In this document: in pieces, positions 1 to 64,000 of the stretch
Layout of the letters: every line of letters begins with the position of its first letter
How positions within the stretch are numbered: position 1 is the stretch's first letter
From: an uncultured delta proteobacterium
GTDB taxonomy: Bacteria > Desulfobacterota > RBG-13-43-22
NCBI GenBank assembly: GCA_963711835.1
Contig: CAVQFQ010000017.1
Location: 480,001-544,000, forward strand
Direction of reading: 5' to 3'
Length of the DNA: 64,000 bases
Program-made: the position numbers and the translations under genes
Notes under the pieces: generated by a model
What the model saw: only the letters and a program-made list of their open reading frames with translations
Databases searched by the model: none
Told to the model about the DNA's origin: nothing

Positions 1-666
1 CTGGGGACCTCCCTCGGCGATCTTGGTGCCGCTTTCCAGGACGATCACCCGTTTGCTTAAGCGCATGACCAATTCCATGACATGCTCGGTCAGCAGGAGA
101 GTGATTTTCTTTTCCTGATTGATCTGTCGCAGCAGGCCGATCAATTCCTCAATCTCGGTGGGGTTCAACCCGGCGGCCACCTCGTCCAGCAGGATCATTT
201 TCGGCTCGGTGGCCAGGGCGGTGGCCAGGGCCACCCTTTTCTGGGCCGCCACGGGTATTTCAGTCATCAGGTCCTTGGCCCGGCCCTCAATACCCATGAA
301 GCCCATGACTTCCTGGGAGCGGCGCCTGGCTTCTTTCCTCGAGGCGGTCCGCAGGAAGGCCCCGATCATCACATTTTCCAGAGCATTTAAATCCCCCGAG
401 GCCACAAAAACCTGGAAGGTCCGGGCCAGGCCCAGCCGGGCGATTTCAAAATCCTTGAGAGGCGTAATGTCCTGGCCGTTAAAAAGGACCTGGCCGGAGG
501 TCACCGGGTAGTGCCCGGCGATACAATTGAACAGGGTGGTCTTGCCGGCTCCGTTCGGGCCGATGAGCCCGACGATCTCCCCTTCTTCAACCCGGAAGGA
601 GACCTGCTGATTGGCCCGCAGCCCCCCAAAATTCTTGGTTACCTCCCGAACCTCTAAAAGGCTCAT
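1..666 (-). CDS. livG: Branched-chain amino acid-type ABC transporter ATP-binding protein (LivG-like), runs off the left edge
   Basis: Hand translation from ATG at 666: [47 protein letters not shown] (Walker A); ATGA overlap with the stop of the upstream permease. Confidence 0.85.
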
Positions 667-1676
667 CGGGATTTCCTGCCTTGGCGCCGAATCTTTTCCA
701 CGATTCCCCAAATGCCTCTCGGTTCAAAGGCCGCCACCACCATAATGATGGCGCTGTACAGGATGAGGTCGATTCCGACCAGGCCGGCATGGGCCCCCAG
801 CCATTCTTTGAGATAGCTTTTCAGCGGAATCAGGATGGCGGCTCCGATGATCGGCCCCCATAAGGAACCCGCCCCGCCCAACATGGCCATCAGGGCGATC
901 AGGACCGAGATGTCCAGACTCATGGTATCTTCGGGTTCGATATTTTTGATATAGCAGGCATGGAAGGATCCCACGACGCTGACAAAGGCCGTAGCCACGG
1001 CATAGGTTTTGATCTTGGCCCAGTGGACATCAATGCCCAGGGATCGGGCGATATCCTCGTTATCCTTGATCGAGCGCAATTGAAAACCCAGACGCGACTT
1101 GCGGAACCAGTTCATGTAAAAGAAGGCGATAAAAAAGATCCCCAGGATGATGAAGTAATAATAGATATCCTCTTTAAAAATCAGCCGCCAGAAATCCGGG
1201 GGCTGGTATTTTATAGGGGAAATTTCCAGGCCCCGGGAGGCACCCACGAAATTCCAGATCTCAAAAATATCCTTCAGCACCAGGGAAGTGGCAATGGTGG
1301 CGATGGCAAAGTAATGGCCTTTGAGCCGGAATAAAGGATAGCCGATGATAAACGACCAGCCTACGGCGAAGCCCAGCCCGATCGGCATGGAGAACCAAAA
1401 GGGGATATCGTAGCGGATCAACATGACGGCCGTGGTATAAGCCCCGATACCGACATACTGGGCCTTGCCCAGGTCAACCTGGCCGCCGTAGCCGCCGATG
1501 GTATTCCAACCCATGCCGTAGACACTGAACATCAGGAATTGAATCATGGTGGCCATGGCAAAGGAGGAATGGGGGAAGATCGGGAACAGGATGAGAAAGA
1601 GGCCCACCAGAGCGGCCAGGAGGCGGTCCAGGCGGGGGAAATCGGAAAAATCCAGGGCGTTTCTTATTGCTTCCAT
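663..1676 (-). CDS. livM: ABC transporter permease (LivM-like)
   Basis: Hydrophobic ORF with GYGGQVDLG, RLKGHYFAIAT and GGAGSLWGPIIGA motifs of HAAT permeases. Confidence 0.85.
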   Translation of the reverse strand: MEAIRNALDFSDFPRLDRLLAALVGLFLILFPIFPHSSFAMATMIQFLMFSVYGMGWNTIGGYGGQVDLGKAQYVGIGAYTTAVMLIRYDIPFWFSMPIGLGFAVGWSFIIGYPLFRLKGHYFAIATIATSLVLKDIFEIWNFVGASRGLEISPIKYQPPDFWRLIFKEDIYYYFIILGIFFIAFFYMNWFRKSRLGFQLRSIKDNEDIARSLGIDVHWAKIKTYAVATAFVSVVGSFHACYIKNIEPEDTMSLDISVLIALMAMLGGAGSLWGPIIGAAILIPLKSYLKEWLGAHAGLVGIDLILYSAIIMVVAAFEPRGIWGIVEKIRRQGRKSR

Positions 1677-2578
1677 CCGAAGAGACCCCGGGGCCGAAAA
1701 ACCATGATCAGAAAATAGGCCAGGTAAACCAGCGTGTATTTGAGCGAGGTCATGGGGACCTTTTCCATCCAGGTCAGATGGAAGGTGTAGGTGAAAAAAT
1801 CCCAGATCCCCGGCACTTCGGTGATAAGCCCGACGACCAGACCGGCCATGAAGGCCCCGGGCACGCTGCCGAAACCGCCTAAGGCCACAATGGTAAAGGC
1901 GATCATGGTAAAGAGCAGGCCCACGAAGGGGTTGACGGACCAGAAATTGACCAGCAGGGCCCCGGCCAGGGTAGCGGTGGCCCCGCCCAGACCCCAGGCC
2001 AGGGCGTTCATCCTTTCGGTCTTGATCCCCATGAAGCGGGCCCCTTCGGCGTTCAGGGCGGTGGCGGTCAGGGCCTTGCCGATCTTGGTCCGGTTCATCA
2101 ACAGCCAGATCGAACCAAAGGCCAGCACGGACAGGGCCGCGGCCGCCAGCTTAGTCACCGGCAGGACCACTCCCATTCCGGCTTCCAGGCTTTTCCCGAC
2201 CAGGATCCCCTGGTGGATGCCCCGGTCCTCCGAACCCATAAACAATAAGGCCAGATTGCGTAAAAAAAGCATCAGGCCGAAGGTCCCTAAGAGCTGGGCC
2301 AGCATGGGGCCGCGCAGCAGGAACTTGGCCAGCCCGTAATAGCACAAGAGTCCCAAAGCAAATCCCACCACGGCCGCCACCGGCAATCCCCAGAGCGGAT
2401 CCATTCCGGTGGCCTGGGCGGTCAGCAGGCCGGCATACATGCCGATCATCAAATATTCGCCATGGGCGAAGTTGACCATATCCATCACCCCGAAGATGAT
2501 GGTCAAGCCCAGGGCCACAATGGCCAGGACCATCCCCAGCAGGAGACCGGAAACAAGGGCGCTGAGAAGAATTTCCAT
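1664..2578 (-). CDS. livH: ABC transporter permease (LivH-like)
   Basis: ALGLTIIFGVMDMVNFAHGE and GGFGSVPGA motifs; start reassigned to ATG 2578 (MEILL). Confidence 0.85.
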   Translation of the reverse strand: MEILLSALVSGLLLGMVLAIVALGLTIIFGVMDMVNFAHGEYLMIGMYAGLLTAQATGMDPLWGLPVAAVVGFALGLLCYYGLAKFLLRGPMLAQLLGTFGLMLFLRNLALLFMGSEDRGIHQGILVGKSLEAGMGVVLPVTKLAAAALSVLAFGSIWLLMNRTKIGKALTATALNAEGARFMGIKTERMNALAWGLGGATATLAGALLVNFWSVNPFVGLLFTMIAFTIVALGGFGSVPGAFMAGLVVGLITEVPGIWDFFTYTFHLTWMEKVPMTSLKYTLVYLAYFLIMVFRPRGLFGWKQ

Positions 2579-2715
2579 AGGGCGGGCCCCTAAACCGAAG
2601 ACGTTTTGGAAACGATAATAAATCGGGTGAGCACGTTTTCCTCGGCTGTCGCCTGAGCCGGGAGGAAACGACCGGGACAGCCTCAGGCCGGTCAGGCGGC
2701 CGAAGGCCAAACCGC

Positions 2716-2760
2716 CCGATCCGAGTTCGTCCGGCCTAGGGCTGGACGAACTCGGATCGG
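2716..2760. repeat. Intergenic hairpin (REP-like or mRNA-stabilising)
   Basis: Perfect 17-bp inverted repeat CCGATCCGAGTTCGTCC / GGACGAACTCGGATCGG between the binding-protein and permease genes. Confidence 0.7.
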
Positions 2761-2804
2761 CTTTCGGCTAGGGGTGTCTCCGGGCCGGCGGCAAAAAAGA
2801 AAAC

Positions 2805-4109
2805 TTAAAAACCCTTAAAAGGGAAAATCATATTGGCGGAAGCCACATCAAAGGGATAAACGATTTCCAGGGTAATGGCACCGTCTTTCCCTTTTTGATA
2901 CTGGCCGATCATCCCCGAACCTAAGATGTTTTGACCCAGATCGTCGCCGCTGGTGGCGAATTTGATGCCGGCCCAGGGAACGATCAGTTGATCACCGGGG
3001 ATAGTAATGGCGTTGGCCGCCTTCTGAATATCGGCCGGTTTGGTGGATCCGGCTTTTTCCAGGACTTCCACCCAGGCCTGGAGGCCGGTAAAGGACCGGG
3101 CCGAAGCGCCGCTCAGGTCGTGGCCGGTTTTATTCTTGTAGAATTCATTAATCTGCCCGGCTACCTTTTTGACCGTGGCCACTTTGGGCAGGAAAACGGT
3201 CCGGGTTAAGACCCCGATAATATCATCGCCCAGGGTGGTCCTGAATTCCGGGGCTTCAAAGCCGGCATTCTGGCCCCAGACGAGCTTGGGCTGGGCCTTC
3301 TGAGCCTTCAGGGTTTTCAGCATCAGGATGGCGTCGGAGGCGTAGGAGGCGAAGAGCATGGCATCGGGTTTAACGGCCTTCAGAGATCCTACTTCACTGG
3401 AAAGATCGGTCGATTTGGAGGCATAGAGGATGGACTTTCGGACATTAAATCCATACTCCTTGGCGAAGGTTTCAATTAATTGCGATACGTGGGAGCCCCA
3501 TTCCGTCTTTTCACAGGCCGAAGCCAGGTCGGCAATCTGGTCTTTGGCTACGGCCTTGACGCCCTTGGCCTTCCCCTCGGTCAACCCTTTCATGAATTCG
3601 AAAAGGTCCCGGGTAAAGGTCACATCATGAGGCGTGGTGCGCCAGAACCATTTGAAGCCCCGCTTGGTCAGATCCGGCGAAGTGGAGGAATCATTGATCA
3701 TCGGTATTCCGTACTGTTCGCAGACCGCACTGACCGTCTTGGTCACGGCGCTGTGATAGCAGCCTAAGATGCCGACCACCTTGTCGTCCAGAATCAGTTT
3801 CTTGGCCAGGTCGGCCCCCTGGGTGGGGTTTCCTTCATGGTCCTTAAAGATCAATTCGATTTTGGCCCCGCCCAGGCTTTTGATGCCGGCGTTTTTGGCC
3901 ATGTTCATGGCGATAGCGGGATAGGCATTATTGACGATCTCCAGAGCCAGTTCGGCCCCGGCCCGAAGTTCCCGCCCTTCCGCGGCGGCTCCGCCGGTCA
4001 AGGGGTAGATGACCCCGATCTTGATCACATCGGCGGCCTGGACCTGTCCCATATTCAGGGACACGAGCGCGGTTAGGGCCAGCACCAAAAAAAACAGGTT
4101 GCGTTTCAT
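2805..4109 (-). CDS. ABC transporter substrate-binding protein (LivK/Leu-binding family)
   Basis: Signal peptide; IKIGVIYPLTG, GCYHSAVT and WFWRTTPHD motifs; first gene of the liv-type operon. Confidence 0.85.
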   Translation of the reverse strand: MKRNLFFLVLALTALVSLNMGQVQAADVIKIGVIYPLTGGAAAEGRELRAGAELALEIVNNAYPAIAMNMAKNAGIKSLGGAKIELIFKDHEGNPTQGADLAKKLILDDKVVGILGCYHSAVTKTVSAVCEQYGIPMINDSSTSPDLTKRGFKWFWRTTPHDVTFTRDLFEFMKGLTEGKAKGVKAVAKDQIADLASACEKTEWGSHVSQLIETFAKEYGFNVRKSILYASKSTDLSSEVGSLKAVKPDAMLFASYASDAILMLKTLKAQKAQPKLVWGQNAGFEAPEFRTTLGDDIIGVLTRTVFLPKVATVKKVAGQINEFYKNKTGHDLSGASARSFTGLQAWVEVLEKAGSTKPADIQKAANAITIPGDQLIVPWAGIKFATSGDDLGQNILGSGMIGQYQKGKDGAITLEIVYPFDVASANMIFPFKGF

Positions 4110-4172
4110 ACTCTCCTCCTTGGGCTAAAGGGTTTAAAAACACAGGACGGTTCACCGGGTAAACCGTGGGCT

Positions 4173-4202
4173 ACTATAAAAGAAACCCGGGGCTCCTGTC
4201 AA
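4173..4202 (-). promoter_or_regulatory. Putative sigma70 promoter of the ABC operon, overlapping a GC hairpin (4185-4224) that may terminate the M20 gene
   Basis: Minus strand TTGACA-N18-TATAGT; hairpin followed by TTCTTTT. Confidence 0.45.
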
Positions 4203-4249
4203 GAGCCTGGACGGGAGCCCGGGTGATCAGGTCTTGAGGGGGTAAAAAA

Positions 4250-5491
4250 TTAATCCTGGCAAAACAAATGGGCAAAAACCAGGGCATCCTTGATCAGGGA
4301 AGAAAGCGGACAGGATTCATTCGGTTGGTGGGCGGTTTCCGAGGAGGTCATCCAGACCGCGGCGGGAAGACCCTCTTTCCGGAAGAAGGCGGCCACAGTG
4401 GCCCCGCCGATGCCCTGGGGACGGGCTTCTCGGCCATAAACAGCCTTGATCGCCTGTTGCAGGGCCAGGACCACCGGGGCCTTATCCGGGGTCGGAGGAG
4501 GGGCCTGGACGGCGTTTATGACTTCCAGGCCTATATGCAGTCCGGTGTCGGTGGCCACCTCTTTGGCGATGCTTTTTATTTTTTTTACCACGTCGGTTAA
4601 GGGATAGGCCGGCAGGATACGGCAATCCAGAAAAAAAATGTCCTGCCCGGGTATGGTGTTGACATTGGGCACATTGGCCTCTTTTTGAGTCGGCTCAAAG
4701 GTGCTTCGGGGGAGATCAAAACGGGGATCTTCCTTATCGAATTGTTCAGGAAGTCTTTCCAAGGCGTTGATCAAGCGCGCGGTTCCCCGCAAGGTATTCA
4801 GTCCCAGGTCCGGCCGACTGGCATGGCATTGCCTGCCGGTCAGGGTGAATTTTAACCACAACAGGCTTTTCTCAGCCACCTCGATCAGGGTGCCTTCCCG
4901 ATTTCCGGCATCCGGAACAACAATTAAATCCTCCGGTCGGAAGAGAGAACGTTTCTTTTTTAAAACATATTCCAAACCCTTTTGACTCCCGGTCTCTTCA
5001 TCGGAAACGAAAATAAGACCAATGGAGGAAGCCGGCTGGATTTTTTCCTTCTGGAGGGCCTTGACGGCGAAGTAGGAGGATACGATGCCGTGCTGGTTGT
5101 CTTCCACGCCCCGTCCGAAAAGGGTCCGCCCTTTTACCTTCAACTGAAAGGGATCGCTCCGCCATAATTTCCGGTCGCCCGGGGGGACGATATCCATATG
5201 GCTCAAGATCCAGACCCTTCTCGAACGGCTCTTCCCCTCAAAAATGGAGAGAAGGTTGGGCCGGCCTTTTGAGGGGACCCGGGCATCCGGGCAGGTCACC
5301 TTAAGGGATCGCCCGGGATGTAAGGCTTTTAATTTATTTTCCAGGTAGCGGGCCTTGGCCTCCTCTCCCTGCCCGCCATTTTGCGGTCCCAAGGCCGGGA
5401 TGGCCGTCAACTCCCGTTGCATGGCCACCATCTCCTTCTGGTAAAGGGTAATCCTTTTTTTTAGGCCTTGCCAAAGACTTCCCGGAATCAT
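4250..5491 (-). CDS. M20 family metallopeptidase/deacylase (DapE/ArgE-like)
   Basis: SHMDIVPPG, GRGVEDN, DEETGS, HASRP and AHQPNE metal-binding motifs. Confidence 0.85.
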   Translation of the reverse strand: MIPGSLWQGLKKRITLYQKEMVAMQRELTAIPALGPQNGGQGEEAKARYLENKLKALHPGRSLKVTCPDARVPSKGRPNLLSIFEGKSRSRRVWILSHMDIVPPGDRKLWRSDPFQLKVKGRTLFGRGVEDNQHGIVSSYFAVKALQKEKIQPASSIGLIFVSDEETGSQKGLEYVLKKKRSLFRPEDLIVVPDAGNREGTLIEVAEKSLLWLKFTLTGRQCHASRPDLGLNTLRGTARLINALERLPEQFDKEDPRFDLPRSTFEPTQKEANVPNVNTIPGQDIFFLDCRILPAYPLTDVVKKIKSIAKEVATDTGLHIGLEVINAVQAPPPTPDKAPVVLALQQAIKAVYGREARPQGIGGATVAAFFRKEGLPAAVWMTSSETAHQPNESCPLSSLIKDALVFAHLFCQD

Positions 5492-6843
5492 TGGATTTTT
5501 CGGAAGGAGGTGACCTTCTGATAGTCTTCCAGTTGAGCGGTTAAAAAATGGACCTGCCGGGAGAGTTCCGGATTTTTTTTCAGGCCCTTCTCCACGGCAT
5601 TAACAGCGTAGATTACGGAGGTGCTGTCCCGGTTGAAGGCCTGGCCTATGTTTTCCAAAGTCTGATTGGTAAATTTTTTGCTGAGGTAGATGGAAAGGTT
5701 CCGGGGATTCAAATGGATCTTTTTCCTGGATTTGGAAATCATTTCCTCGGCTGAAACCCGGAAATATTTCCCCACCAGGTCCTTGATGGCCTTAATCGAC
5801 AGTTCCTGACGTTCCTGGATCTGTTCCCGGACGACCATTTCCGCCAGCGAAAGATCCGGGGCCTGATTGAGTAAGGTGGATTGGGCCGACATCCTGATCA
5901 AACAACTCTCCAACTGCCGGACATCCCGGAAGGGTTGGCTGGCTAAATAGGCCTTGACTTCGGGGTGGAGTCCAATGCCCAAGAGGGTTGTTTTCTTCTC
6001 CACAATCCCTAATCGGGTTTCAAAATCAGGCGGTTCAATGGCGCTTAATAAAGCGGAACTAAATCGTGATTTTAACTTATTGCCCAGGTGGGGAATATCT
6101 TTGGGAGGCAGCGAACTGGTGAAGATGACCTTTTTATTATAATTAAAAAGGGCGTCCAGGGTATAGCCCAATTCGGTCTGAGTGGTTTCTTTCCCGCTTA
6201 AAAAATTAACCTCCTCCAATAACAAAAAGTCGCAGTTCTTTCGATATTTATCCTTAAAGGATTCCATCTTACTGGTTTTTAAGGAAGCGATCATCTCGTT
6301 GGTAAAATCTTCGACTGAAAGATAGAGGACCTTGGCTGCGGGTTTGTGTTTTATGAGGTAATTCCCGACCGCCTGGGAGAGATGGGTCTTGCCTAAGCCG
6401 CTATGGGAAAAAAGAAACAGGGCATTATTATGCATATTCTTGTCTGAAGCCAGGGCTAATGAGGCTTGAAAAGCGAAATTATTCGTGGGGCCGGTTACAA
6501 ACTGATCGAAGGTAAAACTTCCGTTCAGTCGCAGGCATCCCGGCCGGGCAAAGCCCGGAATGAAGAATTGCTCCGGCTTGGAAGAAGGAGGTAAAGCCGT
6601 CTGAGGGGGGGAGACCTGGAAGCCGATCCTGGGAGGAATGGAAGTCATTTCGTTGGCCACAGCCCGGATGGCCGTAACATATCTTTCTTTGACCCAATTC
6701 AGGAAAAATTGGCTGGGGCAGCTTAACAGGATTTCTTCTTCGCCGGCACGAACGACCTCCAGGGGTTCGATCCACATCCGATAGGCCTTTTCGGGGATCT
6801 CGACCTGGAGCCGTTTCTTAATGCCTTGCCAGAATGATTCCAT
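5488..6843 (-). CDS. dnaA: DnaA-family replication initiator (divergent, possibly a second paralog)
   Basis: Domain I (WIEPL), AAA+ domain (FTFDQFVTG, GLGKTHL, SRF, PDFETR, RQLE) and domain IV HTH; start taken at ATG 6843 (MESFWQ). Confidence 0.8.
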   Translation of the reverse strand: MESFWQGIKKRLQVEIPEKAYRMWIEPLEVVRAGEEEILLSCPSQFFLNWVKERYVTAIRAVANEMTSIPPRIGFQVSPPQTALPPSSKPEQFFIPGFARPGCLRLNGSFTFDQFVTGPTNNFAFQASLALASDKNMHNNALFLFSHSGLGKTHLSQAVGNYLIKHKPAAKVLYLSVEDFTNEMIASLKTSKMESFKDKYRKNCDFLLLEEVNFLSGKETTQTELGYTLDALFNYNKKVIFTSSLPPKDIPHLGNKLKSRFSSALLSAIEPPDFETRLGIVEKKTTLLGIGLHPEVKAYLASQPFRDVRQLESCLIRMSAQSTLLNQAPDLSLAEMVVREQIQERQELSIKAIKDLVGKYFRVSAEEMISKSRKKIHLNPRNLSIYLSKKFTNQTLENIGQAFNRDSTSVIYAVNAVEKGLKKNPELSRQVHFLTAQLEDYQKVTSFRKIQ

Positions 6844-7625
6844 AAAAAAGAAGTCCCTTACCGAACCTTCGGTCTGCTTCAACATGAATGAGGGTGAATG
6901 ATATCTTAAAAAAGCATCCCACAGCCGACCCCGGGAATGAGGGTCCCTGTGAAGAGGGAAAAGGATCAATTATAAAGAAAGGATCGTTTAGGTTGATTTC
7001 GTTGAAATGAATTGAGTGGAGTTTTATCCGAACTAAAACCTCCTGTCAAACGGAATAAAGCCAATTTTATAGTTAGCTCCTTCCCTGAAGGGCCGGGCGC
7101 CGGAAGGGCCGTGACTTCTGTCTGCCGGATCATCTCCTCCGGCTAAGTGACTAATACTCTTTTTTATAATAAGATTCTAAAAATTTTTAACTAATTGTCG
7201 GGGTTAGCCTGATTCCGGCGAAAAGGAGAAGGTTTCCCCTGTTCAGCGATCTTTTGTTTCCTACCCTTTCCTTTTTTTTTTAAAGCCTGCCCTCCTTTCA
7301 GGGTTACAATTACGCCTTCGCGGATGCCTAATCTTTAAAAAGGGGTGATAATCAAAAGGTTGTTACAAGGCCCAGCCCTCTTCCTATCGCCAATAAACGC
7401 TTCAAGGGAGATCCCTTCCAGAAATGGTATCTTATCAACAGGATATTCCCCTAAAAATTTTTTCACTTTCCCAATTTTTTTTGTTCTTGTCAAATTGCCC
7501 TGATCAAGTAAACTCCCGGTAACCGGTTCTTATAGGGAAAAGATGTTTTCGGCTGAAAGCTGTCCGCGATCAGCTTTCAGCCATCAGTGAAAAACCTTAA
7601 CCAAATGGTTTAAGCGGAGAAAAAA

Positions 7626-7985
7626 ATGATCCTGCGCAATCTCAGTCATCCGGAAGTCATAGCCACCCGCTACCGGGCCCATGAAGGGGGCACGGCCCAC
7701 ATGATTCTGGATACCCGGCATCTCCAAACGTTGATGTTCTTGGCCCAGGCTTCCCTGCCCCCTGGAGAGCGGCTCAGCGGCCATAGCGACCCCATGGAAG
7801 AAATATATATCATCCAGACCGGAAAGGGTCGGATGCAGGTGGGCCAAGAAGTGCAGGAGGTGGGGCCCGGCGATGCCATCCCTATCCCGATCGGTCATTA
7901 TCATGAACTGACCAATACCGGTCCGGAACAGCTTACCCTTTTGGTGGTCGCCGGCTTGATTCCCGGCCGGAACCGCCAGCCATGA
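7626..7985 (+). CDS. Cupin domain protein
   Basis: HSDPMEEIYIIQTGKG...GDAIPIPIGHYHELTNTG cupin motifs. Confidence 0.8.
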   Translation: MILRNLSHPEVIATRYRAHEGGTAHMILDTRHLQTLMFLAQASLPPGERLSGHSDPMEEIYIIQTGKGRMQVGQEVQEVGPGDAIPIPIGHYHELTNTGPEQLTLLVVAGLIPGRNRQP

Positions 7986-8058
7986 TTTCGTCAATTCCCT
8001 AAGGGAGTTGGACCCCATTGCTTATCGATTTCCTGAAACCGGACGGGCCATTTTTTTC

Positions 8059-8113
8059 TTGACAGGGATTTCCTCCTTGTTCTATATAGAAATTATAAAT
8101 TCTCCATAGAGAA
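8059..8113 (+). promoter_or_regulatory. Putative promoter/operator of the IclR operon
   Basis: TTGACA at 8059, perfect palindrome TTCTATATAGAA (8080-8091) and related TTCTCCATAGAGAA (8100-8113). Confidence 0.4.
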
Positions 8114-8118
8114 TAAGA

Positions 8119-8901
8119 ATGGCCGACCAATCGGAAAAGAAAAAGATCCACTTTAAACGCGTACCGGCCCTGGATAAGGGCTTCCGAATGTTGGAAATCC
8201 TGTCTGAGGCCCAAGCTCCCCTGGGCGTCACCGAACTGGCCGACCGCCTGGGTTTCCACAAGAGCACGGTTTTCAATATCATGTACACCCTGTTGGATCT
8301 GGGTGTTCTGGAAAAAGCTCCGGCGAACAAGGTTCGCCTGGGAATGAAATTTTACACCTTGAGCCGGCCTTCGGCCGCCGGCGCTTTCATGATCTCGAAG
8401 ATAAGGCCCTTTCTGGAGGAGATCAATCGAAAAACGAAGTTCTCCGTATTCCTGGGAGTACGGTCCGCCCTCAAGGCGGTCATCCTGGATAAGGTGGATT
8501 CCAGCCAGGAGATCCGGGTATCTTCCTCCCGGGGCATGAAGATCCCCCTGATCGCCGGATCTCACGGGAAAGCCCTTTTGTCCCTGCTCCCGGAAAGCCA
8601 ACTCGATGAAATCCTGGTGGAGAGGAACCTAAAGAAATTTACGGCCCACACCTGCACCAACCCCCAGTCCTTTAAACACCTCGTGCGAAAAACGGCCAGG
8701 GATCGATTTGCCCTGGATAACGAAGAATACCTGGAAGGCATACGCTCTATGGCGATTCCCCTCAATTTGGGTCGCCCCGAAGTCCAGACCGCTATCTGGT
8801 TGGTCGGTCTGAAAAACCAGATCGCTGACGAAATGATCCCTAATTTTAGGGACCTTTTGAAAAAAATAGGCCTGCAAATCGAAACCCTCTTCTCAGCGTA
8901 G
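8119..8901 (+). CDS. IclR family transcriptional regulator
   Basis: VPALDKGFRMLEIL N-terminal HTH (HKSTV); C-terminal GKALL and DNEEYLEGIRSMAIP. Confidence 0.9.
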   Translation: MADQSEKKKIHFKRVPALDKGFRMLEILSEAQAPLGVTELADRLGFHKSTVFNIMYTLLDLGVLEKAPANKVRLGMKFYTLSRPSAAGAFMISKIRPFLEEINRKTKFSVFLGVRSALKAVILDKVDSSQEIRVSSSRGMKIPLIAGSHGKALLSLLPESQLDEILVERNLKKFTAHTCTNPQSFKHLVRKTARDRFALDNEEYLEGIRSMAIPLNLGRPEVQTAIWLVGLKNQIADEMIPNFRDLLKKIGLQIETLFSA

Positions 8902-8943
8902 GGCGATGTTTTTCGAAGCAGGCAACAGGAGGTTCCTCTCGAG

Positions 8944-10275
8944 ATGACGGAAAAAGGCAGGCACTACTGGAATCCCTGGCTGGAGACTCTGGATCCGGAA
9001 GGGTTGAGGTCCATTGAGCTGATGAATCTCGGCAAGCTGATTCGCTATGCCAAGGATCATTCCCCTTTTTATCGGGAGAGGTATAAAGACATTTTTCCCG
9101 AGGATATCAAAACTCTTGAGATCGCCAGGCGACTCCCCTTCATCGACAAAGAGGATCTCCGGAAAGCCCAGGAGGGCAAGGAACCGTTTCCTTACGGAGA
9201 AATGGTAGGGGTGGACCTTAAAGAGGTTGCTGATTTTCACCAAACCTCGGGGACCACTGGAAGACCGGTCTATGTCCCTGAATCCTACGAAAGCTGGCAA
9301 TGGCGGGTGGAAGTCTGGTGCCATATCCTCTGGATGGCCGGTTTCCGGGAGACCGACCGTGTCTTTATCCCTTTTGGGTACAACGTCTATGTGGCCTTTT
9401 GGGAAGGCCATTACGCCGCCGAAAAACTCGGCTGCGAAGTGGTCCCCGGCGGCGCCCTGGATACCCTGGGCCGGATCAACAAGATGATTGAAGTGAGGGC
9501 CACCGCCCTGATGAACACGCCCACCTATGGATTGCATCTGGCTGAGGAGGCGTTGAAAAAAGGGATCGATCCCAGGACCATCGGCATTAGAAGAATGCTG
9601 TGCGCCGGAGAGCCCTTGCCCCAGGCCACCCGATTAAGGTTGGAACAGGTCTGGGGGGCCGAAGTGTATGACCATATCGGAGGGACTGAGCCCTGTGCCT
9701 GGGCGGCCATGTGCAGCCGGAGAAAGGGCCTTCACCTGATGGAACCTTTCTTTTTCCTGGAAATCCTGGACCTGGAAACCTTGACCCGGGAGGTAGACCC
9801 CGGGGAACTGGGAGTGGCGGTGGTCACCCCCTTGGGGAGGCGTTCTTTTCCCCTGATCCGCTTTAACACCAAAGACGTGGTCCGGCGGGGGGAGGACGGC
9901 TGCCCCTGCGGGCGGACCTCCAGGATGATCGAAGCCGTGGTCGGACGGACGGACGATTTAAGAAAAATCAGGGGGGTCCTCTTTACTCCGGTTACCGTGG
10001 AAGAGGTCATTCGAAAGGAATTCCCGGAAATCGTTGAATATGAAATCCAGGTGGAGCGCCGGGCACTGATGGACGAAATCGCCCTCAAGGTAGAGTTCCA
10101 GGAAGAAATGTCCTCCGACAATTTTAAGGATTTTTCGCGCCGGATCTCGGAAAGACTGAAAATAAAAACCAACCTGAGATTTCTGACCGTGCTGGTAAGG
10201 CCCGGGGCACTTCCCCGCTACACCTTAAAATCCAAGCGCTTTAAAGACCTGCGGGAGGAAAAGGCCGATGAATAA
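8944..10275 (+). CDS. Phenylacetate-CoA ligase family (PaaK-like) aryl-CoA ligase
   Basis: HQTSGTTGRP, AGEP, PLIRFNTKD and GRTDDLRKIRGV motifs. Confidence 0.85.
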   Translation: MTEKGRHYWNPWLETLDPEGLRSIELMNLGKLIRYAKDHSPFYRERYKDIFPEDIKTLEIARRLPFIDKEDLRKAQEGKEPFPYGEMVGVDLKEVADFHQTSGTTGRPVYVPESYESWQWRVEVWCHILWMAGFRETDRVFIPFGYNVYVAFWEGHYAAEKLGCEVVPGGALDTLGRINKMIEVRATALMNTPTYGLHLAEEALKKGIDPRTIGIRRMLCAGEPLPQATRLRLEQVWGAEVYDHIGGTEPCAWAAMCSRRKGLHLMEPFFFLEILDLETLTREVDPGELGVAVVTPLGRRSFPLIRFNTKDVVRRGEDGCPCGRTSRMIEAVVGRTDDLRKIRGVLFTPVTVEEVIRKEFPEIVEYEIQVERRALMDEIALKVEFQEEMSSDNFKDFSRRISERLKIKTNLRFLTVLVRPGALPRYTLKSKRFKDLREEKADE

Positions 10276-10474
10276 GCCGGAGAAAAAATCCTTAGGGGAA
10301 AATCTTGAAGCCATACGGACTATCGTTGACCAGATGGAAAGACTCCTGGGGGATTTGCAGGAACTGGGCCGGGACGCACCGGTCATCGAGAAGAATGCCA
10401 AGGCCATGATGAGTTTCGTTGCTATCCTGCGCTACGGCATATCCGATATTATTACTATTAGAAATTTGGAATAA
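10268..10474 (+). CDS. Small hypothetical protein
   Basis: 68-aa ORF overlapping the ligase stop, with plausible RBS. Confidence 0.55.
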   Translation: MNKPEKKSLGENLEAIRTIVDQMERLLGDLQELGRDAPVIEKNAKAMMSFVAILRYGISDIITIRNLE

Positions 10475-10607
10475 ATCCGAATTTCGAAGCACGAAATCCG
10501 AAACAATCTCAAATTTTCAAAATCTAAATTGTTAAAACAATAACTTCAATTTTTGATATGTGGTCATTCGGATTTGTTTCGAATTTCGAAATTCGGATTT
10601 CGAATTT
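10473..10607. repeat. Inverted heptamer-repeat element
   Basis: Left arm AAATCCG-AATTTCG-AAGCACG-AAATCCG-AAACAA (10473-10506) mirrored by TTGTTT-CGAATTT-CGAAATT-CGGATTT-CGAATTT (10574-10607). Confidence 0.75.
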
Positions 10608-10680
10608 AACAACCCCCAATCAATCAATTTCTAGGTTTGGTCATGGTCTCTAAAGACAAACCCTATCAGAGGAGGGAATC

Positions 10681-11658
10681 GTGAGACTGCCCAAATTTAA
10701 TTATCTGGAGCCCGAAAGCATCGAGGAAGCAGCTTCTATGCTCCTGGATGACGAGGGGGCCAAGATACTCGCCGGAGGGACGGATCTTCTGGTCAACATG
10801 AAACATCGCCTTGAGGTCCCGGCGACCCTGGTCAACTTGAAGAAGATTAAGGGGCTGGATGCCATCCATCTGGATAACGGAAACTTGAGGATCGGAGCCC
10901 TGACGCCCCTGAAAAAAATAGTTCAGGATCCCTCCATTGTAGAAAAAATTCCGGTCCTGGCCCAGGCGGCCTCCTCAGTGGGCTCTTACCACCACCAGAC
11001 CATGGGGACTATCGGCGGCAATATCTGCCAGCAGAACCGATGCAAATATTATAATCAGTCTCAATGGTGGAGAAGCACCAATGTCCCATGCCTCAAGGTG
11101 GGTGGGGCCGTCTGCCACGTGGTCCAGAAGCAGGAGACCTGTTTTTCCAGCTACTGCGGGGACCTGGCCCCGGCCCTGTTAGCCCTGGAGGCCAGGGCCA
11201 TTTTCAGGAGCCGGATAGACTTCCGGGAAGTCCCGCTGGAAGAACTTTTTTCAGGAGACGGCCAGGCCCCCCTGGCAATAAAAAAGGGGGAGATCCTTTC
11301 AGAGATTGTCATTCCTAAGAGTTCTATGAACGGAGATTCAACCTATGTCAAGTTTGCCAACCGGGAAAGCATTGATTTTCCCATCGTCGGCATGGCTTTT
11401 CAGACCTCTCCGGAGAAGAGGGAATACCGGGTCGCCTTTACGGCCGTGGACCGGCGCCCCCTAAGAGGGCGCCAGGTTGAATCGCTCCTCAATGGCAAGG
11501 CTTTGACCCAGGAACTGATAGAAGAGGCTTCCGAACTGGCGACCCGAGAGGCCAAGCCGGTGAAAAATTCCATTTATTCACCGGCCTATAAAAGAAAGTT
11601 GATGGGTATCCTGCTTCAAAGCGTCATGAGCAAAAGGATAAGGGGGTTAAACGAATGA
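10681..11658 (+). CDS. hcrB: 4-hydroxybenzoyl-CoA reductase beta-like FAD/[4Fe-4S] subunit
   Basis: AGGTDLL and TIGGN FAD motifs plus Cys-rich insertion RCKYYNQSQWWR...C...C...C characteristic of HcrB. Confidence 0.75.
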   Translation: MRLPKFNYLEPESIEEAASMLLDDEGAKILAGGTDLLVNMKHRLEVPATLVNLKKIKGLDAIHLDNGNLRIGALTPLKKIVQDPSIVEKIPVLAQAASSVGSYHHQTMGTIGGNICQQNRCKYYNQSQWWRSTNVPCLKVGGAVCHVVQKQETCFSSYCGDLAPALLALEARAIFRSRIDFREVPLEELFSGDGQAPLAIKKGEILSEIVIPKSSMNGDSTYVKFANRESIDFPIVGMAFQTSPEKREYRVAFTAVDRRPLRGRQVESLLNGKALTQELIEEASELATREAKPVKNSIYSPAYKRKLMGILLQSVMSKRIRGLNE

Positions 11659-12131
11659 AACAAATTATTGAACTGTCCATCAATGGCGACCGGGTCGAAG
11701 TGCCGGCGTCGCCTAATAACACCCTTCTGGAGATTTTAAGGGACAAACTGGGACTGATGGGTACCAAGCGGGGCTGTGATCTCGGGGCCTGCGGGGCCTG
11801 CACGGTCCTGATCAACGGGGAGGCCTTTCTCTCCTGTATCATGCTGGCTATGGATGCGGTTGGAAAAGAGATTACGACCATAGAAGGATTGGGCGAGGGG
11901 GGAGCGCTTCATCCCCTGCAGCAGGCCTTTGTCGAAAAGGGCGGCATCCAGTGCGGCTTCTGCACCCCGGGCATGATCCTGACCGCCCAGGCGGTCTTGA
12001 ACGAAGATAAAAACCCCACCGAGGAGACCATTAAGAAAAAGATGGCCGGCAACCTCTGCCGCTGCACCGGATATAAAAAAGTCATTGAAGCGGTCCTGAG
12101 CGTCCCCGGCCAGGTCGGGAAGGAGGTCTAA
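11655..12131 (+). CDS. hcrC: Xanthine oxidase family 2x[2Fe-2S] subunit (HcrC-like)
   Basis: GCDLGACGACTV and QCGFCTPG...NLCRCTGY. Confidence 0.8.
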   Translation: MKQIIELSINGDRVEVPASPNNTLLEILRDKLGLMGTKRGCDLGACGACTVLINGEAFLSCIMLAMDAVGKEITTIEGLGEGGALHPLQQAFVEKGGIQCGFCTPGMILTAQAVLNEDKNPTEETIKKKMAGNLCRCTGYKKVIEAVLSVPGQVGKEV

Positions 12132-14417
12132 ATGGAAAAAGAATTTCAGGTCGTCGGACAGCGCCTGCCCATGCATGATGCGGCCGCCAAGGCCAAAGGA
12201 ACGGCCCTATTCACGGACGATATCGTTCTTCCGGGAATGCTTCATGGAAAGATTCTAAGGAGTCCCCTACCTCATGCCCGAATCCTGGCCATCGATATCT
12301 CCCGGGCCAAGAAACTTCCCGGTGTAAAAGGCGTGGTAACCGGCCAGGATATCCCGGATCGGCAATACGGCATTGTGCCCAAGGCCAGGGATGAATACGC
12401 CCTGGCCCGGGGGAAAGTCAGATATATCGGTGATGATGTAGCCGCTGTCTGCGCCATCGATCCGGAGATTGCCGAAGAGGCCCTCGAACTGATTAAAGTG
12501 GAATACGAAGAGCTTCCGGCCGTATTTGATCCCCTGGAGGCCATCAAAGAAGATGCCCCGGTAATACATGAGGGTGTTAAAAATAATACCTCCATTTATA
12601 TCCGGAAGGAATTCGGTGATGTGGAAAAGGCCTTTGCTGAAAGCGATTACGTCTTTGAAGACTCCTTCTATTCCCAGCCGGTCAATCATGCCCCCCTGGA
12701 ACCCCACGCGGCCCTTGCCCAGTATGATCCGCTACGAGGTGAATTCACCGTCTATTCCTCTACCCAGATACCCTTCTTCCTGCGACGGAATCTCTCGGCC
12801 ACACTCAAGGTTCCGGAATCCAGTGTTCGGGTCATCAAGCCCAAGGTGGGCGGCGGGTTCGGACAAAAAATAGACATGTTCGCCAAGGATTTCTGCGCCG
12901 CCTGGTTTGCTAGGGAGACGGGCCGGCCGGTCAAGTTTGTCTATGAGCGGGAAGAACTCTTCATCGCCACCCGGCAGCGGCATCCCATGACTATAACGGT
13001 TAAGACCGGCATGAAGAAAGACGGCACCATCATGGCCCAAAAATTCAAGGCCTATGCCGACGGCGGGGCCTATAACAGCACGGCCCCGACCATGATCGCC
13101 CTTTCCTGTTATTTTCTCATGATCCCCTACCGGGTGCCCAACCTGATTTACGAAGGGCATCATGTTTACACCAACAAACCGGTGGGCGGAGCCATGCGGG
13201 GCCACGGTATCCCCCAGGCCCGTTTTGCCGTGGAACGCCAGTTGGATATGATCGCCGATCGAATTGGTATTGATCCGGTTGATCTGCGGTTGAAAAACAG
13301 CATTCATGCCGGCGAGCCGCATCCGGCCAAATTTATCATCAACTCCTGCGGCTTTTCCGACTGCGTCGTCAAGGCGGCTGAGGCCATAGGCTGGAAGGAG
13401 AAAAGAGGAAAAATGCCCAGAGGAAGAGGCGTGGGAATCGCCGGGGCCTCTTTCCCCAGCGGGGTCAGCAACATGAGTCATATCAGCTCCGGGGCGGTGG
13501 TTCAATTGGGGCAGGACGGCGCCGTCAATGTCCTTTCCGGGGCCGCCGACATCGGTCAGGGCGCTGAAACGGTCATCTCTCAGATTGTTGCGGAGGTGCT
13601 GGGCGTGCCCATGGAGGATGTCAGGATCACCGCCGCCGACACAGGCATCACTCCCCTGGATCCGGGGACTTTCGGAAGCGGCGTGACCGTCAGGGCCGGC
13701 AATGCGGCCCGTTTGGCTGCCCTGGTGGTCAGGGAGAAGATCTTCAAATTCGTGGCCGACAAACTGGAAGCCAATAGCGACGATCTGGTGGCCCGGGATA
13801 GGACCATCTTTGTCAAAGGTTCTCCGGACCGGGGGATGTCCTTGAAGGAGGCCATCAAAGGGTATCAGTATGCGGACCTGCCCATGCCCATTATGGGAAG
13901 ATCGGCCTGGTTTCCACCGGCTACCGAACCAACCACCCTCTTCAAGGAAGACGGCAATTTCGCACCCAGCTATTCCTTTATGGCCCAGGCGGCTGAAGTG
14001 GATGTTAATCTGGAGACCGGTCAGGTGAAACTTCTGAAGATGGTCACGGCCCATGACTGCGGCCGGGCCATCAACCCCATGCTGGTTGAGGGCCAATTGG
14101 AAGGTTCGGTTGTGGGCGGTATGGGACAGGCCCTCTATGAGAACGTCATTGTTGAAAAAGGGCAGGTGATGAATCCTTCTTTTCTGGATTATGGTTTCCC
14201 CACCTTTCTTGAGATGCCCGAAATAGAGGCCATCGAGGTTGAAACCGACGACCCGGTGGGGCCCTTTGGGGCCAAGGAAGCCGGCGAAGGAACCCAGTTA
14301 TCCCCGGCCCCGGCCATTGTCAATGCCATCTATGATGCCATCGGCATTGATTTCAAGGAACTGCCCGTCACACCCGAAAGGGTCCTCCAGGCCTTGGAAG
14401 AGAAAAAGAAACCTTGA
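12132..14417 (+). CDS. hcrA: Molybdopterin-binding subunit, 4-hydroxybenzoyl-CoA reductase alpha-like
   Basis: VGGGFG, GAMRGHG, DIGQG and GAKEAGEG motifs; B-C-A gene order. Confidence 0.75.
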   Translation: MEKEFQVVGQRLPMHDAAAKAKGTALFTDDIVLPGMLHGKILRSPLPHARILAIDISRAKKLPGVKGVVTGQDIPDRQYGIVPKARDEYALARGKVRYIGDDVAAVCAIDPEIAEEALELIKVEYEELPAVFDPLEAIKEDAPVIHEGVKNNTSIYIRKEFGDVEKAFAESDYVFEDSFYSQPVNHAPLEPHAALAQYDPLRGEFTVYSSTQIPFFLRRNLSATLKVPESSVRVIKPKVGGGFGQKIDMFAKDFCAAWFARETGRPVKFVYEREELFIATRQRHPMTITVKTGMKKDGTIMAQKFKAYADGGAYNSTAPTMIALSCYFLMIPYRVPNLIYEGHHVYTNKPVGGAMRGHGIPQARFAVERQLDMIADRIGIDPVDLRLKNSIHAGEPHPAKFIINSCGFSDCVVKAAEAIGWKEKRGKMPRGRGVGIAGASFPSGVSNMSHISSGAVVQLGQDGAVNVLSGAADIGQGAETVISQIVAEVLGVPMEDVRITAADTGITPLDPGTFGSGVTVRAGNAARLAALVVREKIFKFVADKLEANSDDLVARDRTIFVKGSPDRGMSLKEAIKGYQYADLPMPIMGRSAWFPPATEPTTLFKEDGNFAPSYSFMAQAAEVDVNLETGQVKLLKMVTAHDCGRAINPMLVEGQLEGSVVGGMGQALYENVIVEKGQVMNPSFLDYGFPTFLEMPEIEAIEVETDDPVGPFGAKEAGEGTQLSPAPAIVNAIYDAIGIDFKELPVTPERVLQALEEKKKP
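14122..14410 (+). repeat. Direct repeat A (3' end of hcrA), second copy at 19203-19491
   Basis: 289-bp ungapped match with 12 mismatches by manual count. Confidence 0.95.
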
Positions 14418-14480
14418 CAGGAAACCGGCAATTCCTTAAAATAAAAGTAAGGCAAAATATTCCTTACTTAGAGGTGACGC

Positions 14481-14720
14481 ATGATCGTCGCAAAAATAAC
14501 GTCCAAAGGGCAGGTGACCATCCCCAAAAAGGTCAGGGAAAAACTTGGGGTTCAGCCCGGAGAAGGTCTGGGTTTTGAAGAAAAAGGAAACCTGATTCTT
14601 ATCAGGAAAGCGGTAACCAAATCTCCCTTTGACCGGTGGGTGGGTAAGCTGAAACATCTTAAGGGGCGACGAAGCGACGACCTGGTCAGGGATATTCGGG
14701 GTCATGATAACGGCCGTTGA
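14481..14720 (+). CDS. AbrB/MazE/SpoVT antitoxin (VapB-like)
   Basis: KITSKGQVTIPKKVREKLG AbrB motif; CCTTA...TAAGG inverted repeat upstream. Confidence 0.85.
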   Translation: MIVAKITSKGQVTIPKKVREKLGVQPGEGLGFEEKGNLILIRKAVTKSPFDRWVGKLKHLKGRRSDDLVRDIRGHDNGR

Positions 14721-15199
14721 CACCAACTATTATCCTCGATGTCCTTATTCCGGATGAACCTTTCCGACCGTCCTCCAAAAACCTTTTGGACCTGCATTTA
14801 TCAAAGGGCAAGCTCATCCTTTGCGAGATCGTCTTTGCCGAACTGGCAGCTCACTTCCCATCCGAACCTGAACTCAGACTGTTTCTGACCGAAACCGGGA
14901 TGCGGCTGGAATATTCAAACGAGAAGTCGCTCTATATTGCCGGCACCAGATGGGCCAACTATGCCAAAAAGGGAAACAAAGACCGGTTTATTTGCGGCCA
15001 ATGCAACCAGGTCTTTGCTGCAGCCTGCCCGAAATGCTCGACGGCCTTCACCAAAAGGCTTCATGTCTTGGGGGATTTCCTCATAGGGGCCCATGCTCTG
15101 GTAAAGGCCGACTGCCTGCTTTCCCGTGACCTCGGGATCTATAAGACCTACTTCAGGGATCTCAAGGTAGTCAACTCGAATAATCCATCGGCCGGTTAG
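14704..15199 (+). CDS. PIN-domain toxin (VapC-like) with Zn-ribbon insertion; +1 frameshift near 14728
   Basis: ATG 14704 gives MITAVDTN, continuing after one extra base as IILDVL...AEL...DFLIGAHA...LLSRD. Confidence 0.75.
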
Positions 15200-15258
15200 A
15201 GTGACAGCCTTATATTTTCAGCAGCAAATTCGATGCAAAGAAAATAGAGTTGATAAAC

Positions 15259-15303
15259 AGACCTGAACCTCGCTCCGCTTTTTCTTGTACTATAATTACC
15301 AGA
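15259..15303. repeat. Direct repeat B, identical copy at 19675-19719
   Basis: AGACCTGAACCTCGCTCCGCTTTTTCTTGTACTATAATTACCAGA (45 bp) occurs twice. Confidence 0.95.
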
Positions 15304-15468
15304 TAACTAAGAGCCAAGAGCAGACCCTTTCATCGCCCTGCAAAAAAAAGATAGTTTTTTGCAATGAAGATTTTTTTCTCTTGACATGGCCTTTTAATGG
15401 GTGACTCTTTCACTTCTGTGATATCTTCAAAATACCTTCTTGCCATGCTTGCCTGTCGTCTCCTCTAC

Positions 15469-15553
15469 GTCTAACACCGTATTCAGCCGCCGACCGACCA
15501 CCCATTAGGAGAAATACTCGCTACCCACGGTCGGCTGCAATAATTGGTTGGCA
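15469..15553 (-). other. Integron attC site 1
   Basis: Minus strand TGCCAAC...GTTAGAC ends, inner complementary arms with a bulged base, 3 bp after the toxin stop. Confidence 0.75.
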
Positions 15554-15556
15554 GGT

Positions 15557-15892
15557 TTACAGTTTCAAATCGATAAGTCTTCTCAGAAGAATATCCTCAA
15601 CGTTCTGCCGGGAATCCAGCACAGACAGAACGTATACCTTGTTCTCCGAAACTCTATATATGATCCGCCATGGTGGAATAATCATCTCACGATACTGCGT
15701 AACCCCGTGATCCAGCAATTCCGGAACAATACGGCCTCTATCAGGGAAAACTCGAAGCCTTGACGCTCTTTCCTTAATGCTTTTGAATACCTCGTTAGCT
15801 TGATGAGGGTTATCGTCGGCGATGTACTGAACGATCGTAATAAGATCGCTCTCTGAAGTGTCCGACCATCGCACGTCGTAGCGTTTCTTCAT
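15557..15892 (-). CDS. RelE/ParE family toxin
   Basis: DLITIVQYIADDN...FPDRGRIVPEL...WRIIYRV...VLDSRQN. Confidence 0.85.
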   Translation of the reverse strand: MKKRYDVRWSDTSESDLITIVQYIADDNPHQANEVFKSIKERASRLRVFPDRGRIVPELLDHGVTQYREMIIPPWRIIYRVSENKVYVLSVLDSRQNVEDILLRRLIDLKL

Positions 15893-16170
15893 TTCATCTT
15901 TTCTTTCAGAATTGTCTCAATGTTTGCAAATACTTCTTCCTGAGACTTTGTTTTTCCGCGTCTCACGTCTTCTTCGCCTTGGGAAAGGAGCTTCAAAATC
16001 CCTATGGCGTTCCTCATGTTTTCATAGCTCTTAGGGTCCTGGAGCACGGCCCGGGGTTCTCCATTTTGGGTAATGATCACAGGCCGATGCGTTTCATTTA
16101 TTTGTTTCAACAAATCGGGAGCCTTTGATTTTAGATAAGTAATTGGCTTGATATCTTTTGAAATATTCAT
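15889..16170 (-). CDS. Phd/YefM family antitoxin
   Basis: DIKPITYLK...PVIITQNGEPRAVL; overlaps the toxin start. Confidence 0.85.
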   Translation of the reverse strand: MNISKDIKPITYLKSKAPDLLKQINETHRPVIITQNGEPRAVLQDPKSYENMRNAIGILKLLSQGEEDVRRGKTKSQEEVFANIETILKEKMK

Positions 16171-16378
16171 GTCATCACCTCCAGTCTTTATATGGTACTA
16201 TAAAAAGACTGGTTGTCAATTCTTTTGGTGTTTCCTGCTCTCGCCAAATCGGGAAAACCGTCTTTTTTAGCCTCAAAAAACTCATTATAGGCCCATTTTA
16301 AAGGGTACAGATGATAATATTCCCTGCCAGATCAAGAAGTTGTCGAGGCCCGACCCCGTTAAGTAAGTCCTATTTATT

Positions 16379-17266
16379 TCAAACATTGGCTTTCACAGCA
16401 TGTTGAGAAATGGCGTCTACTATTTCTGCCCAAACCCCTTTTGGCATGTCATGCCCCATTCCATTAATTATAAATAATCTTGCCCCTGGTATCACCCGAG
16501 CTGTATTTTTTCCTCCTTCGACCGGTATCAGCGGATCATCAGCCCCATGAATTACAAGTGTTGGGACTTTAATAGTTGAAAGCGACGGTCTTCGATCGCC
16601 ATTGACAAGAATAGCTATGTTTTGACGAGCCATTCCCTGCGGGTAGTATGAACGATCATAGCTCTTCTCTATGAACGTACGAGCTCTCTTTTCCTCAAAT
16701 GGAAATCCTGGACTCCAAAGCCTCCGCCATATATTCATATTGTGTTCAATATATGCTTCGCGTTCCTCTGGTGCCGGCGCGATAACAGTAGCTATTGTTT
16801 CCGGTTCCCCCTGCGGAAGATCAGGATTTCCTGTGGTCGACATTATTGAAGTGAGACTCAGGACATGTTTTGGATGTCGATAGGAGATAACCTGGGCTAT
16901 CATACCGCCCATTGAAGCACCACAGATATGTGCCTTCTCAATGCCTAAAGCATTAAGTAAACCAACGGCGTCATCTGCCATATCATCGAGAGAATATGCT
17001 GATTCCACAGGCTTGCCTTCCATTAAAGCTTTGATTGCAGCCGGAAAGTCAGGAATTCCTGCTTCTTCAAATTTTGTCGAAAGACCTGCATCCCGGTTGT
17101 CAAACCGAATCACAAAGTAACCATTTTTTGCAAATAACTCGCAGAATTCGACTTCCCAAAAAATCATCTGAGCCCCATTACCTGCAACTAATAATAATGC
17201 CGGGGTAGAACTATCACCGAAAGTATCATATTCAATCTGGATTCCATTGGCCGTCACATTAGGCAT
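16379..17266 (-). CDS. Alpha/beta hydrolase
   Basis: RFDNRDAGLS, GASMGG nucleophile elbow, HGADDPL and GMGHD; AT-richer than core genes. Confidence 0.9.
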   Translation of the reverse strand: MPNVTANGIQIEYDTFGDSSTPALLLVAGNGAQMIFWEVEFCELFAKNGYFVIRFDNRDAGLSTKFEEAGIPDFPAAIKALMEGKPVESAYSLDDMADDAVGLLNALGIEKAHICGASMGGMIAQVISYRHPKHVLSLTSIMSTTGNPDLPQGEPETIATVIAPAPEEREAYIEHNMNIWRRLWSPGFPFEEKRARTFIEKSYDRSYYPQGMARQNIAILVNGDRRPSLSTIKVPTLVIHGADDPLIPVEGGKNTARVIPGARLFIINGMGHDMPKGVWAEIVDAISQHAVKANV

Positions 17267-17365
17267 TGCTGACTCCTTTTCCTGTTAATATCGTGAATTA
17301 CTATATTTATCTTGACCCACAACATGGGCGTCATTCGGAGCCGGCTTTTTCGGCGATCGAGGTTT

Positions 17366-17392
17366 GGGGCCAGGTCTTGAAATATCACTTTT
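17366..17392. repeat. Orphan copy of the RAYT terminal repeat
   Basis: GGGGCCAGGTCTTGAAATATCACTTTT versus GGGTCAGGTCTTGAAATATCACTTTT at 18264. Confidence 0.85.
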
Positions 17393-17454
17393 ATTGTTTC
17401 CTCTACCTCACTATCAATCGGGCGAGAAGTAGGGCTGAACCAAGGATAACCGGT

Positions 17455-17823
17455 TTATTCGATCCTGATCTTTGCGGCCCCTTTTTCCTTCTTCAGTAAG
17501 GTAGGGTCCTCTAATAATCTTCCCACCATGTTGACCTCGCTGGCCGGGACCGGATCGGAACCGGTGCTCATGGGGGTTGGACCGAAAAATATGGCCAGGG
17601 CTTTGCCCGGAGGCCAATACCCGATATCACCGGCCTTCACCCTCCGGGTGGCCGATTCATCCAGGGGCATATTGACCGGAATCTCAAAATAGAACTCATC
17701 GCCCCATTCATTAGGCCGGGTTTCGAGGGGGAGGCTGGCGAAAACGGCCTGGGCACAAGGAGAATCGAAGAGTTCGGCGTTTAGGGTTGTCTGTCCGATG
17801 AAAATTTTAATTGGGTTCGGCAT
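17455..17823 (-). CDS. Cyclophilin-like fold protein
   Basis: WGDEFYF and GDIGYWPPGKALAIFFGPTP. Confidence 0.8.
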   Translation of the reverse strand: MPNPIKIFIGQTTLNAELFDSPCAQAVFASLPLETRPNEWGDEFYFEIPVNMPLDESATRRVKAGDIGYWPPGKALAIFFGPTPMSTGSDPVPASEVNMVGRLLEDPTLLKKEKGAAKIRIE

Positions 17824-17870
17824 AGTTGAAAATAAAGAAATCGTGCCTCTCTATCTAAGGTCTATCTAAG

Positions 17871-17931
17871 GCCCAACATCGGGCGTCAGTGGCGCGGCAC
17901 CGCCGCGTTCGCCTGGATGCACTGGTTAGCC
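17871..17931 (-). other. Integron attC site 2
   Basis: Minus strand GGCTAAC...GTTGGGC, 61-bp imperfect palindrome. Confidence 0.75.
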
Positions 17932-18224
17932 ATTTGCTAAAAACCCTTTGTGAAACATGACAGTGCCTTTATAGGGCCAAGGCCATACCAATTAAGGCTG
18001 CCATCGGAAATTGCTATAGGCGAGAACGCTATATGGCCGACCACTTTTCCATTAACTTCTGCGACTAGCGAAATGGTCAGCGCATTGGCATCACGTAATG
18101 CATTTATTATGAATTGTTCCGTATGATTACTAATTGCAAGATTCTGGAAGGCTGCAATGGTAACTTTCGATATCGCTTCAATATCTGAAATTGTTTCATT
18201 CCTTATGATCATTTTAAACTCCAT
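17926..18224 (-). pseudogene. GNAT acetyltransferase cassette with internal deletion
   Basis: IIRNET...VVGHIAFSPI...WYGLGP is cut before motif A; the C-terminus GTVMFHKGFLANG* survives in another frame, with its TAA inside the attC GGCTAAC. Confidence 0.7.
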
Positions 18225-18263
18225 ATTCGGACAGGATATTTATTTGGTGGCTAATGGGTCATA

Positions 18264-19192
18264 GGGTCAGGTCTTGAAATATCACTTTTTATTTTTCTCT
18301 GCTTTTGCCATCACCTTACTGACAGTAGTATAATGAATTCCCAAATAGTCCGCAATTTCTTTCAGGGTATATCCTTGGCTCATATGAGCACGGCGGATGC
18401 TTATATTTCTTTGGTCTTTTGTTTTCTGTCCCCTAAAAATATTATCGAGGCTTGGCCTGCCTATATATCTCTGTGAGCGAGGAATTTCCTTTATCTGTTT
18501 TTTGTCTTCTAAAACATCCTTGAATTTTTCAACAAATTCCTCTTCTCCCAACAATACTTGATTCTGAAGCTCTTCCCATGAAGCACTCCCATGGATTCCC
18601 TCCTGTACAAACGACCGGTATCGCCTTTTGGCAATAGTTCTTCGAGAGTTGAAAAAACCCAGAATCCAGCCAGTGGTGAGGTACTCCGGCTCTTTGCCTA
18701 TTCCTGCCGTGGCCAGATAGCTGCTCCATCTCCAAGCCTCGATCTTTTTGACTATCCCGGCCCGCACAGGATTCAATACAACATATCGGCAGAGTTCAAG
18801 AAGATAGTTTTCTTTTTGGACTAAAATTGCCTTGAAACGTCCTTGAAAAATATGACCAGGTTTTTGGTGTCTTCTATTATAGCGTTGAGTATAGACACCG
18901 TTCAATTGGCGCATACCTGACGAAAGGTTGGCATCGGGTGTTTCGATCATAAGATGGTAGTGGTTATCCATGAGACAATAGGCATGACAGAGCCAGTTGT
19001 ATCGTTTGACAACGGAGCCTAAGATAGAAAGGAATATCTGCCGATCCTGATCATCTTCGAATATATCTTTACGCCCATTCCCTCGGGATGTGACATGATA
19101 GACTGCACCAGGATATTCAATTCGTAACGGTCTGGCCATAAGATAATCCTAATAAAAAATTACTTATATTCTGATATTTCAAGACCTGACCC
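18264..19192 (-). mobile_element. RAYT-like HUH Y1 element with 21-bp terminal inverted repeats
   Basis: GGGTCAGGTCTTGAAATATCA (18264-18284) and its exact reverse complement (19172-19192) bracket the gene. Confidence 0.8.
18282..19139 (-). CDS. REP-associated tyrosine transposase-like protein (IS200/Y1 HUH fold) with C-terminal HTH
   Basis: YHVTSRGN, AYCLMDNHYHL (HUH), RYVVLNPVRAG (catalytic Tyr), WSSY and TLKEIADYLGIHYTTVS. Confidence 0.9.
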   Translation of the reverse strand: MARPLRIEYPGAVYHVTSRGNGRKDIFEDDQDRQIFLSILGSVVKRYNWLCHAYCLMDNHYHLMIETPDANLSSGMRQLNGVYTQRYNRRHQKPGHIFQGRFKAILVQKENYLLELCRYVVLNPVRAGIVKKIEAWRWSSYLATAGIGKEPEYLTTGWILGFFNSRRTIAKRRYRSFVQEGIHGSASWEELQNQVLLGEEEFVEKFKDVLEDKKQIKEIPRSQRYIGRPSLDNIFRGQKTKDQRNISIRRAHMSQGYTLKEIADYLGIHYTTVSKVMAKAEKNKK

Positions 19193-19202
19193 CACTGACC
19201 CC

Positions 19203-19510
19203 TGGGACAGGCCCTCTATGAGAACGTCATTGTTGAAAAAGGGCAGGTGATGAACCCTTCTTTTCTGGATTATGGTTTCCCCACCTTTCTGGAGATGCCC
19301 GAAATAGAGGCCATCGAGGTTGAAACCGACGACCCGGTGGGGCCCTTCGGGGCCAAGGAAGCCGGCGAAGGAACCCAGTTATCCCCGGCCCCGGCGATTG
19401 TCAATGCCATCTACGATGCCATCGGCATTGATTTCAAGGAACTGCCCGTCACCCCGGAAAAGGTCCTTCAGTCTTTGGAGGAGAAAAAGAAGCAGTCCCA
19501 AGAAAGATAG
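19203..19510 (+). pseudogene. Orphan 3' fragment of an hcrA allele (repeat A, copy 2)
   Basis: Near-identical to hcrA codons GQALYE...EEKKK with a different tail (QSQER*); starts directly after the RAYT end. Confidence 0.9.
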
Positions 19511-19674
19511 CCTCCCCTTTTTCTTCTCGTGAGGTTATCGTGCCTCCAACCGTTTCTTTTATCGCCTCAAAGGTACGATGGTTTGAATTGTGGCGTTTTG
19601 GCACAGCACCCAATTGCCTAAAGAACCCCAAAATTTAATCAGGCATCTAAAAACAAGTTAGAGGTCAAGAAAAT

Positions 19675-19719
19675 AGACCTGAACCTCGCTCCGCTTTTTC
19701 TTGTACTATAATTACCAGA
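19675..19719. repeat. Direct repeat B, copy 2
   Basis: Identical to 15259-15303. Confidence 0.95.
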
Positions 19720-20128
19720 CTGAACGGCTCACCTCCTTCTTCAGCAGCGCAGCGTTTCGTTCCAGGAATTCCATCACGGACTCAACCGCTGCCATCTCAA
19801 CAAGCCCGAGTCCGTAGTGACTCGCCAAGTAGCAGAACGCAAAGGCCAGACGCGGATCTGACAACACCGCACCCTGGCTCGCGAGGTTCGCGACGTAGCT
19901 GGCCAACGCCGAGTCGGTCGCACGCTTCAGGGTCGCGCCGCGAGAAGGCAGGCTTCGAAACTTCAGGGCTACCGCGGGAGCAAGGTGAAAGAGCTCCTGC
20001 TCGTCAATGCGTTGACCGACGGCGGGGCCGAAGGGAATTGCCTCTCGAGCGTCTGCGTACGCCGCCCGGATTTCCTCCAGCCACGCTTCCGGCGTTGCTG
20101 GGAGCTCTCGTTGTTCCAGTCTCTTCAC
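19712..20128 (-). CDS. Hypothetical cassette protein (GC-rich), stop supplied by repeat B
   Basis: Begins just after attC 3; no own attC; TGG TAA lies inside repeat B. Confidence 0.6.
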   Translation of the reverse strand: MKRLEQRELPATPEAWLEEIRAAYADAREAIPFGPAVGQRIDEQELFHLAPAVALKFRSLPSRGATLKRATDSALASYVANLASQGAVLSDPRLAFAFCYLASHYGLGLVEMAAVESVMEFLERNAALLKKEVSRSVW

Positions 20129-20142
20129 ATCTTCCTCGTGAA

Positions 20143-20206
20143 GCCCAACGCCCCGGCTGACCCGACGGGTGCTTTTGCCCGGTCGGTGTCGAGCCGGTTG
20201 TTATGT
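20143..20206 (-). other. Integron attC site 3
   Basis: Minus strand ACATAAC...GTTGGGC with arms CCGGCTCGAC / GTCAGCCGG. Confidence 0.8.
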
Positions 20207-20213
20207 GAAGCGA

Positions 20214-20624
20214 TCACTTTATACTCACAGGAGGTGCTTTTGATGAAACGTTTTCTTTTGTGGTGGCGGTCTCACCAAGTTCTTTCAGAGGTGTTGTCGC
20301 CTTTGTACTTATGCCTTTATCAATCTTGGTTTGTGGCTGGGTATGTTCTCTCTGCCACCAGCGAATATCTGGACCGTATTTTTGGATTAATCCTCCAAAT
20401 ATTGCGGATAGGGCGCTGATAATGGCAGCGATTATGACGATTCGTTTGTTTAACTTGTGTTGCTCTACCATGATTTCTCTATTTAATCGTTGCTGCTCTT
20501 TTATTAGGTGCTCCTCCCATTCCATTTGTGCAAGAAACGGAGCAGGGCTGCCATCTTTAAAATCCCTTGCTTTTGCCAGAGCAATTTTGGCTTTCTCTTC
20601 CTCTGTCATGGCTTTATCGGTCAT
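20214..20624 (-). CDS. Hypothetical membrane protein, complete gene cassette
   Basis: One predicted TM segment; bounded by GTTATGTGA at its 5' end and TCACATAAC at its 3' end. Confidence 0.65.
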   Translation of the reverse strand: MTDKAMTEEEKAKIALAKARDFKDGSPAPFLAQMEWEEHLIKEQQRLNREIMVEQHKLNKRIVIIAAIISALSAIFGGLIQKYGPDIRWWQREHTQPQTKIDKGISTKATTPLKELGETATTKENVSSKAPPVSIK

Positions 20625-20633
20625 TTATTCCTC

Positions 20634-20689
20634 ACATAACGCGAAGTTCACCGGGAGCGTTAGCGATCCGGGGGAACGTCTTGATAGAC
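20634..20689 (-). other. Integron attC site 4 (R'' degenerate)
   Basis: Minus strand GTCTATC...GTTATGT with arms GTTCCCCCGG / CCGGTGAAC. Confidence 0.7.
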
Positions 20690-20698
20690 CACACACAG

Positions 20699-21130
20699 TT
20701 ATAATTCCTTTTTTTGCCACGCAGAATAAACAAAATAAAATGCGGGTACCGCTATAATGGGTATGAGTAATGCACCAAATCCTTCAGAACGAAAGAACAC
20801 ATAAGTAAACGAAACAGTCCCGATCAATATAACTAATCCAAATACTACAGCAACAGTACGCATATGCGCGTTTGCAAACAATGAAGAGCAAGTTTTTAAT
20901 GCAGCGAAAGCAGATAATCCATTCATTAGCATGCCACGAATAATTGCTGTCAGCAGACCGGGGTTGTCTGCCTCGCTAGCACCACCAAATCTCTCCGGAA
21001 TAAATATTTTACCGAAAAAAATTAATAATTTTTCAAGTACCGGTGTTACCAGATAAATCATGATCAGATAGATAGCAACACTTGCAAGTGCTGCAACAAT
21101 AGTTTGCCAGATAGAAGAAGAACGATTCAT
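20699..21130 (-). CDS. Hypothetical multi-TM membrane protein (cassette)
   Basis: About four hydrophobic segments, AT-rich, followed by attC 4. Confidence 0.65.
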   Translation of the reverse strand: MNRSSSIWQTIVAALASVAIYLIMIYLVTPVLEKLLIFFGKIFIPERFGGASEADNPGLLTAIIRGMLMNGLSAFAALKTCSSLFANAHMRTVAVVFGLVILIGTVSFTYVFFRSEGFGALLIPIIAVPAFYFVYSAWQKKEL

Positions 21131-21211
21131 ATTGCTACTCCAAATAATAGATTCATACGGTCTTTCGGGTTCGTCTCAACATATTGTGATTATTGGTTTT
21201 AATCCTCTGGT

Positions 21212-21454
21212 TTATTCACCACTGCAGTAGGCTTCCCATTGCCACACATGCAAGCCCCACCCGGAAAAAAATTTTGTCAATGTAGCATACGGTCGCTTCG
21301 CGGTACGATCCATCTTCGGCTGTCTTAACGATGTATTTCCATACTTCTTTTCTTTCTTGCTCCTCGCTGAAAGGGTATATTTATTCTCGATTTTGATCGC
21401 GAAAGCCAAGCATATCGTCCCCAATATAACAAGCAATATGCCACCATGACCCAA
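21212..21454 (-). pseudogene. Possible 5'-truncated gene fragment
   Basis: Weak ORF beginning at a TGACCC motif junction. Confidence 0.3.
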
Positions 21455-21458
21455 TGAA

Positions 21459-21568
21459 GGGGTCAGGTCTGCTCTTGGCTCTTTCTTTTTCCCCCTACGC
21501 CAACTCCATTTTAATTTCCCCCCACCTCAACTCTAGCACCTTATAATCCCAAGGTCAGCCACCTGAAA
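21459..21568 (+). repeat. Direct repeat C, diverged copy at 22471-22581
   Basis: GGGGTCAGGTCTGCTCTTGGCTCTTTC...TTATAATCCCAAGGTCAGCCACCTGAAA versus GGGATCAAGTCCTGCTTTTAGCTCTTTC...TTATAATCCCAAGGTCAGCCCCCTGAAA. Confidence 0.9.
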
Positions 21569-21827
21569 GGCCACCTCCAAGGAGCCGGAAAATAAAAAAG
21601 GCCCTGCTGCTCGATTATGAGGCAGGGCCTTCACGTTCCATTCATCCTCCCGCATTTAAGGTTAGACGAGAAAAAGAAAAGGGAAATTAACCGGATAGCC
21701 AGTGAATAGCATAGAAAATTTCCCCTGTCAATACATAGCGGGTTTTGGGATTTATGGAATTTTTTCCTAAGGCTTGACAAGGCCGCCTTACTAATGTATT
21801 GTATTTTGTAAGGAGGATTTGCAACCT

Positions 21828-22070
21828 ATGCTCGTCAAGATCACCAGCAAGCGACAAGTTACCTTTCCGGCACAGGTTTTGAAGGCACTGGGAGTTCATC
21901 CCGGTGAAAGTCTCGAACTGGTGAAGGGACCGGACGGCTTTCTCCTGCGCCCCCGCCGCATTGATACTTCCCGACTGGCGCCCCTGCGAGGGAAACTTAA
22001 CCGCGGCCAGGGAAATTTCAACCTCGAAACTTTTCGAAATGAGCCCCATGACCAAACGCTTCGGGATTGA
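21828..22070 (+). CDS. AbrB/MazE antitoxin
   Basis: VKITSKRQVTFP; upstream TTGACA and CCTTAC...GTAAGG inverted repeat. Confidence 0.8.
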   Translation: MLVKITSKRQVTFPAQVLKALGVHPGESLELVKGPDGFLLRPRRIDTSRLAPLRGKLNRGQGNFNLETFRNEPHDQTLRD

Positions 22071-22446
22071 CACCTCTATCCTGGTTCGTCTGGCAACCGG
22101 GGATCCTAAAGCTGGATTTGAACAGTGCATGCGAAGGCTAACTCGGTTGGTCGAGGAAGGTCAGGCCGAAATCTTCGCCTCTAATCAAGTTATTGGCGAA
22201 GCCTATATTGCCTTGCAGCACCACTATGGGGTCAGCAAATCGGACGCGCGTGCCGCCCTGACCAGTGTCCTGAGCAGCGGAATGGTGTCTCCCTTGAATG
22301 GAATATCCGTCTTCGAAGACCTCGCAGCCAGGGGCGGTTGCGGTCTTCTCGATCGATTGATTGCCGGCGATTATCGACGCGCGGAATTGGTCACTCTCAC
22401 TCTGGATCGTCGGATGGTTTCCCTCCCGGATGTTCAGGCTTTATAA
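22048..22446 (+). CDS. PIN-domain toxin (VapC-like)
   Basis: GIDTSILVR...GEAY...LLDRLI...TLDRR. Confidence 0.8.
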   Translation: MTKRFGIDTSILVRLATGDPKAGFEQCMRRLTRLVEEGQAEIFASNQVIGEAYIALQHHYGVSKSDARAALTSVLSSGMVSPLNGISVFEDLAARGGCGLLDRLIAGDYRRAELVTLTLDRRMVSLPDVQAL

Positions 22447-22470
22447 CTCTTCAGTTAGATCAATTTAATA

Positions 22471-22581
22471 GGGATCAAGTCCTGCTTTTAGCTCTTTCTT
22501 TTTCCCCTACGCCATACTCCATTTCAATTTCCCCCCACCTCACCTCTGGCACATTATAATCCCAAGGTCAGCCCCCTGAAA
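22471..22581 (+). repeat. Direct repeat C, copy 2 (upstream of tpx)
   Basis: Matches 21459-21568. Confidence 0.9.
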
Positions 22582-22611
22582 TGCCGATCCCAAAAAACTT
22601 TCTTCCGGCCC

Positions 22612-22649
22612 TTGACTTTCATAAAATAGGATTAATAATAATTATTATC
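22612..22649 (+). promoter_or_regulatory. Putative promoter with overlapping Fur/PerR-like box
   Basis: TTGACT at 22612; ATTAATAATAATTATTATC (22631-22649) matches 15 of 19 positions of the Fur consensus GATAATGATAATCATTATC. Confidence 0.5.
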
Positions 22650-22670
22650 AAAAAAGGGGAGGGGACAACT

Positions 22671-23186
22671 ATGGAAGAACGGACTGGTCTGGTAAGCCTG
22701 CAAGGGAATCCTCTGACATTATTAGGCCCGGAGCTTAAAGTGGGAGACCAGGCGCCGGAGTTTGAGGTCTTGGATAATAATCTGTCTCCCATCCAGTTGG
22801 CTTCATTTAAAGGAAAGATAATCATCCTGGCTTCGGTACCCTCTCTGGATACGCCGGTGTGTGACCTGGAAACCCGGCGTTTCAATACCGAAGCCGGAAA
22901 ACTGGATCCGGACATCCGGATACTGACCATCAGTATGGATTTGCCTTTTGCCCAGAAGCGCTGGTGCGGGGCAGCCGGGGTGGATAAGGTCGTTACGCTT
23001 TCCGACCACCGGACAGCTTCTTTCGGAAGCGCCTACGGCGTCCTGATCAAGGAACTGCGCCTCTTGGCCAGGGCTGTTTTTGTCTTGGACCGGGAGGGAG
23101 TCATCCGCTATATCCAGGTCCTCCCGGATCTGGCCCAGGAGCCGGATTATGACGAAGTAATCAAGGTTGTTGAAAAACTGGTCTAA
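22671..23186 (+). CDS. tpx: Thiol peroxidase
   Basis: VPSLDTPVC, SMDLPFAQKRWC, LLARAVFV and EPDYD. Confidence 0.92.
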   Translation: MEERTGLVSLQGNPLTLLGPELKVGDQAPEFEVLDNNLSPIQLASFKGKIIILASVPSLDTPVCDLETRRFNTEAGKLDPDIRILTISMDLPFAQKRWCGAAGVDKVVTLSDHRTASFGSAYGVLIKELRLLARAVFVLDREGVIRYIQVLPDLAQEPDYDEVIKVVEKLV

Positions 23187-23204
23187 ACATAAAAAGGAAA
23201 CCCC

Positions 23205-25181
23205 ATGGAAACTGAAAAAAAGAACGAAAACAAGATTGCCCCTTTGAAGATTCAAGATGTGACCACCTGCAAGGCCACGGCCCAGATGCTCGAAAAGGCC
23301 GAAAGAGACGGGGTTGAAACCGCCTTTCACCGGGCGGCCGTCATGAAGGCCTGCCCGATCGGGGCCGAGTCGGCCTGTTGTAAGCACTGCGCCATGGGAC
23401 CTTGCCGGCTGAGCGGAAAGGATCCCTACGGCAAGGTCGGGGTCTGCGGTGCGACCATTGATACTATTATGTCCCGGAATTTTGCCCGTATGGTAGCCGC
23501 CGGCGCTGCCGCCCACACCGACCACGGGATGAGCATGCTGGAGTTGTTCCGGGAGGTGATCAACGGGAAAATCAAAGATTATTCCATTAAAGACCCTATA
23601 AAGCTGGAAGCCTTGGCCCTTGAACTTGGAATAGAGGTGGAAGGCCGAGCCCTGATCGAAATTGCCAACGAGGTCTATCGTGAACTGGAACGGACCTATA
23701 TTCAGGTGGAGGGTGAAATTCCTTTTGTCAAGCGGGTGCCTGAGAAAACGCTGGAAACGTGGCGCAAGCAGGGCATTGTTCCCCGGGGAGCCATGCGCGA
23801 GATCATGGAATTGATGCACCGGACCCATATGGGGGTCGATCAGCATTACGAGAATATCACCAAACAATCCAGCCGAACGGCCCTGGCCGACGGCTGGGGC
23901 GGCTCCATGGTGGCCACCGAAATTTCCGATATCCTCTTCGGAACGCCGATCCCGGTAAAGGTGGAAGTTAACATGGGCGTCCTTAAAGAGGAAGAAGTCA
24001 ACATCATCATCCACGGCCACGAACCGAATCTTTTCGAGTCCATCCTGGCTTCGGTCAATGACCCGGCCCTGCTGGCCGAGGCCAAGGCCGCCGGGGCCAA
24101 GGGTTTGAATCTGGTCGGCATGTGCTGTTCCGGTTTGGAAATGGTCTCCCGCCACGGGATTCCCCATGCCGGCAACTTTATGTCCACCGAGGCCGTTCTG
24201 GTAACCGGTGCGGTGGATGCCTTGGCCGTTGATGTCCAGTGCATCAAGCAGGGACTGGCCAGGGTGGCCGAGTGCTACGGGACCCGGATGTTCACGACCA
24301 ATCCCCGATGCCGGATTGAAGGGGCCGAACATATTGCCTTCCACGAGGACCAGCCCCGGGCCTGCACCGACGCCATCGTCAGGATGGGCATTGAACGATT
24401 TAAAAATAGAAAGCTGCCCATAGAAATACCCCAGATACGGAATATCGGGGTACATGGTTTTTCCCATGAATATATCAATTACATGCTGGGGGGGACCTTC
24501 CGGGGTTCTTACCGGCCCCTGAACGACAACATCATCAACGGCCGGATTCGAGGGGTCGCCGGGGTTGTCGGTTGTACCAACCCCAGGGTCAAACAGGACT
24601 GGGTCCACGTCGAATTGGTTAAGGAACTGATCAAAAACGATATCCTGGTGGTCCAGACCGGCTGCTCCCAGATCGCCCTGGCCAAGGCCGGCCTGTATCT
24701 TCCCGAAGCCGCTTACCTGGCCGGACCGGGTTTGCGGGAGGTCTGCGAGGCCGTGGGCATGCCCCCGGTTCTGGGCCTTGGCGCCTGTGTGGACAACAGC
24801 CGCGTTTTAACCGCCTGCGCGGAAATGGTCCGCAACGGGGGCCTGGGCAACAGCATCGCCGATCTGCCGGTAGCCGGAGCCGCCCCGGAATGGATGAGTG
24901 AAAAGGCCATCTGCATCGGCCAGTATTTTGTGGCCTCGGGTGTTTATACCATCTTTGGAGTCACCTTCCCCATTATCAAAGAGACCAAATTTCACAAGCT
25001 CCTTTTCGAAGGGTTGGAGGAAGGGGGATTGGGGAAATGGGGCTTCACCGCCGATCCTTATGAAATGGCCCGAATGATGATCGAGCATATCGACCGCAAG
25101 CGCCAGGCCCTCGGCATTGATAAGAGCCGGGAGAGAGTCCTGGTCGATATGGATACCCGGCGCCAAATGGAGGCGGCTTAG
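23205..25181 (+). CDS. cooS: Anaerobic Ni,Fe carbon monoxide dehydrogenase catalytic subunit
   Basis: CCKHCAMGPC, GVCGA, AAHTDH, HGHEP, MCCSG, DVQC, VGCTN, GACVDNSR and PEWMSEKA. Confidence 0.93.
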   Translation: METEKKNENKIAPLKIQDVTTCKATAQMLEKAERDGVETAFHRAAVMKACPIGAESACCKHCAMGPCRLSGKDPYGKVGVCGATIDTIMSRNFARMVAAGAAAHTDHGMSMLELFREVINGKIKDYSIKDPIKLEALALELGIEVEGRALIEIANEVYRELERTYIQVEGEIPFVKRVPEKTLETWRKQGIVPRGAMREIMELMHRTHMGVDQHYENITKQSSRTALADGWGGSMVATEISDILFGTPIPVKVEVNMGVLKEEEVNIIIHGHEPNLFESILASVNDPALLAEAKAAGAKGLNLVGMCCSGLEMVSRHGIPHAGNFMSTEAVLVTGAVDALAVDVQCIKQGLARVAECYGTRMFTTNPRCRIEGAEHIAFHEDQPRACTDAIVRMGIERFKNRKLPIEIPQIRNIGVHGFSHEYINYMLGGTFRGSYRPLNDNIINGRIRGVAGVVGCTNPRVKQDWVHVELVKELIKNDILVVQTGCSQIALAKAGLYLPEAAYLAGPGLREVCEAVGMPPVLGLGACVDNSRVLTACAEMVRNGGLGNSIADLPVAGAAPEWMSEKAICIGQYFVASGVYTIFGVTFPIIKETKFHKLLFEGLEEGGLGKWGFTADPYEMARMMIEHIDRKRQALGIDKSRERVLVDMDTRRQMEAA

Positions 25182-25236
25182 ACCGTCCCCCGGCCGGAAT
25201 ATGGATTTCAGGGAGAAGCCGTAAAGGTGTTAAGGG

Positions 25237-26757
25237 ATGAAAGCAGTCTCGGCTCTTGAATACCACCGGCAAACCAGCTATCAGCGTCATAAGATGACCG
25301 CCCATTTTATGGATTGGGCCAACCAGCCCAATCCTTATAAAGGGTATCCCGGGGTTGAACCCATCCTGCTTCCCCAGGATACCTCCTTTCCCAATGACCT
25401 CCTTTCGCAAGTCTTGAAAAAGGAGTCCGAAGGCCAATTCCCGGCCTGGATCCAGCAAGAGCAACTGGCCCGGATTTTTCAACTTACCTACAGTCTGACC
25501 GCTAAAACCCGGCAACCCGAGGGAAGCTTTTATTACCGCAGCGTAGCCTCGGCCGGGGCCCTCTATCCCACTGAAATCTATCTGGCGGCCCAGGGCATAA
25601 AGGGTCTGGATAATGGACTCTACCATTTCTCCATTGCCCAGCAGGGTCTGAATCCCCTCCGGAAAGGAGACTTTTTAACGGTCCGGGCCAAGGTCGATCC
25701 AAACGAGGGGGAGCCTCCTGGGCTTCTTTTCTTCTTGTCGGCCATTTTATTCCGAAGTGCCTGGAAATATCGGGACCGGGCCTTCCGCTATCATCTCCTC
25801 GACACAGGGCACCTGATTGAGAATTTGCTCCTGGCCTTAAAAGCCCTTGGCCTCCCCGGTTCGCTTTCGTATGATTTTGATGACCGGCAGGTTACCCGAT
25901 TTCTGGGCCTGGATGCCCAAAGGGAGATTCCTCTGGCCCTGGTTGCGGTTGCCGAAGCCAAACTCCAAACCCGGGATCCCTTGAAGGTCATGCCGGAACT
26001 GGCCCCGGCCATGATCAGTGCCTGTCAGGTTTCCCAGGCCGAAAGGCCATACCCTTTGATAGAGGCGGCTTATCAGGCCGGGAGTACCGTGCGCCGGCCG
26101 GAGGAAGCAAGCTCCGACAACCTCCCTTCGATCGGATTGACTCCAAAGCAGGAGATCCCTTTACGACCAGCGCCAGCCTGGCCGGAAATTATGGCTTATC
26201 CGGATGCCGTTATCCAACGGCGCTCCCGGCGCAATTATTTGAAAGACCCTATTCCCCGGGAAGCCCTGACGGCCTTACTGGAAAGCCTGACTCGTGATGA
26301 AACGGATCGAACCCGGGGATTGCCGGCCGTCCCCGACCTTCTTTCTCTCGGCCTTTTGATCGGACGGGCCGAGGGATTTGAACCGGGTTTTTATCTGTTG
26401 GATCCCTCAAGGTCCCATTTGAGTTTGGTTCATCCGGGGCTATTTATGAAGGCCATGGCCCGGATCTGTTTGGACCAGGACTGGCTGGCTAATGGGGCCG
26501 TCCATTTTCTCTTTATCACGAATCTCAAAACACTGGAGGAGCGTTTCGGGGCGCGGGGCTATCGCTACGCCATGCAGACGGCCGGCCGGTTGGGAGAACG
26601 GTTATATCTCCTTAGTACCGCACTGGGCCTGGGCTGCTGCGGCATCGGGGCTTATTATGATCAGGAAGCGGCGGACCTGTTGGGGCTGGATGAAGCCTCC
26701 CGGCTTCTCTATTTGGTGGCTGTCGGACCGGTTAAAAAAAGTTCTATGACCAAATGA
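25237..26757 (+). CDS. SagB/ThcOx-type double nitroreductase-domain protein
   Basis: RSVASAGALYPTE, WKYRDRAFRY, second RRSRRNY domain, GCCGIGAYYD. Confidence 0.85.
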   Translation: MKAVSALEYHRQTSYQRHKMTAHFMDWANQPNPYKGYPGVEPILLPQDTSFPNDLLSQVLKKESEGQFPAWIQQEQLARIFQLTYSLTAKTRQPEGSFYYRSVASAGALYPTEIYLAAQGIKGLDNGLYHFSIAQQGLNPLRKGDFLTVRAKVDPNEGEPPGLLFFLSAILFRSAWKYRDRAFRYHLLDTGHLIENLLLALKALGLPGSLSYDFDDRQVTRFLGLDAQREIPLALVAVAEAKLQTRDPLKVMPELAPAMISACQVSQAERPYPLIEAAYQAGSTVRRPEEASSDNLPSIGLTPKQEIPLRPAPAWPEIMAYPDAVIQRRSRRNYLKDPIPREALTALLESLTRDETDRTRGLPAVPDLLSLGLLIGRAEGFEPGFYLLDPSRSHLSLVHPGLFMKAMARICLDQDWLANGAVHFLFITNLKTLEERFGARGYRYAMQTAGRLGERLYLLSTALGLGCCGIGAYYDQEAADLLGLDEASRLLYLVAVGPVKKSSMTK

Positions 26758-26771
26758 AGGTTAGTACCTTT

Positions 26772-27018
26772 TTTTTGCCACAGACGAACGCAGACCCTGC
26801 GTATGCGATCCGCGGGCAGGCGCGGCGGAATTTTTATTCCCGTTCGACCCCGGACAATACCTACGGGGCAGGCTATGAACGGGCATAACACGCCATCGCT
26901 TCGCGAGGAAAAACTTTAGTTGCGCCAAAGGCGCTGACGATTAGGGTGGCGGCATGCGGCGAGCTCAGCCGAGCGGCAAGTCGCCGCCACCCTGTCTTGT
27001 CTTTGTCTGTGGCAAAAA
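26772..27018. repeat. MITE-like intergenic element
   Basis: 14-bp terminal inverted repeat TTTTTGCCACAGAC / GTCTGTGGCAAAAA with nested small palindromes. Confidence 0.6.
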
Positions 27019-27097
27019 TCTTTTCCGAATTTTTTGGGTTGGGAATAAAGAGTAAAAGCAGGCCATAAATAAAATCTAAAATAAAAGGAGACCACCC

Positions 27098-27592
27098 ATG
27101 AGCAAGACCGAACAAAATTTATTGGAAGCCTTTGCCGGCGAATCCCAGGCCAACCGAAAATATCTGGCCTTTGCCAGAAAGGCCGAGCAGGAGGGGTACC
27201 CGGCGGCCGCAAAACTGTTCCGAGCCGCAGCCGAAGCGGAAACCATTCATGCCCACGCCCATCTGCGGGTTTTGGGCAAGGTGGGCAAAACCGCGGATAA
27301 TCTGAAGGAGGCCATTGCCGGAGAAACACACGAGTTCAAGGAGATGTATCCCCTCATGATCGCCACCGCCCTGACCGAAGGAAATAAGGGCGCCGAGCGC
27401 AGCTTCGCTTATGCCAATGCCGTGGAAAAGGTCCATGCCGACCTCTATCAAAAAGCCCTTGATAATTTAGGCCGGGCCGGGGAAGTGGACTATTACGTCT
27501 GCTCGGTCTGCGGCAATACCGTAGAAAAGGAAGCCCCGGAAACCTGCCCGGTCTGCGGCGCCAAGGCCAAGGCCTTTTTTAAGGTAAGTTAG
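27098..27592 (+). CDS. rbr: Rubrerythrin
   Basis: AFAGESQANRKY, EAETIHA, GETHE, EKVH and CSVCG...CPVCG. Confidence 0.92.
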   Translation: MSKTEQNLLEAFAGESQANRKYLAFARKAEQEGYPAAAKLFRAAAEAETIHAHAHLRVLGKVGKTADNLKEAIAGETHEFKEMYPLMIATALTEGNKGAERSFAYANAVEKVHADLYQKALDNLGRAGEVDYYVCSVCGNTVEKEAPETCPVCGAKAKAFFKVS

Positions 27593-27619
27593 CTTCTAAA
27601 TAGTGCAGCAATATTTATA

Positions 27620-27762
27620 TTCACCGCAAAGACGCAAAGGACGCAAAGAAGAATATTTTTGCTTTCCGCTGAGACGGCGGAAAGCAAAATGAAAAATTCT
27701 TCTCTTGGCGATCTTAGCGCCTCGAACGAGTCCCGCTTTTAGCGGGACGAGTGGGCGGTGAA
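27620..27762. repeat. Nonamer-type inverted repeat element
   Basis: TTCACCGCAAAGACGCAAAGGACGCAAAG ... GCGGTGAA with internal hairpins. Confidence 0.6.
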
Positions 27763-27785
27763 AAAATTTTATTAGGAGATAACGT

Positions 27786-27995
27786 ATGGCCAAGCCTGAC
27801 GAGATGTACCAATGCCAGTCCGTCAATTGCGGCTGCATTTACGACCCGGACCGGGGCGACAAGCGCGGTAAGGTGCCCAAAGGCACCTGCTTCGCCGATC
27901 TTTCCGATGAATGGCGCTGTCCGATTTGCGGTGCTACCAAGAAAAACTTTCGGCCGCTGGGCGGTCCCGACTCCACCGCCGCCGAAAGAGCCTAA
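27786..27995 (+). CDS. Rubredoxin
   Basis: YQCQSVNCGCIYDP...FADLSDEWRCPICGA. Confidence 0.9.
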   Translation: MAKPDEMYQCQSVNCGCIYDPDRGDKRGKVPKGTCFADLSDEWRCPICGATKKNFRPLGGPDSTAAERA

Positions 27996-28013
27996 ATCCT
28001 GCACTGCTTTTTA

Positions 28014-28066
28014 TTCACCACGAAGACACAGAGAACACCCCGTGCCCTTTGTGCCTCTGTGGTGAA
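28014..28066. repeat. Short nonamer-type inverted repeat
   Basis: TTCACCACGAAGACACAGAG / CTTTGTGCCTCTGTGGTGAA. Confidence 0.55.
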
Positions 28067-28114
28067 ATAGTCTGTCTGCTTCTATCTGTAGCTAAAAAAA
28101 TCTGGAGGAGAATC

Positions 28115-28555
28115 ATGGCCAAAGTACTGATTGTCTATACCACCCGGACCCAGGAGACCAGAAAGATTGCCGAGCTGATCGCTGAAGGGGTCCGGTTCGA
28201 AGGTGCCGAGGCGGAGGTGAAGGACGCCTCCGGGATTAAAAAAGAATCCGACCTTCAGGGTTACGAGGGCTATGCCTTCGGATCTCCGACCTACCACGGG
28301 GACATGCTGCAACCCATGAAGACCTTGCTCTTTATGGCGGAAAAAGCCGATCTGGGCGGAAAAGCCGGCGGGGCCTTTGGGGCTTTCGGCTGGAGCGGCG
28401 AAGCCCCGGATCGGATTTTCGGGACTATGAAGAATATCTTTCAGATGAACATGGTCTCCGAACCCCTGCGTCTCAAATCCACGGCCCTGGGCGGCGCCGT
28501 CCAGATGGCCCAGGATTACGGGCGGAAAATCGGCAAAAAAGCCGCCGGATCTTGA
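28115..28555 (+). CDS. Flavodoxin-domain protein
   Basis: KVLIVYTTRTQET, GSPTY and AFGAFGWSGEA. Confidence 0.85.
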   Translation: MAKVLIVYTTRTQETRKIAELIAEGVRFEGAEAEVKDASGIKKESDLQGYEGYAFGSPTYHGDMLQPMKTLLFMAEKADLGGKAGGAFGAFGWSGEAPDRIFGTMKNIFQMNMVSEPLRLKSTALGGAVQMAQDYGRKIGKKAAGS

Positions 28556-28875
28556 AACTCGGGGGGTTCCCCTGACCCGACCCCTTAACCGGAGCAGAGG
28601 AACCCCGCCGGGTACGATCCCTGACTTTCCCTCTGGCGCTGTTCCGCGCCTTTTATCTTTTTTCTGCCCTCCCCATACCATAGAGCCGGAAAGTGTAATT
28701 AGCTTGACCCTTCCCGGAGTTTCTTTTATATTTACTGATGGATTTTCGACTTCAGGTTACCCGCGCTCAACCAGGCATTGCACCTGGTGCCTGGCCGCAC
28801 CCATCCCAAAAATGGAAAAGGGAATGGTTTCTTAAATCCCACTAATTGAAGGACTAAGATAGGGCACTATTTCCC

Positions 28876-30673
28876 ATGGCGCAGATTCGCAATTTCAGCA
28901 TCATCGCCCATATAGACCACGGCAAATCGACCCTGGCCGACCGCCTGATCCAGTACGCCGGCCTGGTGGATGACCGCCATTTCCGCGACCAGATCCTGGA
29001 TACCATGGATATCGAGCGGGAGCGGGGCATCACCATTAAGAGCAATACCATCACCCTGCCCTACACCAATCGGCAAAGGGGAACCCTTCGAACTGAATTT
29101 GATCGATACGCCGGGCCATGTGGATTTTTCTTATGAGGTCTCCCGGGCTTTGGCTTCCTGCGAAGGGGTTTTGCTCTTGATCGATGCCTCCCAGGGGGTG
29201 CAGGCCCAGACCCTGGCTACGATGTATGCCGCTGTCGAACAGGATTTGACCATCATCCCGGTTATCAACAAGATTGATCTCCCTTCCGCGGATATCGAAA
29301 AGGTCAAGGAGCAGATCGAAATCGATCTGGGCCTGGATTCCGAATCGGCCCTGCTCTGCTCGGCCAAGGAGGGAATCGGCATCGAGGATCTCCTGGAAGC
29401 CATCACCGAGCGCCTTCCCCCGCCCACCGGGGAAAAGGAAAAACCGCTGACCGCCCTGATTTTTGACGCCCATTATGATCCTTTTCGGGGGACCGTGGTA
29501 AGCTGCCGGCTTTTCAACGGCTCGGTTCAGCCCGGGGACACCATCCGTCTCATGTCCAACGGGGCCACGTACCTGGTAGAGGAAGTGGGCATCTTTCGCC
29601 TGATCCGCGAACCGCGGAAAAGTCTTTCGGCCGGTGAGGTGGGCTACCTGATCGCCGGTATTAAGACGGTCGGCGATACCCGCATTGGGGATACCGTCAC
29701 CCTGGACAAACAACCGGCCTCGGAGGCTCTGCATGGTTTTAAAGAAGTCAAGCCGGTGGTCTTTTCTTCCATCTATCCTATTTCCTCCGAGGATTACCAA
29801 CCCCTGTCCGAGGCCCTGGAAAAATACAAGCTCAATGATGCCGCCCTGATCTATCAGAAGGATTCCTCGGCCGCCCTGGGGCAGGGCTTCCGCTGCGGTT
29901 TTCTGGGCCTGCTGCATCTGGAAATCGTGCAGGAGCGCCTGGAGCGGGAATACAACCAGTCCATTATCATGACCATGCCCAGCGTCCAGTATCGCTATAC
30001 CCTGAAAAATGGCGAGGTCATCATCGTGGATAATCCCCAAAACTATCCCGATCCCACCACCATAGAGACCTCCGAGGAGCCCACTATCCGGGCCACCATT
30101 TTAATCCCTGATTCCTATTTGGGGGCCATTATGACTCTCTGCCGGGAACGGCGTGGAGAAAATCCCCAGGTCCACTACCCGGCTCCGGACCGGGTCGAGA
30201 TGAAATACGACCTGCCCCTGGCCGAAGTGATTTATGATTTTTATGACAAGCTCAAAAGCCTGACCCGCGGCTATGGGTCCTTTGACTATGAATTAGTCGG
30301 CTATAAGGAAAGCGATCTGATTAAGCTGGATATCCTGGTCAACGGAGAGAAAGTTGATGCCCTGTCGCTGATGGTCCATCGGGACCGGGCCCGGGCTCGG
30401 GCCCTGCAAATCTGCGAACGCCTGAAAGAGGAAATCCACCGGCAGCTTTTCAAAATCCCTATTCAAGGGGTTATCGGCGGGAACATCATCGCCCGGACCA
30501 CCATCTCCGCCTTCCGGAAGGATGTCACGGCCAAGTGTTACGGAGGAGACATCACCCGGAAACGAAAACTTCTGGAAAAGCAGAAAAAAGGTAAACAAAG
30601 GATGAAGATGGTCGGCTCGGTGGAAATCCCCCAGAGTGCCTTTGTGGCGGTATTGAAATCGGAAAATGACTGA
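28876..30673 (+). CDS. lepA: Elongation factor 4, +1 frameshift near 29076
   Basis: [21 protein letters not shown] in one frame continues as [12 protein letters not shown]...[11 protein letters not shown]...[14 protein letters not shown] in the next. Confidence 0.93.
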
Positions 30674-31790
30674 AAAAGAACGGCCGGGATTGTATGTTCA
30701 TGTCCCTTTCTGCCGGAGCAAGTGCCCTTACTGCGGCTTTTATTCCACCACGGACCGCACTCTGCTGCCGGAGTGGTTGGAGGCCATAAGAAAAGAAGGC
30801 GCTTTTTACAGGGGGTGGTTCCCTTCATTCGACACCCTTTATCTGGGGGGCGGCACGCCCGCGCTTCTCTCGGAAAACGAGTTGGGCGGCCTCATCGAGG
30901 GTTTGTATAAAAACTTTTCCTTCAGGCCCAAGACGGAAATGACCATCGAGGCCAACCCCAATGATTTGACTCCCGGCAAATTGCGCTGTCTGGCTGCCCT
31001 GGGTTTCAACCGTCTCAGCCTGGGGATCCAATCGTTTCAGGAGAAGGAACTGCAGCTCCTGGGAAGGAACCATAAAGCCGGAGATGCCGAGCAGGCCATC
31101 CATGAAATCAGGGCCGCCGGGTTTAAGAACCTGAGCCTTGACTTGATTTACGGCCTTCCCGGACAAACCCGGGAAACCTGGCAGGCCGATCTTGAAAGGG
31201 CTTTGTCCTTTAATCCCGAGCATCTTTCCTGCTATCAATTGGCGGTCGAAAAAGGAACCCGCTTCTGGGGTCTGAAGGAAAAAGGGCAGATGGTGCTCCC
31301 GGGTGAAATTCAAGAAAAAAAATTTTTCCTAAGGACCTCTGAATTCCTGGAAACAGCCGGCTATGTGCAGTACGAGATCTCCAGCTTCGCCCGAGGAGAG
31401 GCTTATGTTTCCCGGCATAACCAGAAGTACTGGCAGCGGCTGCCTTATCTGGGGCTGGGCCCCTCGGCCCACTCCTTTCAGGGAAACCGGCGCTGGTGGA
31501 ACCTCCGCTCTCTCAAACCGTACTGCCGGGCCCTGGCGAAAGGGAACTTGCCCATTGAAGACCATGAAGACCTTTCCCCGGAGCAGATCAGGCTGGAAAC
31601 CCTTTGCCTGGGGCTGCGCACCCGTTCCGGGGTGGACCTGACCCGGCTGGATGACGATGGGAGGCTGAAAACAAAGCTGCCTGAGTTAGAGCGATCCGGA
31701 TGGGCGACAGTTAGTGATCATCATATCCGGCCTACCCGGAAAGGATTCTTGGTCGCCGATCGCCTGCCCCTCTGGCTGACCTCATCGTGA
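30666..31790 (+). CDS. hemW: Radical SAM heme chaperone
   Basis: LYVHVPFCRSKCPYCGF, GGGTP, YEISSFA and HNQKYW; follows lepA. Confidence 0.88.
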   Translation: MTEKERPGLYVHVPFCRSKCPYCGFYSTTDRTLLPEWLEAIRKEGAFYRGWFPSFDTLYLGGGTPALLSENELGGLIEGLYKNFSFRPKTEMTIEANPNDLTPGKLRCLAALGFNRLSLGIQSFQEKELQLLGRNHKAGDAEQAIHEIRAAGFKNLSLDLIYGLPGQTRETWQADLERALSFNPEHLSCYQLAVEKGTRFWGLKEKGQMVLPGEIQEKKFFLRTSEFLETAGYVQYEISSFARGEAYVSRHNQKYWQRLPYLGLGPSAHSFQGNRRWWNLRSLKPYCRALAKGNLPIEDHEDLSPEQIRLETLCLGLRTRSGVDLTRLDDDGRLKTKLPELERSGWATVSDHHIRPTRKGFLVADRLPLWLTSS

Positions 31791-32065
31791 ACCGGAACGA
31801 TCCCATTACCTATCCGATCGACGGCTGCCTTGATCTCCATACCTTTCGCCCCCGGGAGATCAAAGCCTTAGTGCCCGACTATCTCTTGGAATGCCGCAGA
31901 CGGGGTATTCATCAGGTCCGGATTATTCATGGGAAAGGAAGCGGGGTCCTGCGCCGCCTGGTCCATTCGATCCTGGAACAGCGGCCGGAGGTGGAATCCT
32001 TTCAATCGGCCGGGGAAGAAGGCGGGGGCTGGGGGGCGACGATCGTAATGCTGAAAAAAGTCTAA
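31787..32065 (+). CDS. Smr/MutS2 C-terminal domain protein
   Basis: LDLH, RIIHGKGSGVLR and GGWGAT. Confidence 0.88.
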   Translation: MNRNDPITYPIDGCLDLHTFRPREIKALVPDYLLECRRRGIHQVRIIHGKGSGVLRRLVHSILEQRPEVESFQSAGEEGGGWGATIVMLKKV

Positions 32066-32234
32066 CCAAAGATCTTTGAAATTTTCTCTAAAGTCTTGAA
32101 GAAATGGTGTTGAGGGGGACCCCCCAACACCTGATTTTGGAAAGTTAGAGATAAACTCTCAGATTAGAGATGTAAGAATCTAAACAGCGGCAGAAAATTT
32201 TACCCAACCAGGAGAAGGCTTGGAGGAAGTAACC

Positions 32235-32870
32235 ATGCCGAAAAAAGAAAACAAAAGGCCCGCCCTTGGCCGGCGGATCGGTTTGATGTGTCTGATCGGT
32301 TTTTCGATCCTATGGTCTGCCCGGGCTTTCGGCCAGGACTATGAGTTGGAACCCTTTCGCTGGGGAATGAATCTGGAAGAATTAAACCGGGCTTTGAAAG
32401 AGAAACAGGGGTCCGGCCTGATCAGAGAAGATAAAGAGCGGATCCAGATTGATTTGCAGTACGGCCCTTTCAAAACGATACGGATACCGAAAGGCAGGCT
32501 GGCGGCCCTGGTTCTGGCTGCGGACCCTTTAAAGTCGGGCCGGCTGTTCGGATACCTCTATGATGGAAAATTTGTTGGGAAAATCACCCTATTTAAAGAC
32601 ACCCCGGAGATCTATCCTGAAAAGGCGATTAAACAGCTAAAAGAAAAATATCCCCAGGGCCGGCTCTTTCGAAGTTACGGAACTGCTTCCAGCCTGCCCT
32701 TTTTTGAGTATAAAACGGAAGACCTGGTTCTTTTCAGTACCGAGAAGGGGATCTTATTTTATGACCCGGCTCGATTAGAAACGATTGTTAAGAGCTCCCA
32801 AAAACAGATCGAGCTGGACGACAAAAAATACGACCAGGAAATGAAGGACAAGTTTTCAACTACTTACTAA
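32235..32870 (+). CDS. Hypothetical exported protein
   Basis: Signal-peptide-like N-terminus; no recognisable motif. Confidence 0.6.
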   Translation: MPKKENKRPALGRRIGLMCLIGFSILWSARAFGQDYELEPFRWGMNLEELNRALKEKQGSGLIREDKERIQIDLQYGPFKTIRIPKGRLAALVLAADPLKSGRLFGYLYDGKFVGKITLFKDTPEIYPEKAIKQLKEKYPQGRLFRSYGTASSLPFFEYKTEDLVLFSTEKGILFYDPARLETIVKSSQKQIELDDKKYDQEMKDKFSTTY

Positions 32871-33981
32871 GCGGACTCCTTTTCTTTTTCCTGTTTCTCA
32901 ACCAGGCAATAAAGACCTTCCCCGTCCCGGGCCGGTTTAAAACATTGATTGTCGGAAAGGCAAGCGGCCTTGGCCCGGTCCCCGGAGGCCCACCGCTTAA
33001 TGAGCCCCGGTTCGCGAATCAAAGGGCGGCTTAGAGACAGGTAGTCGGCATAGCCTTCTTCAAGCAATCGTTCCGCCAAGGGCAGAGAGCGGATCCCTCC
33101 GACCAGGATCACCGGCACTTGGAGCCGGGCCTTGAAGGCCTTGGCCGCCTGGCGAAAATAGGCCTCTCTTTCCTCCGTGGTGACCCTCGTCCGGGAGGGG
33201 GTGAGCATTCCCGAGATCAGGGTCCCGCCGCTGAGTTCAATGGCATCGATACCTTCCTCCTGGAGCATCCAGCCCACCTTCAGGGATTCCTCCAGGGTAA
33301 AACCGCCCTCCAGGTAATCCTGGGAATTCATTTTGATTAACACCGGGAAATCCTCTCCCACGGCCTCCCGCACCCGGCGGAGCACTTCCCGCAGGATCCT
33401 GGCCCGGTTTTCAAGAGAACCGCCGTAGGCATCGGTCCGCTTATTAAAATAGGGAGAAAGGAATTGGCTTAAGAGATAACCGTGGGCGGCATGGATCTGA
33501 AGGCCGTCAAAGCCGGCCTCCTTGGCCCGCCGGGCCGACTGACCGAAGGCCTCCACCACCCCCTGGATATCCTCCACGGTCATGACCTGGCGAGGGGTCT
33601 GGCCCCCCCTTCCACCTCGGAAGGAGTCAGGGGTTTACGGCCGGTGAGTTTGGGGTTGGCGAAATAGCCGGCATGGGCCAATTGCAGGACCATCTTTCCG
33701 CTCCGGCCATGAACTTTGTCGGTCATTTCCTTAAGCCCGTCGATGCAGGCCTCCTGATAGACGCCTAATTGCCAAGGTCCGGCCTGTCCTTCGGGACTGA
33801 TATAGGCATGGCCGGGAATAATCAACCCCACCCGGCCCTCAGCCAGTCGGGTCATCATAGTGATCAGGGCCGGAGTACAGCTCCCATCCTCAAGGGCCAG
33901 CCCTTCCCAGGTGGCTGAACGGACGAAACGGTTGGACAATTCCATCCCTTTTATGGTTGTGGTTTCAAAGACTTTGGACAT
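32867..33981 (-). CDS. NADH:flavin oxidoreductase (OYE family), frameshift near 33605
   Basis: NRFVRSATWE...QLAHAG joins GFDGLQIHAAHGYLLSQFLSP...NKRTDAYGGS across a G-run. Confidence 0.88.
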
Positions 33982-34139
33982 TTTTATCTCCTTTCCCTTT
34001 AGCAAACCCGGGCGAACTTTTTAAGGATAACAGAATTCTCTCCATTGGGCAATGACCATCTCCCTTGACGGATCCCCGCCGTTGTGATTTAAAATTCTTG
34101 ATCCGGAATTCCCGGAATTTTCAAGGTTGGAGGTGGGCC

Positions 34140-34907
34140 ATGCTGGTATTGACGGAAAGAAAAGGGGCGGTGACCACGATCATCATCAACCGGCCGGAGG
34201 TGCGTAATGCCGTGGATGGGCCGACCGCCGAGGCCCTGGTGGAGGCCTTTGAAGGCTTTGAGGCCGATGAGGAAGCCCGGGTAGCCGTCCTGAGCGGCGC
34301 CGGCGGATTCTTTTGTGCCGGTGCCGACCTGAAGGCGGTCAGCCTCGGCAGGCACAACCGGCTGGCTGAAGACGGCCATGGCCCCATGGGGCCGTCGCGG
34401 ATGCGGCTTTCCAAACCGGTGATTGCCGCCGTGGCCGGCTATGCCGTGGCCGGCGGGCTGGAGTTGGCTCTCTGGTGCGACCTGCGCGTCATGGAGCGGG
34501 ATGCCGTCTTCGGGGTCTTCTGCCGCCGCTGGGGGGTGCCTCTAATTGACGGCGGGACCATCCGCCTGCCCCGGATGATCGGCCTGTCCCGGGCCCTGGA
34601 TATGATCTTAACCGGCCGTCCGGTAGAGGCCGAGGAAGCCCTGCGCCTGGGATTGGCCAACCGGGTGGTGGAACCAGGAAAGGCCAGGGTCGAAGCCGAG
34701 GCCCTGGCCTTTCGGATTGCCGAATTTCCCCAGCGATGTATGCGCGGCGACCGCCGCTCGGCTTATGAACAGTTCGATCTTCCCCTGGCCGAGGCCTTAA
34801 AAAATGAATTCCGGTTGGGTCTGGCAACCATTGAAAGCGGTGAAACCTTGGAAGGGGCCGGGCGTTTTGCCGGGGGGGCCGGCCGCCATGGAAAATTCGG
34901 AGAATAG
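34140..34907 (+). CDS. Enoyl-CoA hydratase/crotonase family protein
   Basis: NRPEVRNA, FCAGADL, AGGLELALWCD and GVPLIDGG. Confidence 0.9.
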   Translation: MLVLTERKGAVTTIIINRPEVRNAVDGPTAEALVEAFEGFEADEEARVAVLSGAGGFFCAGADLKAVSLGRHNRLAEDGHGPMGPSRMRLSKPVIAAVAGYAVAGGLELALWCDLRVMERDAVFGVFCRRWGVPLIDGGTIRLPRMIGLSRALDMILTGRPVEAEEALRLGLANRVVEPGKARVEAEALAFRIAEFPQRCMRGDRRSAYEQFDLPLAEALKNEFRLGLATIESGETLEGAGRFAGGAGRHGKFGE

Positions 34908-34978
34908 TTTCTTTAAAAGACGTGCCCAGAAGGTTCTCCGGTTGGCAGGTCACCAACCAGAGAAAAATTGTCGAGTTT

Positions 34979-35301
34979 GTCCCAAAGTTACGTGATTTTT
35001 TAAGCACTCCATTCATAGAGGGCTTCAGGGGTCTTGATTTCAAGGATTGTCCGCCAAAGGGACGCCGTAGCCTCAACCCGGGCAGGAATTTCTAAGTGGG
35101 TTAGAAACCGGCCAACACCTAAGACGATAACTCGCTTTGGTGAATGGCCCGGCTCCCAACCCACTTAGAAATTCGGGCCGGGTTGGGGCTCGGATACGCT
35201 TTGGCGGACAATCCTTGAAATCAAGACCCCTGAAGCCCTTTGGGGTGATTTAATATTTTAGAGGCTACCCCTTCGGTTTAAGAATCACATAACTTTGGGA
35301 C
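34979..35301. mobile_element. 323-bp fold-back palindromic element (MITE-like)
   Basis: Terminal IR GTCCCAAAGTTA / TAACTTTGGGAC; perfect 41-bp inner IR (35019-35059 / 35199-35239) and further paired arms. Confidence 0.75.
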
Positions 35302-35350
35302 TATCCCAAATTGTCTGTCTTTGTCCCTGTACGTACTGGCAAAACAGTTT

Positions 35351-35782
35351 TTATCTTTGGTTTTTCAAAAACGGCAGGGGGGTGCCTTTGCGATAGGCCA
35401 GGGCCTGGCAGGAAGCAATCAGTTTTCCCTGATCGTCTCTTACCTTAATGTCATAATTGGCCACCTTGTTGGTCCGGCTGAATTCTTTGGCCTCGGCCGT
35501 CAAGAGGCTGCCGGGGATCGGAGAGGCAACATAGGTTACCTGGACATTGAGGGCCACAGCTACGGTGCCGTAGGCGTTACAGGCCGTCTGAAAGGCCTCG
35601 TCAATCAGGGCGAAGATGGCCCCGCCGTGGGCCATGCCGAAGATATTCTCCATATCCGGCGTAAAGCGCATCTCCACCTTGGAGCAGCCTTCGTCCAGTT
35701 CCACCAACCGTAGACCGAACTTCCTTGCAAAAGGCTCCCGCGCCACCTGTTTGAAAATGGCCTCTTTGACCTGCTTATCCAC
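35351..35782 (-). CDS. PaaI-family hotdog thioesterase
   Basis: EPFARKFG and NIFGMAHGGAIFALID; GTG start at 35782. Confidence 0.85.
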   Translation of the reverse strand: MDKQVKEAIFKQVAREPFARKFGLRLVELDEGCSKVEMRFTPDMENIFGMAHGGAIFALIDEAFQTACNAYGTVAVALNVQVTYVASPIPGSLLTAEAKEFSRTNKVANYDIKVRDDQGKLIASCQALAYRKGTPLPFLKNQR

Positions 35783-35800
35783 GACAAGTCCTTTCTCTTC

Positions 35801-35901
35801 ACCCCCACCCTCACCCTCCCCCATCTGAGGGGGAGGGGGTCAGAGTCTAATTCCATCTAATATCGGCCCCTCCCCGGCGGGCGGGGCTTGAGGGGAGGGG
35901 G
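35801..35901. repeat. CCCTCACCC/GGGGAGGG REP-like doublet
   Basis: CCCCCACCCTCACCCTCCCCC...GGGGGAGGGG followed by CCCCTCCCC...GGGGAGGGGG. Confidence 0.55.
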
Positions 35902-35975
35902 TAATTGATTTTCACCCTCCGTAGGTGCCCGTCAAAAATCATTTATTAGAGTTTAGTTCAGAGAACCAGCTAATG

Positions 35976-36016
35976 AAAAAAAAGAGGCGAATCTTGTTAA
36001 GACGCCGCCTCTTTTT
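35976..36016 (-). terminator. Rho-independent terminator
   Basis: AAAAAGAGGCG / CGCCTCTTTTT stem with T-tract on the minus strand after the lipoprotein gene. Confidence 0.7.
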
Positions 36017-36044
36017 ATAATGGGATTTTAATCTTTTGTAAAAG

Positions 36045-36845
36045 TTATTTTTTGGCCGGTTCCTCGGGCAACTTGGGCGTCTGATCCGTTTCGTACAGGG
36101 CGATCAGACGGGTATGTTGGTAGCGATCATGCTCTTTTTTGGAGACTCCTTTAGGGCTGTAGAGGTCCCCGGTGCCATAGACCTTATAGTATTCATGGGG
36201 CGAATTGACCAAATATTTGTCAACGGGATTCTTAGGAAACTCCGCCCGTTCCTTGGCCAGTTTCGTATTGACCTTTGGGGGTCCGAAGGCCGAGGCGCTG
36301 CCTAAGCTGATGAATACTATTTTTCTGCCCTTGCTTTCCCTGGAGAGAAAATCGACAAATCGGACCAGGCGGTCGTATTCCAGGGAACTCTCTTTTAAGG
36401 TACTAATCCCGGCCGAATAGAAAAGGGTAATTTCCCCGGTGCCCTGTTTCTTGGAAAGTTCCTCGATCTTTTCCAGGGTTTTTTGAGCGGTTTCCTGATG
36501 CTTCTGAGCGGCTTCTAAAATCCGGCGGTTGGTTTCTTCCAGACGTTGGCTGGAATTCTTTAAGGCCTCTTGGGCGGTTATTATGGATTCCTGGGAATCT
36601 CGCAGTTTGGAAAACTCTCCCATGGCCATGTTGTGGGAATCGACAAAGAGTTGGGCCAGGGTACCGGCCTGCTCCTTAGAGGCCCCACCCGTCCAAGTAC
36701 CCTTGGGGAATTCTACCGTTTTCAGGCCCTGGTTGGGTTCGGTCACACTAAGGCCGGTATCCCGCATTTTGAGTTGTTTGACTTCTCCGCCACAGCCCAT
36801 CAAAAAAAATAATAAGGCCAGGCCACCGATCATTCTGTAAATCAT
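36045..36845 (-). CDS. Hypothetical lipoprotein with coiled coil
   Basis: Lipobox LMGC after a hydrophobic signal; heptad-rich middle. Confidence 0.65.
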   Translation of the reverse strand: MIYRMIGGLALLFFLMGCGGEVKQLKMRDTGLSVTEPNQGLKTVEFPKGTWTGGASKEQAGTLAQLFVDSHNMAMGEFSKLRDSQESIITAQEALKNSSQRLEETNRRILEAAQKHQETAQKTLEKIEELSKKQGTGEITLFYSAGISTLKESSLEYDRLVRFVDFLSRESKGRKIVFISLGSASAFGPPKVNTKLAKERAEFPKNPVDKYLVNSPHEYYKVYGTGDLYSPKGVSKKEHDRYQHTRLIALYETDQTPKLPEEPAKK

Positions 36846-37108
36846 CTTTCTCCTCCCGTCCAATGGATATTTCGCTTTGATCAGCACCCAGAAATGCAAA
36901 GCAATTACCATACCAGATGGCCATGATTTTTTATTATACCGGGATCATTATTAAAATAGGGTATTGGTTTCCGTCTGATTAATGGATCAGCCCTCTTTTT
37001 GTATGATCTTCCATACAATACCCGGACAATTTTTTTATTTAGCATAAGAATATCCTCTCCAAATTAGTGGGAGAGGATCCAGGACCCAAGGGTCTGCGAT
37101 AAGACTTA

Positions 37109-37140
37109 TCGACGAGATCAAGTCGAGTTGATCTCGTCGA
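37109..37140. repeat. Intergenic hairpin
   Basis: Perfect 13-bp IR TCGACGAGATCAA / TTGATCTCGTCGA. Confidence 0.6.
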
Positions 37141-37166
37141 GTCGGTCAGGGATTTAAGGGGTTTTT

Positions 37167-38012
37167 CTATTCCTTGATCAAAGTTAAACAGACCGTACCC
37201 GGAATCTTCTGGGTAATCCGGGCTTCTTCCGTATAGGCCAACAGGGTTTTGGCCCATAAAGGGCCTAAGGGATGTAGAAAGAGAAGAAAGAACCAGGGCA
37301 GCCGGCTCAAGGAAGGATTTCTGGGGTTCTCCAGCCTGAGCCATTTCAATTTTGTTTGAGTAAAATATTTCCGATCCAATTCCTTTAAACCGCTGGGCTT
37401 AATGATCCGGTCCAGCAGGCTTTCGTTATTGTATAGACGGCAAAAAAAATTCGGTTTCCCCTGATAGGCCCTTTCATAGACTCCCCGGTTCCAGAAAATA
37501 TCTTCCTCCCGGGGGGCAAAGGGCAGGGTTAAAATACAGATCCCCTTCTTTCTGAGAACCCGTTTTATTTCTGCGGCTGTCAGGGAATCGCCCTTTCCCG
37601 GAATATGTTCCAGAACAGAAACGGAGTAGGCCCCGTCGAAACAGTGGTCGGGGTAGGGGAGGGCCTTTCCATCGGCCGCCTGCCAACTTAAACAGTCCAG
37701 CTTCAGGCTTTTGGCGTAGGCTGTATAGGGTTCCAGGAAATCGTCTTGGATATCGACGGCCGTTACCTTTTTTTTAAGTCGGCTTCCTAAAAACAGGGCC
37801 AGGTGCTTGGGACTTCCAAGATCGAAAAGATGCTGAGCCGGGAATTTTTCGAGCTGATCCAAAAGATAGGCAAATTCGAAATAGCGATTGTACCCGGACC
37901 GGATGGGATTAAGCATAGACTTCAGGCCCAAAGCCGGTCGTCCTGCAAGACACATTTTCAGCCCGATCCTCCAACCGAAACGAACCAAATCAAAAGCCCA
38001 ACCCAAAACCAC
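37167..38012 (-). CDS. Class I SAM-dependent methyltransferase
   Basis: FDLGS, ADGKALPYPDHCFD, SVLEHI and RVLRKKG. Confidence 0.8.
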   Translation of the reverse strand: MVLGWAFDLVRFGWRIGLKMCLAGRPALGLKSMLNPIRSGYNRYFEFAYLLDQLEKFPAQHLFDLGSPKHLALFLGSRLKKKVTAVDIQDDFLEPYTAYAKSLKLDCLSWQAADGKALPYPDHCFDGAYSVSVLEHIPGKGDSLTAAEIKRVLRKKGICILTLPFAPREEDIFWNRGVYERAYQGKPNFFCRLYNNESLLDRIIKPSGLKELDRKYFTQTKLKWLRLENPRNPSLSRLPWFFLLFLHPLGPLWAKTLLAYTEEARITQKIPGTVCLTLIKE

Positions 38013-38217
38013 TTCTCCTTTCCTATCCTAAATCTCAAGCCTTTTCTCCCGCTCCGAAAACGGCTAAGGAGAGAACCGTGGGAATGGCGAAAATTTTCCT
38101 GCAGAATTTTCAAAAATAATAGCCATTGTCAGGGCCGGCTACGGTCCTATATAATAAATAGCAAAGCAGCGGAGAAAAGAAAACAGGTAACTGGTCTATC
38201 GAACGCTTAAAGGTGGC

Positions 38218-39108
38218 TTGGTGGCCAATCTTTTTACACTCTTCAAAAAGATAACCAATCCCTTAAAGGGCGGGGTCTTGGGAAAAATTCCCGGGGTTTC
38301 CCATCTCTATCGCTCACTTTTTAACCTGACCAAACCCAAAGGAATAATCCAGATCCAGTGCCAGGGCCATCATCTGGTCGTAAATGCCGATGATGAAGGC
38401 GTGGTCCCTTTTTTATTGACCCAAGGGGTCTTCGAGGAATACGAAACGGCCTTGGTCAGGCAATGTCTTCATCCGGGCATGCAGGTGGTCGATATCGGCG
38501 CTAATTTCGGCTATTATACCTTAATAGCCGCCGACCGTGTCGGAAAAGAGGGAAAGGTTTACGCCTTTGAGCCGGAACCGGGCAACTATGAACTTCTCCT
38601 GAAAAATATCAGCCTGAATCGTTACGAAACGATCGTACCGATACGACAGGCCGTCTCCAATAGTAGGGGGACCACGAATCTCTTCGTGGATAAAAAGAAC
38701 CTAGGGGCCCCTTCCCTGGCAGAGAAGAATGTGGATCGCCGGCAGGGCATCGTTAAAGTGGAAACCGTTTCCCTGGATGAGTTCTTTAAGACGGTCGAAG
38801 GCTTTGGTCCGATTGATTTTTTAAAAATAGACGCCCAAGGGGCCGAAGGTCTGATCTTCGAGGGGGCCTGTAATTGTTTAAAAAATGAGGGCCTAAAAAT
38901 CATGATGGAATTCTGGCCCCAGGGCCTGAGAAATATGGGCACGGATCCTTTAAGCCTGTTGCGCCTGATAAAAAGCTCCGGGTTCACCATTAAGATCATC
39001 GAAGAAAAAAAGCGGGTTTTAGTCGGTATTGAAGAGGTAGAGGCTATCGGGAATTATCTCAATCTAAATAACGATCAGGCGGCGGCCAACTTATTGCTGG
39101 AGAAATAA
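38218..39108 (+). CDS. FkbM family methyltransferase
   Basis: VDIGANFGYYT, VYAFEPEP and FLKIDAQGAE. Confidence 0.88.
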   Translation: MVANLFTLFKKITNPLKGGVLGKIPGVSHLYRSLFNLTKPKGIIQIQCQGHHLVVNADDEGVVPFLLTQGVFEEYETALVRQCLHPGMQVVDIGANFGYYTLIAADRVGKEGKVYAFEPEPGNYELLLKNISLNRYETIVPIRQAVSNSRGTTNLFVDKKNLGAPSLAEKNVDRRQGIVKVETVSLDEFFKTVEGFGPIDFLKIDAQGAEGLIFEGACNCLKNEGLKIMMEFWPQGLRNMGTDPLSLLRLIKSSGFTIKIIEEKKRVLVGIEEVEAIGNYLNLNNDQAAANLLLEK

Positions 39109-39153
39109 TCCCTTAGTTCCTTGCTGCCCAACAGGCAGGTCGCAGTGATTGAC

Positions 39154-39225
39154 GTCATTCCGGACGGATCCGGAATCCAGGAAATATCGAACGAAGACCG
39201 TTTCCTGCAACCAAGGCGGGATGAC
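39154..39225. repeat. GTCATTCC-type REP-like remnant
   Basis: GTCATTCCGG...CCGGAATCCAG followed by CCTGC...GCGGGATGAC. Confidence 0.45.
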
Positions 39226-39349
39226 CGAAACCCCGCCGAGGACTATCAGCGGAAGGAATCGGTCTTCGAAGGGAGAATCAAAACCTTGTAGTCATCCTAT
39301 TGTATGCTATATTGAAGATAAAAAAATTTGTTGGAGAGAAAGGAGGAGT

Positions 39350-39988
39350 ATGAAAGGCAAGCAACGGCACAAAGGAAAGAGAAAGGATCTTGTTTTGTTT
39401 TTGGGCGTTAAATCGCTAATGGTGTTTTTATTACTTTTTACTTTTCTTTTTGTGGCGCTTGGGACGGCTCTGGCTGTGCCCCCCGGGCCCCCCCCGCATC
39501 GCCCGGGACCTCATCCTTTCGGACCTCCCCCGGGTCCTCCCCCCGGGCCTCATCCGCCAGGACCGCCGCCCCCCGGCCCTCCCGGGCCCCCTCCGGCAGC
39601 CTTAATGGGTCCTCCGGCCCCCTGGAGGGCCATGGGACCGCCGCCGCCGGGTAGGGTTTGGGCTCATTTCGAAGGGCAATGGCTGGCTGTAGTTCCCCCT
39701 CCCCATGATGGACCATATCTTTGGAACGGAACGGCCTGGGTCATCCCATCCGACCCTCCGCCGGAAGGGTCCGAATGGGTTCCGGGACACTGGACCGATG
39801 ACGGCTGGATAGCCGGCCATTGGGCCGCGGTGCCTGTACCGGGTCCGGGAGTTCATTGGATCCCCGGGCATTGGAAAGGAGCGGTTTGGGTGCCGGGGCA
39901 CTGGAAAGGGCGCCTGCCCAAAGGACAAAGATGGGTCCCCGGCCATCGGGCTCCCGGAGATCGCTGGTTACCAGGCCATTGGAGGTAA
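39350..39988 (+). CDS. Exported proline-rich protein with W(V/I)PGHW repeats (YXWGXW-like)
   Basis: AGGAGG RBS, hydrophobic signal, PPGP runs and five WxxGHW-type repeats. Confidence 0.75.
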   Translation: MKGKQRHKGKRKDLVLFLGVKSLMVFLLLFTFLFVALGTALAVPPGPPPHRPGPHPFGPPPGPPPGPHPPGPPPPGPPGPPPAALMGPPAPWRAMGPPPPGRVWAHFEGQWLAVVPPPHDGPYLWNGTAWVIPSDPPPEGSEWVPGHWTDDGWIAGHWAAVPVPGPGVHWIPGHWKGAVWVPGHWKGRLPKGQRWVPGHRAPGDRWLPGHWR

Positions 39989-40082
39989 ATGGAACAAGCC
40001 CCTGATCCTGATGGACCAGGGGCTTGTCAGGTAATAGTTCTTAATAACCGTCCCATTCTTGGTTTTACCCGGGGGGACTGCC

Positions 40083-41992
40083 TTAGAGGCGGACTTGGGC
40101 CCCGATCTCGATGACCCGGTCGGGAGGAATGCCGAAGAAATTGGTAGGGTTCATGGCGTTCCGGGACATGGCCGAAAAAATAATCTTTCGCCAAGAGGCC
40201 ATCTTGGATTTCCCGGTGATGAAAAGCGACTCCCGGCCCAGGAAAAAAGTGGTGGTGGACAGATCGATTTTTAATCCCTGCTTTCCGGCCAGGGCCATGA
40301 TTTCCGGCACTTTGGGGGTTTCCATAAAACCATACCAAACGGTCAGGCGAAACACGCCCTGACCCAAATCCTCCAATTGGAGACGTTCCTTGGGAGAAAC
40401 ACGGGGGATATCCTGGGCTAGAATGGATAATAGGATGACCCGTTCATGCAGGACCTTGTTGTGCTTGAAATGGTGGAGCAAGGATCCGGGTACACCCCTG
40501 GGGTTGACGGACATGAAGACCGCCGTCCCCGGCACCCGATAAGGATTTTTCCGGGCCAGGTCCTCTAAAAATAAACCTTGACGGAAATTCGTATGTTCAG
40601 GGCCTCGGCCAGGGCCGCCCGGCCGTCCTTCCAGGTGGTCATGCTGACGGCGATGACCAGAGCCAAGCCGATGGTAAACCATCCCCCATCAAGGATTTTC
40701 AACAGGTTCGCACCCAGGTAACTGACATCGAAGCAGAGAAACAATCCCACCAGCAGCCCGGCTTTAAAAGTCGACCATTTCCAGAGTCGGGTAACCACCA
40801 GATAATAAATAATCGAAGTGATACCCATGGTGGCCGTAACCGCTATGCCGTAGGCCCCGGCCAGACGGCTGGATTCCCGAAAAGCCAGGACCAGCCCGAT
40901 ACAGCCGACCATCATGGCCCAGTTCACCTCAGGCAAATAGATCTGTCCCTGTTGGTGGGCCGAGGTATGGACTATACGCACCCGAGGGAGGTAGCCAAGT
41001 TGAATGGCCTGCCGGGTGAGAGAATAAACCCCCGAGATCATGGCTTGAGAGGCAATGATCGTGGCTATGGTGGATAAAATTACCGCGGGATAGATCAGCA
41101 CCTTCGGGACCAAACCGTAAAAAGGATTAAAGGCCTCTTCGGCCTGGGTCATCAAGAGTGCTCCCTGGCCGAAATAATTGAGGAGCAAGGCCGGAAGGGC
41201 CAATCCCAGCCAGGAGATACGGATGGCTTTGAGACTGAAGTGCCCCATATCGGCATAGAGGGCTTCTCCGCCGGTGATACAAAGGACCACCGAACCTAAG
41301 ACGATGAATCCGTGAAGATGGTTGCTGGCGAAAAACCGAAAGGCATACCAGGGATTAATGGCCCCGATAACCTGGGGATTTTTTATTATGGAGGATAAGC
41401 CCAGAAGGGCGATGACTACAAACCAGACGATCATAACCGGTCCGAAAAATTTTCCGATGTCGGCTGTTCCCCGCTTCTGGAAAAAAAAGAGTAGGAAAAG
41501 GATAATGCAGGTGATCGGGATGATGAAGGGTTTGGAGGTTTCGGTAGCCACTTCCAGCCCTTCGATGGCCGAAAGAACGGAAATGGCCGGGGTGATGATC
41601 CCGTCCCCGTAAAGAAGGGCTGCCCCAAAAACCGCCGCCAGTACCGCTAACCTATAACTTCCAGTCGACATTTGATCTTTGGTTTTAAGCAGCAGCGCCA
41701 ATAAAGCAAAAATGCCTCCTTCCCCCCGGTTATCCGCCCTCATGATGAAGCTTACATATTTAAGAGTGACCACAATCAAGAGGGACCAAAAAATAAGGGA
41801 CAGGACCCCGAAGATATTGGTTTCGTTCAAGGCTATGGCGTGAAGACCGTGAAAACATTCGCGGATAGCGTACAAAGGACTGGTGCCGATATCGCCGTAA
41901 ACCACCCCCAATGCTCCCAGGGCCAGGACCAGCAAACGCGGTTTGGCGGTTTCTTCCGTGTCGGAATTATGGGTTTGTTTATTCGTGGTCAT
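40083..41992 (-). CDS. kup: Potassium uptake transporter Kup, frameshift near 40575-40600
   Basis: GVVYGDIGTSPLY, GEGGIFAL, EALYADMGHF, then RVPGTAVF...YGFME in the next frame. Confidence 0.9.
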
Positions 41993-42152
41993 AGCCTAAG
42001 GTAGCCTAAGTTACCTTTTCTTTTGCATTTATGGCAAGATTTTTATTTATCCTGAATGGGATTTCCTTAAAAGATGATTCGGTCAGATTAAGCAAAGAAA
42101 CGATGGGACCCTTCTACGTGGCCAAGGGTTTTAAGGAGGTTTTCTTTGGAAC

Positions 42153-43002
42153 TTATTTATATTGCCACTGAGCAAGCCGGGGGGACCAACGAGAGTGGAG
42201 TTCAACTTCAAGGGGCGTTTCCCCGGCAAGTTTTTGAGCTGCCTCTTGAATCCGTTTAATATCTTCGCGATTATATACGATCCCTCGAACGATCAGTCCG
42301 TATTCAACCAACCCCTCTTCTTTGGGCGTTACGTCCAGCTTAGAAATAGAAAGGGTTGGATCAACGACCAACTCGGCCTTGATCTTGGCCGCCAGGGCCC
42401 TCAACTGCAGGACCTTTCTGGCCTCCTCCGTAACCAATTTATCCTTTTCAAGGAGCGCATCCCGAACAGCGTCTACGGTCTTGTTCAACGGTTGGGTGCT
42501 CAAATCGAAGACCATATCGAATTCTTTCCGATCGTCCCAATTCTTTCCGTAAACCAGGTAGACCGCTCGGGCCATCTCATTATCCACTTTCTCGAGCATC
42601 CAGCGCGCCATCTCCCGGCTCAGGCCCTCCTGTTGGAGGACCCTCTCTACCCTGAACTCCATGGGGGCCTCGGTTCGGACTCGCAGGGCATAGGGGATCC
42701 CCTTAAGGAGAAATTGGCCATCCCTGGCCATCAGAACCACACGGTCTTTCAGGGCATATTGGAGAAGATAACTCTGATTGAGGGCTATAAATCCCCGGTA
42801 GGACCAATCGTATCTTTCCCAAACATTCGGGAAGCGTTCATCAAAATGCTCTGGCCCATTCTTCCCAATGACTTCCGGCGGTCCCCATATCATCAAAAAT
42901 TTTCTTCCGGTTGATATATTCATAGCCAAGGAGTTTCGCTACGGCCCGACCAAGGTCTTTTCCGCCGCTTTCCAATTGTCTCGAAATGGTTAAAATTGCC
43001 AT
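42153..43002 (-). CDS. Cytidylate kinase-like family protein with C-terminal BON-like domain, frameshift near 42850
   Basis: MAILTISRQLESGG start at 43002 joins the listed ORF; paralog of 45327-46130. Confidence 0.7.
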
Positions 43003-43062
43003 CGGCATCTCCTCCAAGAATGAGTGGTATCAAACGGGGCTAAAACGGATCCGGTAGCACGG

Positions 43063-44394
43063 CTATCGTTGAAAGGGAAGAACCCATATCAACATGGCCG
43101 GCAGATAGCAAAAAATCAAAGAGACGACTACATAGGGCACCGTAATACTTAAGAATTCCTTCAGGCTGGTTTTTCTTTGGTCCTCTTTTTCCGCCAAATT
43201 CTTGGCCACAAACAAAGCCGGGGCTCCGGCCACCGTAAGGTTGCTCCCCAGGGTTCCGGCCCAAAGCAACATCCAGTAAAAGGGCCAGGGGTTAATCGCC
43301 TGCTCCTTTGCCAGGTCCCGAATGACATAGAGCATGGTCAGGATATAGGCGTCGTGTTCAACCACCCCGACAATCGGCGCCGTAATCCAATAGAGCAAGC
43401 TGCTGCCTACCGTCAGACTTTGTTTAATATGGGGGGTAATCCCTTTGGAAATCATCGTAATGACCCCCGCCTGCTCCAATCCGCCGACCAGGGCAAAAAG
43501 GGAGATATAAAAAAAGATCGCCCGCCAATCCAATTCGGAAAATACCTGTTCTACATTGGGTATCTCCAAGGTGAAGGCGTTATTAAATATTTCAAAAATC
43601 AGGATCAAGGCCAAGGCCCCCCATAGGGCTATAAACCCCAGGTGGTAGCCAAAAACAGGCCGTAAAGCCATGGCTATAATGGTCAGGCAAAAAACCGAAC
43701 AGGTAATGATCGCGAAGGGTTTGTCTTTAATATAGTCCGAGGGTTTTTCATCGATGGTCGATATATCCATCACCTTTCCCTTATAGGTCTTAGAAAATTT
43801 CCAGTAAAAAAAAGCGATGGTAAAGCAATAGGAAATCAACAGGATGAAGAAAGAGGAGGGACGTCCTTGTTGCCAAATAAAACCGCCGAATTCGATCCCG
43901 GCCACACTGTGCAGCATCTGGGGGGGCAAATCTCCCAGAAGCATGGCGGTCCCCATGAAATTGGCACAAAGACCAATAAATAAGATAGGAACAAAGGAAG
44001 AGAATTTGAACCGCCGGGAGGCGTGAAAGAGGACCGGGGCGAACATTAGAACCACCACGACGTTATCGATCAGCATGGAAATAAATCCAGCCAAGGTCCC
44101 AATGAGCGTTACGAAGAGTGCCACGTTGCCTTTGGATTTTTTAAGGATCAAGGCCGACAAGAAATCCGGGACGCCGGACTTCCCGAAGTATCCCGAGATG
44201 ATCCAGATACTGAGCAGGATGAGGATCACGTTCCAATCCACCATCTGAAAGGCTCGAACCTCGGTCATAACCCCGATAAAGATCATCATCATGATCCCCA
44301 AGAGGGCGGCGATCACACTGTCGATCCAACCCGTGATAATCAACACGATACTGCCAAGGAAAATAATTACCGTCAAAACCTGTAGAAGATCCAT
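43063..44394 (-). CDS. ArsB/NhaD (SLC13-like) ion transporter
   Basis: SMLIDNV, GDLPP, DWRAIFFYISLF and GSNLTVAGA; many TM segments. Confidence 0.8.
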   Translation of the reverse strand: MDLLQVLTVIIFLGSIVLIITGWIDSVIAALLGIMMMIFIGVMTEVRAFQMVDWNVILILLSIWIISGYFGKSGVPDFLSALILKKSKGNVALFVTLIGTLAGFISMLIDNVVVVLMFAPVLFHASRRFKFSSFVPILFIGLCANFMGTAMLLGDLPPQMLHSVAGIEFGGFIWQQGRPSSFFILLISYCFTIAFFYWKFSKTYKGKVMDISTIDEKPSDYIKDKPFAIITCSVFCLTIIAMALRPVFGYHLGFIALWGALALILIFEIFNNAFTLEIPNVEQVFSELDWRAIFFYISLFALVGGLEQAGVITMISKGITPHIKQSLTVGSSLLYWITAPIVGVVEHDAYILTMLYVIRDLAKEQAINPWPFYWMLLWAGTLGSNLTVAGAPALFVAKNLAEKEDQRKTSLKEFLSITVPYVVVSLIFCYLPAMLIWVLPFQR

Positions 44395-44566
44395 AGTCCA
44401 TTCCTTTCAAAATTATGTAGATACTATCATGAAAAAAAATATCCTATTAATATTATTTTTATGCTAAATATAATTATAATATAGCTATATTTCCCAAAGG
44501 CAAGAGATTCGTTTTGTAATTATTAAATAAATCAGTTAGTAGCAAAAAGATAAAATAAAGAGGAAA

Positions 44567-45283
44567 TTGTTGGACTTAGGCATCCTTGGACAAATCCATT
44601 TCACCTGGGAATTTGTTTCCGCGTTTTTAAGCATCGTTCTCATCGATCTGGTCCTGGCCGGTGACAATGCCGTGGTGATTGCCATGGCGGTGCGTTCCCT
44701 GCCTCGAAAACAACGGATGAGAGGCATCGCTTTCGGCGCCGGGGCTGCCGTTATACTCCGGGTGGTCCTCACCTTTTTTGCCGCACAGCTTCTCCTGATC
44801 AGCTTCGTAAAACTTATCGGAGGGGCGGTGATCCTTTGGATCGCCGTTAAGCTCTTTGTCGAGGGCGCTCCAGAGGATAAAAGCCAGCGAGAGGCCAAGA
44901 CCCTCTGGCAGGCCATCTGGGTCATTATCATCGCCGATATTACCATGTCCACCGACAATGTCCTGGCCGTGGCTGGGGCTTCCAAGGGCAATCTGTTTCT
45001 GTTGCTCTTCGGCCTGGGTTTGAGCATTCCCTTTGTGGTTTTTACCAGCAACCTGCTGTCCCTCTTGATGGACAAGTTCCCCATTATCATCTACCTGGGG
45101 GCCGCTGTTCTGGGCCGGGTGGGCGGTGAGATGATGATCACCGATCCTTTCATCGTGGATCTCATCCATCCTTCTAAGACTGCTCAAATACATTACGGAG
45201 GCCTTTTTTACAATCGGGGTGCTGGGTGCTGGAAAACTTTGTATAAAATGGAAAATAGCCAAGGAAGAAAAATTACTGCATGA
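44567..45283 (+). CDS. TerC/YjbE family membrane protein (probable frameshift near 45188)
   Basis: IDLVLAGDNAVVIA and ADITMSTDNVLAVA. Confidence 0.85.
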   Translation: MLDLGILGQIHFTWEFVSAFLSIVLIDLVLAGDNAVVIAMAVRSLPRKQRMRGIAFGAGAAVILRVVLTFFAAQLLLISFVKLIGGAVILWIAVKLFVEGAPEDKSQREAKTLWQAIWVIIIADITMSTDNVLAVAGASKGNLFLLLFGLGLSIPFVVFTSNLLSLLMDKFPIIIYLGAAVLGRVGGEMMITDPFIVDLIHPSKTAQIHYGGLFYNRGAGCWKTLYKMENSQGRKITA

Positions 45284-45326
45284 TTTACCTGAAAGACATC
45301 CACCTCAAAAAGAGGAGTAATCTAAT

Positions 45327-46130
45327 ATGGCCATACTATCCATATCCAGGGAATATCAAAGCGGCGGGCAGGAAATTGGTCAGGCCGTAGCCCAGGAACT
45401 ACGATATGACTTTGTGGATAAAGACCGGATTCTAAGGGACATGAAAGAGGCCGGAGACCAATGGGGCTATTTAGTTCAGGAACTGGACGAAGTTCGTCCC
45501 ACCGTCTGGGAAAAATACGATCGGCAATACCGCAGCTTTATTGCCTTGATCGAGTCCCGTGTTTATGCATATGCGCTTAAAGACCGGGTGGTCATTCTGG
45601 GACGGGGCAGCACGTTTCTCCTACAGGATATTCCCCATGTTTTAAAGGTCCGGATCTTTGCACCCCTGGAAAAACGGATCGAACGGGTCATGATTAAGTT
45701 TGACGTGGACCGGAAAACCGCCGAAAGGCTCATTGAAAAAACCGACCGAACTCGGGCCGGTTATATTCAGGCCATTTATGGAAAACAGTGGGATGATAAG
45801 AAATACTTTGATCTCATCTTTAATACCGGCCTTCAGTCCATAGAGGAGGTTACTCAAGTAATTGCTAAGGCCCTGCAGGAATGGGACCAGCGCGCCACAC
45901 CGGAAGGCCGACAGAAGTTAGCGAATCTTGCCTTGGCCGCTAGGGTAAAGGCCCAGATTTTTGCCAACATCAAATTATGCCTTCCTACCTTGGAAATTTT
46001 TCATGATGGGCAGGCCATCGTGCTGCGGGGTGTAGTCCGCAACCCTAAAGAATCTCAGTTGGTGCAGGAAATCGCCACCACAATCGCCGGCCCTCATCCG
46101 ATTCGAAACGAATTGCATTACCGAACCTAA
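45327..46130 (+). CDS. Cytidylate kinase-like family protein with BON-like domain
   Basis: ISREYQSGG, VVILGRG, FDLIFNT and VLRGVV...NEL. Confidence 0.75.
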   Translation: MAILSISREYQSGGQEIGQAVAQELRYDFVDKDRILRDMKEAGDQWGYLVQELDEVRPTVWEKYDRQYRSFIALIESRVYAYALKDRVVILGRGSTFLLQDIPHVLKVRIFAPLEKRIERVMIKFDVDRKTAERLIEKTDRTRAGYIQAIYGKQWDDKKYFDLIFNTGLQSIEEVTQVIAKALQEWDQRATPEGRQKLANLALAARVKAQIFANIKLCLPTLEIFHDGQAIVLRGVVRNPKESQLVQEIATTIAGPHPIRNELHYRT

Positions 46131-46151
46131 AACGAAACTGGAGGAATGATC

Positions 46152-46289
46152 ATGGATAAATGGACCTTTGGATTCACGATGCTCATCGTCGGTATGGGAG
46201 GCACTCTTCTGACCCTGACCATCATGAGCTTGATTATGGGGTTATTGAAAAAAATCTTTCCCTACAAAGCAAGCGAAGAAGAAAAGTAA
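46152..46289 (+). CDS. OadG-like small single-TM subunit
   Basis: Hand translation MDKWTFGFTMLIVGMGGTLLTLTIMSLIMGLLKKIFPYKASEEEK, directly before oadB. Confidence 0.65.
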   Translation: MDKWTFGFTMLIVGMGGTLLTLTIMSLIMGLLKKIFPYKASEEEK

Positions 46290-46320
46290 TCATAAAATCA
46301 AAGAAGAAAGGACAAAAGAA

Positions 46321-47460
46321 ATGATCGATGCCATCATCAGCGGGCTCTCGGGTCTTGTGGCCGGAACGCTTCATCTCCATTGGTCCAATCCGGTCATGAT
46401 CGCCGTCGGCTGCCTGCTCTTGTATCTGGGGATTAAAAAAGACTTTGAACCCTTACTGCTGGTTCCCATTGGATTCGGCGCCATCATCGTCAATATTCCC
46501 CTGGCCGATCTGATGGAGCCGGACGGTTTTCTCCGGATCATTTATGATGCCGGAATTCTCACCGAACTGTTTCCTCTGCTTATTTTCGTCGGTATCGGGG
46601 CCATGACCGATTTCGGACCGGTTCTGGAGAATCCTTATACCTTTCTCCTGGGAGCGGCCGGCCAATGCGGCATCTTTCTGACCTTGCTGCTGGCCCTGGC
46701 TTTGGGCTTCAAGAACCTTGATGCCGTCACCATCGGCATCATCGGGGCCTGCGACGGGCCTACGGTTATCTATGTGGCTTCCCAGTATGCCCCCCACCTG
46801 CTCGGGGCGGTCTCGGTAGCCGCCTACTCCTATATGTCTCTGGTCCCGGTGATTCAGCCTCCGATTATGCGTCTGCTGACTTCGGAGAAAGAACGACAGA
46901 TCGTTATGAAAACCCATAAGAAAACCGTTTCCAAGACCACCAAGATCATCTTCCCCATCATCATTACCATCCTGGGCGGTCTGGTTGCTCCCATGGGCTT
47001 GCCTTTATTGGCGACCATCATGTTGGGAAACCTGATGAAGGAATCCGGGGCCGTCAGCCGTCTGACCAAGGCTTCGGAAAATGAGATTTCCAATATCGTA
47101 ACCCTCCTTTTGGGTATATCGATCGGGGCCACCATGGCCGGGCCGGCCTTTGTCAAACCCCAGACTCTGATCATTCTGGGCCTGGGACTTTTAGCCATTT
47201 GCCTGGATACCGTCTGCGGGGTCCTGTTTGGAAAACTCTTAAAGGTGATCACCAAGGGCAAGGTGAATCCTTTGATCGGGGCGGCCGGGATTTCGGCCTT
47301 TCCCATGTCGGCCCGGGTGGTCCAAAAAGAAGGCTTTAAATACAACCGGAAGAATTATCTGCTCATGCACGCCATGGGCGCCAATGCCGGGGGTCAGATC
47401 GGATCGGTCCTGGCGGCCGCGGTCATGCTTTCGGTGTTGAAAGGGATGGGGATCATCTAA
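46321..47460 (+). CDS. oadB: Na+-translocating decarboxylase beta subunit
   Basis: EPLLLVPIGFG, GAMTDFGP, GIIGACDGPT, AAYSYMSLVP and LLMHAMGAN. Confidence 0.9.
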   Translation: MIDAIISGLSGLVAGTLHLHWSNPVMIAVGCLLLYLGIKKDFEPLLLVPIGFGAIIVNIPLADLMEPDGFLRIIYDAGILTELFPLLIFVGIGAMTDFGPVLENPYTFLLGAAGQCGIFLTLLLALALGFKNLDAVTIGIIGACDGPTVIYVASQYAPHLLGAVSVAAYSYMSLVPVIQPPIMRLLTSEKERQIVMKTHKKTVSKTTKIIFPIIITILGGLVAPMGLPLLATIMLGNLMKESGAVSRLTKASENEISNIVTLLLGISIGATMAGPAFVKPQTLIILGLGLLAICLDTVCGVLFGKLLKVITKGKVNPLIGAAGISAFPMSARVVQKEGFKYNRKNYLLMHAMGANAGGQIGSVLAAAVMLSVLKGMGII

Positions 47461-47466
47461 ACTACC

Positions 47467-47541
47467 GATACTGGATACTGGATGCTGGTTAATTCTTTCC
47501 GGCATCCGCCATCAAGTATCAAGAATCCAGTATCCAGTATC
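47467..47541. repeat. Inverted heptamer repeat
   Basis: GATACTGGATACTGGAT / ATCCAGTATCCAGTATC. Confidence 0.7.
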
Positions 47542-47575
47542 AAGCCTCAAGGATCGCTTATCGAGAGGATAAAAC

Positions 47576-48694
47576 ATGTCAAGTAAAGTCTATTTTCTGG
47601 ATCTCAAGACTTCACCCAAAGAGAACCGGTTGGAGCGAATCAGCCGCTTGTTGGACCAGGTCCCCTTTGCCAAACCGCTGGTGAAAAACAACCTGGTGGC
47701 GATCAAAGTTCATTTCGGCGAGAAGGGCAACACCGCTTTTGTTAAACCTATTTATTTGCGGCCGGTAACCGATAAGGTGCGGGCCTGGGGAGGCAAGCCC
47801 TTTCTCACTGATGCCAACACCCTCTATGTCGGCACACGGGCCGAAAGCGTTTCCCATCTGCAAACGGCCCTGGAAAACGGTTTTTCTTATACTACCGTGG
47901 GCGCCCCCTTGATCATCGCCGACGGCCTGAAGGGCAAATCGGCCGTCAAGGTCCGTATCGACAAAAACCTGTTCAAAACGGTCTCCATCGCCGCCGACAT
48001 CGTTGATGCCGACGGCCTTATCAGTGTGGCCCATTTCAAAGGGCACGAATTGGCCGGCTTCGGCGGCACCCTGAAAAATCTGGGTATGGGCAGCGCCTCG
48101 CGGGAAGGAAAACTCAGCCAGCATTCCAATATCTCACCCAAGGTGGGGCGTAAAAAATGCATCGGCTGCGGGGAGTGTGTCAGCCACTGTGCCCAAAGCG
48201 CCATCTCCCTTCAGGATGAAAAGGCCCTGATCAATCCTGAAAAATGTGTCGGCTGCGGGGAATGTATCCTGATCTGCCCCCAGGGGACCATCCAGATCCA
48301 GTGGAACGAATCCATCCCCGTCTTTCAGCAGAAGATGGTCGAGTATGCTACCGGAGTGCTGAAAGGAAAAGAAGGCCGGGCCTTATTCCTGAATTTTTTG
48401 ACCGACATCTCCCCGGCTTGCGACTGCTACGGCCACAGCGACCGGCCCATCGTCCGCGATATCGGCATCCTGGCTTCCCTTGACCCGGTGGCCATCGACC
48501 AGGCCTCGGCAGATCTGGTCAACAACGAGCCGGGCAATAAAGATTCCGCCCTGACCAAAAATTATAAGACCGGGGAAGACAAGTTCCGGGGCATTTATCC
48601 CCAGATCGACTGGGAAGAACAATTGCGCTACGGGGAAGAAATCGGTCTCGGAAGCCGGAAATACCAACTGATCCCCCTGGAAGCCAAGTCCTGA
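47576..48694 (+). CDS. DUF362-type Fe-S protein with 2x[4Fe-4S] ferredoxin domain
   Basis: AIKVHFGE, HFKGH, KNLGMG, two CxxCxxCxxxC motifs and DPVAIDQAS. Confidence 0.85.
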   Translation: MSSKVYFLDLKTSPKENRLERISRLLDQVPFAKPLVKNNLVAIKVHFGEKGNTAFVKPIYLRPVTDKVRAWGGKPFLTDANTLYVGTRAESVSHLQTALENGFSYTTVGAPLIIADGLKGKSAVKVRIDKNLFKTVSIAADIVDADGLISVAHFKGHELAGFGGTLKNLGMGSASREGKLSQHSNISPKVGRKKCIGCGECVSHCAQSAISLQDEKALINPEKCVGCGECILICPQGTIQIQWNESIPVFQQKMVEYATGVLKGKEGRALFLNFLTDISPACDCYGHSDRPIVRDIGILASLDPVAIDQASADLVNNEPGNKDSALTKNYKTGEDKFRGIYPQIDWEEQLRYGEEIGLGSRKYQLIPLEAKS

Positions 48695-48734
48695 TCTCGG
48701 GCCGCTTTAGCGCAAAAGCCAAAGGCCAAAGAGG

Positions 48735-49439
48735 ATGCTGGAAGTAAAAAACATTGAGGTCCGCTATACCGGCCTGCCGGTCATTCAGGAGGTTTCTCTG
48801 ACGGTCAACCGGGGGGAATTGGTTTCCGTGGTCGGCGGCAACGGGGCCGGGAAATCCACCCTTTTTAAGGCCATTATGGGGGTGCTGCGTCCCACCCGGG
48901 GCGGGATTCATTTTGAAGGGCAGTCCCTGACCCATTTGGAAACGGCCGATATCGTACGCCGGGGATTGTCCTGCATCCCCGAAGATCGGAAGCTGTTCCG
49001 GCCCCTTTCGGTGGAAGAAAATCTTTTGTTGGGGGCCTATGTCCTGACGGATAAAATGCAAATCCGGGAACTTCTGGAGGAAGTCTATGATCTTTTCCCG
49101 CGACTGAAAGAAAGAAGAAACCAGGCCTCGGCTACCCTCTCGGGCGGAGAACAGCAGATGCTGGCCATCGGACGGGGACTTATGTCCGATCCAAAACTCC
49201 TGCTCCTGGATGAACCGTCCCTGGGATTGGCCCCCATCCTGGTGGACGAGGTCTTTCGGGTGGTCAGGAAGGTGAACGATCAGGGCATGACCATCCTTCT
49301 GGTGGAGCAGAATGTCCGGGAGGCCCTGGAAATATGCACTCGGGGCTATATCCTGCAAACCGGAAGGACCATCCAGGAGGGAAGCGGGGAGGAGCTTCTA
49401 AAAAGCGATACCGTGCAAAAAGCCTTCCTGGGGCTGTAG
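48735..49439 (+). CDS. livF: ABC transporter ATP-binding protein (LivF-like)
   Basis: GGNGAGKST, LSGGEQQMLAIGR and LDEPSLGLAP. Confidence 0.85.
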   Translation: MLEVKNIEVRYTGLPVIQEVSLTVNRGELVSVVGGNGAGKSTLFKAIMGVLRPTRGGIHFEGQSLTHLETADIVRRGLSCIPEDRKLFRPLSVEENLLLGAYVLTDKMQIRELLEEVYDLFPRLKERRNQASATLSGGEQQMLAIGRGLMSDPKLLLLDEPSLGLAPILVDEVFRVVRKVNDQGMTILLVEQNVREALEICTRGYILQTGRTIQEGSGEELLKSDTVQKAFLGL

Positions 49440-49440
49440 C

Positions 49441-50130
49441 ATGGAGAACCCTGTTTACGAATCCCCTCGAGTCCTGCCTTGCGGGGACAGGGCCGTTACG
49501 GTTGAATTCGGGAAAAGCATCGATCCTTACCTTAACCGGAAAGTTCAACTCCTCAGCCGCCAAATTAAATCAAAGCCCTTCCCCGGCTTGATAGACCTCA
49601 TCCCCTCCTACCGCTCCCTATTGATCCAATACGACCCCGGTCTCTGTTCCTATGAAGAACTTTTAAGCCTCATAGAAGGCCGGCTTGCTTCTTCCGGGGA
49701 AATTCAGGACCGGGAATTTCGTCTGGTGGAAATTCCGGTCTGCTATGGGGTGGAATTCGGTCCTGATCTGGAAGAGGTAGCGGCCGGTCATGGAATCACT
49801 GCGGAAGAGGTTATTCGGCTTCATGCGACGCCAATCTATCAGGTCTATCTGATCGGTTTTACCCCGGGCTTTCCTTTTTTAGGCGGATTGGATCCAAGAC
49901 TGTTTACCCCCCGGAAGAAGACGCCCAGAAAATGCGTCCCGGCCGGGAGTGTCGGCCTTGCCGATCAGCAGACCGGCATTTATTCCCTGGACAGTCCGGG
50001 CGGCTGGCAACTCATCGGCCGGACCCCTGTAAAACTCTTTGATCTGAATCGCGAAGACCCTTTTTTCCTTAAACCGGGTGATCAGGTACGTTTCCGCCCC
50101 ATCGGACCGGATGAATTTGGAAACCATTAA
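49441..50130 (+). CDS. pxpB: 5-oxoprolinase subunit B
   Basis: IPVCYG, GFTPGFPFLG and SPGGWQLIGRT. Confidence 0.88.
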   Translation: MENPVYESPRVLPCGDRAVTVEFGKSIDPYLNRKVQLLSRQIKSKPFPGLIDLIPSYRSLLIQYDPGLCSYEELLSLIEGRLASSGEIQDREFRLVEIPVCYGVEFGPDLEEVAAGHGITAEEVIRLHATPIYQVYLIGFTPGFPFLGGLDPRLFTPRKKTPRKCVPAGSVGLADQQTGIYSLDSPGGWQLIGRTPVKLFDLNREDPFFLKPGDQVRFRPIGPDEFGNH

Positions 50131-51058
50131 AATAGTAAGGCCCGGTCCTTGTACGACCGTCCAGGACCAGGGACGATTCGGTTTTCAGGACCGCGGGGTC
50201 CCGGTTTCAGGGGCCATGGACCCCTACGCCTTTCGGATCGGAAATCTCCTGGTTGGAAATCGCGGCGGGGAAGCCGCCCTCGAAATCACCCTGGGCGGAT
50301 TTACGGCTGAGTTTCTAACCGAGACCCAGTTCGCTGTAACCGGGGCCAACACCGGGATTCGATTAAATGACCGGCTCATTTCCATTTGGACCTGTCACCC
50401 GGCCTTCAAAGGGGATGTACTGTCTTTTGAATTCGCCAAAAAAGGGGCTCGTGATTATCTGGCCCTGGCCGGTGGAATCGATGTGCCTCTTATGATGGGC
50501 AGCCGTTCCACCTATCTGCGGGGTTGTTTCGGTGGCTATCAGGGGCGGTCTTTGATCAAAGGGGATATCCTCAAGGGCGGGATTCACCGGCAGTCGCCCT
50601 TGGAATTGTTCCTCCCGAAGGACCTTATCCCGGCTTACGCCAACAAAGTGATTCTGAGAGTGATTCTCGGGCCCCAGGACGACGAATTTAATGAAGAACA
50701 TCTGTTCACCTTTTTAAATGCCGCCTATGAAGTCACTCAGCGCAGCGATCGAATGGGCTGTATGCTGGACGGGCCTCCGATAAGGCATAAAAGAGGAGCG
50801 GATATTATTTCCGATGGAACGGCCTTCGGATCCATCCAGATCCCGGGAAACGGCCGGCCCATCATCCTCATGGCCGACCGCCAGACCACCGGCGGTTATG
50901 TGAAGATCGCCACCGTAATTTCGGTGGATCTGCCTCTGATCGCCCAGGCCCTGCCGGGATACAAGATGCGCTTTGAAGCGACCAGCTTGCGGCAAGCCCA
51001 GGAACACCTAATCGAACAGGAAAAGAAAATTACCGAATGGGTTGGTTCGGTGAAATAG
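50111..51058 (+). CDS. pxpC: 5-oxoprolinase subunit C
   Basis: TTVQDQGR, SGAMD, GSRST, SDRMG and DRQTTGGY. Confidence 0.88.
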   Translation: MNLETIKIVRPGPCTTVQDQGRFGFQDRGVPVSGAMDPYAFRIGNLLVGNRGGEAALEITLGGFTAEFLTETQFAVTGANTGIRLNDRLISIWTCHPAFKGDVLSFEFAKKGARDYLALAGGIDVPLMMGSRSTYLRGCFGGYQGRSLIKGDILKGGIHRQSPLELFLPKDLIPAYANKVILRVILGPQDDEFNEEHLFTFLNAAYEVTQRSDRMGCMLDGPPIRHKRGADIISDGTAFGSIQIPGNGRPIILMADRQTTGGYVKIATVISVDLPLIAQALPGYKMRFEATSLRQAQEHLIEQEKKITEWVGSVK

Positions 51059-51083
51059 GTTTTTGGGAAAAGATGGAGGGTTT

Positions 51084-51866
51084 ATGAAAAAAGGTAATAC
51101 CCCGAAAAAAATCCGCCAAGAGATACGGAAAGGCCGCTGGAGCAAACCCACCTCCGGCCTGGCACCCGGGTATGCCCAGGCCAATATGGTTATCCTTGAC
51201 CAGCGCCTTGCTTTTGACTTTCTGCTTTTCTGCCAGCGCAATCCCAAACCCTGTCCCATTCTGGAGGTCCTGGAGCCGGGAGAGCCGGAGCCTAAAAGGA
51301 CCGCACCGGGGGCCGATATTCGAACCGACTTGCCGCTGTACCGGGTCTGGGAAAAGGGAAAGCTTATTGAGGAAGTTAAAAATATCAAGGCTTTTTTTAA
51401 TGCCGATCTGGTCACTTTTTTACTGGGCTGCAGTTTTTCTTTTGAAGAGGCCTTGATCGCGGCCGGTATTCCCATCCGCAATATCGAAGAAAATAAAAAT
51501 GTCTCCATGTATATCACCAACCGCACCTGCGATCCGGCCGGCCCCTTCTCAGCGCCTCTGGTGGTGACCATGCGTCCCATTCGGGACGAGCTGGTCTCCC
51601 GGACAGTCCAGATCACCTCCCGCTACGCTTCGGTCCACGGCGCTCCTATCCACATAGGGAGCGAAAAAAAATTGGGCATCAAGGACCTGGGGCGGCCGGA
51701 CTTCGGCGATCCGGTGACCATTCGAAAAGGAGAGACGCCGGTCTTCTGGGCCTGCGGGGTCACCTCCAGCCTGGCCGTCCTCTCGGCCAAGCCCGATCTC
51801 TGCATCACCCATGCCCCCGGCCACATGTTCATTACCGACGTTCGGAATGAAACCCTGGCGGGATGA
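51084..51866 (+). CDS. Putative hydro-lyase / D-glutamate cyclase family (DUF1445)
   Basis: FCQRNPKPCP, GCSFSFE, FWACGVT and THAPGHMFITD. Confidence 0.85.
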   Translation: MKKGNTPKKIRQEIRKGRWSKPTSGLAPGYAQANMVILDQRLAFDFLLFCQRNPKPCPILEVLEPGEPEPKRTAPGADIRTDLPLYRVWEKGKLIEEVKNIKAFFNADLVTFLLGCSFSFEEALIAAGIPIRNIEENKNVSMYITNRTCDPAGPFSAPLVVTMRPIRDELVSRTVQITSRYASVHGAPIHIGSEKKLGIKDLGRPDFGDPVTIRKGETPVFWACGVTSSLAVLSAKPDLCITHAPGHMFITDVRNETLAG

Positions 51867-51888
51867 GCCGGGTGGGGGATGTCTTCCT

Positions 51889-52147
51889 TTGAATGACGAA
51901 CTGATATTGAATCAACTCGAAGAACTGGCCGATAAGCTCGGGATAGAGATCCGCTACGAAAACGTAAACGGAGATGAAGCACCCGGTGCCGGCGGGCTCT
52001 GCCGTCTCAAGGGAGCCTACCGTTTTGATTATCCACTCCCAGGCACCGTTGAAGGACAAGATACAGCTCCTGACCGAGGTCTTAAAGCGATTTCCCATCG
52101 GTGACATCTATGTCAGACCGGTTATCCGGGAGCTGTTGGAGGGATAA
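51889..52147 (+). CDS. Small conserved hypothetical protein, frameshift near 52020
   Basis: LEELADKLGIEIRYE...GGLCRLKG continues as VLII...DIYVRPVIRELLEG* after one extra base. Confidence 0.55.
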
Positions 52148-52366
52148 TAGAAAAAAAGGGGGGACGTTGGTGCAGCCGTTGCTTGGTGTAACAGCTCATA
52201 GCTTCAATAACGCGTGGTTGATCGCTGACAGCGAAAGAAACGAATCATCACCGCGGAGCCGCAGAAGGACCGCCGGCTCATTCAACACGGCGAAGTACAT
52301 AAGCCTTGACCTTTCCGGCCGGGTGTTCTAACTTATTAGAAATTCTTTTAGGAAATCGAATTAAAA

Positions 52367-52708
52367 ATGCACGAAATGGCAATCGCTCAAAGCATTATTG
52401 ATATTGTGGAACAGGAAATGGCCCGCCATGGGGTGACCAAGGTCAAAACCATTCGGCTGGTGGTGGGGGAGTTCACGGCCGTGGTCCCGGACAGTCTATC
52501 TTTCTGTTTTGAAATAATCACCAAGGAAACTCCTCTCGAAGGGGTGGAGATAGAAATGGAACAGGTCCCCCTGACCGGGCGCTGTAAGTCCTGCAGCCAG
52601 GAATTCCCCATCCAGGAATATAAATTTATTTGTCCTCAGTGCGGTTCCAAAGAGGTCGAGGCCATCGCCGGGAAAGAGTTATTTGTGAAAGAAATCGAAG
52701 CGGAATAG
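52367..52708 (+). CDS. hypA: Hydrogenase nickel chaperone
   Basis: MHEMAIA and two CxxC motifs. Confidence 0.93.
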   Translation: MHEMAIAQSIIDIVEQEMARHGVTKVKTIRLVVGEFTAVVPDSLSFCFEIITKETPLEGVEIEMEQVPLTGRCKSCSQEFPIQEYKFICPQCGSKEVEAIAGKELFVKEIEAE

Positions 52709-52766
52709 AAAAACAGCTCATAGCGGACAGCCCTAAGCTGATAGATAAGACGAAAAGGAAAGATCA

Positions 52767-53429
52767 ATGAAAGTACCGGTAGTGAGAAATGTGTTGGAGG
52801 CCAATGAACAATTAGCCGAACAAAACCGGACCTTTTTTAAGGAAAAGGGGTTGCTGGTTCTAAATTTAATGAGTTCTCCGGGCGCCGGGAAGACCACCCT
52901 GCTGGAACGGACCGTGGAGGCCTTAAAGGATCGGATTCGCATCGGGGTGATTGAAGGAGATATCCAGTCCACCTATGATGCCGAAAGGATCGCCCGGCAT
53001 GGGGTGGCCGCCGTTCAGATCAATACCGGCGGGGCCTGTCATCTGGACAGCCGCATGATTCAGGCGGCCTTAAAGGAGATGGACCCGGCAGCCCTGGATT
53101 TATTGGTGGTGGAAAATGTGGGCAACCTGGTCTGCCCGGCTGAATTTGATATGGGGGAAGATCACAAGGTGATGATCCTGAGCGTTACCGAAGGGGACGA
53201 CAAGCCGCTCAAATACCCTTTGATGTTCGCCAAATCCAGCGTGCTGCTGATCAATAAAATCGATCTGCTTCCTTATATCCAGACCAGCGTCGAATTGATC
53301 CGTAAAATTTCCCTTGAGATCAATCCCCACCTGGAGATCTTCGAAGTCTCCTGCCAGAATCGGACCGGCCTGGAAGCCTGGTATGATTGGATCCTGCAAC
53401 GGGTACCGCATTATACAGGCCTGGCCTGA
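52767..53429 (+). CDS. hypB: Hydrogenase nickel incorporation GTPase
   Basis: SSPGAGKTT, CHLD, ENVGNLVCP and NKIDL. Confidence 0.95.
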   Translation: MKVPVVRNVLEANEQLAEQNRTFFKEKGLLVLNLMSSPGAGKTTLLERTVEALKDRIRIGVIEGDIQSTYDAERIARHGVAAVQINTGGACHLDSRMIQAALKEMDPAALDLLVVENVGNLVCPAEFDMGEDHKVMILSVTEGDDKPLKYPLMFAKSSVLLINKIDLLPYIQTSVELIRKISLEINPHLEIFEVSCQNRTGLEAWYDWILQRVPHYTGLA

Positions 53430-53435
53430 ATCGCC

Positions 53436-53466
53436 AGGCGTGAGGCGTGAGGCGAGAGGCGCAAGG
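53436..53466. repeat. Tandem heptamer repeat
   Basis: AGGCGTG-AGGCGTG-AGGCGAG-AGGCGCA-AGG between hypB and hypF. Confidence 0.6.
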
Positions 53467-53538
53467 AACAAAGGGCCTGAGGTGCAGAGATCTTTCTCCC
53501 ATGACAGGGTAATGCAAAACCTGCCAAGATTTTCCCTA

Positions 53539-55818
53539 ATGAAGTTCCGCTATAAAGTAACCGTTCAGGGCATTGTCCAAGGGGTGGGGTTCCGACCTTT
53601 CCTTTATCAACAAGCCGCTCTTCGAGGAATGACCGGTTTCGTGACCAACACCTCCCAGGGGGTGGAATTGGAAATCGAAGGTCGACAGCAGGACCTGGCC
53701 GATTTTCTGAAGACCTTACAGAACCAGCCCCCGCCTCTGGCTAAAATTATCGACCTCCAGGTCCGCCCTATCCCACTGACCCATGACCTTGAATTCCAAA
53801 TCCGGGAGAGTGTCCACCGGGAAGAACGCTCGGCCCTTATTTCGCCGGATATGGCCACCTGTGCCGACTGCCTCAGGGAACTCGAGGACCCTCAGGACCG
53901 CCGTTATCAATATCCCTTTATCAACTGCACCAATTGCGGTCCCCGTTACACGATCATAAAGGATATCCCCTATGACCGGGACAAAACCACCATGGCGGCC
54001 TTTGCCCTGTGTCCCGAGTGCGCCCGGGAATATCATTCCCCTTTGGACCGGAGGTTCCATGCCCAGCCCAATGCCTGCTGGACATGCGGTCCCCAGGTGT
54101 CGCTTTGCGATGACCGGGGCAAGGTCCTGGAGACCCGGGAGCCGATTAAAGAAGCGGCCCGGCTCCTTAAGGAGGCCCGGATCATTGCCGTCAAGGGCTT
54201 GGGAGGATTTCACCTGGTCGTGGATGCCTGCCAGGAGGATGCGGTTCAAGGCTTAAGGGCCAGGAAACACCGGGAAGAAAAACCTTTGGCCTTGATGTCC
54301 AAGGACCTGGAAACAGTCGCCCATTATGCCTGGCTTGATCCTGAAGAATCCGAAATAATTCAATCCCGGGAACGCCCGATTCTCCTGCTCAGAAAAAAGA
54401 TCCCCAATTCCATCGCTCCCTCAGTAGCACCCTGCAACCAGTATTATGGCGTTATGCTGCCCTATACCCCGATTCATCATCTGCTCTTGGATCAGGGATT
54501 TTCAGCACTGGTCATGACCAGCGGAAACCTCTCCGAGGAGCCTATCTGCAAGGATAACCAAGAGGCTTTTCGACGGCTGAGGGGCATAGCCGATTTCTTT
54601 CTGATCCATAATCGGGAGATCCATCTCCGGAGCGACGATTCGATAGTTCAAAAGGTTTCGGGGCGCCTGCGGCAGCTCCGGCGATCCCGGGGTTTTGTGC
54701 CAGTGCCTATCTTTTTGAAAGAGCCCCTTTCCCCAATTCTGGCTTGCGGGGCCGAGCTGAAAAATACCGTTTGTCTGACCAAAGACAACCGGGCTTTTCT
54801 CAGCCAGCATATCGGTGACCTGGAGAATCTCGAAACCCTGGAATTCTTTAAGCTGACCATTCATCATTTGAAACAGATCCTCCAAATCGAGCCTGAAATC
54901 ATCGCCTATGACCTCCATCCGGACTATCTCAGCACGCAATATGCCCTGGAACAAAAAGGCGTGCGGTTAATCGGAGTCCAGCATCACTTCGCCCACCTGG
55001 TGGGCTGCATGGCCGAACACGGCCTGGATGAAAAAGTCATTGGGCTTGCTCTCGACGGCTCCGGCTACGGCCTGGATGGCCGAATCTGGGGTGGTGAGGT
55101 CCTGGTCGGAGACCTGGCCTCTTTTGAACGGCGGGGGCATTTCGCCTACCTGCCTATGCCCGGGGGAGCCAAGGCCATCAAGGAACCCTGGCGCATGGCC
55201 GTCAGTTACCTGGTCCAGGCCTTTGGCGAAGGCCTTTGGGACCTCCCCCTGCCCCTGCTGGCCAAGATTCCCCGGTCCAAGGTGGAAACCATCCTAAAAA
55301 TGATCCAGCAGCAAATCAACAGTCCTCTGACCTCAAGCTGCGGCCGGCTTTTTGACGGCGTAGCCGCTCTGGTGGGGCTAAGAGAAAGCGTGGCCTTTGA
55401 AGGCCAGGCGGCTATGGAACTGGAGATGATCCAAGACCAGAGCCCGACCCGGCCGTATCCCTGGGAATTTAAAAAAGAAGGAACGACCCATTTGATTCTC
55501 CCTCAGCCTATTATTCAGGGGGTGGTGGCGGATATGGCCGGCCAGGCTTCCAGAGAGCAGATCAGCCGCCGCTTCCATCTTACCCTGATGGAGGTTTTCA
55601 GCAGGGTCTGCCTGAAGCTGCGGGATGAGACCGGGTTTGAAAAGGTGGTTCTGGGCGGAGGCGTTTTTCAGAACCGCACCCTTTTAACCGGCCTGGAAGA
55701 AAGATTGCAACGGGAAGGCTTTCAGGTTTATAGTAAGGTCCAGGTCCCCACTAATGATGGCGGTATTGCCTTGGGACAGGCAGTGGCCGCCCATTATATG
55801 AGCAAAAGAAGGGGATGA
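53539..55818 (+). CDS. hypF: Carbamoyltransferase
   Basis: GIVQGVGFRPF, zinc fingers, KGLGGFHL, QHHFAH and NDGGIALGQ. Confidence 0.95.
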   Translation: MKFRYKVTVQGIVQGVGFRPFLYQQAALRGMTGFVTNTSQGVELEIEGRQQDLADFLKTLQNQPPPLAKIIDLQVRPIPLTHDLEFQIRESVHREERSALISPDMATCADCLRELEDPQDRRYQYPFINCTNCGPRYTIIKDIPYDRDKTTMAAFALCPECAREYHSPLDRRFHAQPNACWTCGPQVSLCDDRGKVLETREPIKEAARLLKEARIIAVKGLGGFHLVVDACQEDAVQGLRARKHREEKPLALMSKDLETVAHYAWLDPEESEIIQSRERPILLLRKKIPNSIAPSVAPCNQYYGVMLPYTPIHHLLLDQGFSALVMTSGNLSEEPICKDNQEAFRRLRGIADFFLIHNREIHLRSDDSIVQKVSGRLRQLRRSRGFVPVPIFLKEPLSPILACGAELKNTVCLTKDNRAFLSQHIGDLENLETLEFFKLTIHHLKQILQIEPEIIAYDLHPDYLSTQYALEQKGVRLIGVQHHFAHLVGCMAEHGLDEKVIGLALDGSGYGLDGRIWGGEVLVGDLASFERRGHFAYLPMPGGAKAIKEPWRMAVSYLVQAFGEGLWDLPLPLLAKIPRSKVETILKMIQQQINSPLTSSCGRLFDGVAALVGLRESVAFEGQAAMELEMIQDQSPTRPYPWEFKKEGTTHLILPQPIIQGVVADMAGQASREQISRRFHLTLMEVFSRVCLKLRDETGFEKVVLGGGVFQNRTLLTGLEERLQREGFQVYSKVQVPTNDGGIALGQAVAAHYMSKRRG

Positions 55819-56666
55819 AGGACGCGGTTATGATCGCCTCTCTTCACCCTTGTATAACGAAAGACCTTAATATCCTTTGCGCCGGCAGGTCGTTGACCGA
55901 CCGGGAAAAAAAGAAGCTGCAAAAGGCCCGAGCCGTCATCGTTGCCCAAGGGGTAACGGCCGAGGTCTATCGGGAGTGCCGCAGGCTGGTCCCGCAGGTC
56001 TTTCCCAATTACGACCTGCGTTTTCCCCTGGAAGGAAAAGTGGGGGACAGCCTTCTCTTTGAATACTATCAGGTGCCTCATCCCAAAACCCTTCTTTTTG
56101 AGAATCAAGAGGCCTTGGTGAAGCATTATCCCGATCCGGAGATAGTTCCCTCCCTGCTCTCGGGATATCCTTATGTCTTCAAGGCCAACCTGGGGGGGGA
56201 AGGAGCCTTTGTTTTTTTGATCCATTCCGAAGCGGAATTATCGGAAAAATTGGCCTGGTTGCCAAAAGGGGATAAGGCCTCTGAAGGATTCGTACTCCAG
56301 GAACGAATTGACCATGGGGGCCGGGATTTGCGGGTGGCGGTTATATTTGATGCCCTCTATGCCTATTGGCGAGTCCAGGACAACCCGGAGGTGTTTTATA
56401 CCAACCTTAGCCAGGGAGGCCGGATTGTGCCTATCGGCGAAGCGTCTCCGGAAAAAAAGGCCCTCCAGGGGGTTAGGGAATTTTGCCGCCGGAGCGGGAT
56501 TAATTTGGCCGGTTTTGATATTATCTTCGATCGAAAAAACGACCCGGCCCGCCCTTTATTTTTAGAAATTAATTATTATTTTGGAAGAAAGGGGCTGGGA
56601 GGATCCCTGCGCTTTTATGAGTTGTTGTCACGGGGGGCTGACCGCTGGTTGGCCTCTCTGGATTAA
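55815..56666 (+). CDS. RimK-like ATP-grasp protein
   Basis: YPYVFKANLGGEG, LQERI, DLRV, NLSQGG, GFD and LEIN. Confidence 0.75.
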   Translation: MKDAVMIASLHPCITKDLNILCAGRSLTDREKKKLQKARAVIVAQGVTAEVYRECRRLVPQVFPNYDLRFPLEGKVGDSLLFEYYQVPHPKTLLFENQEALVKHYPDPEIVPSLLSGYPYVFKANLGGEGAFVFLIHSEAELSEKLAWLPKGDKASEGFVLQERIDHGGRDLRVAVIFDALYAYWRVQDNPEVFYTNLSQGGRIVPIGEASPEKKALQGVREFCRRSGINLAGFDIIFDRKNDPARPLFLEINYYFGRKGLGGSLRFYELLSRGADRWLASLD

Positions 56667-56730
56667 GAAGAAAAATCAGGTTCAGCACAAAGCCGAGGGC
56701 CTTGAGCGGATCGGCTTTTAAGGAGTAGTT

Positions 56731-56967
56731 ATGTGTTTGGCCATTCCCATGGAAGTAAAAGAGATCAGGGAGAACTGGGCCCTGGTGGAATACGAGGGGA
56801 CGCGGAGAGAGGTCCGTTTGGATATTGTAGACCAACGACCCGAATTAGGGGATTATGTGATTATCCACGCCGGTTTTGCCCTTCATCTCATTGATGAGGA
56901 GGATGCCCGGGAGAGTTTGAAATACTGGAAGGAAATACTGGCCCATGCCGATGAAGCATTTGAGTGA
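56731..56967 (+). CDS. hypC: Hydrogenase maturation chaperone
   Basis: MCLAIP and GDYVIIHAGFA. Confidence 0.95.
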   Translation: MCLAIPMEVKEIRENWALVEYEGTRREVRLDIVDQRPELGDYVIIHAGFALHLIDEEDARESLKYWKEILAHADEAFE

Positions 56968-58033
56968 GTACCGGGATAAATCCTTAGCTCAAAAAATAAT
57001 CAGGGCGATTCAAAACCGATCCCGAAAACCGATTCGGCTGATGGAGGTCTGCGGGACCCACACGGTATCGATCTTCCGCCATGGCATCCGCCAGGTGTTG
57101 CCTTCCACCATTGATCTGATTTCCGGCCCCGGGTGTCCGGTTTGCGTCACGGCTACGGAAGAAATCGACCAAGCCATAGTCCTGGCCAGGGTTCCCGGGG
57201 TGATGGTAACTACCTTCGGCGATTTGATTCGCGTTCCCGGATCTTCATCGTCATTACAGCTGGAAAGGGCCTCAGGGGCGGATGTCCGCCTGGTCTATTC
57301 CACCTTTGATGCCTTGAAATATGCCCAGGATTACCCGAATAAACAGGTCGTCTTTCTGGCCATTGGTTTCGAAACCACAGCACCGACCATCGCCGCGGCC
57401 GTTTTGGAGGCCGATCGCCTTGGGCTGAAGAATTTTTATATTCTGACCGCCCACAAATTGCTTCCTCCGGCCCTGGCGGCCCTACTGAATTCCGAGGATT
57501 TGAATATTCAGGGTTTTATCTATCCGGGCCATGTCACCACCATTATCGGGACCAAGGCCTATGAAGAGGTGGCCCGGACCTATCAGGTGCCCGGAGTGGT
57601 CAGCGGTTTTGAACCGGTCGATATCCTGGAAACAGTCCTTATGCTGGTTAACCAGATTGAAGAGCAGCAGGCCCGGGTGGAGATCCAGTATAAACGGGGT
57701 GTCAGGGCGGAAGGGAACCTCATGGCCTTATCCGTTCTGGACCGGGTCTTCCGGCCCTGCGATGCCGTCTGGCGGGGTCTGGGGATGATTCCACAAAGCG
57801 GCTTGACCTTGCGGGCCGAGTTCCGGGCTTTTGCTGCGGAAGATGTTTTTGATCTTCAGGTCCCGCCGGCTCAGGACTATCCCGGCTGCGCCTGCGGCGA
57901 GGTCCTGAGGGGTGTAAAAACCCCTCTGGAGTGCAGGCTTTTCCGTTCGGTTTGCGGGCCCGACAGCCCCATCGGTCCCTGTATGGTCTCCAGCGAAGGA
58001 ACCTGCGCTGCTTATTACAAATACCATGAGTAG
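56951..58033 (+). CDS. hypD: Hydrogenase maturation protein
   Basis: MEVCGTHT, GPGCPVC, GFETT, PGHV and GPCMVSSEGTC. Confidence 0.95.
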   Translation: MKHLSEYRDKSLAQKIIRAIQNRSRKPIRLMEVCGTHTVSIFRHGIRQVLPSTIDLISGPGCPVCVTATEEIDQAIVLARVPGVMVTTFGDLIRVPGSSSSLQLERASGADVRLVYSTFDALKYAQDYPNKQVVFLAIGFETTAPTIAAAVLEADRLGLKNFYILTAHKLLPPALAALLNSEDLNIQGFIYPGHVTTIIGTKAYEEVARTYQVPGVVSGFEPVDILETVLMLVNQIEEQQARVEIQYKRGVRAEGNLMALSVLDRVFRPCDAVWRGLGMIPQSGLTLRAEFRAFAAEDVFDLQVPPAQDYPGCACGEVLRGVKTPLECRLFRSVCGPDSPIGPCMVSSEGTCAAYYKYHE

Positions 58034-58039
58034 AAAATA

Positions 58040-58140
58040 AGCGGTCAGCTTTCAGCAGTCAGCTAAACGGAAAAACTGGCCGTTATTTCTTTGAATGAAT
58101 TATTATACGCTGATCGCTGAGTGCTCGCTGATGGTAGCTA
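58040..58140. repeat. Inverted AGCNNTC/GCTGANN heptamer repeat
   Basis: AGCGGTCAGCTTTCAGCAGTCAGC ... GCTGATCGCTGAGTGCT; related copies near 7550 and 52715. Confidence 0.55.
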
Positions 58141-58154
58141 AAAAGGAATCCCTC

Positions 58155-59165
58155 ATGAACCGGGAAAAGATTCTTCTTGATCATGGAAGCGGGGGCCGGG
58201 CCTCCCACGAATTGATTGAAACCTACTTTGTGCCCCGCTTTCAAAACCCTTTTCTAAATGACCTGAACGACAGCGCCGTAGTTAATTTTTCAGAGGTCCG
58301 CCTGGCCTTTACCACCGACAGCTATGTAGTGGACCCCATTTTTTTCCCGGGAGGAGATATCGGTTCCCTGGCCGTCTGCGGAACCGTGAATGACTTGTCC
58401 ATGAGAGGCGCCCGGCCTTACTACTTGAGCCTTGGTTTTATCCTTGAAGAGGGATTCCCCCTGGAGGACTTGAAACGGATCCTGCTCTCTATGGAACAGG
58501 CCGTTCGGGAAGCGGGAGTCCAGATCGTTACCGGAGACACCAAGGTCGTGCCCAAGGGATCAGCCGATAAAATATTCATCAATACCTCAGGCCTCGGTCT
58601 GATTCCCGAGGGAATCAGCATAGCCGGCCAGAATGCCCTGCCGGGGGATGCCGTTCTCCTGAGTGGTTGCGTAGGGGATCATGGCCTGACCATTCTTTCA
58701 AAAAGAGAAGGGCTGGCCTTTGATTCGCCCTTGAAGAGCGATGTGGCCCCGTTAAATCACCTGGTCCGGGAGATGCTGGCCGTAAGCTCGGAAATCCATG
58801 TCTTGCGCGACCCCACCCGCGGGGGGTTGGCCACCACCTTAAATGAAATCGCCCAACAATCCCAGGTCGGTTTGGAACTTTGGGAGGACAGGATACCGAT
58901 TCGGGGGAGCGTTCTGGCGGCCTCTGAGATCCTGGGATTGGATCCTCTTTACGTCGCCAATGAAGGCAAGCTGGTCGCCATCCTTCCGCAATCGCAGGCC
59001 GAGGCGGTTCTGGCGGCCATGAAAAAGAATCCCTATGGCAAGGAGGCCGCTATCATCGGCCGGGTGAAATCTGAACATCCCGGTCGGGTGGTCATGAAAA
59101 CCGCCATCGGCGGGAAAAGGTTGGTGGATATGCTCTCCGGGGAACAATTGCCCCGCATTTGTTAG
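58155..59165 (+). CDS. hypE: Carbamoyl dehydratase
   Basis: HGSGG, TTDSYVVDP, GDTKVV, RDPTRGG and C-terminal LPRIC. Confidence 0.95.
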   Translation: MNREKILLDHGSGGRASHELIETYFVPRFQNPFLNDLNDSAVVNFSEVRLAFTTDSYVVDPIFFPGGDIGSLAVCGTVNDLSMRGARPYYLSLGFILEEGFPLEDLKRILLSMEQAVREAGVQIVTGDTKVVPKGSADKIFINTSGLGLIPEGISIAGQNALPGDAVLLSGCVGDHGLTILSKREGLAFDSPLKSDVAPLNHLVREMLAVSSEIHVLRDPTRGGLATTLNEIAQQSQVGLELWEDRIPIRGSVLAASEILGLDPLYVANEGKLVAILPQSQAEAVLAAMKKNPYGKEAAIIGRVKSEHPGRVVMKTAIGGKRLVDMLSGEQLPRIC

Positions 59166-59231
59166 CCTCCGTTTGCCTGTTCCGGCCTCTGGTCGGCTGG
59201 CCGAGATAAAGAAAATAACTTCAGAACCTTC

Positions 59232-60377
59232 TTAATGGCCTAATAGGCTGCGGGCCACGATCTGTTTTTCCATCTCCTTGGTGCCCTCGTAGATCTCCAG
59301 GATCTTGGCGTCGCGGTAGAAGCGCTGGATATCGTATTCGTCTATATAGCCGTAGCCCCCGTGCATCTGGAGGGCCTCATCGACCGCCCGGACCGCCATT
59401 TCCCCTGAAAACCACTTGGCCATGGCGATCAGGCCATGGTCGACCTGGCCGTGATCCACCTTCCAGGCCGCTTTGTAATACAGGTTTCGGGCCGCTTCGA
59501 TCTTGGTAGCCATCTCGGCCAGCTTGAACTGGGTGACCTGAAAAGAAGCCAGGGTCTTGCCGAATTGCTTCCGCTGTTTGACATGACGCAGGGCCTGCTC
59601 CATGGCCCCTTGGGCCACACCCACCGCCTGGGCGCAGATATGCAGGCGGGTGCGGTTGAAAAATTCCATGAACTGGTAAAAGCCCTTCCCCGGCTGGCCG
59701 ATCAGGTGACTGGCCGGGACGGCCACCTCTTTGAAGGATAACTCGGCCGTATTGGAGGCCCGAATGCCCAGCTTGCCATGGATCTTGGTGGCCTGAAACC
59801 CTGGAGAATCCGTTTCCACCAGGATGACGCTGTGGCGGTTGTGGACGGAAGAGGCTTGAGGGTCAGTCAGGCAATAAACCAGGACAACCTGGGCCAGGTT
59901 TCCGTTGGTGATAAACATCTTACTACCGCTGATGCGAAAGCCGTTCCCTTCCGGGTTGGCCGTGGTGACGGCTGCCGTGATGTCGCTGCCGGCATCGGAT
60001 TCGGTTATAGCGGAAGCCATAATGGCCTCGCCGGACACCAGGGGTGGCAGGTATTTGCTTTTCTGTTCTTCATTCCCAAAAAGGATGAGCATCTCCGAGC
60101 CGAAGGTCGTGGAAAGGATGGCTTGACCGCAGCCCGGGTCCACCCGCCAGAACTCCTCGGTGATCAAGCAATGTTCCAGATACCCCATGCCGACTCCCCC
60201 GTAGGTTTCAGGAATAAAGACCCCTACAAAACCCAGTTCACAAGCCTTCTTCCAGACCTTAAGATCGAACTCTTCCTTTTGATCGCATTCCCGGGCAATA
60301 GGTGGAAACTCCTTTTGAGCAAATTCCCGAGCTGCTTGTTTGATATCTTTCTGTTCCGCTGTCAATTCAAAATCCAC
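59232..60377 (-). CDS. Acyl-CoA dehydrogenase
   Basis: ITESDAGSD, GSKMFITNG, RKQFG, QMHGGYGY and IYEGT. Confidence 0.92.
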   Translation of the reverse strand: MDFELTAEQKDIKQAAREFAQKEFPPIARECDQKEEFDLKVWKKACELGFVGVFIPETYGGVGMGYLEHCLITEEFWRVDPGCGQAILSTTFGSEMLILFGNEEQKSKYLPPLVSGEAIMASAITESDAGSDITAAVTTANPEGNGFRISGSKMFITNGNLAQVVLVYCLTDPQASSVHNRHSVILVETDSPGFQATKIHGKLGIRASNTAELSFKEVAVPASHLIGQPGKGFYQFMEFFNRTRLHICAQAVGVAQGAMEQALRHVKQRKQFGKTLASFQVTQFKLAEMATKIEAARNLYYKAAWKVDHGQVDHGLIAMAKWFSGEMAVRAVDEALQMHGGYGYIDEYDIQRFYRDAKILEIYEGTKEMEKQIVARSLLGH

Positions 60378-60394
60378 GAAAAGGTCCTCCTTTA

Positions 60395-61375
60395 TTATTT
60401 TAAGGGGTTCTCTTTTATTTTTCCTATCAGCGCCGGCACCACCTGGAACAAATCCCCAATGATGCCGTAATCGGCTACCTGAAAGATAGGCGCTTTGGGG
60501 TCTTTATTGACGGCAATGATGGTTTCCGATCCCTTCATACCTATCTGGTGCTGAAAGGCACCGCTGATCCCCAGGGCCAGATAGATCTTGGGCCGGACCG
60601 TTTTGCCCGAACAGCCCACCTGCCTTCCTTTGGGCAACCACTTCCAATCAGCCACCGGCCGGGAACAGGAGACCACTCCGCCCAACAGATCAGCCAACTC
60701 CTGGGCCAGGGAGATATTTTCGATATCTCCGATGCCTCGGCCAATCGAAACCAGGATGTCGGCTTGAGTAATATCAACCTCTTCGTTTTCTTGGTACAAA
60801 TACTGGATAAAATGTTTATAGTCCGGCTCTTCCGGAAGCGAAAGTCCGAGAACCTTTAGCTGTCCTGGGGAAGCCGGGGGCGAAGGCCAGGCCCAGGAGC
60901 CGGGACGGCAGGTAACCAAAAACGGGGGGCCGGATGTGGCAACCACCATGGATTGGATCTTGCCGTTATAGATTTGTCGCACACATCGAAGCGATTCCTG
61001 AGAAATGGAAACATCCAGACAATCGGTAATCAGGGGAATGTTCAGGGCCACCGACAAAGCCGGCGCCAGTTCCATTCCCTGGGCCGTATGTCCGATCAAA
61101 GCCGCCAGGGGAGGACCCTGGGACCAGAGTTCGGCCAGGACAGCCTGATAGGTTTCAGAGTGGAAATTTTCCAGGCTGGCCCCTTCCAGGGTCCAGATCT
61201 GATCGGCCTGGGATTGAAGGTCTTTGGCCATCTCAGAAATTTGATTGCCCAAGAGCAGGCAAACCAAAGGCACTCCCTGCTGCAGGGCCAGTTCCTTTCC
61301 CTTGGCCAGCATTTCCATGGTTATCTCGCGGAGGCTGCCCCCTCGATGTTCAGCCAAAACCCAGATGCCGCTCAT
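60395..61375 (-). CDS. etfA: Electron transfer flavoprotein alpha subunit
   Basis: GRGI, SRP, QVGCSGK, GISGAFQH and NKDPKAPIF. Confidence 0.92.
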   Translation of the reverse strand: MSGIWVLAEHRGGSLREITMEMLAKGKELALQQGVPLVCLLLGNQISEMAKDLQSQADQIWTLEGASLENFHSETYQAVLAELWSQGPPLAALIGHTAQGMELAPALSVALNIPLITDCLDVSISQESLRCVRQIYNGKIQSMVVATSGPPFLVTCRPGSWAWPSPPASPGQLKVLGLSLPEEPDYKHFIQYLYQENEEVDITQADILVSIGRGIGDIENISLAQELADLLGGVVSCSRPVADWKWLPKGRQVGCSGKTVRPKIYLALGISGAFQHQIGMKGSETIIAVNKDPKAPIFQVADYGIIGDLFQVVPALIGKIKENPLK

Positions 61376-62166
61376 ATCCCGATCCCTCCCTTGCTTTTTA
61401 TAATCTCAATCAGTTGGGAGGCGAGTTCTTCGCCCTTTCCGGTCAGGATCCGAGCCTGCTTGCCCAGCGGGGGTAAGGAAAGAGACTCCACCTGAATTCG
61501 GGAACCTGAGGCGCCGACCTCTCCGGCCGAAAGACCCAGGTCTCCCAGGCCCTTCAATTGGATTTCTTTGTCACGGATCTTACGAATGCGCATGACCGAA
61601 ACGTATCGTGGTTCGTTGATGCCGGTTTGAATGGTCAGAAGGGCCGGGAGGGTCATGGCGAGGACCTCTTCCATACCGGCTTCCAGTTCCCTGAAAACCT
61701 TAATCCGGTCTTGATCCCATTCAACCCTGGTAACTAAAGTGGCATGGGGCATTCCCAGGAGTTCAGCCAGATTCACCCCCACTTGCCCCCAACCTTCGTC
61801 ACCGCTTCGGGCACCGGTCAGGATCAAATCGAAACGTTGATCTCCCACTGCCCGTTGAATAACCTTGGCCAAAACCCCTGGGTCGGAGTCCTGCAATTGG
61901 GGGTCCTGGATGTGGATGGCCTCGTCAGCCCCCATGGCCAATCCGCGGCGCAGGATATCCTGGGCCTCCGGTTCGCCGACCGTCAGGACAGTTACCTGAG
62001 CCTCCCGGGCCTCTTTAATCCGGATGGCCTCTTCCAGGGCATAGCTGTCCCATTCATTCAAGGAATACACCAACTGGTCCCTTTTGATGTCCTTGCCGTC
62101 GGAGGTGATCTGGAGATCAACCTCTGTTGTGTCAGGGACCCTTTTTAGACAAACCAGAATCTTCAT
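61372..62166 (-). CDS. etfB: Electron transfer flavoprotein beta subunit
   Basis: MKILVCLKRVPD, LAMGAD and INEPRY. Confidence 0.92.
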   Translation of the reverse strand: MKILVCLKRVPDTTEVDLQITSDGKDIKRDQLVYSLNEWDSYALEEAIRIKEAREAQVTVLTVGEPEAQDILRRGLAMGADEAIHIQDPQLQDSDPGVLAKVIQRAVGDQRFDLILTGARSGDEGWGQVGVNLAELLGMPHATLVTRVEWDQDRIKVFRELEAGMEEVLAMTLPALLTIQTGINEPRYVSVMRIRKIRDKEIQLKGLGDLGLSAGEVGASGSRIQVESLSLPPLGKQARILTGKGEELASQLIEIIKSKGGIGI

Positions 62167-62331
62167 CCCTAATGCCTCCCTTATCGGTGCGATTAAGGTC
62201 GCCCCCACCGCTCGCGTATTTCAACGTCACTATTTGCTTGTAGCTTTCTTGAAGCCTTTAAACCTCTAATGTTATTTATTGTCCTACTAAAAAACCCCCA
62301 GAAATTCAAATCATAAAATTATGAATCCTTG

Positions 62332-62502
62332 GAAATGGCCGTGCGCTGCGTCGATGAGGCCTTGCAGATGCACGGCGGTTATGGAACCATGGACGAGTAC
62401 AAGGTCCATAGACTCTATCGGGAGGCCAAGATACTGGAAATTTACGAAGGTACCAAGGAAATTGAAAAGACGATCGTGGCCCGCTCTCTTTTGGGCCTGT
62501 AA
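62332..62502 (+). pseudogene. 3' remnant of a second acyl-CoA dehydrogenase
   Basis: Hand translation EMAVRCVDEALQMHGGYGTMDEYKVHRLYREAKILEIYEGTKEIEKTIVARSLLGL*. Confidence 0.8.
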
Positions 62503-62544
62503 TCAGTTCCCATCCGGAAGAACCCCATTACCTTATTGACTGAG

Positions 62545-63270
62545 CTAAACCGTCGGAAGGCATTGGAGGTCTTGGGGGGTATCCACTTCGAAGGAGTCGA
62601 AGGGGGATTCAATGACCTGGACCGGATAGCCCTGTTCCAGGGCGCGGAGTTGCTCCAGCTTCTCGGCGGCCTCCCATCTTCCGGTAGGCCATTCAGAGAA
62701 GGTTTGCAGGAAATCCCGGCGATAGGCATAAAGGCCCAGGTGTTTGTAAAAGGCCGGGTCCGGATCGCCGTCCCGGTAAAGGGGAATGGCCGATCGTGAG
62801 AAGTATAACGCTTTGCCCGAGGCATCGAAGACTGTTTTCACATGCTTGGGGTCAGGGATTTCAGCCGGATCGGTAATGCGATAAATCAAGGTGCTCATTG
62901 GCCAGTGGGGATGGGCCCGATGGCGGGAGATTAATTCCGAGAGGGCTTCAATGGGGAAAAAAGGTTGATCCCCCTGGATGTTGATTACCAAGGTATCCGG
63001 AGCAAGCCCCAAGAGGCCGGCGGCCTCGGCCAGGCGGTCGGTTCCGGAGCGGTGATCGGGACGGGTCATGACGATCTGGGCCTTAAAGGCCAGAGCGGCC
63101 TCGGCAATGCGGAGATCGTCTGTAGCCACCACGACCTCGAGACTGTCCGGTATCCTTTTGGCCCGAAGGATGACCCGACCGATCATGGGCAGGCCATCAA
63201 TCAAGGCCAGGGGCTTGCCCGGAAAACGGCTCGATTCAAAGCGAGCCGGTATGATGATAACGGGTTTCAA
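62545..63270 (-). CDS. kdsB: CMP-Kdo synthetase
   Basis: IIPARFESSRFPGKPL, SGTDR, NIQGD, LYFSR and EKLEQLR; TTG start at 63270. Confidence 0.9.
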   Translation of the reverse strand: MKPVIIIPARFESSRFPGKPLALIDGLPMIGRVILRAKRIPDSLEVVVATDDLRIAEAALAFKAQIVMTRPDHRSGTDRLAEAAGLLGLAPDTLVINIQGDQPFFPIEALSELISRHRAHPHWPMSTLIYRITDPAEIPDPKHVKTVFDASGKALYFSRSAIPLYRDGDPDPAFYKHLGLYAYRRDFLQTFSEWPTGRWEAAEKLEQLRALEQGYPVQVIESPFDSFEVDTPQDLQCLPTV

Positions 63271-63383
63271 GACGTTGCCTTTGTCCACCTCAACACTACA
63301 AAGGGCCCGGAGAAGGAATAGGTTTCGGCAAGGTAAAACTTTTTCCTTGGCATCCTTGGCGATGGTGCGGTGAATGGATTTTT

Positions 63384-64000
63384 CTAAAGGCCATTCGCCT
63401 GCTGAACCAGTTGCTCGGCCTTGGCAAAGACGGCGGCGTCCATGTTGACATTGATCGGCAAAACCAGCAGGCGGGACATTTTCTGGTCCGATTTGGACAG
63501 GGCCTCTCTGGGATAGGTGAGGTTGCGTCCCCCTTCGGCGCATTTGAAAGGCCAGCCGTTATGGCAGGCCGTCTTCCGTTCCAGCAGATGTTCCCAGTTG
63601 CGGTAATAATGCCAGGTATTTTGAAAGAAATAGACAAAACCAAGGCCGAGCTTGGCCCCCGCCTCTTTAACCGCCAGGGCCTTGGCTGCATCAGGAAGAA
63701 AGAAAGCCAGGAAGGTGGCCGTGTCTCCTTCCGGATCCGGGAGATCCCGAAATCGAAGGGCCTTGAGATTTGACAAAATGGTCTTCAGGCGGTTCTTGTT
63801 GGCTTTCTGTCGGGCTATCATAGCGTTCAATTTCGACAATTGGGCCAGACCCAAGGCCCCCTGGAGCTCCATCATACGGTAGTTGAAGCCGATAAAACTC
63901 CGGCCCTCCAGACCACGGTCGTTCCCGATGTGATCATGGCCGTGGTCGTGATACTCCGAGGCCCGGCGGAAAAGTTCAGGATCATCCATGATGAGCATCC
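63384..64000 (-). CDS. DegT/DnrJ PLP aminotransferase, KdnA-like (5' end outside window)
   Basis: YHDHGHDHIGNDRG...GFNYRMMELQGALG; immediately upstream of kdsB. Confidence 0.75.
   Translation of the reverse strand, partial: MLIMDDPELFRRASEYHDHGHDHIGNDRGLEGRSFIGFNYRMMELQGALGLAQLSKLNAMIARQKANKNRLKTILSNLKALRFRDLPDPEGDTATFLAFFLPDAAKALAVKEAGAKLGLGFVYFFQNTWHYYRNWEHLLERKTACHNGWPFKCAEGGRNLTYPREALSKSDQKMSRLLVLPINVNMDAAVFAKAEQLVQQANGL

Follow-up and report, generated by a model that had tools for sequence, protein, structure and literature searches.

Results

The DNA analysed here (the window) is a 64,000-nt stretch from an uncultured delta proteobacterium (GCA_963711835.1, contig CAVQFQ010000017.1, positions 480,001-544,000, forward strand), the host genome being a metagenome bin of 3.9 Mb that is 89% complete with 6.4% contamination. 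Downstream of an hcrA-like gene lies a patchwork of genes, cassettes and repeats (Table 1) which, to judge from its sequence, represents the decayed remains of an integron cassette array in which TIRtron ends abound. An earlier sequence-only reading had described its pieces as differing in base composition; GC content is 0.42-0.51 over 15-22 kb vs. mostly 0.52-0.59 on both flanks. The duplicated part of hcrA (14122/19203) and repeats B (15255/19671) and C (21469/22482) are likewise all present. The gene itself had been named hcrA; an intact copy and its duplication are there, but the match to TIGR03194 (761 bits) is below the 994-bit cut-off for HcrA, and we therefore call it hcrA-like. Similarly, three TA-like pairs are found as claimed, but the PIN1 protein of TA1 has no Pfam match and an apparent frameshift at its start, and PIN2 of TA2 falls just below its cut-off. 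The promoter-to-terminator repeat of about 110-140 nt had no match in Rfam.

Table 1. Features of the locus, in window coordinates
Feature	Position	Strand	Remark
hcrA-like molybdopterin-binding subunit	12132..14417	+	intact resident copy
Cryptic TIR-like site inside hcrA	14122..14132	+	3 mismatches to 11-nt core; start of second copy
AbrB/MazE antitoxin and PIN-like gene (TA1)	14481..15199	+	PIN start looks frameshifted in assembly
Repeat B1	15255..15303	+	degenerate TIR end (tip 15269, faces left) plus 34 nt; left edge of 4,416-bp insertion
4,416-bp block without counterpart in related strains	15304..19719	.	crossover somewhere in 45 identical nt of B
C-family TIR end (~15330)	15304..15330	-	ninth end
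Truncated right end, IS1111-type element targeting TIRtron TIRs	15336..15408	+	
attC-like site	15469..15553	-	
phd-parE TA pair	15557..16170	-	
D-family TIR end with 120-nt inner segment	16238..16357	-	starts right after AAC box of hydrolase cassette
Alpha/beta hydrolase cassette gene	16379..17266	-	
Half attC	17317..17359	-	cut 6 nt from TIR tip; continues in relative L169
Relic of resident TIRtron's gene-distal end	17365..17400	+	fused to cyclophilin-like gene
Cyclophilin-like gene	17455..17823	-	
attC-like site closing GNAT cassette	17871..17931	-	
GNAT-like cassette gene	17937..18224	-	internal deletion at 17969/17971
TIRtron	18264..19193	-	TIRYT gene 18282-19139 between 21-bp TIRs
3' fragment of second hcrA allele (hcrA')	19203..19510	+	tip-to-tip with TIRtron at cryptic TIR
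Repeat B2	19671..19719	+	degenerate TIR end (tip 19685) plus same 34 nt as B1; right edge of insertion
Integron cassette array remnant	19712..21454	-	ORFs 19712-20128, 20214-20624, 20699-21130, 21212-21454
attC sites of array remnant	20143-20206 and 20634-20689	-	
Repeat C1	21459..21572	+	C-family TIR end plus ~90 nt
Promoter-to-terminator repeat	21589..21731	-	6 genome copies; candidate small RNA
AbrB antitoxin and PIN gene (TA2)	21819..22446	+	
Repeat C2	22470..22585	+	degenerate C1 copy adjoining tpx promoter

The integron cassettes proposed for the patchwork are borne out by four attC-like sites, which were scored with a rough model of our own whose training set included them, with just two folding better than shuffles individually, and by the divergence of strains at an attC core (20149) from contigs L176 and L177, which hold additional cassettes. 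The locus resembles a CALIN in its co-oriented attC sites and TA cassettes, in strain differences that fall at the attC core and in the lack of a nearby intI; unlike in a CALIN, TIR ends truncate or take the place of several attC sites here. A complete integron was rejected, there being no adjacent intI or attI, no PF00589 match in the window and nothing beyond IntI fragments in the rest of the genome. Some breaks (the GNAT deletion and the passage from hcrA to TA1) carry no motif. We infer that most of the cargo arrived first as integron cassettes via IntI and attC. As had been stated, a profile search of the window, with 40 further ORFs of at least 200 aa also scanned, found no integrase or transposase; the IS1111-type right end implies nonetheless that a recombinase has left its mark at the locus.

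The RAYT-like HUH gene was correctly read as bounded by 21-bp inverted repeats: a perfect repeat at 18264-18284 and 19172-19192, of the GGGGWSAS type, flanks a 285-aa Y1/HUH gene. The protein carries N59-H60-Y61-H62, F98-Q99, Y119-x-x-x-N123-P124 and W138-S139-S140, corresponding to the motifs NH[YF]H, FQ, Y[IV]xxNP and SS, and the catalytic residues are kept in 58-59 of 59 sequences. At its C-terminus, the predicted structure has three helices (241-284) and HTH_23 matches residues 254-276 slightly below its cut-off (E 1.1e-4, 22.3 bits), consistent with a C-terminal HTH. On these motifs, HTH and TIRs, we assign the gene to TIRtron/TIRYT, subclass 2.1.2. The comparison with REP/REPIN RAYTs made earlier thus picked the wrong class, as the flanks hold TIRs in place of the REP-like palindromes or GTAG-tagged hairpins of REPtron groups 2/3, although NF047646 passes its cut-off. 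An IS200/IS605 TnpA was also rejected, given the length of the protein, YVVLNP instead of YxxxQ, and an NF033573 score of 19.6 bits vs. a cut-off of 55.

Each of the eight motif strings lies where it had been read, and a C-family end near 15330 had been overlooked. Rather than variants of one core, the copies represent the ends of four TIRtron families that pair with different proteins, that of the D family being 24% identical to the resident one. The resident element itself accounts only for those at 17365, 18263 and 19193. Enrichment of the motif at the locus is nevertheless real, since a matrix trained on homolog ends only gave 5 matches scoring at least 14 vs. 0.23 expected (two of the five being the element's own ends), and the exact 11-mer has three of its five copies in 3.9 Mb at the locus. 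The site at 14123/19204 scores merely 4-5 and matters only because a junction falls exactly on it. That tips are points of recombination, as had been suggested, agrees with three homolog-verified truncations no more than 10 nt from a tip (15336, 17359, 19203) and with tandem stutters, which were seen at 18 of 102 ends vs. 0 of 102 inner controls and flank the resident TIRtron (18255-18262 and 19194-19202). In addition, TIR-plus-cargo pieces with other outer flanks occur in run X6, where a different flank begins at 17364, and in locus L159.

The 4,416-bp block comprises cargo, the TIRtron and the 3' end of an hcrA-like gene. An empty allele, recognised by its joint 15258>19675, was found among the matches listed in 3 of 8 runs (X1, X3, X4) and also in metagenome contigs L176 and L177, although these runs and contigs may stem from a single sampling campaign. 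The X1 strain has 0 differences in the 112 nt to the left of this joint and the L176 strain is 3-4% diverged; as both are empty, the ancestral state was probably the empty one. Between the two hcrA copies there are 10 synonymous changes and 2 conservative ones, a pattern with P of about 2e-4 if unselected (30% synonymous assumed), and the second copy lies 15 differences from L176 vs. 5 for copy 1. On this comparison, we take it to be the allele of another strain. At junction 19202/19203 the TIRtron tip is joined exactly, with zero microhomology, to the cryptic TIR in hcrA; the site matches GGGWCAGG (1e-4 of positions), and sites with at most 3 mismatches to the core make up 0.18% of positions, with six in the 2,286 nt of hcrA, so that a chance junction at such a site would have a likelihood of about 1e-4 to 2e-3 per position. 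Together with the empty allele, this junction provides one case of a segment bounded by a true end on one side and a look-alike on the other. Moreover, circular permutation of hcrA'-Y-B-cargo-TIRtron yields the order B-cargo-TIRtron-hcrA'-Y-B found here. Of this donor arrangement, the allele hcrA'-Y-B-cargo was not seen among the sequences compared.

The full-length form was bridged by no run among the pieces listed, so that the long allele is known only from this assembly. A misassembly joining the alleles of two strains would fit this pattern, as well as the origin of the genome from a contaminated metagenome bin. However, an assembler would find no shared sequence to collapse on at the key junction, and a chimera is not expected to land on a cryptic TIR; in addition, inner junctions and the second allele recur in other samples (X6, 17364-17688; X4, 19331-19412; X3, 21466-21683; X1, 22493-22731). 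We consider an artifact of this kind scarcely probable.

Discussion

What is new here, as read from the assembled sequence, is a 4,416-bp block lacking in related strains, with an exact junction at a TIRtron tip. We surmise, with a probability of roughly 0.55, that a decayed cassette array received this insertion after TIRYT had cut it as a circle from a related strain, with entry at the 45-bp repeat B. In such a scheme, TIRYT would nick single-stranded DNA at TIR tips, remain bound to the 5' end via Y119 and then rejoin the ends, akin to the peel-and-paste known for IS200/IS605. If a host TIR-like site replaced one end, the intervening DNA would be mobilised; the two ends used here may have been the TIRtron's own tip and the look-alike site in hcrA, with the excised circle carrying neighbouring genes between strains and entering the chromosome at repeat B, either by host recombination or by TIRYT. 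Against this scheme, it concerns a single event, the tip at repeat B is degenerate, hcrA' would offer the circle longer homology than B (289 nt, with perfect runs up to 56 nt), and some breaks carry no motif. Tip-to-tip joins to a cryptic TIR are also not general, being seen at 1 of 101 homolog ends vs. 2 in the control, and just one of 21 genomes gave a match to the adjacent-tip pattern. Overall, the data suggest that TIRYT likely carried neighbouring genes between strains.

Passive pile-up, in which TIRtrons and their miniature copies gather in tolerated sites while deletions and host recombination create the truncations and the block, with no cargo moved by TIRYT, would account for several of our findings. 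Among the 79 TIR-like ends of the whole genome, 12 of 48 clusters lie less than 2 kb from a TA gene vs. 2.6 expected, as shared tolerance would also predict; gene-less two-ended TIRtron copies are common; and the cargo genes of a second array, on contig C4, recur in relatives at 13 loci whose edges have no TIRs. We deem this explanation rather unlikely, as it does not account for a junction that lacks microhomology and sits precisely on a cryptic TIR of a foreign allele, for the circular permutation or for the three verified breakpoints close to tips.

The sequence-only reading had gone further, with the resident enzyme as a dedicated, integron-like platform that inserts foreign DNA at the motif and TIR copies as cassette boundaries. 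Directly repeated ends do part single genes (four in a row on contig C4, four in L172, two in L170, and 8 direct neighbour pairs in the host genome), and a TIR end occupies the expected place of attC in C4 and at 16357. On the other hand, only one of the four end families is cognate to the resident enzyme, strain differences fall at attC, and the proposed survey of homolog neighbourhoods gave attC matches at merely 4 of 79 loci, 2 of these being in the training set. Extra motif copies drop to background beyond about 2 kb. In 10 related genomes, neither a RAYT nor a TA or tpx match turned up in the 11 stretches lying downstream of an hcrA homolog. An inverted repeat was recovered at 60 of 79 loci of homologs of the resident gene (a few probably by chance). 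These homologs behave, from their sequences, like multi-copy IS elements: one genome has 7 copies at 97.7% identity or more, and a target duplication of at least 4 nt was absent across 42 loci. With IS1111-type targeting in addition, a single-enzyme platform is overstated and, in our judgment, improbable.

Our preferred reading, capture of a circle by TIRYT, might extend beyond this locus, with any orphan or cryptic TIR tip serving the enzyme and TIRtrons forming an overlooked HUH gene-capture system that, through the dozens of ends in such genomes, yields gene circles, attC replacement in decayed integron arrays and integrase-free, tandem TIR-delimited arrays. We put this forward tentatively and lean against it.

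Several known systems bear on this reading. In ISEcp1 units and one-ended capture by IS91/ISCR, a look-alike site replaces one end and adjacent genes are mobilised, a feature shared with our case; unlike TIRtrons, ISEcp1 has a DDE enzyme making target duplications and IS91/ISCR are rolling-circle HUH enzymes without TIRs. IS200/IS605 elements (IS608, ISDra2) belong to the same fold family and make no target duplication, whereas the resident element has true TIRs in place of subterminal hairpins and a longer protein with an HTH. The predicted TIRYT fold matches the E. coli REPtron protein TnpA-REP (4ER8, E 4.5e-7), to which it would be alike in single-strand nicking, 5'-phosphotyrosine and strand transfer according to PMC3479197 and PMC8266576, the former also indicating that the phosphotyrosine link could be resolved by any available 3'-OH. 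Unlike for that protein, the apparent substrate is a TIR tip, and the homologs are multi-copy and mobile, not domesticated. The closest likeness is to published TIRtrons (Di Nocera et al. 2013, PMC3733652; Quentin et al. 2018, PMC6006769), which share the Y1 HUH gene, TIRs, motifs and HTH and, as TnpA-Y1 subclass 2.1.2 or RAYT group 1, have dispersed TIR families and no REPs. In the accessible parts of these accounts, the class occurs in about 15% of genomes sampled (PMC6006769), and neither a mechanism, empty sites, tip stutters, surrogate-end cargo mobilisation nor an IS targeting the TIR is mentioned; Bertels et al. 2017 (PMC5581495) give group 1 the highest duplication rate of the five RAYT groups proper. 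The locus provides an empty allele together with an exact junction and, in the true and the cryptic tip, a candidate pair of substrates, so that the position of the cut, circle formation and capture of cargo can be tested directly. If capture proved general, TIRtrons would constitute a further route by which accessory genes, including integron cassettes, move between strains.

The IS1111-type element may have made further breaks by targeting the same motif. Full elements in relatives L156 and L157 have the DEDD transposase, 3' non-coding region and subterminal repeats (6-7 and 3 bp inward of the termini) of this group, while the window holds a right end only. They resemble IS1111 elements targeting TIRs, REPs and attC (IS4321/IS5075, ISPa11, ISKpn4) in these features and in a guide-like target match, as described in PMC11187229; they differ in targeting the TIRtron TIR, for which we found no publication. 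It could be argued that this RNA-guided recombinase, or IntI at secondary sites, made the motif-linked junctions with TIRYT as a bystander, in keeping with the relic at 15336-15408 and with intact IntI in 6 of 21 family genomes. However, the element recombines at TGA inside the TIR while the hcrA' junction and truncations lie at the outer tip, and the host genome, at 89% complete, has no close transposase copy and no IntI above cut-off, making this explanation very unlikely. In favour of a role for the element, its left-end flanks read TCARRTCT in 11 of 30 cases, right-end flanks begin with TGACCC in 11 of 17, and guide and target covary in both full elements (n=2). With the motif also a target of an RNA-guided element, three recombination systems appear to meet at one type of site.

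A TIRtron among the remains of a cassette array

The locus is real and comprises a TIRtron lying in a cassette array that has decayed, together with one well-marked, probable capture event. It lies on a stretch (C17:480001-544000) belonging to a 3.9-Mb bin of 89% completeness and 6.4% contamination, the gene content of which suggests an anaerobic deltaproteobacterium-like organism, and it is flanked by an hcrA-like gene (761 bits, below the HcrA cut-off) and tpx. The sequence-only reading had proposed that a RAYT-like enzyme stitches foreign DNA at its motif, forming an integron-like platform. Much of its description held. We recovered all eight of its motif strings and the three direct repeats as claimed, GC is lower here, and the gene has its perfect inverted repeat of 21 bp; no integrase or transposase was found in the window. 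The motif is also enriched, with three of the five exact copies of the core in the genome located here, and a matrix derived from 54 homolog ends gave 5 matches scoring at least 14 in 8.46 kb vs. 0.23 expected, 2 of these being the TIRtron's own ends. The motif copies are the ends of four TIR families rather than variants of one site (see table); the genome as a whole carries 79 TIR ends and at least 9 other loci or relics of TIRYT, the TIRtron's Y1 HUH gene. An Rfam scan of 14000-23000 with E up to 1 gave no match.

We assign the resident element as a TIRtron. The TIRYT protein has a Y1_Tnp domain and a weak HTH_23 and passes NF047646, with NHYH, the catalytic tyrosine Y119, NP and WSS kept in 57-59 of 59 sequences. 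A PDB sequence search with this protein returned no match and only a fold search did so, the predicted model (pLDDT 88.6) best matching TnpA-REP 4ER8, followed by the ISDra2 and IS608 transposases. Tyrosine transposases flanked by TIRs that carry the motif GGGGWSAS were defined as a class by Di Nocera 2013 (PMC3733652); this class equals subclass 2.1 (Quentin 2018, PMC6006769) and has the top duplication rate among the five groups of RAYTs proper (Bertels 2017, PMC5581495). An inverted repeat was recovered at 60 of 79 homolog loci. Recognizing that near-identical homologs occur in multiple copies (7 at ≥97.7% identity in one genome, 3 at 99% in another), and that target-site duplication was rejected, with none of at least 4 nt in the 42 loci having both ends, we conclude that the TIRtron family moves as a unit. 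No TIRYT homologs were found in the viral contigs searched. Seven near-identical TIRtrons (L046-L049, L052, L054, L060) have outer flanks mostly ending in AAC-N3-4 on both sides, suggesting a family-specific target preference. We do not claim AAC before the tip, as an attC-box target, to be a general preference; it held in homolog loci (38/101 vs. 13.9), and there was no preference in this genome (4/63 vs. 7.9).

TIR end families and a repeat family, by position
Feature	Positions	Remarks
R family ends	17365, 18263, 19193	Resident TIRtron's own ends
C family ends	~15330, 21459, 22470	Found again elsewhere in this genome and among relatives, in many cases as gene-less pairs
D family end	16357	Partner is another TIRYT, 24% identical, intact in locus L001
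B family ends	15269, 19685	Resemble a 140-bp two-ended element in locus L168
Candidate small RNA repeat	21589-21731(-); C21:254203, C21:5521, C23:2433, C9:41525, C16:13162	Six copies in total in this genome (G000), more in relatives

A 4,416-bp insertion closed at the TIRtron tip

An empty form of the locus, in which 15258 is joined to 19675 over the 45 identical bases of repeat B, was found in three of eight metagenome runs (X1, X3, X4) as well as in contigs L176 and L177, samples that may all come from one campaign; no joint at B appeared in X2, X5, X6, X8 and X9, where patchy cover means that this counts neither for nor against it. Because both a near-identical strain and one diverged by 3-4% carry the empty form, insertion of the 4,416 bp in this lineage seems likelier than deletion elsewhere. 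These breakpoints were taken from metagenomes, since comparing the hcrA-tpx interval among relatives, as the sequence-only reading had suggested, showed that 11 stretches drawn from 10 related genomes do not share this neighbourhood.

The block contains the 3' end of a second hcrA-like copy, hcrA', which shows 10 synonymous and 2 conservative changes and then a divergent tail. As hcrA' differs from L176 at 15 positions and copy 1 at 5, hcrA' derives from the working allele of another strain. The order of the block is a circular permutation of hcrA'-Y-B-cargo-TIRtron, Y being the segment between hcrA' and B, and at its closing junction, which has no microhomology, the tip of the TIRtron meets an hcrA site whose bases align one by one with those of a TIR tip. 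Such sites account for 1e-4 (GGGWCAGG) to 2e-3 of positions (≤3 mismatches in 11), with six in the hcrA strand; this test is post hoc and concerns a single junction, but the element and published work had already set the motif. The motif strings reported at 14123 and 19204 do exist but score only 4-5 on the matrix; as the junction falls on the hcrA site, the weakest-looking motif of the earlier reading is the most informative one.

Reactive tips

The tips of TIRtrons are reactive. Stutters, by which we mean exact tandem repeats whose end lies in the first few TIR bases, were found at 18 of 102 homolog ends, compared with 0 of 102 inner sites and 8 of 2,040 random sites, and short stutters are present at both tips of the resident TIRtron. 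Relative to intact homologs, half an attC (17359), hcrA' (19203) and an IS end (15336) are truncated within 10 nt of a tip. In run X6, an R-family relic with a cyclophilin gene (17364-17688, 5 differences) has a different flank that begins exactly at the tip, and in L159 a D end with phd has one that begins 5 nt outside that end. The internal break of the GNAT gene carries no motif. Copying of the outer flank between two ends is not claimed, the comparison (at least 5 matching nt in 15% within loci vs. 7% between loci, with between-locus pairs taken from one TIR family) lending it weak support.

Two further arrangements were seen at tips. At 21447-21459, GGGTCA stands in inverted orientation some 6 nt beyond the C1 tip, at the start of an apparently truncated ORF (21212-21454), and is possibly a second tip-to-tip join. 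At C5:298843 in the same genome, a TIRtron tip adjoins a 5'-truncated integron integrase fragment.

Proposed mechanism

For capture through a surrogate end, ISEcp1 and ISCR serve as comparison systems. We postulate that paired TIRs in single-stranded DNA would be nicked at their tips, with the enzyme holding on to the 5' end through Y119 and rejoining leaving no target duplication; if a cryptic TIR stood in for one end, the intervening DNA would leave as a circle, which would have reached this strain and entered at B through host recombination or TIRYT. In a variant lacking the circle, a linear donor piece would be joined at the tip and recombine further right, requiring the same tip-to-cryptic-tip joint. 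Nicking with local re-synthesis and rejoining would yield the stutters. The scheme is modelled on TnpA-REP chemistry as presented in PMC3479197 and PMC8266576.

How general is capture

Tip-to-tip joining as a general rule was rejected, as tip-to-cryptic-tip joins were found at 1 of 101 homolog ends with 2 in the control, and the adjacent-tip pattern was matched in 1 of 21 genomes. When 125 tips of homolog loci and the 79 ends of this genome were scanned for tip-anchored duplications, several tips adjoined truncated repeats but there was no second clear hcrA-like case, the candidate on contig C8 being a 118-nt repeat only. In favour of generality, at C4:350900-353650 of this genome (L211), four same-orientation ends from a single family divide a TA pair, a cupin-like gene and a methyltransferase-like gene from one another, occupying would-be cassette boundaries, and the loci of relatives (n=13) hold these genes without TIRs at the edges, a few beside attC. 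In L172 (G019:C38:52000-63745), four direct copies of the D-family end delimit blocks in which a GGDEF-like gene, TA pairs and relatives of IS66 and IS630 lie along with a protein of beta-lactamase fold, and directly repeated ends separate single genes in L170 too. End clusters lie near TA genes in 12 of 48 cases vs. 2.6 by chance, a result that passive accumulation would yield likewise.

Integron-derived cargo and an IS1111-type element

The cargo is mostly integron-derived. L176 and L177 made up two of four contig matches, the remaining two resembling chance matches; L176 and L177 share hcrA, TA1 (an AbrB/PIN pair), B and then the cassette 19720-20149, and split at its attC core into other cassettes. 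This genome has only fragments of the integron integrase IntI, which is above cut-off in 6 of 21 family genomes. The closest homolog, L001 (5100-13516), is a cassette array with an intI-like fragment (by eye) that was entered by three different TIRtrons. Nevertheless, the suggested survey of homolog neighbourhoods, made with a 10-sequence covariance model for attC (rough E-values), gave attC matches in only 4 of 79 loci, 2 of these 4 being training loci, so there is no general link between TIRtrons and integrons. Within the window, an 11-bp tandem duplication lies beside an attC AAC box at 17849-17870 with no TIR near, and at 14706-14730 the PIN1 frame seems off by one base near its start, X5 contigs being one base shorter there; this looks like a sequencing error or a pseudogene.

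An IS1111-type element (family criteria as in PMC11187229) has left its right end at 15336-15408. Its insertion point lies within the TIR rather than at the tip. The left-end motif is present in 16 of 401 genomes, with TCARRTCT as left flank at 11 of the 30 loci listed and a right flank starting TGACCC in 11 of 17 distinct ones, and in both full elements (L156, G004:C27; L157, G014:C14) the 3' non-coding region holds a guide-like stretch of 8 nt that matches the target actually used. In the open-access literature covered, we found nothing on an IS targeting TIRtron ends, nor on cargo capture by TIRtrons. Contigs with the IS end sequence reach a summed depth of ~600-700 in X1 and X8. In G196 the same IS left end occurs 17 times, and all seven examined (L182, L196, L202, L204, L206, L208, L209) are in a different repeat, TCAGAGCCTGGGAACGAG, suggesting natural retargeting of the IS.

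Other sequence features

The candidate small RNA family in the table is a repeat of ~110-140 nt in which a promoter-like site is followed by a U-rich tract and then a terminator, with no Rfam match; a role as amino-acid attenuator was dropped because the other copies are not ahead of related genes. Long intergenic palindromes at 35071-35188 and 10458-10600 are unrelated to the TIR families. As dnaA (5488-6969) is some 7 kb away from it, the hotspot possibly lies near the replication origin.

Follow-up and report, generated by a model that had tools for sequence, protein, structure and literature searches.

A TIRYT end joined to a second allele of a gene 3' end, and a possible integrase-free route for moving chromosomal cargo

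In the window analysed here (a whole stretch of 64,000 nucleotides from an uncultured delta proteobacterium), the 3' end of an HcrA-like gene occurs twice, and the two copies are alleles that each evolved as coding sequence. The second copy (T2) adjoins the end of an intact TIRYT, a terminal-inverted-repeat (TIR) Y1/HUH transposase, and statistical comparison with other loci shows that, at TIR-like ends of this family, duplications of inner-side DNA begin 7–13 nt outside the repeat, ranging from 8-nt stutters up to several kb. The reading we prefer, to which we give a probability of roughly one half, is that T2 is a gene-end allele joined by the TIRYT in a related strain, and that a circle carrying it entered this chromosome by recombination at a 49-bp repeat (R), leaving T1 as the resident tail.

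T1 and T2 (14122–14410 and 19203–19491) are 95.8% identical in pairwise comparison, gap-free and spaced 5081 bp apart. Our recount agrees with the manual count of the preliminary description: 289-bp copies, 12 differences (14174, 14210, 14267, 14315, 14333, 14372, 14375, 14380, 14387, 14391, 14393 and 14399), ten of them at third codon positions, two amino acid changes (R/K and A/S) and no indels. The substitutions are not random with respect to codon position (p = 5e-4 for at least 10 of 12 at third positions), and over the 96 codons the Nei-Gojobori method gave 11 synonymous and 2 non-synonymous changes (pN/pS 0.053, p = 4e-6 against neutral change). Because of this density and pattern of change (12 substitutions in 289 bp, ten at third positions, no indels, pN/pS about 0.05), T1 and T2 are two alleles, both shaped as coding sequence, as had been proposed. 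T2 is an orphan whose reading frame stays open to its own stop (…KKKQSQER*). The T1-type protein ends in ERVLQAL and the T2-type in EKVLQSL; a search for a longer protein with the T2 end returned just the T1-type cluster at 98%, the next matches being at 93% or less. As for the name hcrA given to the gene before, its score on TIGR03194 (761 bits) lies below the curated cut-off of 994.55, hence "HcrA-like"; the beta and gamma partner genes are likewise under their cut-offs, and one member of the protein cluster is named HcrA by a source.

Table. Features of the locus, with positions in the 64,000-nucleotide window. The order is A-T1-B-R-C-TIR, then T2-D-R-E.
Feature	Position	Strand	Evidence
HcrA-like Mo-cofactor subunit, 761 aa, intact (xanthine dehydrogenase family); closes hcrB/C/A-like operon; 5' part is segment A	12132..14417	+	TIGR03194
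T1, gene-linked tail; allele type of all sampled close relatives	14122..14410	+	
B: AbrB/MazE-type antitoxin gene and 160-aa partner ORF without Pfam match; joined to A-T1 in L100 and L101	14418..15254	+	
R1: 49-bp repeat opening with TIR-like end (AGACCTGAACC); single copy at empty site	15255..15303	+	
4416-bp unit C-T2-D-R, missing in L100 and in contigs of runs X2, X3, X4; circular permutation of T2-D-R-C	15304..19719	.	
TIR of a second TIRYT family; inverted copy at 21466-21483	15309..15326	-	repeat scan
Cargo: Phd/YefM antitoxin and ParE/RelE toxin pair	15557..16170	-	
Cargo: alpha/beta hydrolase; best NCBIfam matches macrolide esterases, all far under cut-off	16379..17266	-	
Solo TIR, left over from a further copy of the downstream element end	17365..17400	+	repeat scan
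Cargo: cyclophilin-like protein	17455..17823	-	
TIRYT downstream TIR (GGGTCAGGTCTTGAAATATCA)	18264..18284	+	repeat scan, 21 nt, 100%
TIRYT: Y1/HUH transposase, 285 aa; HYH at 60, Y119xxxNP, weak C-terminal HTH	18282..19139	-	
TIRYT upstream TIR; outer side toward T2	19172..19193	-	
TIR-end stutter, short (A-CTGACCCC); footprint of the family	19194..19202	+	
T2 orphan allele; begins 10 nt outside TGACCC	19203..19510	+	
D: 3' flank arriving with T2; ends in TIR-like sequence continuing into R2	19492..19670	+	
R2: second 49-bp repeat copy, 48/49	19671..19719	+	
E: 138-aa ORF, directly after R at empty site; 3 differences in 478 bp against L100	19712..20128	-	

The element beside T2 had been called a RAYT. 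That T2 adjoins a transposase end was borne out, the junction reading AAGACCTGACCCC-A-CTGACCCC-TGGGACAGGCC with a 10-nt offset typical of the family, but the element, although RAYT-like, is a TIRYT. Its protein has catalytic motifs that are intact by sequence (HYH at 60, YVVLNP at 119), matches NF047646 (92.4 bits, cut-off 80) and PF01797, and has a weak candidate (HTH_23, E = 1e-4, 22.3 bits, under the cut-off of 24.6) for the C-terminal HTH of the class (DnaA_C, HTH_23 or HTH_28). Its TIRs form a perfect 21-nt inverted pair (18264/19172) that is kept in relatives, and the upstream end, GGGGTCAG, fits GGGGWSAS; a general repeat scan, which is not REP-specific, listed no GTAG-type REP hairpins flanking the gene. 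The 285-aa HUH/Y1 protein with YxxxNP and the TIRs, together with the solo TIRs nearby, correspond to what the consulted parts of the literature describe as TIRYTs or TIRtrons (Di Nocera et al. 2013, PMC3733652), equivalent to TnpA-Y1 subclass 2.1.2 of Quentin et al. 2018 (10.1101/279083), the second-largest subclass of Y1/HUH transposase-like proteins, found in 14.9% of strains.

The start of T resembles the TIR at 8 of 10 positions, a score reached at 0.6% of nearby positions, so that the resemblance to the terminal motif already remarked upon is real. It is also what might suggest that this start (GGGACAGGCC) is a cryptic second end, T2-to-TIR then being a composite transposon with an end-to-end circle junction, all the more as it fits GGG[AT][CG]A[CG] of the published consensus. 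We consider this extremely improbable: none of the 12 other upstream join sites reaches 8/10, head-to-head TIR pairs are not enriched (2/305 against 1.8% in controls), the four other orphan tails of this genome start, by eye, without a TIR-like word, and the motif is fixed by Met-Gly-Gln-Ala codons. For the same first two reasons, a guiding role of a TIR-like start as a targeting rule of the family was rejected.

The direction of transfer is where we depart most from the preliminary description, in which the gene received its present tail with an insert spanning 14122–19202. That description overlooked a further direct repeat, R (49 nt, 15255–15303 and 19671–19719), and it is R that bounds the unit missing from relatives. 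A metagenome contig, L100, has A-T1'-B-R-E contiguously, without the 4416-bp unit, and contigs joining 15258 to 19675 were found in three of four runs compared (X2, X3 and X4, with three study codes). The naturally occurring empty site thus lacks 15255/15303–19670/19719, not 14122–19202, and its tail is of the T1 type. L100 and the window share all 176 positions over 15128–15303 and differ at 3 in E, and the A-T1-B linkage is carried by both L100 and a further locus, L101. All five other members of the protein cluster end in ERVLQAL and none in EKVLQSL; the nearest relative of part A (P0005, 10 differences in 663 aa) has the exact end of T1; the K of T2 is the outgroup state, present in 94 of 105 more distant homologues. 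With the empty site at R, the T1 tail in the whole cluster and the outgroup K in T2, the direction proposed earlier is disfavoured and is probably reversed at this locus.

Its best formulation uses the same TIRYT joint: a circle T1-B-R-C-TIR would have entered at the tail homology, T1 would be the replacement and T2-D the original gene end, and B-R-E would have arisen by deletion between the R copies. One test does support it. Over 14122–14377, L100 shows 2 differences from T1 and 9 from T2, against about 8 predicted from part A; T1 is thus closer to L100 than expected, a result in favour of T2 being the tail that belongs to A (divergence is uneven along A, from 1 to 14 per 200 bp). T is also the longer homology arm, and in a run-X1 contig a D-like start comes after the gene. 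Yet A-T2-D-R-E was not seen, whereas A-T1-B-R-E was; because the match of relatives to T1 begins at 14174, the crossover would be confined to the initial 52 bp; T1's end is in all five other cluster members; and an extra deletion would be required, plus its spread. We regard this direction as somewhat unlikely. The protein tree of part A did not resolve the six-member clade.

Under the preferred reading, the HUH enzyme would nick just outside its TIR and the nicked end would be joined to an upstream site picked with little specificity; the product, a circle or a tandem copy, would have one end fixed and the other variable. From a donor with the putative order A'-T2-D-R-C-TIR, the circle would comprise T2-D-R-cargo-TIRYT end, and uptake followed by RecA-type recombination at R likely put the unit in this chromosome. 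No integrase would be needed because the captured host DNA is itself the homology arm. Points against it include the shortness of the R arm, which has 49 bp where T has 289 bp. The order in the donor was not observed, as no contig covers the TIR-T2 junction or D (19050–19850; runs X1, X2, X3 and X5) and no full-length protein bearing T2 was found; this lack of cover proves nothing, word content of the window being below 20% in each of all 24 runs. D and R were not found in the 20 family genomes searched.

Integrative elements can restore their target gene by carrying its 3' end, and here too the gene is intact with a diverged 3'-end copy at the far side of the inserted DNA. Unlike in such elements, there is no integrase among the 21 proteins scanned (8119–25181), as had been noticed before, the repeat is 289 bp at 96% and not a short att core, and the observed empty site maps to R instead of the duplicated gene end. 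No TIGR02249 match (integron integrase) above cut-off was found in the 89%-complete genome; a strict attC scan gave none in the cargo and 6 matches in control regions and is uninformative, and two of five hand-picked candidates fold at z about -3. Another analogue is the one-ended transposition of ISCR1 and IS91-like elements, which builds complex class 1 integrons under the model of Toleman et al. (given here after the consulted parts of PMC7707992 and PMC3575428). There, one end is fixed and the other variable, a circle including adjacent DNA is proposed, entry is by homologous recombination, a conserved segment is left duplicated and no integrase is needed. The locus displays this working trait (one end fixed, one variable, adjacent DNA duplicated), but the element is no ISCR/IS91 member, having a small Y1_Tnp protein of 285 aa with TIRs where these have an IS91-type transposase and oriIS/terIS without TIRs; its arm would be a chromosomal gene end or the 49-bp repeat, not the 3'-CS.

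The TIRYT joint is not particular to this locus. Across 116 other loci (a set that leaves out L104, L118 and L127 alone), a duplication of inner-side DNA begins 7–13 nt outside 12 of the 299 TIR-like ends, compared with 13 of 7319 random sites (p = 4e-11), these 12 coming from 9 loci in 8 genomes with upstream sites mostly within element DNA, not host genes. With a stricter redundancy filter, which removed 6 of the 119 loci (three of these were distinct copies of multi-copy elements), the figures were 5/156 against 11/6165. The offset from the TIR is fixed while the period varies between 80 and 4345 bp (5081 bp at the HcrA-like locus), and stutters occur in 15 of 110 cases against 1–2%. Five family genomes gave 2/69 against 8/2713 (p = 0.024), among them L215, where the copy of a gene 3' end lies 9 nt outside a TIR; 40 added loci of the phylum had no TIR-anchored duplication.

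Such a joint could also have formed without a free circle, the TIR end being joined directly to a relative's incoming DNA anchored downstream by homology, or a tandem duplication in cis being partly overwritten by allele exchange. The final layout would be identical, tandem copies of the element's own end exist in relatives (L032, L087 and L088), and recent exchanges have made the locus a mosaic, L100 and L101 being near-identical within the gene and differing at 35 sites beyond it. Still, if a plain duplication in cis had been followed by decay of the dead copy, most differences should be non-synonymous (actually 2 of 13 are), and direct joining to incoming DNA alone leaves unexplained that in five of five cases in this genome the joined DNA derives from immediately upstream within the locus itself. 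We judge a joint without a circle quite unlikely.

Those five TIR-anchored duplications were found among 194 boundaries of the window's own genome, where 0.35 are expected on average and none of 2000 shifted sets reaches 5. All are gene 3' parts (HcrA-like, DUF362, CoA-ligase, DUF6064 and PIN); two more orphan tails (C8 124020 and C15 60884) were left uncounted, having no adjacent TIR. We put forward, tentatively and at somewhat less than even odds, that TIRYT ends act as integrase-free, homology-targeted cargo shuttles, with a cut about 10 nt outside the TIR and a variable site in a conserved host gene, the circle carrying cargo plus the gene 3' end as arm, in at least five events in one genome, among them delivery of a katG/Fur/molybdopterin-oxidoreductase block. 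If true, a class without assigned function would gain an ISCR-like role in moving chromosomal cargo. The consulted parts of PMC3733652 and 10.1101/279083 call for further or in vitro analysis and describe no duplications outside the TIR, host gene-end capture or interstrain cargo transfer; within the literature we could consult, we found no report of TIRYT activity and no demonstration of cleavage or a circle for any TIRYT, nor, in RAYT/TIRYT/HUH main texts (few subscription journals), any account of gene-end capture anchored at a TIR. The present locus and its siblings form a natural record that predicts where the cut falls (about 7–13 nt outside TGACCC or CGTCCC), what is produced (either a one-ended circle or a tandem copy) and how cargo moves (with a homology arm from a host gene end). 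They may also explain orphan, seemingly well-conserved gene 3' ends otherwise taken for pseudogenes or misassemblies.

An assembly artefact deserves mention in this context, as the genome resembles a metagenome assembly (89% complete, 6.4% contamination, with split genes) and no independent record spans the junction, so that alleles of two co-occurring strains might have been stitched into one contig. However, the TIR-T2 joint lacks homology to part A and lies at the family's offset, the layout is repeated at four more loci here and at L215 of another genome, and the differences are third-position substitutions without indels; a chimera is very unlikely. Contig C10 has two convergent genes whose orphan tails, separated by 80 bp, are enclosed by two TIRs that turn their outer sides toward them; the simplest reading is a pair of replacement-tail insertions, in keeping with the direction of the preliminary description. 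Ancestral adjacency of these two genes was not confirmed in family genomes, which counts against it; in G012 and G013 the two matches share a contig, with a different orientation to each other. As a further point against the preferred reading, the other four duplicated pairs of this genome have pN/pS values of 0.29–0.84, and among them the 624-bp pair alone is individually significant.

The two gene tails duplicated in the window, T1 and T2, are a pair of coding alleles. T1 lies inside a 761-aa gene that is HcrA-like yet scores under the TIGR03194 cut-off, while the T2 reading frame is open as far as its own stop at 19510. A recount agrees with the preliminary description of two 289-bp copies: the alignment is gap-free (95.8% identity), 10 of the 12 substitutions fall in third positions, and only two amino acids change (R/K and A/S). 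That both copies evolved as coding sequence, as also proposed there, is borne out by a pN/pS of about 0.053 (p = 4e-6), because decay of a dead in-place duplicate predicts mostly non-synonymous changes. A search for a full-length T2 allele found none.

Features of the window and of compared sequences (G000, the window's own genome; G004, another genome; C, contig; L, compared locus)
Feature	Sequence	Position	Strand	Remark
Tail T1	window	14122-14410
Tail T2	window	19203-19491
Repeat R, copy 1	window	15255
Repeat R, copy 2	window	19671
Transposase ORF	window	18282-19139	-	over NCBIfam RAYT cut-off
Region around second-family TIR	window	15280-15330	-	TTGGCT-17 nt-TATAGT
117-bp repeat	window	21458-21572, 22470-22585		89%
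attC-like hairpins	window	15469-15556, 17869-17933, 20142-20209, 20633-20690
MITE-like family	G000	C17 631951, C17 14533, C4 371200, C8 27166, C16 105815		about 200-230 bp
ACAGCGTCCCC clusters	G004	C27 130896-131830, C28 348-3171		spacing about 150-300 bp
Convergent genes	G000	C10 108302-117017 (L144)		DUF362, CoA ligase
Nested partial TIRYT 3'-end copies	L087, L088	10596-15153, 8236-9743
Isomerase alleles	L097	7843-8723, 13657-14009		92%

A 49-nt repeat, R, is present in two copies (48/49 identical), and the locus therefore reads A-T1-B-R-C-TIR|T2-D-R-E, where A is the 5' part of the gene, C the cargo, TIR the transposase's terminal inverted repeat, and B, D and E the remaining segments. A unit of 4416 bp in the order R-C-T2-D (T2-D-R-C, circularly permuted) is absent from relatives, which join R directly to E: contigs from three of four runs examined connect 15258 to 19675 with 0-4 other letters, and of the two contigs recovered in a metagenome scan, L100 is a contiguous A-T1'-B-R-E. 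The other, L101, runs through A-T1'-B into other DNA. L100 differs from the window at 78/1990 bases in A, 5/289 in T1, 29/836 in B, none across 15128-15303 and three sites in E. These empty-site records are not four independent witnesses, since L100 and run X2, having their T alleles in common, could represent a single population. Among the run contigs compared, no independent record crosses the TIR|T2 junction.

The transposase retains HYH and YxxxNP motifs, has a weak C-terminal HTH match and is framed by perfect 21-nt inverted repeats. It matches the TIRYT/TIRtron type described in PMC3733652, and TnpA-Y1 subclass 2.1.2 as outlined in 10.1101/279083 (some background on RAYT groups is in PMC5581495). 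Most of 79 related loci are bordered by this TIR.

The repeat stutters over 9 nt at its end before T2 begins, 10 nt outside TGACCC. Of 110 TIR ends that flank genes, 15 have such a stutter behind them; in two controls the share is 1-2%. Longer inner-side duplications beginning 7-13 nt outside were found at 12/299 TIR-like ends (116 loci) versus 13/7319 random positions, the 12 representing nine loci in eight genomes and being mostly copies of element DNA. Within the window's own genome, a TIR-like end precedes 5/194 inner-side boundaries (97 local repeats), against 0.35 expected after random shifts (0/2000 sets reach five), with a motif list drawn mainly from TIRYT flanks already inspected. 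All five are gene 3' parts (89-96% identity), four extending to about the stop codon; the source genes are hcrA-like, DUF362, CoA-ligase, DUF6064 and PIN, with pN/pS of 0.06, 0.61, 0.29, 0.58 and 0.84, respectively. Synonymous bias is significant in two only, and the remaining pairs look older or are too short. Across 57 regions of five family genomes, duplications occur at 2/69 ends versus 8/2713 (p = 0.024), although a reversed-pattern control indicates that about half of the pattern matches may be chance; in one of the two, 167 bp from the 3' end of a gene are copied at a distance of 9 nt from the repeat, on its outer side. These data make it likely that the TIRYT made the TIR|T2 junction.

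The HUH enzyme would nick a few bases outside its own TIR and link the end so made to a site further upstream, picked with little specificity; the product, a circle or a tandem copy, would have one fixed end. Through any shared stretch, recombination by the host could then place it in a sister strain. This would work like the ISCR1 circle-plus-recombination model, as presented in PMC7707992 and PMC3575428, although the window element is not itself an ISCR. As previously noted, no integrase was found among proteins scanned around the locus, nor any integron-type integrase over cut-off in the genome (89% complete, 6.4% contamination). Literature searches on TIRYT, RAYT and related HUH elements turned up no description of TIR-anchored gene-end capture. 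The start of the T tail resembles the TIR (8/10 matches, a score met by 0.6% of nearby positions), but this is probably coincidence: none of 12 other upstream join sites exceeds 7/10, and head-to-head TIR pairs are not enriched.

The preliminary description had a ~5-kb insert arriving with a replacement hcrA 3' end from a relative, which would mean entry at T with T1 as the incoming tail. The direction was probably the opposite, with T1 resident and a circle entering at R, at odds of about two to one over entry at T. The empty site A-T1-B-R-E is observed, A-T1-B occurs in L100 and L101, all five other members of the protein cluster have a T1-type end, the nearest relative of A ends exactly as T1, and T2 retains outgroup states at 14210 and 14380. 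Entry at T, half as probable, would account for L100 differing from T1 at two positions over 256 bp where A predicts about eight (nine from T2), and T is the longer homology arm. On contig C10, orphan tails of two convergent genes, 80 bp apart between two TIRs, are also most simply read as two replacement-tail insertions, but this pairing of the genes did not turn up in family genomes. In a contig of run X1 the gene leads into sequence like the start of D, CCAAG…GATAGCCTC, and so T2-D probably represents a native gene end plus its flank; this fits entry at R and at T alike.

The C10 region has one orphan 3' end per gene, with cargo of a split katG-like peroxidase, Fur-family regulator and molybdopterin oxidoreductase on one side and a DUF2442 gene on the other. 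The promoter-like pair in the second-family TIR, seen by eye, straddles R|C and is disrupted in the R|E form, in which R appears to supply the stop codon of the E ORF. The 117-bp repeats, with a second-family TIR at their start, flank an AbrB/PIN toxin-antitoxin pair, and related sequence occurs on several contigs. Hairpins resembling attC lie, by eye, 3' of minus-strand cargo genes; two only fold better than shuffles, and L100 departs into other sequence at 20149. The dispersed MITE-like family has TIRYT-end-like inverted ends (GGGGGTCTTGATTTCAAG…CTTGAAATCAAGACCCC), and the G004 clusters are possibly an array of TIR ends.

In L087 and L088, every joint of the nested copies lies 7-13 nt outside a TIR and, judged by eye, has microhomology of 1-3 nt, and L088 has a second tyrosine integrase gene copy (93.7%) starting about 90 bp beyond the TIR. 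In L097, a gene for glucose-6-phosphate isomerase contains an in-frame stop and is truncated at a CCTGACACC-like motif; its second allele (22/28 differences in one codon position) begins mid-gene, directly past a similar motif 5.6 kb off, the same layout with another motif.
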